From the IMG/VR virus record IMGVR_UViG_3300012953_000179, positions 1 through 27,171 of that record: DNA of 27,171 nt. The stretch is one strand, 5' to 3'. Below, piece after piece: positions 1-27,171 of this stretch (positions are counted from its first letter, which is position 1; each line of letters begins with the position of its first letter). Position numbers and translations under genes: made by a program. The DNA comes from a virus (lineage: Duplodnaviria; Caudoviricetes). Under the pieces are notes generated by a model. That model was not told the origin of the DNA, ran no database searches, and saw nothing but the letters and a program-made list of their open reading frames with translations.

Positions 1-2
1 CT

Positions 3-308
3 ACTGGCTATCCTTGTCTCTATTATGGTACGTACATGGCAGGAGCCACTCAAGGTTGGGGTGGTCAAGGTATACAATACACTTCTTTCCGTGACAGTAA
101 TGGCCCCAGTGGTGATGGTTACGAATATTTCTCAGGTGGCGGCGGTGGCTATTTCACTCCGGGTTGGATATCTCCAACACAATCACCGGCGGCTGGAGCT
201 TATTCAGGAAGCGGTAGTTCAGGCACAGGTGCAGGTAGCGGTGGTGGTCCTACAAGTTATTTTGGTGGTAGCGGTTGTTGTATTATAAGATGGGATATCA
301 CCTACTAA
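3..308 (+). CDS. C-terminal part of a glycine-rich phage virion/tail-fibre-associated protein (5' truncated by window)
   Basis: Frame is open from position 3 (TGYPCLYYGTYMAG...). It has Gly-rich GGGG tracts and ends in GGSGCCIIRW, matching the GGSGxVIIRY terminus of phage glycine-rich domain proteins. Confidence 0.7.
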   Translation, partial: TGYPCLYYGTYMAGATQGWGGQGIQYTSFRDSNGPSGDGYEYFSGGGGGYFTPGWISPTQSPAAGAYSGSGSSGTGAGSGGGPTSYFGGSGCCIIRWDITY

Positions 309-311
309 AGC

Positions 312-320
312 TGGTATAGT
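312..320 (+). promoter_or_regulatory. Extended -10 promoter (TGGTATAGT), probably giving a leaderless transcript starting at ATG 327
   Basis: TGn+TATAGT lies in the 18-nt intergenic gap. The ATG begins 7 nt after the -10 and there is no Shine-Dalgarno in between. Confidence 0.55.
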
Positions 321-326
321 AAAAAC

Positions 327-1019
327 ATGTTTGAAGTGAGGGATAATAACCGCGCTGATACTGACAAACTTTTGATAGGTCACGACGAGTCTGGTTTGAA
401 ACAAAAAAGAGATCCTGAAACTGTTTTTTCAGATCCTAAGCATGAGCTACTCTTTAACCCTCATACTGAGGAATACCATGAATTGAAAGCCTTTGCTCTT
501 TCAAACGATTGTCTCTTTTCGAGGCAAACTTTCACAGCGAAGTATGACGAAGAATGGATGCCTTATAATGATTTAACTCTTTATAGTCATACTTTGCAGA
601 ACAGACCGGCTTTAGAACAGCATTTCGATCCTGATTCTGCTCTTGCAAAGTATGAATCTCCGAAAAAAGATTTAGCTCACACTGTTCTACAACAGATCGC
701 TAACGAGAATGGTTTCGATGCTGAAATTTTTAGAATCAATATAAATTTGACTCAATGTTCTAAAGCGTCACGATCTATTGTCCACAGGGATCACGAATTC
801 CCTCATTGGAATCTGCTTATTTATTTAAATACATGGTATGGGGGAATAACTTATGTTGATAATGAGCCTTGTCCTGCCCCTCAAGAAGATATGATCGTTA
901 CGTTTGAAGGGTTTGAAACTATGCACTGGCATGAACCGCCAGCAGGTTTCGGAGATGAAAGAATTGTGTTAGTAGCTACATACATGCCGAGGGAAATTGG
1001 AACAATCACCAAAAAATAA
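327..1019 (+). CDS. 2OG-Fe(II) oxygenase superfamily protein (phage type)
   Basis: RININLT...HRD (HxD)...LLIYLN...GGIT...FEG..MHWH...RIVLV: double-stranded beta-helix oxygenase with HxD..H..R ligands. Confidence 0.75.
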   Translation: MFEVRDNNRADTDKLLIGHDESGLKQKRDPETVFSDPKHELLFNPHTEEYHELKAFALSNDCLFSRQTFTAKYDEEWMPYNDLTLYSHTLQNRPALEQHFDPDSALAKYESPKKDLAHTVLQQIANENGFDAEIFRININLTQCSKASRSIVHRDHEFPHWNLLIYLNTWYGGITYVDNEPCPAPQEDMIVTFEGFETMHWHEPPAGFGDERIVLVATYMPREIGTITKK

Positions 1020-1026
1020 ATTAAAA

Positions 1027-1647
1027 ATGGCACCGTCAATGGAGTGGCTTTTCCCGACTCCTTTGTATTGGAATAAAATTAATGACCAAAGAGCTGTTCT
1101 TAAAGAATTTGAGGGGCTTCTTCCTTCGCTTAATTTTGATTACCTAGAAAAATGGGGTAAAACACACAAATTAAACGATAATGCTTTTTCAAACAATCTT
1201 TTAGATGATATGCCTCTTTTAGCGAATGAAGTTGATATGAATGTTCAACAATATTTAGTTGAGATAGGTAAAAGAGATGAAGACTCGGAACCTTGGGGAT
1301 ATGAGGTGGAGTCTTGGGTTACTAAAGTAGAAGAAGGTGACTATGTTCACTTTCACACACACGGTAATTGTGATTTGTCAGGCGTTTATTATGTTAAAGC
1401 TAGAGCAGACGAATGTGAAATATCATTTCAACAACCTAACAGTGTGATGAATCAAGATTGGTTGCTCGATTATTATAATGTTTCATGGATGCACCGAGCC
1501 ACAATGGGAAAAATTTTACTTTTCCCTCCTTGGTTGAGTCACGGCACTCCTCGTGCTGAAGGTAAAGATGATTTTGTGAGGTATAGTATTTCTTTTAATT
1601 TTAGATTTGATGCAAAGTATCATCGAGGATGGGAGCAACCTGTATGA
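1027..1647 (+). CDS. Putative 2OG-Fe(II) oxygenase, TIGR02466 / 2OG-FeII_Oxy_5-like
   Basis: LFPTPLY start, ESWV, HFHTH..DLSGVYYV, GKILLFPPWLSH, RYSISFN. Start moved from TTG 997 to ATG 1027 to avoid overlap with the previous gene. Confidence 0.85.
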   Translation: MAPSMEWLFPTPLYWNKINDQRAVLKEFEGLLPSLNFDYLEKWGKTHKLNDNAFSNNLLDDMPLLANEVDMNVQQYLVEIGKRDEDSEPWGYEVESWVTKVEEGDYVHFHTHGNCDLSGVYYVKARADECEISFQQPNSVMNQDWLLDYYNVSWMHRATMGKILLFPPWLSHGTPRAEGKDDFVRYSISFNFRFDAKYHRGWEQPV

Positions 1648-2297
1648 TTGAAGGCGATATTGTATGGATAGATCCTTTGTTGATGCAAACATATATGCAA
1701 TTAGAAGGTTTACATACTTTGGAAGCGTTAATAGAAGACGCTGAAAGATCAAGCAGGTGGGATACCGCTAAAGTTCTTGCTGGTACTGAAGATAAGAACA
1801 GTAGAGAATCAAAAGTTCTTTGGTTTGATCCTAATTTCCCTCCACCTACACATGAACCTTTATTAACATATGCTCAATCATGTTTAGACGAGTACATTAA
1901 ACATCGTCCTGAAGCTGTTCATGGAACTCCTGATTTTTATGCTGAGAACTATTCACTGTTAAAATATGAAGAAGGACAAGGGTATCACGCTTTACATGCT
2001 GATGCCGCTCCGTGGGCTAACGATATAGCTAGCGGTAGGCACATTTCACAAATCGTTTATTTAAACGATGTGGAAGAAGGAGGGGAAACTATTTTCCCTA
2101 TTCAAGAAGCAACAATTAAACCCAGAGCAGGTAAGTGTTTGACCTTCCCATCGTGTTGGTCGCATATGCACAAGACTCTTAAAGCTGTAGACACAAAGTA
2201 TTGTGTTTCTATCTTTTATTCATTTTTCGCAAACGCACCTTCCCAAAGTAGCGCTGAGTCGTCTAATATGACGGTAGAAGAATTTATCGAAGGATAG
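1644..2297 (+). CDS. Prolyl-4-hydroxylase-like 2OG-Fe(II) oxygenase
   Basis: LLKYEEGQGY..LHAD, RHISQIVYLNDVEEGGETIFP, IKPRAGKCLTFPS.WSHMH, TKY. ATGA overlap with the upstream stop supports ATG 1644. Confidence 0.85.
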   Translation: MIEGDIVWIDPLLMQTYMQLEGLHTLEALIEDAERSSRWDTAKVLAGTEDKNSRESKVLWFDPNFPPPTHEPLLTYAQSCLDEYIKHRPEAVHGTPDFYAENYSLLKYEEGQGYHALHADAAPWANDIASGRHISQIVYLNDVEEGGETIFPIQEATIKPRAGKCLTFPSCWSHMHKTLKAVDTKYCVSIFYSFFANAPSQSSAESSNMTVEEFIEG

Positions 2298-2299
2298 AA

Positions 2300-2866
2300 G
2301 TGGCTCATTACGCACATGTGAATAGTGAAAATATTGTTACGTTTGTAACACCTCTTAGCAACGATATTGCTGTAGTGGATGGTGTGGATGATGAACCTAA
2401 ATCTATTGCTTTTCTTGAATCTCTAAATATTGTTGAAGGCGGCACATGGGTTCGTTGCTCGTACAATAATAATATTAGAGGTCGTTACGCACAAGAAGGC
2501 GATGTTTATGACAGTTCATTAAACATTTTCAAAATGCCAGATGATATTAAACCGTTTCCTTCATGGGTTATGAATGAAACTACTGGTTATTGGGAAGCTC
2601 CTGTAGCTGAAACACCCGGATATATATGGAATGAAGAGGCTGGAGAGTGGCAACAACCACCACAACCGGAAGATTTTCCTTCATTCACATGGCAGACACA
2701 TTGGCAAGATGGGGTTAAACGCCCTCAAGGTTGCTGGTCGCCACCTGTCGCATACCCCGGAACTTGGGAATATGTAGATGGTGAGAATGATGGCAAAATG
2801 AGATTATATGTTGGCACCACTTACGCTTGGGATGAGGCATCAACTTCTTGGGTTGAAGAAGAATAA
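2300..2866 (+). CDS. Conserved phage hypothetical protein (MAHYA.../SYN/PFPSW family), probably tail-fibre associated
   Basis: MAHYAHV..NIV, WVRCSYNNNIRGRYA..GD.YD, KPFPSW, WEAPV and YxWDE..W motifs are typical of this widespread aquatic-phage family. GTG start with AAGGA upstream. Confidence 0.7.
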   Translation: MAHYAHVNSENIVTFVTPLSNDIAVVDGVDDEPKSIAFLESLNIVEGGTWVRCSYNNNIRGRYAQEGDVYDSSLNIFKMPDDIKPFPSWVMNETTGYWEAPVAETPGYIWNEEAGEWQQPPQPEDFPSFTWQTHWQDGVKRPQGCWSPPVAYPGTWEYVDGENDGKMRLYVGTTYAWDEASTSWVEEE

Positions 2867-2868
2867 CA

Positions 2869-3336
2869 ATGACTGCGTATAGCAGAACCGCCGATTATAC
2901 GATAGATCAAAACTATAACGGTACTAACACTTCTTTAACATTTAAAGGTTTAACTACCGGAGCGTCTGGTTTATCTGGCATAACCTATGTAAACGATACT
3001 TATACGTATGCGTTTACTGGGCTTGGGCAAGATCGTAGAGAATACAACTTTGGTTCTTCTGAACTTCCTGCTGGAGAGTGGACGTATCAACCTACGTTTT
3101 CTACTGAAGTTCACCCATTAAACGAGTTCGATTACCGTGGGCGTAACACATCAGGTGGTTTGCATCTCTTCACTGGTAAGACTGTTGTTTCAGATATAAC
3201 GCATATTATTACGTATCACACAACTGCATCATCGACACTACCGCATGACGATGTGTACTATATTATTAATCCGAATCCAAAAATTACTATAGAAGTTAAA
3301 CAGCTTCAGAACGTAACAATAGAAGTAGGTGTTTAA
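2869..3336 (+). CDS. Hypothetical protein, Thr/Tyr-rich beta-strand virion-like
   Basis: 155-aa ORF tightly packed between its neighbours, with a TAATG overlap to the next gene. No recognised motif. Confidence 0.6.
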   Translation: MTAYSRTADYTIDQNYNGTNTSLTFKGLTTGASGLSGITYVNDTYTYAFTGLGQDRREYNFGSSELPAGEWTYQPTFSTEVHPLNEFDYRGRNTSGGLHLFTGKTVVSDITHIITYHTTASSTLPHDDVYYIINPNPKITIEVKQLQNVTIEVGV

Positions 3337-3662
3337 TGGCAAAATATGACAAAGGAGATGTGGTCAGAGTCACAGGTTCTTTCTGGTCTAATGACCCATC
3401 GGTATTAACTGATCCAACAGACTCAGATGGAAGTTGGGCAGATGGTATTTATGAATCAGTCAATGTCTATCAGAAGAAACCTGACGGTACCACCACGAAT
3501 CTCGAAACCAGTATCAATAGATTAAGCACAGGCAAGTACTATGTTGATGTGACCTTAGATCAAGTAGGTACACATACCGTGAAGTTTGAAGGGACTAGCG
3601 GGGTTGTTGGTACCGAAACTGTTGCGATAGAGGTAGAGAAGTCAGTTTTCGATCATTCTTAA
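3336..3662 (+). CDS. Small Ig-like fold virion protein (putative)
   Basis: YDKGDVVRV...TDP...KKPDGT...STGKYYVDV...GTHTVKFEG pattern of small phage beta-sandwich proteins. Coupled start. Confidence 0.55.
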   Translation: MAKYDKGDVVRVTGSFWSNDPSVLTDPTDSDGSWADGIYESVNVYQKKPDGTTTNLETSINRLSTGKYYVDVTLDQVGTHTVKFEGTSGVVGTETVAIEVEKSVFDHS

Positions 3663-3675
3663 CCCAAGAGGGGCC

Positions 3676-5394
3676 ATGACTAATACTACGCATGAACAAC
3701 ATGGCGGCAACGTCAGCAAAGTCAGGGGACAGAAGACTCGTGAATTGTTCCTTGAAGGACTCGCGGAGCATGGAACTATCTCTAAGGCGTGTGCTATCGC
3801 TGGTGTCACCCGATCCGCTTACGATAAGTGGAGACAACGCATACCTGATTTCGCTGAGAAAGCGGACTCCATCAGAGCTAAAGCGGTCGCTGACGGCGGT
3901 ATGGAGAAGTGGGACGGCACTTTTCAAAGTTTCAGAAGTCATTATTTCGGCCACATGTCCCCTTGGTTCCATATCAAAGCCATCGAAGCGTACGAAAACA
4001 CACCACCCGGAAACATTACCCTGATTCTCTGGCCTCCAGAACACGGCAAAACTACGTTGGCCGAGGACTACTTCTGCTACAAACTGGCGACAAATCCCGA
4101 ATTCAGGATCACCGTCGGATCTGAGGGCCAAGACATGGCGCGCAAAATTCTTGGGCGTATACGTAGCCGGATGGAACCTCATGGACCTTTCCCTAAATAT
4201 GTAGCTAAATATGGACCTTTCGTACCTCAAAATCAGAGCGGTCGTAAAACTGCTCAAGCGTGGGGTGCTGATTATTTTAACGTGTTTAAGAAGTCTCGTC
4301 ACGATGAGCGTGATTATTCTATGGTTTCTTTAGGTTGGCGATCGAAGATTGCTGGTACACGTACCGATCATCTACACATTGATGATATTCAATCTCGTGT
4401 TTCGTTGAATCTTACAGAACAGATGTTCGAGATTTTCCGTCAGGACTGGCTTACTCGTCCGGGTGAGAATGGTCGAACGAGTATTAATGGTACTCGTGTA
4501 GGTGAAGATGATTTCTATGAAAGGGTAATGAGGGAGATAGATCCTGACATTCTGAGTGTTATTAGATTCCCTGCCATTATACAAAATGAGAAGGATGAGC
4601 CTGAACCTTTGTGGCCTGAGATGTTCTCTATGGAAGCTCTTGACAGGATTCGTCGTAAAGTTGGGGAAGAGGCATGGTCACGTAACTATATGCAACAACC
4701 ATCTTCTTCAGCTGAAGCTACTTTTGATGAGGAATCTATAAAGAAATGTTTAAATCCATTACGTTCCGTGAATCATCACCCACCAAAGAATTGTAGTGTT
4801 TATATCGGTTTAGACCCTGCTCTTGGTTCTAACAACTGTGTGATTGCGGCTACTCCACATGAAGACAAATTGAAGATTCTTTTCGTTCGTGAAGATGTGG
4901 GGCTGACACGTAATGAACAGATACTACAAGTAGTTGAAGAAGCTGTATTGAGATGTGGACAAAATGGTTCATCTGTAACAGATGTTGTTATAGAAGCGAT
5001 GGTATTCCAAAAAGGGTTATCTCGTGATGAGAGATTAGTTGAAATGACGGAACGATATGGGTTCCGTGTAAGGGAACATTTAACAGGTGTAAACAAATAT
5101 GATGAAAATATTGGTGTTCCTTCTATGGCTTTATCGTTTATGCGACAAGAAATTGAGATCCCATATGCTGATGATCCTTCCACACGCCATCAGGCTGATG
5201 AATTGATTAGACAGCTTAAAGCATGGCGACCATTACAACGCGGTACTAGACTGAGACAGGATCAGGTAATGGCGCTCTGGTTCATATGGATATTATGGCG
5301 ACAAAGAAAGCAATCATATAGTGTTGACTCTTCACAATTCAGGTATAAAGGACTACCTTGGAAGTCAAGTGTGTCTACAAGTAAGGTTTATTAA
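3676..5394 (+). CDS. terL: Terminase large subunit with N-terminal helix-turn-helix domain
   Basis: Walker A PPEHGKTT, Walker B LHIDD, coupling motif GTR, PLWPE, YMQQP, RNase H-like IGLDPA and C-terminal DQVMALWF. RBS GAGGGG precedes the start. Confidence 0.92.
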   Translation: MTNTTHEQHGGNVSKVRGQKTRELFLEGLAEHGTISKACAIAGVTRSAYDKWRQRIPDFAEKADSIRAKAVADGGMEKWDGTFQSFRSHYFGHMSPWFHIKAIEAYENTPPGNITLILWPPEHGKTTLAEDYFCYKLATNPEFRITVGSEGQDMARKILGRIRSRMEPHGPFPKYVAKYGPFVPQNQSGRKTAQAWGADYFNVFKKSRHDERDYSMVSLGWRSKIAGTRTDHLHIDDIQSRVSLNLTEQMFEIFRQDWLTRPGENGRTSINGTRVGEDDFYERVMREIDPDILSVIRFPAIIQNEKDEPEPLWPEMFSMEALDRIRRKVGEEAWSRNYMQQPSSSAEATFDEESIKKCLNPLRSVNHHPPKNCSVYIGLDPALGSNNCVIAATPHEDKLKILFVREDVGLTRNEQILQVVEEAVLRCGQNGSSVTDVVIEAMVFQKGLSRDERLVEMTERYGFRVREHLTGVNKYDENIGVPSMALSFMRQEIEIPYADDPSTRHQADELIRQLKAWRPLQRGTRLRQDQVMALWFIWILWRQRKQSYSVDSSQFRYKGLPWKSSVSTSKVY

Positions 5395-7211
5395 TGTATA
5401 CATTTGATGAAATTGTATCAATAATACGACAACGACAAGACGCACAAAGCCCTTTATTGGATCGAATGCTCGAAATAAAGGAGCGTTACAACGGTGAATA
5501 TGTCATACCGTTGCCATCAATGGATGAAGAACCTGTTCTACCTCCTCTTACCCCTGCTTTAATATCAGAAAACATTGATGCTGTAGCTCAAAGAGCCGCA
5601 TCAGTGATGCCTTTTATCGGATGCCCAGCTGTAGATCAGTCTAAAGAACGTGGTATCAGGTCAAGAGAGTATGCTGATATTCGCAGAAGAGCGTTGTCTG
5701 CGACATGGTATTCATCTAAATATAAGATTAAAATGCGCCGCGCTTATAGGCATTTAGCTGGGTATGCCACATCTTGTTTAGTGGTAACACCAGATTTTAA
5801 TAAGGGGCTTCCACGTATTGATATACGTGATCCTTTGGGTGTATATCCAGAACCGAAAGCATACGAAGACGTAGATCCACCACGGAATTGTGGGTTTATT
5901 TACGGCAAATCAGGCGACTGGTTAAGGGCGCATTACCCTGCTTCCAGAGAAGAAAATGGTGGACCTGTAAATTCTGATGAAAAATCACGACAAGAACTAT
6001 GGGATGTTTGCGAATGGGTAGATGACGAACATATAGTCATCGGCATCATGGGGCCAAGATACCATCACTTCTTTGAGAACAATACATATTCTAGACACAG
6101 CACACAGATTGAATTGTCACGCGCACCGAACAAAGCTGGTATGCCTTGTGTGATAACTCCGGGTCGAGTCAGCTTAGATAAGATTGCTTCCTCAATATCA
6201 AATGTTGTAGGAATCGTGGATCTTATGTCAAAAATGATGGCGTTGGAAATAATGGCACAGGAAAAAGCTATCTTCCCTGATAGGTATATAATAGGACGAT
6301 CGGGTCAGGTGCCTATGATCGTCGGAGGTGAATGGAAAGACGGTCGTGAAGGAGAAGTAAACATACTTCTCGACGCAGAAGAAATAGGCGAATTAAGATC
6401 AAGCCCTGATCCGAGTACAAATATTGCCATCGACAGATTGGAAAGAAATGCTCGTGTATCGACAGGAACCGTCCCACAAATTGGTGGGGAAACTTACGGA
6501 GCGTTACGTACAGGTAGAGGAATCGACTCGCTTATGGGCGCGGCATTGGATCCGCGTATCCAAGAAATGCAAGAGATTATGGAGGCTCATCTTCCTCATC
6601 TAAACGAATGCCTATTCGCTTCTTATAAAGGTTATTTCGGTAGTAAAAAATTCTCTATGTTCACTGGTTACGCTGGGGATTTGGGTCAAGTAGAATTTAC
6701 TCCAAACGAACATTTTGAGACATATGACAATGTGGTTTCGTACTCAGTCCCCGGCGCAGATGTTCAAGGAACGACAATTCAATTAGGCCAGTTGCTTGGC
6801 ATGAAGGGTATTAGTCTAAGAACTTTCCGTACTAAGCATCCGTTTATTGAAGATGCTGAAGCTGAAGGTCGCAGGGTAGATGAAGAACTTTTGGAAGAAG
6901 CAGTAATGCAGGCGATACAACAGCAAGCATTATCGGGACAGTTGCCAGTTGTTTATGTTTCTAAAATAGAGAAGCACCGTAAGAAAGGGCTTGATATTTT
7001 TGAAGCGATCGAACAAGCTGACCGTGAAATTCGTGAGGAGCAAGCGGCGGTAGCCCCTCCACCTGAAGAGGGTCAAATGATGGCACCTGAAGAAGCGATG
7101 GGGATGGCGGCTGGCGCACAAGGATTAGGACAAGCCCCTGCTGAACAACCCACAGAAGGATTTTCTCCGGGCGCAGTACAAGAGTTAGCTAGTGCATTAA
7201 GGACTAGCTAA
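5394..7211 (+). CDS. Portal (head-tail connector) protein
   Basis: 605 aa immediately after terL (TAATG overlap). IRDPLGVYP motif, helical body, TGRG motif and an acidic Pro/Ala/Glu-rich C-terminal tail as in podovirus-like portals. Confidence 0.8.
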   Translation: MYTFDEIVSIIRQRQDAQSPLLDRMLEIKERYNGEYVIPLPSMDEEPVLPPLTPALISENIDAVAQRAASVMPFIGCPAVDQSKERGIRSREYADIRRRALSATWYSSKYKIKMRRAYRHLAGYATSCLVVTPDFNKGLPRIDIRDPLGVYPEPKAYEDVDPPRNCGFIYGKSGDWLRAHYPASREENGGPVNSDEKSRQELWDVCEWVDDEHIVIGIMGPRYHHFFENNTYSRHSTQIELSRAPNKAGMPCVITPGRVSLDKIASSISNVVGIVDLMSKMMALEIMAQEKAIFPDRYIIGRSGQVPMIVGGEWKDGREGEVNILLDAEEIGELRSSPDPSTNIAIDRLERNARVSTGTVPQIGGETYGALRTGRGIDSLMGAALDPRIQEMQEIMEAHLPHLNECLFASYKGYFGSKKFSMFTGYAGDLGQVEFTPNEHFETYDNVVSYSVPGADVQGTTIQLGQLLGMKGISLRTFRTKHPFIEDAEAEGRRVDEELLEEAVMQAIQQQALSGQLPVVYVSKIEKHRKKGLDIFEAIEQADREIREEQAAVAPPPEEGQMMAPEEAMGMAAGAQGLGQAPAEQPTEGFSPGAVQELASALRTS

Positions 7212-7594
7212 TGGTCAGAGCTAAAAAGAATCTTCCTGTTAAAACTACACCGATGGCGGCTGGCGCTGATTATGGTGAAGTTCAAACTAATGAAGGACTG
7301 ATTAAAGACATAGGTATGCCGGATATGTCTGATCCGACTGTTGGTGCTACAGGTGCGGTTCCTGAACAAAACCTTCCTGCGAATCCTGTGGAAGCGGCAT
7401 CGGGTTTCCCTAATACTATTACGCCATTAACAGCTCAAGGTACGAACATGCGTTCTCGTCCTCAACAATTTATTATTAGCAACAAGACGAGAGCCGCGGC
7501 TTTTTTAAGTGATTTAGCGGAACATGTTCCTGACCCTGCTGTCAGAATGGCGGCAGATGATTTGAAAGACCATTTACGTAATGGTCAATTCTAG
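7211..7594 (+). CDS. Small Pro-rich post-portal protein, probable virion/ejection component
   Basis: Coupled to the portal (TAATG). G.DYGE motif and low-complexity Pro/Ala content. Function inferred from position only. Confidence 0.6.
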   Translation: MVRAKKNLPVKTTPMAAGADYGEVQTNEGLIKDIGMPDMSDPTVGATGAVPEQNLPANPVEAASGFPNTITPLTAQGTNMRSRPQQFIISNKTRAAAFLSDLAEHVPDPAVRMAADDLKDHLRNGQF

Positions 7595-10500
7595 ATTCAA
7601 CCCAGTTACATCAAGTAACCGAAACTGGGGGCGAGAAGACAATCTCAACTCCATTATGTATGGAGAGAATTACGCTACGCTTATGCGAAGTGGTGCCGGT
7701 AGATTCATTCAAGGACCGGAACTTTCTACTCGGCTAGTTGATTTAGCTAGTAGCAACATATCTATAGACAAACAGCTTGAGACTCTTTACACGGCTAACG
7801 ATCAAATCTATTTAAGGCAACAGATAGAGAATTTTAAAAAAGTTCCTAAAACATTCCAGCCTTCTGAATTTGCTAATCTCCCACCAACAACTCAACAAAT
7901 GATGTTAAGTGCTGGTTACGAGTTGCCTGATAAAAAACAAGATGAACGCCCTTGGTGGCAACGAGCTTTAACTTGGGACATTCCTTTTAATCCTTTTGAT
8001 AACTGGTTGGATGACAGAAGTTGGGGTACTCCTCTTGCTTTACCAAAAGCGGCGTTAGCTCCAATCAAAGCTGTTGGCGCTGGTTTAGGTTTTGTAGGTT
8101 CATCTCTTTGGGAGGGGGTTGAAAAGGGTTGGAGAGCTGGGCAACGCTTCACTAGAAGTTTAATGTACTTAGAAGAACTTGGTGCTAACTCTATGTTTAA
8201 ACCTCCTAAATGGAGAGAAGCATGGAACAACACACGTTTAGAAAATGATTCCTACAGTAAAGACACTATTGCTGACGCTATAGAATTAGTGGGACCTGAT
8301 AGAACAAAGCTATTAAGAATGTATGTAGCTCAAGGGAATGATGCGGTCGCTGAATATTTCGCAGATGAAATGGAAGCGCGTGGCAGACCAATAGAAGACG
8401 CAATCAATTTGCATTCGGATTGGTATGAATCTTTAGCAAGAGAAGACAGTCAAGAAGCATTAGCTATTTTACAATCAAACAAATTAGATACGTTCAATGG
8501 TTCTATAAGAATGTTCAACAAGTATCTGCCTTTCTTACCTGACGCGGCACCTGACAGTGTGTACGGCAAAATGATAGGTACGACTGGGACAATAGCTACA
8601 GGGATTGTATTTGATCCGACAACATGGCTACTTGGACCAGCGTTTTCTGCGGCGAAACTAACCAAGATGGGTATACGTAATGCTGATGCTTGGAAGACAA
8701 TAGATTTAGCTGAACAATATTCGAGAATAGTTCGTGAGCATGGAGGCAAACTACCTCGATCAGAAATGGCGAGACTTAGCAACACGCACGATGAATTGAT
8801 GAGTGAATGGTCAAGAAGCCATAGAGGGTTACGTGCAGTTGGGTTATTGAATCCTTTAGTGAGAATGAACGCTAATGCTAGGAACAGGTTTATTGGAAAA
8901 GTCAATGAAACTTTCGACAAACTTAATAGAACAGAAGATGCTCGGATAGCTATTCGCGATGAGATGGGTGTAGATGCGACCTACGCGAAAGTAGAAGAAG
9001 AATTACTTAAGAGGCACCCTGATCTAGCAAGTGTTGATGCAGATGCTTTGCTTGAAGAGTTCACTAGATTAATTCCGGGAATGGAACAAGGGCTTCAACA
9101 CATGATTGAATACAACTTGAAAGCCCGATTGGATGATGGTTGGGTAACCGCTACTGGACAAAGAGTAAAACCACAAGACTTGTCAACATATGATGGATTT
9201 TGGAATTTTCTTAAAGACGATTTAGGTGCTAGAGCATTATCATCAAAGATGGGTGGAGTTGATCCTGACGCAATATTTATTCCTCGTTTAACTTTCAGAG
9301 GCGCATCTTGGCAACGAGTTAAAACTCTAATGGATCAGACTGTTGATTTCGGTAAGAACAGTCATAACGATATAACTGCTGGTATAGCTAGATTATCTGG
9401 CGAGTATTTAGAAAAACAAGATTACACCGCAGTCGCATTATTAATGGAAGATATTGATAATGGGGTTCTCACGTTATCAAAAGAAATTAGTCACGCTGAT
9501 ATGGGTGCATTACTTAAAATTCGTGACGTAGATCAACGAGCTTCAATGGCTAATATGATGATGGGTTTATCAAAAGCGGACGTAACTCTAATTACTGGCC
9601 GTCATCAAAAGATGTTAGATGAAGGCGAAATCTTTAAAAGACTTATGGATGAGGGTGAAGTTAGCGACCTGTTGAATTATTACAAAGGTGATGGTCGCAT
9701 AATTGATGAGACAGGAAAGGTTAGATACCTTCAAAAAGGTGACGTTCTTCCTAAAGGCTGGTGGAGAGCCGCAAGAAATTATTATACAGATAACATACCG
9801 CCTCAAGGAAGTTTCAATGCGGAAGTAGGATTAGCTGAAAAGTTAAAAGTATTTAGTTTAGCGACAGCCACATCAATGGCCTATTATCCTGCGAAGTTTG
9901 CAAGATCTTTAATCACATATGTGCCTAAAGCCGGTCACTTGGATCGTGTTGATGCGCTTACTTCTATTTCAGAATTTAAAGCTCTTGTAAAAATGGGTTC
10001 TTTAGCCCACATGCCAAGAGCGCAAATCAACAGTTATATACGTAAATTTATTACAGGTAACGAAGCTGAACGTTGGATTGTATCAAGCGAATTTCTTTTA
10101 GATTTTGTTGGACGATCAGGTATCCTGCTACACGCAGGTGACGACGTAACACAATTCGTTGATAGGTTCATACGTCACGGAAGCCACCATTACGATGTTC
10201 TAAAACAAGACGGTGTAAGCATATTCGGCATGAGCGCACCTAGAGGTATTTTTGTCAGCGACATGAACTTAGCGCAAATGTCACGAATGAACGTAATCCC
10301 TAACTATAGAGAGTTAGCGGCTGTAGCTAAATACATAAACATGTACAAGAGATTTGGTTGGATGACACCTATTCCTTGGATAGATAAATGGATGGGAAGA
10401 ATTTGGCGACCAGCAGTTCTATTACGGTTAGGTTACGTTGCGCGTAACGGTGGAGAAGAGCTGTTCTCATGGATGCTTCGTGAAGGTCCGGGAAGTTACG

Positions 10501-13500
10501 TTAATAATAAATTGGCTAGAACAGCGGCAGGCAAGGTCATTGTTTGGGACGAGTATGGTCGCAAGATGGTCAAGAACATTGACGAATTATCTGACATGGA
10601 TCACCGTCTTCTGATAGGTAAACCATTCGGTAGGCTTATACGTTCTGTGAATGAGATTGCTGGTGTAGGCGACTACGCTATTACGCGTAAAGCATTGTCT
10701 AATGTTCTTAAAGGGCCAGAGGGTGGTATCGCTTGGGGCTTTAAAGATGACGCTACTAGATTAGCGGCGTTTGAATTTGAACGAGCAAAATTAATACGTG
10801 AGATGAACACTAAAACAAAGATGGCTCGGTTTATACAACAAAGAGCGCATGGCTTTAGCAACAATGTCAGTAGATGGATAGGTGATACTTCAAGGAATCT
10901 TGGTATACCAACTAAACAAGATTTAACTGAGAGATGGTTAAGAAGAAGAGATCCTGATGCTGAGGCACGAATAGGTAATATACAACACGCCTTAAGCAAT
11001 CCAACGATGATGGATGCTGTAGCTAAAGACATATTAAACACACATGACACGTATCTTAATTTCAGTAAGAATTCTTTAGATACTGCTATGCGTGATGCAG
11101 GTTTCGGGCAGACACTTTCACAGTTAGTGAAACTTCCTATTGATTATTCAACAACCCAGTTGAGAGTAGTTCAGAATAATCCCGGACAGTCCCCTGATTA
11201 CACTTTGGCTTTAGCGCAATCTGCGGAGATACATGCGGAAGATGCTGGTGCTGTAGCGGCATTGCACGAATTAAATCATTTTGTGAATCTTGAAGACGAA
11301 GCTCGATTAGCTCCAATCATCAATGAGATGATCTCACAATTACCTACTCAAGGACAAAGAGAATTTCATATAGGCAGAGCGGAGATACCCGCACGGCATG
11401 TGCCTGCTTCTAAGGGTGGGATTATTCCAGCAGAGGGAGCTGAAATAACAGAACAGGCGTTGCAGGCGGCTAAAGAAGCCGAGCCTATAACTGTGATGAT
11501 TACTGGGCAAAGGTTTTGGAAAAAGGATAAAGCAACAGGCAAAATGGTTCGTGCTGTGTCTGAACAGGACGAAGCACGAATCAAAAAAGCGATAGATGAT
11601 TCTTTAGCCCAGTTGCCTCCGGGATCTACTGTTCGTGTGGGTGGCGCTAGAGGCGTGGATGAGTACGCAGAACAGGTGGCTAACAGGTTAGGTTTGAACG
11701 TAGAGCAATATTACATTCCAGATGAAGGAGCTGAATCTTGGAAAACCGCTTCAGCTAAAGCTGGTCCTATTAGAAATAAGAGAATGCTTGAAGGCCGTCC
11801 GATTGAGGGAGGGGAGAGAGGACTAGCTGATAAGACTTGGGCGTTTCATAGTGGTAAAGGGTTTGAAACTCAAGAAGCTGACAAAACTTTAGATATTGGT
11901 AAACGTAGTTTTATATTAAGTAAAATTAAGGGTCTTGGTAGAAATGCGGAAAGTCCTTTAAAAGTTGCGTATCTTCCATATGCCGCTTTCAGAAAAATGG
12001 TGACAGAAAAGGGAGGGCCTCCTGAAGCATTATTGAATCAAGTAATCGCAATTAAATCAGGCGATCAAACTGTTTTGGTTCGTATAACAGGCGCTGAAAC
12101 TCGTCAGGGTGAAGAAATCGCTCAACTGCTTAAAAATGACAACATGCTTATAAGTCCTAAATTCATGCAGGAAATGAAAAAATCGAAGAACTGGGTTAAG
12201 AAAGGTTCTGTACTAGATGACAACATTAAAGGTTGGGATCCTAATTTTCCAGATGGTGGACCAAGGGCAGTAGAGTTACGATTCGAGTACATCGGTCCAC
12301 AAACTAACCCAGCTGAAGTGCAAGCTGGATTAAAATGGGAGGGTGGAACTGCTGATGCTATGAATCAGTCATTGTCAGCAGGGGTGAAAATAGACACGCA
12401 AGCTAACTTTGGTAAACCGGAAATCGCTGGCGCTGAAGAACTTGCAGAAGTATCTGCTTACAACAAAGCTAAAGGTGACGCTTCACGAAGAGCATCTAGA
12501 GATTACGATGAGGTTACAGAAAATGGTGTGACTCGTTTAACTGTTTACGATAGTACAACAGCCACTAAAGCAGAAGATATACCTGCTGTTGCAGGAATTG
12601 AACCTAAAACTCCGATGCAGTCATTACTTTGGTTTGTGGAAGCGTTACCTCCAAGAGTGAGGCGTGTATTAGAAAACAATCTTGATGATGCTATTAAAGG
12701 TAATGCTTCTTGGGAAGAAATAGTAAATAGTGTTCTTTCATATATCCCTTATAAGATTCGTCATTTATGGCACGATCTTTTAATGCCACCTGTGGATGGT
12801 GTTATCAGATCGCCCCGCTATCTTGAAGTGTTTAGAAAAGAAACAGTAGAAGCGTTGGGTATTAAAGAGAGTGATTTAGGAGCGGCGCTTCCTTCACGTA
12901 CGGTAAGAACTTTAAGTAGGCATGTAAAAGATTTCAGTGGCGGTTACGTTTTTGAACCCGGACAGGCTCAATCATTCCCAATGAATTTTGATTACGGTCA
13001 AAGAGGTGCTTTACCTAAAGCGGCTCATGTAACATCGGATGATACTTTTACAGCGATTTTAGATGGGCAACGCACAGCGACTACACGCAAAGACGCTCAA
13101 GTGGAAGGTGTGAAAGTTGGCGACTATTTAAAGTTCACTAAAACAAAACATGGAGTGCCGTCAGAACCTATTTATGTTCGTGTCACAGAAGTTCGTAAAA
13201 CAGATACTTTAACTCCTGAAGAATGGGCGTTGCCTGAAGGTTACAGCCCTAAAGCCGCCGCCGAAAATTGGAAAACAACTGGTGAAGATCCATATAGTCA
13301 GATAGAACAGGCAGAAGCAAGCGCCAGTGCAGGTAGAGCTGTCGATCAAACCATTCCAGCGAAAGTATATGGGTACAGAGGTGGACCTTATGGCGAAGGA
13401 CACACACAGATACTTTTTGAAATGGTTAACCCTGAAACTGGGATAGCTCTTAAAGCTCAACCACAGAAATCAGCTAACCACCGTCAGTTAGAAGCAGGTG

Positions 13501-16500
13501 GAGCGAACATTGATTCTTACCCAGCGGCTTTAAGAGGCGAGTTTACTATAGATGAACTTCTAGACGAGTTATCAGATTTTTGGTGGGACGCTCATTATAA
13601 ACAGAACAAGGCAACAGGTCCAAAAATAATTGTTGTTGGTGAAGTCGGAGAATCATATGGTTACACAGGTAAAAGATTCAATCTTATTGATGACGGTAAA
13701 TCAAAACCCGGAGCTAAGTTAAGCGACGAAAGACCAATGGCGGGTGATTGGATAGAATCTGATACTCAAGCTGGTTGGCCTCCTGCGATCGCAAAAATAC
13801 TTAAAAGGGTTGAAGAAGAAACAGGTTACAAATTCGATATAGCTATTATCCAAAGGTACGATTCGGGTTCAGTTGACCTTGGTTGGCATTTCGACAAACT
13901 TCCCGATCAGACTCCTGAAGAGATTATTGCGTCGGTTAATTTTGGTGAAACAAGAAACTTCCAATTCAGACCAAGATGGCGAGAAGATGGTAAAGAATAC
14001 GGTTATAGAACTGATAGAAGTGAACATCATATAGATATGCCGTTAGAGGACGGTGACATTTTCTTGATGCGTGAAGGCACTCAACAAAATTGGGAGCATC
14101 GAGTTACTCGCGGTTTGTCGCATGAAAGGCTTGGACCGCGTATCAATATTACTTTTAGGCGTAGTAATCCTGCGATGATTTCGCAGGCACGTTTAGCGAG
14201 GGTAGACGATGCAGAAAAATTAGTTACTGAAGCGCCTCTTGTAACAGAAGTTCATTACAAAAAAGGTTTAAACACTGTCTTAAGCAACTTCCACCAAGAA
14301 GAATTTGTTTTTAGAGGTGTAGCATTTTCAACAGCAGAAGGCGCGTATCAAGCTTGGAAAACAGGAGAGTATGTACCCGGATTTGAAAACCTAACAGGTG
14401 CGGCGGCTAAATCTAAAGGACGCAAATTAGCGCCTGATACTGATACGAATACAGAATTAATGAGAGAGATTCTTCAATCTAAATTCGATCAGTCTCCTAC
14501 ATTCAGAGAAGAACTATTAGCATCAGGGCAGATTACTCATCCTGTTAAAGACACATTTTGGGCAGGTAAATTCCCTGAGTTGCTTGAAGAACTTAAGAGC
14601 AGTGTGCAAGGTTCTACGGATCATCCGTTGATTTCTTTCCCATCTCCTATCAGGGGTGTAACAGTAGAAGCTTTTTCTAATCCGCAAGGCAATTTAGCGT
14701 CTCTTTCACATTCTGACGGCTCGTTCAGTATTGATCTTAGGGCTATAGAAGAAGCATATGAGAACCGTAGCTTTACAGGAACAGCTTTTGATTCTTTGAA
14801 GCAATTCGGTTGGTTTAATGCTGATGAGTTTGTGACAATGCTTGCGACAAGAAACATAGTTCCTTCTCAGCTTAGTGATGCTGAAAGGTTTGTTGAGTTA
14901 GTAAACCTCTATGCAGACACTCGTGGTATAGATGCTGTAATTGATTTGGATACACCATTAACTGACCAATTTGCTTTAATGGCTTATGTTTGGGAAACAC
15001 AAATGTCACGCTTAAGATACGGTTACGCTACAAACCCCGCGGATAATGTTGAAGCGGTAGCACGAGCCAACCAAGCTAACATGCTTACCTTCTCTGAGCT
15101 TGGTATCCCTATACCTAATATGACTGATGGTATTCCACGCGGAAATCAAAGCACACAAATAGCACATTGGTTGTTTGGGAATCCGGGAAGATACAAAAAC
15201 ATAAGCAAATTGCATTATTCAGAAGAGGCTTTGAGAGATGCGATGCACAAAGCATACGTTGGGGCGCATACTACACCGGAAGGTCAGCAAGCGCATACAA
15301 GTGCAGTTCGCTCAAATATTTCTACTGATCCAGCGGCTCCTTACATATCTCATGCGATACCAGATTCAGTAGTAAGAGGTTTTGTACCTATGGTGCCAAC
15401 CTCTGTGGCAGAAGATTTGACATCTTTAATGATAGCTGACCCTGAATTAGTAGGGGCTACTAATAAATTCCATCAAATATTTCAAGAGACACTTACACGC
15501 AAGTTAGATGAAATAGGTGGTACTGGTCCTAAGAGACAAAGCACAGGAGTGGTTGCTACTACACAATTATTAAATCCAGCTGTGAGTATAAAAGGCGCTC
15601 GTAATAGCGGTATTACTTATATGAAATTAGCTGAACAATGGGCTGATGCAGGGCATTTCCCATTAGTTACAGCTTCTACAGATCCAATGGTTGCTAAAGC
15701 TATAGCTGAAAGTGTTGTAGAAACAATCGCAGAAATGAAAGGTGTCCCTGTTGAACAGATAGGACTCCCAAGGATAGGAACGAAAGATCTTCATGGTGAT
15801 GAGTTCTTTAACCAACCCGGATATTACAGAAGAGAAAGAGAAAGAAATGCTCAAACTCCTGACTGGGATCTTGAACGTGGTGGTTTAACTTCTACAGAAA
15901 GCAACGCTTCGTTTGGTGACATAGGCACGATGAACCATGTTTACGGTTTTGCTAGTGATGGGCGTGGTGCTGTTACTTCTGCACAAATGGGAGAAAGCGG
16001 GTTAAGAGGGGAAACAGTATTTGGTATAGGCGCACATCGTTTAAGTCCATTTGAGGGTCTTACACCTGTGCCAATGTCAACTAATGGCGAATATCAAGTA
16101 AGCAAAAAGATAATAGCTAGACACAAAGACGGATTACGACCTAATGCGATTATAGATCCTAATAACTCAACAGAGCTTGCATGGTATAAACCTGATGAAT
16201 GGGATCTTGAAGAACAAATATTTAGTGGTCCAACAATTCATAATGCAATTTCGGAAACTGGACAACTTGTTATAGATAACCTTTTACATACTTACACAAA
16301 CCAAAGTAGAAGGGGAGGCACTACTACTCCACTTAAAAGTTTTCATCCGTGGGTTAATGAAGTAATTAATGACGCTCCTGTTGATGCAGGTCGTATGCAA
16401 GCGAATGCTGATAGTGACGGATGGTGGAATAGCGCTCCGCAAGAATTAGTAGGTTTCGCTCCTGCTGAAGCAGAAGACCAAAGCGCATTCTATTTGAAAC

Positions 16501-18710
16501 TCTTTAGAGGATTCTTTGATGGGGTAGTCCACCCAATGTTAGGTGCGATGGTCAGGGAACCATTGTTCCATGAGTATCTAACAACAGGCATGAAACAAAC
16601 AGAAGGTTTCAGGCAAGCATACTTCCATGCTCCTGACAGATTCAAAACACTTAACACTCGCTTAGGTAAAACATCTAGCGTTAATGATAATAAACAGTTG
16701 GTTATTAACGGTTGGGAAGATTTTGTAAAGCAAAACGCTTTAAGCCGAGTACCAGATGCGGACGATCCGGTTACTGGCCTTTTCTACGCTATAGAAAACA
16801 GAAACAAAAAAGGTGTCGAAAAGCATTTAGATGTGATATTAAACGGCACAGAAGAAACTGCACCTCTAGCATTATCACCGCAAATAACAGAGTTCTTTGA
16901 AGAATTGTATGTGATGGCGAGTTCAAATACTAAAGTCGATGCAAAACTATTAGATGATTTCTTTTCTTACAACACAGGTTTAGAGAAGCAACTTGAACTA
17001 TGGAGAGATGCTGGTCTTCAAAGAGCTATGACTCTAACAAGTTCATTCATTGATGACCATAGAATCAGATCGAACTTCCAAACAATGGTTAATACAGCTG
17101 TACCATTCTGGTTTGCTGAAGACACGTTCCTTAGAAGATTCGCACGAGGGTTAGCACATAACCCATTAATGTTACGAAATCTGAATCTTTTCACAGGAGC
17201 GTTACGTGATATGGGTATCGTTCAAAAAGACCAACACGGAAATGACATTCTTGTAATTCCGGGATCAGGTGCCACAGTAGGTTTCGTAATGGAACTAGCA
17301 GACAGAACGCCTATTGTGAACAGGATCTTTGGAGGAAATTTAGGTAGTGTAGCTAAACCAAATCTAGCTTCAAGCCTTCATGTAATTCCGGGTTATGATT
17401 TAGACAGAATGGGTCAGATGGGCTTTGGTCCTTTACTTTCAATCCCTATAAATCTAGTCGCTAATATTGATTCGACTATCAGAAAGACTTTTGAGAACAA
17501 CCTTTCAGGTGGTAGGTTCACCCCTGAGAATCGTGGAGAAGTAGTTTGGAGTGCAGTAGTTCCACAAGTTATTGCACGACCTGTTTCTGCAATAATGGAT
17601 GGATTTGGTTTTGAATCTAAAGGTAAAATCAAAGCTCAAATGGAAGTCATCAAGTATCTAGGGTTACATGGTCAGCTTCCAACGCCTGAAGAGATAGCGT
17701 CTCAACCTAACCCTGAAGTTTTCATGGAAAGATTCATGGCCAAAGTAGCGCAAATGGGTAGACAGTATTCGCTTCTACAAACAATGACATGGTGGGCTGG
17801 CCCCGCTACAGCACGGTTACATGATCTTATGAACAATGAATCGTTTGAAAGAAACCAAGATTTATGGGAGCTAGTCGGCAATGGTGTTCCTTGGGAGGAA
17901 GCCTACGGAATGTGGATGGAGAAGATCATCGCTGAAGAAGGCGAGTTTGATCCGTTTAAACACACACCATTCATGGTAGGTACACATAAAAAAGGAACGG
18001 TAGCTGTTTTGGAAACGACAGAACAAGCTAACGATTGGATCGTTGACAATAATCCGTTTATTAACAACTTCCCTAATACTGCGGCTTTCTTTATGGATCG
18101 CGGTTTTGATTCTGACGACGACGATTACGAAGCAGACGCTAAAGCAAGACTGGTAGCGCATGGTCTTTTAGAATTGCAGACACCTGTAGAGTATTTGAAT
18201 GAGGTGTATTACAAGTCTGCGATGCCTCAATATCAGAAAATGAAAACAGATTATCTTGAAAAGAAGTACGCATTATTAGCTAATAAACAGGACACTTCGG
18301 GGCTTGATAGGCAATGGGATGCAGATAATTTACAATTTATGACCAGCAACCCAGTGTTTGCTAAAGAGTATCAAGGTGGTAGGTCAAGGGATAAACGTGA
18401 AGCATCTATGAAAGAGATAGAATTGCTTGTTAATAACCCTGACAAAGTACCTGAAGGGCCATATAAAGCAGATTTGCTTGCAGTTATGGGACTAGCTACT
18501 CAAATGGAAAAGGACTTATTTAAGCTAAAAGGGCAAACAACTGGTGAAGCTAGTGAATTAAGGAACAATATTAAAGTAATGGTTTATTTGACCCTCCGTG
18601 ACTTTGTTCGTGGTAAGCCGTGGCTAAATGAAATATATTATAGTTTAGTGCTTCCATTGTTGGGAGAGAATTTTGTTGCAAAATTTGAGAATGGATTGAT
18701 AAAAGTATGA
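7581..18710 (+). CDS. Giant (3709 aa) polyvalent internal virion/ejection protein with SLOG, ASCH, AlkB, NADAR and degenerate zincin domains
   Basis: Scaffold motifs of large phage ejection/polyvalent proteins: hydrophobic DPTTWLLG segment, WRPAVLLRLGYVARN at 10404-10448, PFWFAEDTFLRR..NP and GFGPLLSIP in an LPD38-like C-terminal region. Enzymatic domains lie at about 11484-15090. Confidence 0.8.
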   Translation: MVNSRFNPVTSSNRNWGREDNLNSIMYGENYATLMRSGAGRFIQGPELSTRLVDLASSNISIDKQLETLYTANDQIYLRQQIENFKKVPKTFQPSEFANLPPTTQQMMLSAGYELPDKKQDERPWWQRALTWDIPFNPFDNWLDDRSWGTPLALPKAALAPIKAVGAGLGFVGSSLWEGVEKGWRAGQRFTRSLMYLEELGANSMFKPPKWREAWNNTRLENDSYSKDTIADAIELVGPDRTKLLRMYVAQGNDAVAEYFADEMEARGRPIEDAINLHSDWYESLAREDSQEALAILQSNKLDTFNGSIRMFNKYLPFLPDAAPDSVYGKMIGTTGTIATGIVFDPTTWLLGPAFSAAKLTKMGIRNADAWKTIDLAEQYSRIVREHGGKLPRSEMARLSNTHDELMSEWSRSHRGLRAVGLLNPLVRMNANARNRFIGKVNETFDKLNRTEDARIAIRDEMGVDATYAKVEEELLKRHPDLASVDADALLEEFTRLIPGMEQGLQHMIEYNLKARLDDGWVTATGQRVKPQDLSTYDGFWNFLKDDLGARALSSKMGGVDPDAIFIPRLTFRGASWQRVKTLMDQTVDFGKNSHNDITAGIARLSGEYLEKQDYTAVALLMEDIDNGVLTLSKEISHADMGALLKIRDVDQRASMANMMMGLSKADVTLITGRHQKMLDEGEIFKRLMDEGEVSDLLNYYKGDGRIIDETGKVRYLQKGDVLPKGWWRAARNYYTDNIPPQGSFNAEVGLAEKLKVFSLATATSMAYYPAKFARSLITYVPKAGHLDRVDALTSISEFKALVKMGSLAHMPRAQINSYIRKFITGNEAERWIVSSEFLLDFVGRSGILLHAGDDVTQFVDRFIRHGSHHYDVLKQDGVSIFGMSAPRGIFVSDMNLAQMSRMNVIPNYRELAAVAKYINMYKRFGWMTPIPWIDKWMGRIWRPAVLLRLGYVARNGGEELFSWMLREGPGSYVNNKLARTAAGKVIVWDEYGRKMVKNIDELSDMDHRLLIGKPFGRLIRSVNEIAGVGDYAITRKALSNVLKGPEGGIAWGFKDDATRLAAFEFERAKLIREMNTKTKMARFIQQRAHGFSNNVSRWIGDTSRNLGIPTKQDLTERWLRRRDPDAEARIGNIQHALSNPTMMDAVAKDILNTHDTYLNFSKNSLDTAMRDAGFGQTLSQLVKLPIDYSTTQLRVVQNNPGQSPDYTLALAQSAEIHAEDAGAVAALHELNHFVNLEDEARLAPIINEMISQLPTQGQREFHIGRAEIPARHVPASKGGIIPAEGAEITEQALQAAKEAEPITVMITGQRFWKKDKATGKMVRAVSEQDEARIKKAIDDSLAQLPPGSTVRVGGARGVDEYAEQVANRLGLNVEQYYIPDEGAESWKTASAKAGPIRNKRMLEGRPIEGGERGLADKTWAFHSGKGFETQEADKTLDIGKRSFILSKIKGLGRNAESPLKVAYLPYAAFRKMVTEKGGPPEALLNQVIAIKSGDQTVLVRITGAETRQGEEIAQLLKNDNMLISPKFMQEMKKSKNWVKKGSVLDDNIKGWDPNFPDGGPRAVELRFEYIGPQTNPAEVQAGLKWEGGTADAMNQSLSAGVKIDTQANFGKPEIAGAEELAEVSAYNKAKGDASRRASRDYDEVTENGVTRLTVYDSTTATKAEDIPAVAGIEPKTPMQSLLWFVEALPPRVRRVLENNLDDAIKGNASWEEIVNSVLSYIPYKIRHLWHDLLMPPVDGVIRSPRYLEVFRKETVEALGIKESDLGAALPSRTVRTLSRHVKDFSGGYVFEPGQAQSFPMNFDYGQRGALPKAAHVTSDDTFTAILDGQRTATTRKDAQVEGVKVGDYLKFTKTKHGVPSEPIYVRVTEVRKTDTLTPEEWALPEGYSPKAAAENWKTTGEDPYSQIEQAEASASAGRAVDQTIPAKVYGYRGGPYGEGHTQILFEMVNPETGIALKAQPQKSANHRQLEAGGANIDSYPAALRGEFTIDELLDELSDFWWDAHYKQNKATGPKIIVVGEVGESYGYTGKRFNLIDDGKSKPGAKLSDERPMAGDWIESDTQAGWPPAIAKILKRVEEETGYKFDIAIIQRYDSGSVDLGWHFDKLPDQTPEEIIASVNFGETRNFQFRPRWREDGKEYGYRTDRSEHHIDMPLEDGDIFLMREGTQQNWEHRVTRGLSHERLGPRINITFRRSNPAMISQARLARVDDAEKLVTEAPLVTEVHYKKGLNTVLSNFHQEEFVFRGVAFSTAEGAYQAWKTGEYVPGFENLTGAAAKSKGRKLAPDTDTNTELMREILQSKFDQSPTFREELLASGQITHPVKDTFWAGKFPELLEELKSSVQGSTDHPLISFPSPIRGVTVEAFSNPQGNLASLSHSDGSFSIDLRAIEEAYENRSFTGTAFDSLKQFGWFNADEFVTMLATRNIVPSQLSDAERFVELVNLYADTRGIDAVIDLDTPLTDQFALMAYVWETQMSRLRYGYATNPADNVEAVARANQANMLTFSELGIPIPNMTDGIPRGNQSTQIAHWLFGNPGRYKNISKLHYSEEALRDAMHKAYVGAHTTPEGQQAHTSAVRSNISTDPAAPYISHAIPDSVVRGFVPMVPTSVAEDLTSLMIADPELVGATNKFHQIFQETLTRKLDEIGGTGPKRQSTGVVATTQLLNPAVSIKGARNSGITYMKLAEQWADAGHFPLVTASTDPMVAKAIAESVVETIAEMKGVPVEQIGLPRIGTKDLHGDEFFNQPGYYRRERERNAQTPDWDLERGGLTSTESNASFGDIGTMNHVYGFASDGRGAVTSAQMGESGLRGETVFGIGAHRLSPFEGLTPVPMSTNGEYQVSKKIIARHKDGLRPNAIIDPNNSTELAWYKPDEWDLEEQIFSGPTIHNAISETGQLVIDNLLHTYTNQSRRGGTTTPLKSFHPWVNEVINDAPVDAGRMQANADSDGWWNSAPQELVGFAPAEAEDQSAFYLKLFRGFFDGVVHPMLGAMVREPLFHEYLTTGMKQTEGFRQAYFHAPDRFKTLNTRLGKTSSVNDNKQLVINGWEDFVKQNALSRVPDADDPVTGLFYAIENRNKKGVEKHLDVILNGTEETAPLALSPQITEFFEELYVMASSNTKVDAKLLDDFFSYNTGLEKQLELWRDAGLQRAMTLTSSFIDDHRIRSNFQTMVNTAVPFWFAEDTFLRRFARGLAHNPLMLRNLNLFTGALRDMGIVQKDQHGNDILVIPGSGATVGFVMELADRTPIVNRIFGGNLGSVAKPNLASSLHVIPGYDLDRMGQMGFGPLLSIPINLVANIDSTIRKTFENNLSGGRFTPENRGEVVWSAVVPQVIARPVSAIMDGFGFESKGKIKAQMEVIKYLGLHGQLPTPEEIASQPNPEVFMERFMAKVAQMGRQYSLLQTMTWWAGPATARLHDLMNNESFERNQDLWELVGNGVPWEEAYGMWMEKIIAEEGEFDPFKHTPFMVGTHKKGTVAVLETTEQANDWIVDNNPFINNFPNTAAFFMDRGFDSDDDDYEADAKARLVAHGLLELQTPVEYLNEVYYKSAMPQYQKMKTDYLEKKYALLANKQDTSGLDRQWDADNLQFMTSNPVFAKEYQGGRSRDKREASMKEIELLVNNPDKVPEGPYKADLLAVMGLATQMEKDLFKLKGQTTGEASELRNNIKVMVYLTLRDFVRGKPWLNEIYYSLVLPLLGENFVAKFENGLIKV
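11484..12395 (+). other. YspA/DUF2493-like SLOG domain (split by an insert) within giant protein
   Basis: VMITGQR, VRVGGARGVDEYAEQVA..LG, W..AGPIRNKRML, WAF, then after a ~160-aa insert GGTADAMNQSLSAGVKID. Confidence 0.8.
12975..13430 (+). other. ASCH (PUA-like) domain within giant protein
   Basis: TFTAILDGQRTATTR, VKVGDYLKF, IYVRVTEV, LTPEEWALPEGY, QILFE. Confidence 0.85.
13497..14162 (+). other. AlkB-family (ALKBH2/3-like) dioxygenase domain within giant protein
   Basis: YGYTG, WPP..KRVEEETG.KF, GWHFD (HxD at 13887-13895), IASVNFGETRNFQF, LEDGDIFLM..GTQQNWEH, PRINITFRR. Confidence 0.92.
14241..14600 (+). other. NADAR (YbiA-like) domain within giant protein
   Basis: LSNF, F..RGVAFSTAEGAYQAWK, AKSKGR, LMREILQSKFDQSP.FREELLASG, DTFWAG, LLEELK. 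Confidence 0.88.
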
Positions 18711-21238
18711 ACGAGTGGATTGAAGAAGTACAGATGATTCTTCAGGCTATTACCGGCGATGTCATGGATTTCTCTGATATGTCTGAAGAAGAGACTCTTG
18801 AATACATAGAGAATCTCGATCCTGCTTTACTTGAAGCAGTACACAATCAGCTGGGTGATCCTGAAATAGATGAAATGTCAGATGCTCGCCTTATGGCTGA
18901 GATGGCTTTTATGTTCGCACCAATAGGTAAAGCAAAGTGGTTATTTAAAGGGGCGAAAGGGCTTATTGGTAAACTCGCTCCTAAAGTAGCTAAAGGTGAA
19001 AAAATTTTACCAAGAAAGGTTTTATACAACACTTCAATGGGTGGGTTAAAATCTAGCGACCCAAAGAATGTTTCACATTTAGCAGGTAATATACCACGAG
19101 GTCGAACTACTGCCGGTGCTGGACGAACAGCAAGTCTTCCACAGCAAACAGGAGGGCTTAGACCGACAGGTCCAGTAAATGCAGTTCCGAAATGGAATGC
19201 TGGTACTGGTATGAGGGACAGTTACATGTCTAAATACGGTGCGCCTTTAGGTGCAAAGATGGAAGCGTTTAACACCACTTCTGGTAAGTACGTCAAGGAA
19301 CTTATGGCTGGAACTGGAATGGTTGGCGCTGGTTATTTAGAGTACATGAACAGACGAACTCCCGGATTACCCGGAAGTGATGTGATGAGAGATGACGATG
19401 AATCTGGTGGCTCTGATTCGCCTACTTATGGAATGGGAGGTGGTATAGGGGATGATGGTTCTCTGACATACGGTACGTCTGAAAGCCAAGAGATTATTAA
19501 AAAACTAGCTTGGGAAGGTCACACTGTAAATTCTGCTAACGACAAGTTTATGCGTGTCGTATTAGAACAACCTCATGTAATGGGTGCAACGCCACAAGAT
19601 TTCAATACGTTGGAACAGTATCTAGCTAACGATCAGGACAACTTGAATGTTATAAACGTAACAGCTGGTGAGGGTCGGACTAGATTAGGTGATTTTATGC
19701 GAGAGGAGTGGCATAACATTCCCGGATTGCATGAACAGTTACTTGATGAAGCGCACCGAAGATTTGACGATTTTATTCATAGTTCAGATATGGATATAGA
19801 GGTTTTAGCTGACATATCAATGTTGGGTAATGATGAAGAAGCAATGTGGGACGATATTTTAAGTGGTTACCCAGTGCAATCTATGGATTATTTGGGTATG
19901 GAACCAGCAGGTCCACATTCGCAAACCCAACAACAAAACATTATTGAATACATGGAGAAAGAATTCGGCAAGGAGATAACAAGCAAGGTTCTTTCAGGTG
20001 CTAGAGATCAAGTGATTGAAAATTATATTACGGAACACACAAGAGCGAACCCATATATGATTACGAACAATGAAGGCGGTATGATTACTGGCTTTGATGA
20101 AGCGTATGACACTTCCAGTTTTGGGCAAGTAACTTCGCTTGAGGATCTTTTCTCAGGGGAGTATGGGGTTAAAGTCGGACCAGTACACGCGGCTTCTTAT
20201 CTTAAAGATTTGTTCCATCGGACTAACGAAGGTGGTTCAACTGGTTCTTCTGTAATAGCGTCATTCCAGCAAACGATGTATGCGATGGGTTATATGGATG
20301 ACACTATAGGTCAGTTACCTGCTCCTGATATGTGGGGTCATGTTGACGATCAGACGATAGAAGCATTCAAAGCAGTGCAATGGGATATTGTTCAAAATGT
20401 TGATGAAGCCCGACGCTTGGGTATAGAACCTGATGTTAAAAGCCTTTGGAAAGAGATGCAGAACGAAGGAGTTATCCAAAGGATGGCTACATCTGACATG
20501 GACCCAGAAGGACAGTTCAGAGTAGATGCGTCTAACAGGTTCGCTAATCATGCTAAAGCAAAATTTGCTAAGAGACTCGTTCCTATGATGAACATGCCTG
20601 AAGAAGAAATAAACAAGAACATAGATCAAGTGTTGAGTGATATGACCGCCGAGGAAAGAAACATGGCTTGGGGTATGGGCGGTAATCCTGATGAGGTTGC
20701 GATGGCTGGAGAGATTCTAAAATCTTTTTATAACGATGATTCTGATTGGGGTAGCAATATACGGTTCGGACATAACAATTCAGATTTTATGAACTATGCC
20801 AATAAGGTCGGTGCTTTAACAGATAAAGAAAGACAGCAACACGCGGCTGACCTTATGGAAGGTCGTTCTGGTTCAATCGGGAAAGATGTGGCTATATCAA
20901 ATTTCTTAATGATGCTTGATGGTGATATTACAAACTCTACAAGGACTGAGATTCGATCAGGGTTGGCTAGATACGCAAACACTATAGGTTTTGAACACTC
21001 AAGAAATAATGGGTTCACCGCTGATGACATTTTCCAGAGAGCAGATGCAGGCTTGTCAGCGGCGCGTTCAGCTGACACTACAGATTATGACGAGTTGATG
21101 ACAACCTTAGAAGGTAGATTGGATCTTCTGCAAGATTACAGCTCTCGCGGTATCAGTTCAGCTAACGCAGTTCTTTGGGGTAGTACGATGCCTAGAGTTA
21201 GTATGCCTGTGCGTGATAAGGGGGGCAAAGCATTATGA
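18707..21238 (+). CDS. Probable internal virion/ejection protein with peptidoglycan-binding domain
   Basis: ATGA-coupled to the giant gene. PG_binding_1-like segment GSSVIASFQQTMYAMGY...WGHVDDQTIEAFKAVQ at about 20243-20380. Confidence 0.65.
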   Translation: MNEWIEEVQMILQAITGDVMDFSDMSEEETLEYIENLDPALLEAVHNQLGDPEIDEMSDARLMAEMAFMFAPIGKAKWLFKGAKGLIGKLAPKVAKGEKILPRKVLYNTSMGGLKSSDPKNVSHLAGNIPRGRTTAGAGRTASLPQQTGGLRPTGPVNAVPKWNAGTGMRDSYMSKYGAPLGAKMEAFNTTSGKYVKELMAGTGMVGAGYLEYMNRRTPGLPGSDVMRDDDESGGSDSPTYGMGGGIGDDGSLTYGTSESQEIIKKLAWEGHTVNSANDKFMRVVLEQPHVMGATPQDFNTLEQYLANDQDNLNVINVTAGEGRTRLGDFMREEWHNIPGLHEQLLDEAHRRFDDFIHSSDMDIEVLADISMLGNDEEAMWDDILSGYPVQSMDYLGMEPAGPHSQTQQQNIIEYMEKEFGKEITSKVLSGARDQVIENYITEHTRANPYMITNNEGGMITGFDEAYDTSSFGQVTSLEDLFSGEYGVKVGPVHAASYLKDLFHRTNEGGSTGSSVIASFQQTMYAMGYMDDTIGQLPAPDMWGHVDDQTIEAFKAVQWDIVQNVDEARRLGIEPDVKSLWKEMQNEGVIQRMATSDMDPEGQFRVDASNRFANHAKAKFAKRLVPMMNMPEEEINKNIDQVLSDMTAEERNMAWGMGGNPDEVAMAGEILKSFYNDDSDWGSNIRFGHNNSDFMNYANKVGALTDKERQQHAADLMEGRSGSIGKDVAISNFLMMLDGDITNSTRTEIRSGLARYANTIGFEHSRNNGFTADDIFQRADAGLSAARSADTTDYDELMTTLEGRLDLLQDYSSRGISSANAVLWGSTMPRVSMPVRDKGGKAL

Positions 21239-22287
21239 GCTACACACCAGAAGAAGGCAATCTCCACTCTGACGAAATTTTACAGCTTGCTATGGATGCA
21301 GGGTTTTCTTTTGAAGAAGCTCAGACTGCTACTGGTATTGCTTTAGCTGAATCAAACGGTGACCCTGCTAAGTGGACTAAGAATGATAGTGGTGGTGCGT
21401 ATGGTTTATGGCAGATTTCAGGAGTTAATAAGCAATGGGCAATAGATAATATTGAAGGTATCAACTCTGTAGAAGATTTGTATGATCCAGTTCTTAATTC
21501 TAAAGCGGCATTCGCTGTAGCTATGCACCATTCTTATAGTAAACCTAGAACAACTCCTAATTGGGAGCATTTCGACGGTCATAAAACAATGGATACATTT
21601 AATATGTATGCAGTAGGTAACTGGCGGACAGAAGGACTTCCATCCGCCAGTCAAGAAGGTAAAAATGCTGGTATGCGTTATTCGGAGATGCTTAGAGAGG
21701 GACATGGGCTTTCGGGTGATGAAGGGCGTTTGCATCCTGAGACTGTTGATTTAGATAATGTTTTGGATCCGTCTAATGTGGGTGATATGACTGTAGAGGA
21801 AATTAAAGATAAATATAATTTAGGGTTACATGCTCGTATTGGTAGGAGTGCTGAAGCTTTTATAGATAGTAGTAAGGGTCATGTGCGTCCTGTTGTGGGG
21901 AGGGTAGAACCTCAATTTGCTGAAGAATGGATAAGGAATCTTGAAGGTAAGGGAGAAACTAAGCTGGCTAATAGTTTACGTCGTGCTAATTTGCCTGCTG
22001 GTAATTCTATTATGTTTGATTATCCGAACGGACCGGAGTGGGCTGAAAGAAATGCTCGTAGGTTTGGTATAAAATTATGGGATGGTATTAAAGAATTAGG
22101 CAGTATGGCAAGTGATGGTCTTGAATATGATGTGAAGTTGCTTAAGTCTGATCCTGTTGGTATAAGAAGTTGGTTATGGAGTGTGCTTATGGAAGATAGT
22201 GTATCAGACAGACTGAAAGAAATGACACCTGAATCAGTACCTGAAAGAGCTGGTCCTTCCAGAAAAGGTGGTGTTGTCGATGAGTGA
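21235..22287 (+). CDS. Virion-associated lytic transglycosylase (SLT/lysozyme-like N-terminal domain)
   Basis: AGFS...ATGIALAES.GDP.A..., catalytic Glu at 21349, YGLWQI, DLYDPVLNSKAAFAV. Confidence 0.85.
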   Translation: MSYTPEEGNLHSDEILQLAMDAGFSFEEAQTATGIALAESNGDPAKWTKNDSGGAYGLWQISGVNKQWAIDNIEGINSVEDLYDPVLNSKAAFAVAMHHSYSKPRTTPNWEHFDGHKTMDTFNMYAVGNWRTEGLPSASQEGKNAGMRYSEMLREGHGLSGDEGRLHPETVDLDNVLDPSNVGDMTVEEIKDKYNLGLHARIGRSAEAFIDSSKGHVRPVVGRVEPQFAEEWIRNLEGKGETKLANSLRRANLPAGNSIMFDYPNGPEWAERNARRFGIKLWDGIKELGSMASDGLEYDVKLLKSDPVGIRSWLWSVLMEDSVSDRLKEMTPESVPERAGPSRKGGVVDE

Positions 22288-23239
22288 CGAAGAGGGACTG
22301 CCTAACAATTTAGATGCTTGGATGGGGCATCATTGGGCTTATCAGATCCCTGAACTTAAATCTTATGTAGATTCGTTTGTTCAAAAAATAGAAGATGAGA
22401 CATATGCGATCGCGGATATGTCGATTCTTAAAGAAATCTTTCTAGCTGGTATTCGCGATACAGCTTGGTGGACTGGTGAAGGGCAACATGAACCGAACCG
22501 CAACATGGATATGTTGCAACACACCGATCCTGAAACTTATAACGCTCTTATTAAAGAAGAAGCTGAAAGATTAAAGGGGATACTTGAAGGCGCTGGGTAC
22601 CGTAACGTTTCTAGGGACACTCTCGAACTTCTTGGAGAAGCTAGTTTAAGGTCAGCTGTAGACGGTTGGGGTGACGCTGAGGTTAAGCACAACTTCACTT
22701 ATGGTTGGATACCTGAAGATCAAAAAGAATTAGGCACAGGAAGCATCACAGAGCAAGCGGATGATCTAGTTCAACTAGCGTTAGGTAATGGTATAACTTT
22801 GTCTGCTACTGAAGCTGAAAGATTAGCGGCAGATTTATGGTCGGGGACTAAAGACGCAACTCAAGCAAGAGCAGGAATTTATGCTGATGCTCGTGTGGCT
22901 AACCCTTGGCTATCTGAGGATGAATGGGATCGTATAGAATCAAGCGGTTCCACATTAGATGCAAGATTTTTGAACACTAGAACTGCTGTTGCTGATGCTT
23001 GGGGGCTACCTAATGCTGACAACTTGCACATTAGCGACCCTTGGTTCCAGTCCAACATGACTTATCAAGCTGAAGATGGAACAACAAAAATGTTGGATCC
23101 AATAGCGGCAGGCAGGCTTGCTCGTTCAGCTGATGGTAAAACGCCTACTCCTCAATATGCGAGAACAGCAGAGTATAAGAGGAAGCAGGGGCAATCTGAT
23201 CGAACTATTTTAGAGCTACTAGGGGCGGTTAGTTTATGA
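22280..23239 (+). CDS. Probable internal virion protein
   Basis: Helical acidic ORF in the ejection block. ATG 22280 with GGTGG upstream overlaps the previous stop. Confidence 0.6.
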   Translation: MSDEEGLPNNLDAWMGHHWAYQIPELKSYVDSFVQKIEDETYAIADMSILKEIFLAGIRDTAWWTGEGQHEPNRNMDMLQHTDPETYNALIKEEAERLKGILEGAGYRNVSRDTLELLGEASLRSAVDGWGDAEVKHNFTYGWIPEDQKELGTGSITEQADDLVQLALGNGITLSATEAERLAADLWSGTKDATQARAGIYADARVANPWLSEDEWDRIESSGSTLDARFLNTRTAVADAWGLPNADNLHISDPWFQSNMTYQAEDGTTKMLDPIAAGRLARSADGKTPTPQYARTAEYKRKQGQSDRTILELLGAVSL

Positions 23240-24549
23240 GCGATTTATTATATGATTCACAACAAGATCACCCGGATTGGGGTTGGAGACAGGACGCTAA
23301 CGTAAAGGCAGGGCGAAGCCCTTGGTATAACAGCATTGCGGTTGAAGAAGGCATGATGACCCATGAACAAGCTCAAGCTGTAGGGGAACAAAGAGAAGGT
23401 CAAATAAGTCGTATGTCTGACGCGAATGTTTACGGCGTTGATCTTTCAAATGAGTATGAAATGCAAGGTGGCGATAGTCGGCGACATTCTCCTACAGGTA
23501 TGGGGTTCAAAGATTGGATGGAATCACAAGGTTTGTATGAATCTTATCTTCGTGGTGAAGAAAGCATGGCTTGGGATAGTTATATGCTTGGTAGCGGTGG
23601 CAACATGTATCAGCAAACAGGTGCTGGTGGTGCAGGCGGTGGTCTTACTCCTGCTGGCAGAGTTGGTTCTGAAGGTTTTGGTGGTGCAGGCACAGGAACA
23701 AGTAAAGGAGATTTCACTACAGCTTTAAGCGCTATAGGCATACCTTTAGATATGGCAGATGAACTATGGGGTTGGGCGCAGGAAAAAGTTTTAGATCCCA
23801 CATATGATTTAGCTAATATTACGTTAGACGTACAGCAGACTGATGCGTTTAAACAAAGGTTCCCAGCTATTGATGCGATGCGGAGTGCTGAAGTTACTCC
23901 TGTGTCTCCGTCAGATTATATAAACTTTGAAACTAATGTTAAGAAACTTTTAACTAAATATAATATTGAAGGTCAATCTCTTAATTTTGATGGGCTAATC
24001 ACAAGTTTGCTTGTTAATACAGTTGGAGAAGTTGAAGTAGAGAACCGTTTAAATAGTGCTATGAGGATTCTTGGTAATGTCCCAACTGAAGTAACTGATA
24101 TGTATTACGAATGGTTCGGTGAAGATGTTGGCATGTCAAACCTAATGAAAACTTTCCTTGATCCTAATGATGAATGGGGTGGAAGTTGGCAAGAGATACA
24201 AGACGAAGTAGCTACAGCTGAAGTAGGGGGCTGGGCTAGGATGCGTTTAAATTTAGATACTTCTATGGATATGAGAGAAGAATCAGCTAGAGCAATAGCC
24301 GATCAAGGTTTAACTCAAAGAGAAATATGGGCGAAGTTAGATAATCTTCAAACTAAGTCAGCTCTTTTCGCTGAAAAAATAGGTGAAGAGGATCTTAGTA
24401 TTGAACAAGAAGGTATCGAACAGGTATTCGGATTGGATGATAGTGAATCAGTTCAACGAAGGGAAGAGGAAAGGCGAGCAGAATTCGCTGGTGGAGGTGG
24501 TGCTATAGTGAGTGGCACAGTAACAGGATTTGGGAGCGCTAATGCCTAA
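23236..24549 (+). CDS. Probable internal virion protein
   Basis: ATGA coupling and a Gly-rich linker. QTDAFKQRFPA...SPSDYINFE and C-terminal ERRAEFAGGGG resemble motifs I associate with actinophage internal proteins. Confidence 0.6.
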   Translation: MSDLLYDSQQDHPDWGWRQDANVKAGRSPWYNSIAVEEGMMTHEQAQAVGEQREGQISRMSDANVYGVDLSNEYEMQGGDSRRHSPTGMGFKDWMESQGLYESYLRGEESMAWDSYMLGSGGNMYQQTGAGGAGGGLTPAGRVGSEGFGGAGTGTSKGDFTTALSAIGIPLDMADELWGWAQEKVLDPTYDLANITLDVQQTDAFKQRFPAIDAMRSAEVTPVSPSDYINFETNVKKLLTKYNIEGQSLNFDGLITSLLVNTVGEVEVENRLNSAMRILGNVPTEVTDMYYEWFGEDVGMSNLMKTFLDPNDEWGGSWQEIQDEVATAEVGGWARMRLNLDTSMDMREESARAIADQGLTQREIWAKLDNLQTKSALFAEKIGEEDLSIEQEGIEQVFGLDDSESVQRREEERRAEFAGGGGAIVSGTVTGFGSANA

Positions 24550-24625
24550 ATATCAAACAAGCTCTTCCAAAGGGAAAGCTAAGAAAGTACCATATAAAAA
24601 GGTAAAGAAAGGTAAACGTAAATAA
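24542..24625 (+). CDS. 27-aa highly basic peptide (MPKYQTSSSKGKAKKVPYKKVKKGKRK), absent from the ORF track
   Basis: GGGAG RBS upstream. The start overlaps the previous gene's end, and the stop forms TAATG with the holin start, so it fills the gap exactly. Confidence 0.7.
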   Translation: MPKYQTSSSKGKAKKVPYKKVKKGKRK

Positions 24626-24813
24626 TGTTTAACAGAGACGTACTAGAGAGAGTGATTGCCACATTCGCGCAGTCATTCCTTGCTGTGTTCACCATTGGTG
24701 ACATGGGAAGCATGAAAGCGGCTGGACTTGCAGGAGCTACTGCTGTTCTCAGCCTTGTTAAGAGCGTTGTTGCCAAGCAGTTTGGTGATGGATCGGCTTC
24801 AGCCGCCAGCTAA
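24625..24813 (+). CDS. Holin, r1t-like family
   Basis: DVLERVIATFAQSFLAV...AAGLAGATAVLSLVKS..A...G..SAS: two-TM holin pattern common in actinophages. Confidence 0.85.
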   Translation: MFNRDVLERVIATFAQSFLAVFTIGDMGSMKAAGLAGATAVLSLVKSVVAKQFGDGSASAAS

Positions 24814-25289
24814 TGACTGACGTTACCGACCTTAAACAAGTCAAAGTATCTAGGATAACCCTCGGACTTATCATGTCCGTGGCTATCACCAGTGGAGTCG
24901 TCGTATGGAATGCGGCTAGTATTGCTGGCAGGATAGATGATTTGGAAAAACAGGTGCAGGTAATTGAAGGAAACACTGGGACAGACAGTACAGTTCTGGC
25001 AAAACTTGATGAAATATCTCAAGGGGTCATGGAAAATGCTGACGGTCTTGATGATCTGCGGAGCGCTAGGATCGATGACCTTAGCCGTTTTACTCCTGCT
25101 CACATTACAAGCGCTATGGCGGCTGATGTAGAAATAATCAGAGATGATGTCGATGAAATGAAAGAGATCATTGCTTCTATGGCTTGGGTTCCTTCAGAAT
25201 TTAGTACGATCTGGGATCGTATATATCTAGCTGAAGAAGCTATCCAAAGTAAGAACTGGGGTAGAGACTTCTACGAAGAAAATGAATAA
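24813..25289 (+). CDS. Membrane-anchored coiled-coil protein (lysis-module associated, putative)
   Basis: N-terminal TM (ITLGLIMSVAITSGVVVW) followed by heptad-like acidic helices. Coupled to the holin. Confidence 0.6.
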   Translation: MTDVTDLKQVKVSRITLGLIMSVAITSGVVVWNAASIAGRIDDLEKQVQVIEGNTGTDSTVLAKLDEISQGVMENADGLDDLRSARIDDLSRFTPAHITSAMAADVEIIRDDVDEMKEIIASMAWVPSEFSTIWDRIYLAEEAIQSKNWGRDFYEENE

Positions 25290-25464
25290 GACTGTTAAGC
25301 TCATTACTGCGATAACAGCCTTATTGGTTGCTATAGGTACTTTAATCGGAACGATCACTGTTACTTTAGGTAAGGGTGATGATGGCTCTAAGTATTCTTA
25401 CACCACAATAGTTCTAGATAGTGAGGAAGCATATGAAGCATTCCTTTCTAGTCATCCCGGCTGA
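25282..25464 (+). CDS. Small membrane protein
   Basis: 60 aa with an N-terminal basic residue and the hydrophobic helix LITAITALLVAIGTLIGTITV. Overlaps both neighbours. Confidence 0.6.
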   Translation: MNKTVKLITAITALLVAIGTLIGTITVTLGKGDDGSKYSYTTIVLDSEEAYEAFLSSHPG

Positions 25465-25709
25465 TGCCAAAAGTTTGGATCGACCAAGACTTATGTACAG
25501 GTGATGGGTTATGCGAAGAGATAGCACCCGATGTATTCTTTGGGCATGATGACGGCTTATTTTATGTAAGAGAAGTAGGCACTCCTGTACCTAAAGAACC
25601 CACTCACCGTATGGGAGAGTCAGTTAAAGTACCTGACCACCTGTTAGAAGTGGTTATTGAAGCGGCAGAAGAATGTCCCGGAGAGTGCATATTCCTTGAT
25701 GCGGACTGA
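25464..25709 (+). CDS. Single-cluster ferredoxin (CxxDxxC...CP), actinobacterial type
   Basis: KVWIDQDLCTGDGLCEEIAPDVF...DDGL.YV...EAAEECPGECI. TGATG-coupled start. Confidence 0.93.
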   Translation: MPKVWIDQDLCTGDGLCEEIAPDVFFGHDDGLFYVREVGTPVPKEPTHRMGESVKVPDHLLEVVIEAAEECPGECIFLDAD

Positions 25710-25723
25710 TATTCCGCTATAAT
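25696..25723 (+). promoter_or_regulatory. Sigma-70/SigA-type promoter for scaffold-capsid genes
   Basis: TTGATG (25696-25701), 16-nt spacer and a perfect TATAAT (25718-25723), at the start of the only long intergenic gap. Confidence 0.65.
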
Positions 25724-25729
25724 AATCTT

Positions 25730-25905
25730 ATTGGCCGTTGGCGAGCCGTTAGCTCGGCCCATCGTGTGCCACAACCATTAGGATCACCCACGCCCTTAAT
25801 GAGTATGTAGTGGAGGTTGAACCAGATAGTGACGACTGGGGATACGAGTTAGTCACACCCCGCATAGTTCCTCCGACTATGTGCGACAGTAAAGGAGTGA
25901 TAGAT
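25730..25905 (+). ncRNA. Candidate structured cis-regulatory 5' leader RNA
   Basis: GC-richer non-coding stretch with four predicted hairpins and two potential loop pairings, ending at SD AAAGGAG (25891-25897). Confidence 0.5.
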
Positions 25906-26376
25906 ATGGCAGATGAAACCAGTGGTATCAAGGAATTACGAGATGCCGCAGAACGTGGTCGTCAAGCTTCTCAAGAACTTGAGGAGATGAAACGAGAAAT
26001 GGCGTTTATGAAAGCTGGTGTTGATACTGACACAAAAGCTGGTCAGTTGTTGTTTAAGGCTTATGATGGAGAACTGGATACAGAATCCATACAAGCTGAA
26101 TGGCAAGAATTGAATCCCAATCCAGTAGTGGAGACACAACCGGAAACGGAACCTGTAACTACAGATGCTACTGATACACAAGTAGCAGAAGAACGACAGG
26201 CACTAGCAGATAGTAGTGTTTCAGTAGAGTCAAATACACAGAGTCCTTATGACCAAGGCTTTGAGAAGTTTCAGGAAGCGTACAATGCAGGTCGTCCGAA
26301 AGATGAATCGGCGGCGGCTTTTGTACACACTGTTCTTGAAGCGGCAGGTCAAGGTGATGAACGAGTACTTGGCTGA
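25906..26376 (+). CDS. Capsid scaffolding protein (putative)
   Basis: Strong SD before ATG 25906. Acidic protein with an N-terminal coiled coil (ELRDAAER...ELEEMKREMAF) and a Pro/Thr linker, upstream of the capsid gene. Confidence 0.7.
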   Translation: MADETSGIKELRDAAERGRQASQELEEMKREMAFMKAGVDTDTKAGQLLFKAYDGELDTESIQAEWQELNPNPVVETQPETEPVTTDATDTQVAEERQALADSSVSVESNTQSPYDQGFEKFQEAYNAGRPKDESAAAFVHTVLEAAGQGDERVLG

Positions 26377-26382
26377 CGTTAA

Positions 26383-26751
26383 ATGCCTACTTATGTTTAT
26401 GAATGCAAGGTGTGTACTCCTCCGGTACTTTGGGAGTTAGTACAAAGCATGAAGGACGAACCTGTAAAGGTTTGCCCACATTGTGGCAAGGATTCCGCGA
26501 AGCGGATTCTTCAGTCACCAGCTTTAACAGCTGATGCTACTCCGAACAGAACTGGTAATAAGGTTCCTCCAAGAAAGGCACAGCCTAATTGGGAGAAAGG
26601 AAAAGCCGGTGAGCATAGGGCAGATGGGTCTTTTGTCCCATACCGCAAGGCTGACGGTTCGACCATACCTATTAAAGAATTTACTGATAATCGCTCCAAG
26701 TATGAGGGGATGTTGCGGGATAAAGAAAAACGTAAATCCACTATTAAATAA
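26383..26751 (+). CDS. FmdB-family zinc-ribbon protein
   Basis: MPTYVYECKVC...ELVQSM.D....CPHCG....RILQSP, followed by a basic C-terminal extension. Confidence 0.85.
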   Translation: MPTYVYECKVCTPPVLWELVQSMKDEPVKVCPHCGKDSAKRILQSPALTADATPNRTGNKVPPRKAQPNWEKGKAGEHRADGSFVPYRKADGSTIPIKEFTDNRSKYEGMLRDKEKRKSTIK

Positions 26752-26767
26752 AGGAGTGTGAATCAAC

Positions 26768-27171
26768 ATGGCTATAGTTGGCTATGGAGGTAAAGTAACC
26801 TCATATGATCTTGCCGTTGGCGTTAAGATCAACATGGATGAACTCATTTACATGATTTCACCAACAGACTCTCCGTTTATCAACGGTATTGGAACTGATG
26901 GAAGGCAACTTCTTTCAAGCTCCAGCGTTGACCAACAAGAGTTCAAATGGATGGACGAAGAGCTATTGCTCCCTCGTTCAACCGTATCGGTACTTAACAG
27001 TACCTCTGGTGCAACACCTGTTAGCATCACCGTGGGTGCCACAGAATCTTACAAATTCCAAGTAGATGACCTCATCGTCTTGGGACAGGAAGCATCTGGT
27101 GGCGCTAATGAAAAGGCTGTAATGAGAATTACAGACCCAGATCATGGCACTGGTGTTATGCTAATTTCCGA
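26768..27171 (+). CDS. Major capsid protein, SU10/DUF5309-like (3' truncated by window; missing from ORF track)
   Basis: AAGGAG RBS at 26751-26756. Translation MAIVGYGGKVTSYDLAVGVKINMDELIYMISPTDSPFI...EFKWMDEELL matches the D.I..ISP..tPF...W..D.L N-arm/E-loop pattern. Confidence 0.8.
   Translation, partial: MAIVGYGGKVTSYDLAVGVKINMDELIYMISPTDSPFINGIGTDGRQLLSSSSVDQQEFKWMDEELLLPRSTVSVLNSTSGATPVSITVGATESYKFQVDDLIVLGQEASGGANEKAVMRITDPDHGTGVMLIS

Follow-up and report, generated by a model that had tools for sequence, protein, structure and literature searches.

Polyvalent proteins are giant multidomain phage proteins that are encoded in a virion-gene setting, combine disparate enzymes with a zincin-like domain and vary in architecture among orthologues, and their delivery into the cell along with the DNA has been predicted (PMC5512222). 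Their hallmarks are an MPTase with an HExxH motif, LPDs and ART domains. A second, related theme concerns viral SLOG, Macro and NADAR domains, for which packaging and early counter-defence have been proposed and a YpsA-like SLOG co-occurs with NADAR; the same source predicts head-packaged Macro/NADAR/Nudix proteins and a coupling of SLOG, Macro and NADAR directed against ADP-ribose signals, notes that the phage domains typically stand alone and that 0.3% of small phages have NADAR (PMC9503650). Sporadic phage AlkB proteins and SLOG-Macro-NADAR fusions in jumbo phages have also been reported (PMC7824862). Finally, the T7 gp14-16 type of ejection protein is large, mostly helical and encoded beside a lytic transglycosylase in short-tailed phages (PMC11680406, T7/T3).

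The protein analysed here, of 3709 aa, is encoded in a 27,171-base virus record that is 61% complete and that we call the window, meaning the whole stretch of DNA under analysis. Judged from its sequence, it would work like a polyvalent protein, with domains of disparate biochemistry in one polypeptide that is encoded among late virion genes. It differs in that its domains are inserted internally, at two fixed loops and with one domain nested within another, and in that its zincin is dead; delivery with the DNA would be inferred for it as well. Of the polyvalent hallmarks, the zincin is degenerate, LPD38 appears as an Atlas lead and an ART-PolyVal match lies below cut-off in one distant relative, L218. 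Whereas the SLOG and NADAR domains of PMC9503650 are typically separate proteins, those of this ~47-kb phage are built into a virion-block scaffold that also contains AlkB and ASCH. The resemblance to T7 gp14-16 is one of context, with no sequence match and no fold match to a low-confidence model of the C-terminal arm.

The general theme is thus already published, in the polyvalent proteins and in the SLOG/Macro/NADAR genes near virion genes. The main text of PMC5512222 contains no occurrence of NADAR, AlkB, SLOG or ASCH and that of PMC9503650 no match to '2OG', and we found no description of this fusion in a literature that included few subscription papers, although the supplementary architecture lists of both articles may contain it. 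The giant stands apart by its non-polymerase scaffold, by two fixed internal insertion sites, one with a nested domain, by exchange of domains among near-identical phages and by relocation of the modules to a second gene.

Genomic context and integrity of the giant gene

The genes of the window that bear on the argument are as follows.

3676..5394, + strand: terminase large subunit (phrog_38)
5394..7211, + strand: portal (phrog_104; matches are Streptomyces phage portals)
7581..18710, + strand: giant protein, 3709 aa, a ~2,530-aa conserved scaffold plus two inserts
18707..21238, + strand: 843-aa gene, conserved, in the same block as the giant
21235..22287, + strand: SLT lytic transglycosylase gene, directly after which a second carrier gene is inserted in relatives
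22268..23239, + strand: 323-aa gene, homologue of Immanuel3 gp11/gp12 over their C-halves (annotation there: minor tail peptidase/glycosylase)
23236..24549, + strand: 437-aa gene, homologue of Immanuel3 gp13
26768..27169, + strand: SU10-type major capsid protein, truncated at the window end

A single 127-aa gene separates the portal from the giant ORF, and the order 3' of the giant is the 843-aa gene, SLT, two conserved genes, ferredoxin, a probable scaffold, a zinc-ribbon gene and the SU10-type capsid. The first-pass annotation had set the ORF between the portal and a peptidoglycan (PG)-binding/transglycosylase block; the position is correct, with the 843-aa gene followed by SLT, but Pfam finds no PG-binding domain in the 843-aa gene. 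Portal matches among annotated phages come from Streptomyces phages in 28 of 30 records (22-24% identity; two are unannotated), and one of them, Abafar, is a podovirus by microscopy (PMC11536984). Immanuel3, of the Beephvirinae (cluster BF Streptomyces podoviruses), shares the order terminase, portal, small gene(s), giant, cell-wall enzymes, scaffold and capsid. Its downstream genes are homologous to those of the window, with profile matches of the 323-aa gene to gp11/gp12 (E 7e-26 and 2e-12) and of the 437-aa gene to gp13 (E 2e-39), whereas gp9, which stands in the giant's place, has 1,648 aa and can be aligned with the 3709-aa protein over one motif only (E 0.0035 among 11 proteins). A virion-module gene context of the podovirus type is supported by these comparisons.

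In a relative of ~99% identity, 46,964 bases long, the gene products include WhiB, with a score above cut-off, and a Gp3-like recombination factor. The WhiB supports an actinobacterial host, as had been assumed from the outset, and the phage is a marine one, likely with a host in Actinobacteria; two genome-contig matches are short MAG contigs and were left out of the host assignment. The non-structural arm of the ~99% relative G004 (L227:1-20000) encodes WhiB, SSB, DUF932, a PD-(D/E)XK nuclease, a Gp3-like factor, HNH and a metallophosphoesterase, and no DNA or RNA polymerase was found among the 13 proteins scanned from it.

Some smaller genes of the window deserve mention. The ferredoxin gene (Fer4_15, E 1e-15; 25464-25709) lies within the head module, 5' of the probable scaffold gene, and a Zn_ribbon_8 gene (26383-26751), shared with G002 and G004, lies between the scaffold and major capsid genes. 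Three tandem genes precede the terminase (327-2297); Pfam assigns two of them to the 2OG-Fe(II) oxygenases, and phrog_274 is matched by the first and the third. The window thus holds at least two 2OG-Fe(II) oxygenase genes besides the AlkB domain of the giant. In RNA runs, at most 0.06 of the words were present.

An ORF of this length might be a chimera, assembled without read support at its domain junctions. Yet the 3709-aa protein recurs in L142, its cassette unchanged, and the architecture recurs in L082, whose DNA is 92% identical. Contigs of four runs not marked as possible sources cover all 30 bins of the gene with zero joints. Single contigs bridge positions 7400-11838, 10978-12245, 12120-15960 and 12195-15385, which together take in every domain junction with overlaps, none of them covering the entire gene. 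A chimeric origin is, for practical purposes, ruled out by these two relatives and the junction-bridging contigs. GC3 is similar in inserts and arms (0.29-0.32). The distant L218 giant (L218:806-6051) is split into two frames at about 4580-4600; it has an ASCH domain at site 1, the weak ART-PolyVal match mentioned above and DUF7831 further on.

Two insertion sites in a conserved scaffold

The giant comprises the following parts, in aa numbering of the protein.

7581..11351, + strand: scaffold N-arm, aa 1-1257, 32-37% identical to cassette-free relatives
11352..12608, + strand: insertion site 1, aa ~1258-1676, with a stalk, a split SLOG and a nested domain
11481..12428, + strand: SLOG of the YAcAr/YpsA type, aa 1301-1424 and 1585-1616, split by the nested domain (Pfam YAcAr weak, E 1e-4)
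11853..12302, + strand: nested domain, aa 1425-1574, fast-evolving and beta-rich, possibly PUA/ASCH-like (weak)
12609..12791, + strand: scaffold helices between the two inserts, aa 1677-1737, with counterparts in the short linker of cassette-free relatives
12960..13427, + strand: ASCH domain, aa 1794-1949 (Pfam E 0.015, below cut-off; fold match YqfB)
13542..14162, + strand: AlkB-family 2OG-Fe(II) dioxygenase, ALKBH3/2-like, aa 1988-2194 (Pfam 2OG-FeII_Oxy_2, E 5e-24, above cut-off)
14228..14238, + strand: junction at which close relatives hold an extra DUF7831 of about 130 aa, missing in the window, L082 and L142
14244..14603, + strand: compact NADAR, aa 2222-2341 (Pfam below cut-off, E 2e-6; 6-row profile against YbiA 2b3w, E 2e-11)
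14610..15116, + strand: degenerate zincin-like domain, aa 2344-2512 (no Pfam hit; homologues carry HExxH)
15147..18710, + strand: scaffold C-arm, aa 2523-3709, mostly helical

Giants without a cassette, where complete, have about 2,530-2,800 aa. Their linker contains helices matching aa 1229-1257, 1677-1737 and 2523-2570 of the window's protein (by eye, partly by profile), and this pattern defines two insertion sites, the second of which spans aa ~1745-2522. The enzymes do lie mid-protein, as the first-pass annotation had it (aa ~1300-2500), but they do not form a single block: there are two sites, and one domain is nested.

The N-arm contains the most conserved motif of the family, the segment that aligns weakly with Immanuel3 gp9. 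An AF2 model of the C-arm (17 rows) was poor, with a pLDDT of 59.6 and a pTM of 0.37; Foldseek returned zero matches for it in the PDB at E <= 0.001 and three uncharacterised phage proteins in BFVD (TM 0.13-0.15). One Foldseek row for an ejectosome chain, ranked 42nd with E 1.3, was discounted. The C-arm had zero tblastn matches in annotated phages. LPD38, the Atlas lead for the giant, accounts for 10% of one cluster, and Pfam gives no hit to any LPD family in the protein.

Domains of the inserts

The motifs first read by eye from the sequence as SLOG, ASCH, AlkB and NADAR were borne out by model or profile comparison. For the 'ASCH-like' and zincin-like motifs the result was mixed: both domains are there, the former with a weak ASCH/PUA identity and the latter with its HExxH lost.

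For site 1 and the ASCH region, an AF2 model of aa 1229-1955 (14 rows, pLDDT 61) was compared by VIA-align with 48,161 chains. SLOG proteins occupy the top six rows (Z 10.1-11.2), led by YpsA (Z 11.2, rmsd 3.2, 132 aligned); the ThsA SLOG reaches Z 9.6. Since the match extends over about aa 1301-1616, across the nested insert, the SLOG closes around a nested 150-aa domain. That domain yields a single fold row, residues 4-132 of ATP sulfurylase (Z 5.8, rmsd 3.3, 89 aligned), a domain that we take to be PUA-like. It has no Pfam hit, its best Atlas score (0.78) was uninformative and hhalign gives it a probability of 8.9 against ASCH rows.

The modelled ASCH domain matches YqfB with Z 9.8 (rmsd 3.0) over 99 of 102 residues, and other ASCH chains with Z 6.5-9.3; a word-index search found no homologue of the module. 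In ASCH ac4C amidohydrolases a Lys of the octapeptide is essential (bioRxiv 10.64898/2026.02.27.708502), and in the window and most relatives the corresponding position holds Arg. This substitution makes binding likelier than hydrolysis, and the domain is likely a binder.

AlkB is a classic repair enzyme for alkylation damage. The AlkB domain is closest in solved structure to ALKBH3 (E 3e-19), followed by ALKBH2 (E 5e-15), and its ligands for iron and 2OG are intact (H2103-x-D2105, H2173, R2187 and R2193; HxD...H, R-x5-R) and retained across carriers that are about 50% identical.

The NADAR keeps E2253, K2260, the GR arginine, H2320, D2324 and W2327, and has lost the equivalents of W89 and R93, two phosphate-binding residues. 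Its Glu and Lys are likewise retained across carriers about 50% identical; both have been shown to be essential in the E. coli C7 NADAR (PMC11543638) and in T4 AdfN (PMC11257639). Phage-type NADARs have a catalytic His position in the last strand (PMC11125620). H2320 is invariant in 6/6 rows and probably corresponds to that position, while HMMER places the preceding Thr2319 opposite the catalytic Glu125. AdfN (T4 gp30.3) shares with the window's domain the NADAR fold, the essential Glu and Lys and probably the last-strand His (PMC11257639; PMC11125620), but it is stand-alone, whereas the domain here is shortened, embedded and without the two phosphate-binding residues.

In the zincin alignment, four of six rows read W-E-H-E-x-x-H, compared with T-Q-M-S-R in the window and its close kin L082; the sole HExxH of the giant, at aa 1229, is in the scaffold and unconserved. 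By sequence, the zincin of the window's giant is degenerate and appears dead, with the motif intact in relatives. DUF7831, the module found in relatives next to NADAR, has what we take to be a macrodomain-like look from its glycine motif. Sequence-profile searches of the DUF7831, ASCH and SLOG regions against the PDB gave no meaningful match.

Exchange of modules among related phages

The portal, the N-arm, the C-arm and an arm profile served as queries to gather related loci, and 139 ORFs with both cassette flanks were reduced to 60 at 97% identity. Modules occur in 14 of the 60 giants, in 10 arrangements, and the other 46 contain none of the nine modules whose profiles were built from these same sequences. 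The scaffold is conserved throughout, so that the cassette is variable between conserved flanks, as anticipated. DUF7831, cpYpsA and HhH are added to the repertoire by the loaded giants. A word-index search with the cassette itself found only the window and two close kin.

Whole domains differ even between very similar phages. L148, L147 and L099 have N-arms 98% identical in DNA, yet the first carries zincin-ASCH-NADAR, the second zincin and another insert, and the third zincin and a NADAR split by DUF7831. The window and L086 are one DUF7831 domain apart at 97-99% identity. In L099 (one assembly, incomplete) the DUF7831 sits in frame within NADAR (L099:13144-13503), and the near-identical L148 has a whole NADAR.

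In comparisons with L082, L083 and L084, dN/dS is 0.14-0.67 for the modules, highest in the nested domain (0.67), against 0.11-0.24 for the arms; all modules are below 1, and by this sequence measure they are under purifying selection. Values of dS form a mosaic: relative to L084 they are 0.42-0.53 in the arms and 0.11-0.33 in the cassette, and relative to L086 0.03-0.04 in the arms and 0.12-0.15 in SLOG, nested domain and ASCH. Because the mosaic runs in both directions, it points to recombination of the cassette independently of the arms. Loaded giants fall into several groups of a quick tree with long-branch warnings, a tree from which the order of gain and loss is not inferable.

Insertions are found at further places. 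In the L191 giant a third site, within the C-arm, holds a zincin, and L190 (9690-10196) has a zincin with intact HExxH alone at this site in an otherwise empty giant. Acidic site-2 inserts matching no profile or Pfam family occur in the giants of L112 (aa ~2170-2420 and 2630-2720) and L147 (aa ~2050-2155). Unassigned stretches of 1-4 kb interrupt the virion blocks of L093 (11947-16046), L127 (11064-13859), L234 (7315-9885) and L206 (9074-10231), all with an empty giant and no second carrier; these stretches may hold further payload genes.

A second carrier gene

In phages with an empty giant, the same modules are found in an optional gene between the SLT gene and the 323-aa gene. This second carrier has 1,200-2,000 aa and is exemplified by four loci.

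L239:2444-6898, - strand
L231:4552-8250
L183:18070-21198
L187:11426-14548

It begins with a conserved N-terminal domain of ~230 aa that belongs to no Pfam family, followed by a variable train of modules: cpYpsA-ASCH-AlkB-NADAR in L185 and L187; an ART-like stretch (by eye), NADAR, zincin and cpYpsA in G001; and DUF7831 as well in a 1,965-aa version. The second carrier of G002 and the giant of L078 have one unnamed module in common. The downstream block is visible in 47 redundant loci: 9 of them carry a loaded giant alone, 27 the second carrier (many of these copies incomplete) and 11 neither. Carrier-2 phages form one clade in the quick tree, so the mutual exclusivity of the two carriers counts as one event and not as independent evidence. 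Across 254 loci and the window, most of which extend about 10 kb from the virion block, so that stand-alone copies farther off could escape, the sole module-bearing ORF matching neither carrier profile is the continuation frame of the L218 giant. The comparison shows that the kit has moved between two genes of the virion block.

Proposed function and alternative explanations

We lean, by a modest degree, towards the giant being an ejection-type virion protein whose two loops hold an exchangeable payload, predicted to bind or strip marks that the host puts on nucleic acids and nucleotides, early in infection. The protein is likely packaged in the virion and would enter the cell together with the DNA; its modules would then work without new synthesis. 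After entry, the domains would be presented in the cytoplasm as beads that, with the zincin dead, likely stay tethered to the scaffold of the window's giant and are not released by self-cleavage. AlkB would carry out oxidative demethylation of lesions or marks of the 1mA/3mC type, NADAR would remove ADP-ribose from guanine or act on soluble ADP-ribose products, and SLOG would bind or hydrolyse an NAD-derived signal, with ASCH and the nested domain as probable binders of nucleic acid.

The first-pass annotation had proposed that marks on the incoming genome are reversed before any phage gene is expressed, and this is the weakest step. Lesions of the 1mA/3mC type mainly arise in single strands. 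DarT1, too, modifies single-stranded DNA (PMC11257639), which makes action of NADAR on incoming double-stranded DNA before gene expression the least likely timing. From both properties, the substrates would plausibly be early transcripts, opened or replicating DNA, or soluble signals, and such single-stranded or soluble targets would be likelier than the intact incoming duplex. Counted against the ejected-payload reading are the poor C-arm model, the single motif shared with gp9, the 46 of 60 giants without modules, the 11 of 47 loci in which a loaded giant and the second carrier are both missing, and the catalytic decay seen in the zincin motif, the ASCH Lys and the two phosphate-binding residues of NADAR, along with the HMMER placement of Thr2319.

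A delivered kit could also serve general damage repair or salvage, for example of extracellular alkylation or RNA repair by-products, and not a response to immunity. This fits AlkB as the best-preserved enzyme and a classic of alkylation repair, the other 2OG-Fe(II) oxygenase genes of the window and the place of NADARs in riboflavin-intermediate and RNA-repair chemistry (PMC9503650). We regard it as rather unlikely, as the rapid gain, loss and reshuffling of modules among near-identical phages better fits an arms race and the recurring partners (SLOG, cpYpsA, NADAR, DUF7831, ART-like) centre on NAD and ADP-ribose. The idea that the inserts are near-neutral, decaying passengers in tolerant loops is improbable: the lost zincin motif and ASCH Lys, dN/dS values above those of the arms and the many empty relatives speak for it, but every module has dN/dS <1, the AlkB ligands and the NADAR Glu and Lys persist in carriers about 50% identical, and 3.6 kb extra in a ~47-kb genome would presumably be a cost.

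Two further readings concern the scaffold. The giant might be made late and not be ejected, its modules working in replication and packaging, stages at which DarT-type toxins have access to single-stranded DNA; T4 AdfN, after all, restores phage replication on DarTG1, whose DarT1 targets single-stranded DNA (PMC11257639), and the C-arm model yields no ejection-protein fold. Fusion of the modules into two different virion-block genes in place of stand-alone genes, the annotation of unrelated carriers as internal virion or structural proteins and, by analogy, the virion association of a 4,400-aa giant in the actinobacterial podovirus Burro (PMC7302621) make a late role quite unlikely in our estimate. 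A virion RNA polymerase of the N4 or crAss type with accessory domains would have a similar size, but Pfam and PHROGs give no polymerase family hit, the giant has no DFDxD-type motif and the low-confidence model of the C-arm, the one arm that was folded, gives no polymerase, which leaves this identity very improbable.

If the giant proves to be an ejection-type carrier whose modules are delivered and active, then such proteins would be more than DNA conduits: they would also bring in counter-defence enzymes that can be exchanged, and would do so even in phages of ~47 kb, for which NADAR is reported to be rare. The natural series of 98-99% identical phages with and without single domains, in two carrier genes, offers small, cleanly bounded domains that can be tested individually on known defence systems, and DUF7831, the Arg-type ASCH and the embedded AlkB are pointers to host modifications still undescribed.

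Related modules in unrelated giant proteins

A search with aa 1795-2345 against 1.84 billion representatives listed 150 matches. Among the matches listed, 38 are strong NADAR matches, 27 of them in proteins of >=700 aa; of the 106 AlkB matches, 4 reach this length. Likewise among those listed, 33 proteins have >=700 aa, 8 with this scaffold or the second carrier and 25 others. Pfam scans of 19 of these 25 unrelated giants and PHROGs scans of 16 left most of them without a carrier annotation; one each matches LPD38, an internal virion protein, a virion structural protein and a Dda-like helicase.

A broader reading, possible but doubtful, is that a shared pool of compact de-modifying domains recombines into any virion-ejected protein, giving each particle a kit against host systems that are unknown. 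The pool would comprise a NADAR lineage specific to giant proteins, AlkB, ASCH, SLOGs and DUF7831. We suggest only tentatively that it would be drawn on by uncultured marine actinophages and unrelated phages alike, with domains inserting even into one another, and it is a speculative step to have the host systems methylate, acylate or ADP-ribosylate invading nucleic acid. Were such a pool real, a virion-borne AlkB would hint at an undescribed alkylation-based defence.

Five of the unrelated giants (P0015, P0023, P0037, P0049 and P0071) carry the same compact NADAR or Arg-type ASCH, and their partners are matches to a Dda-like helicase, a DFDxD motif, LPD38 or virion proteins.
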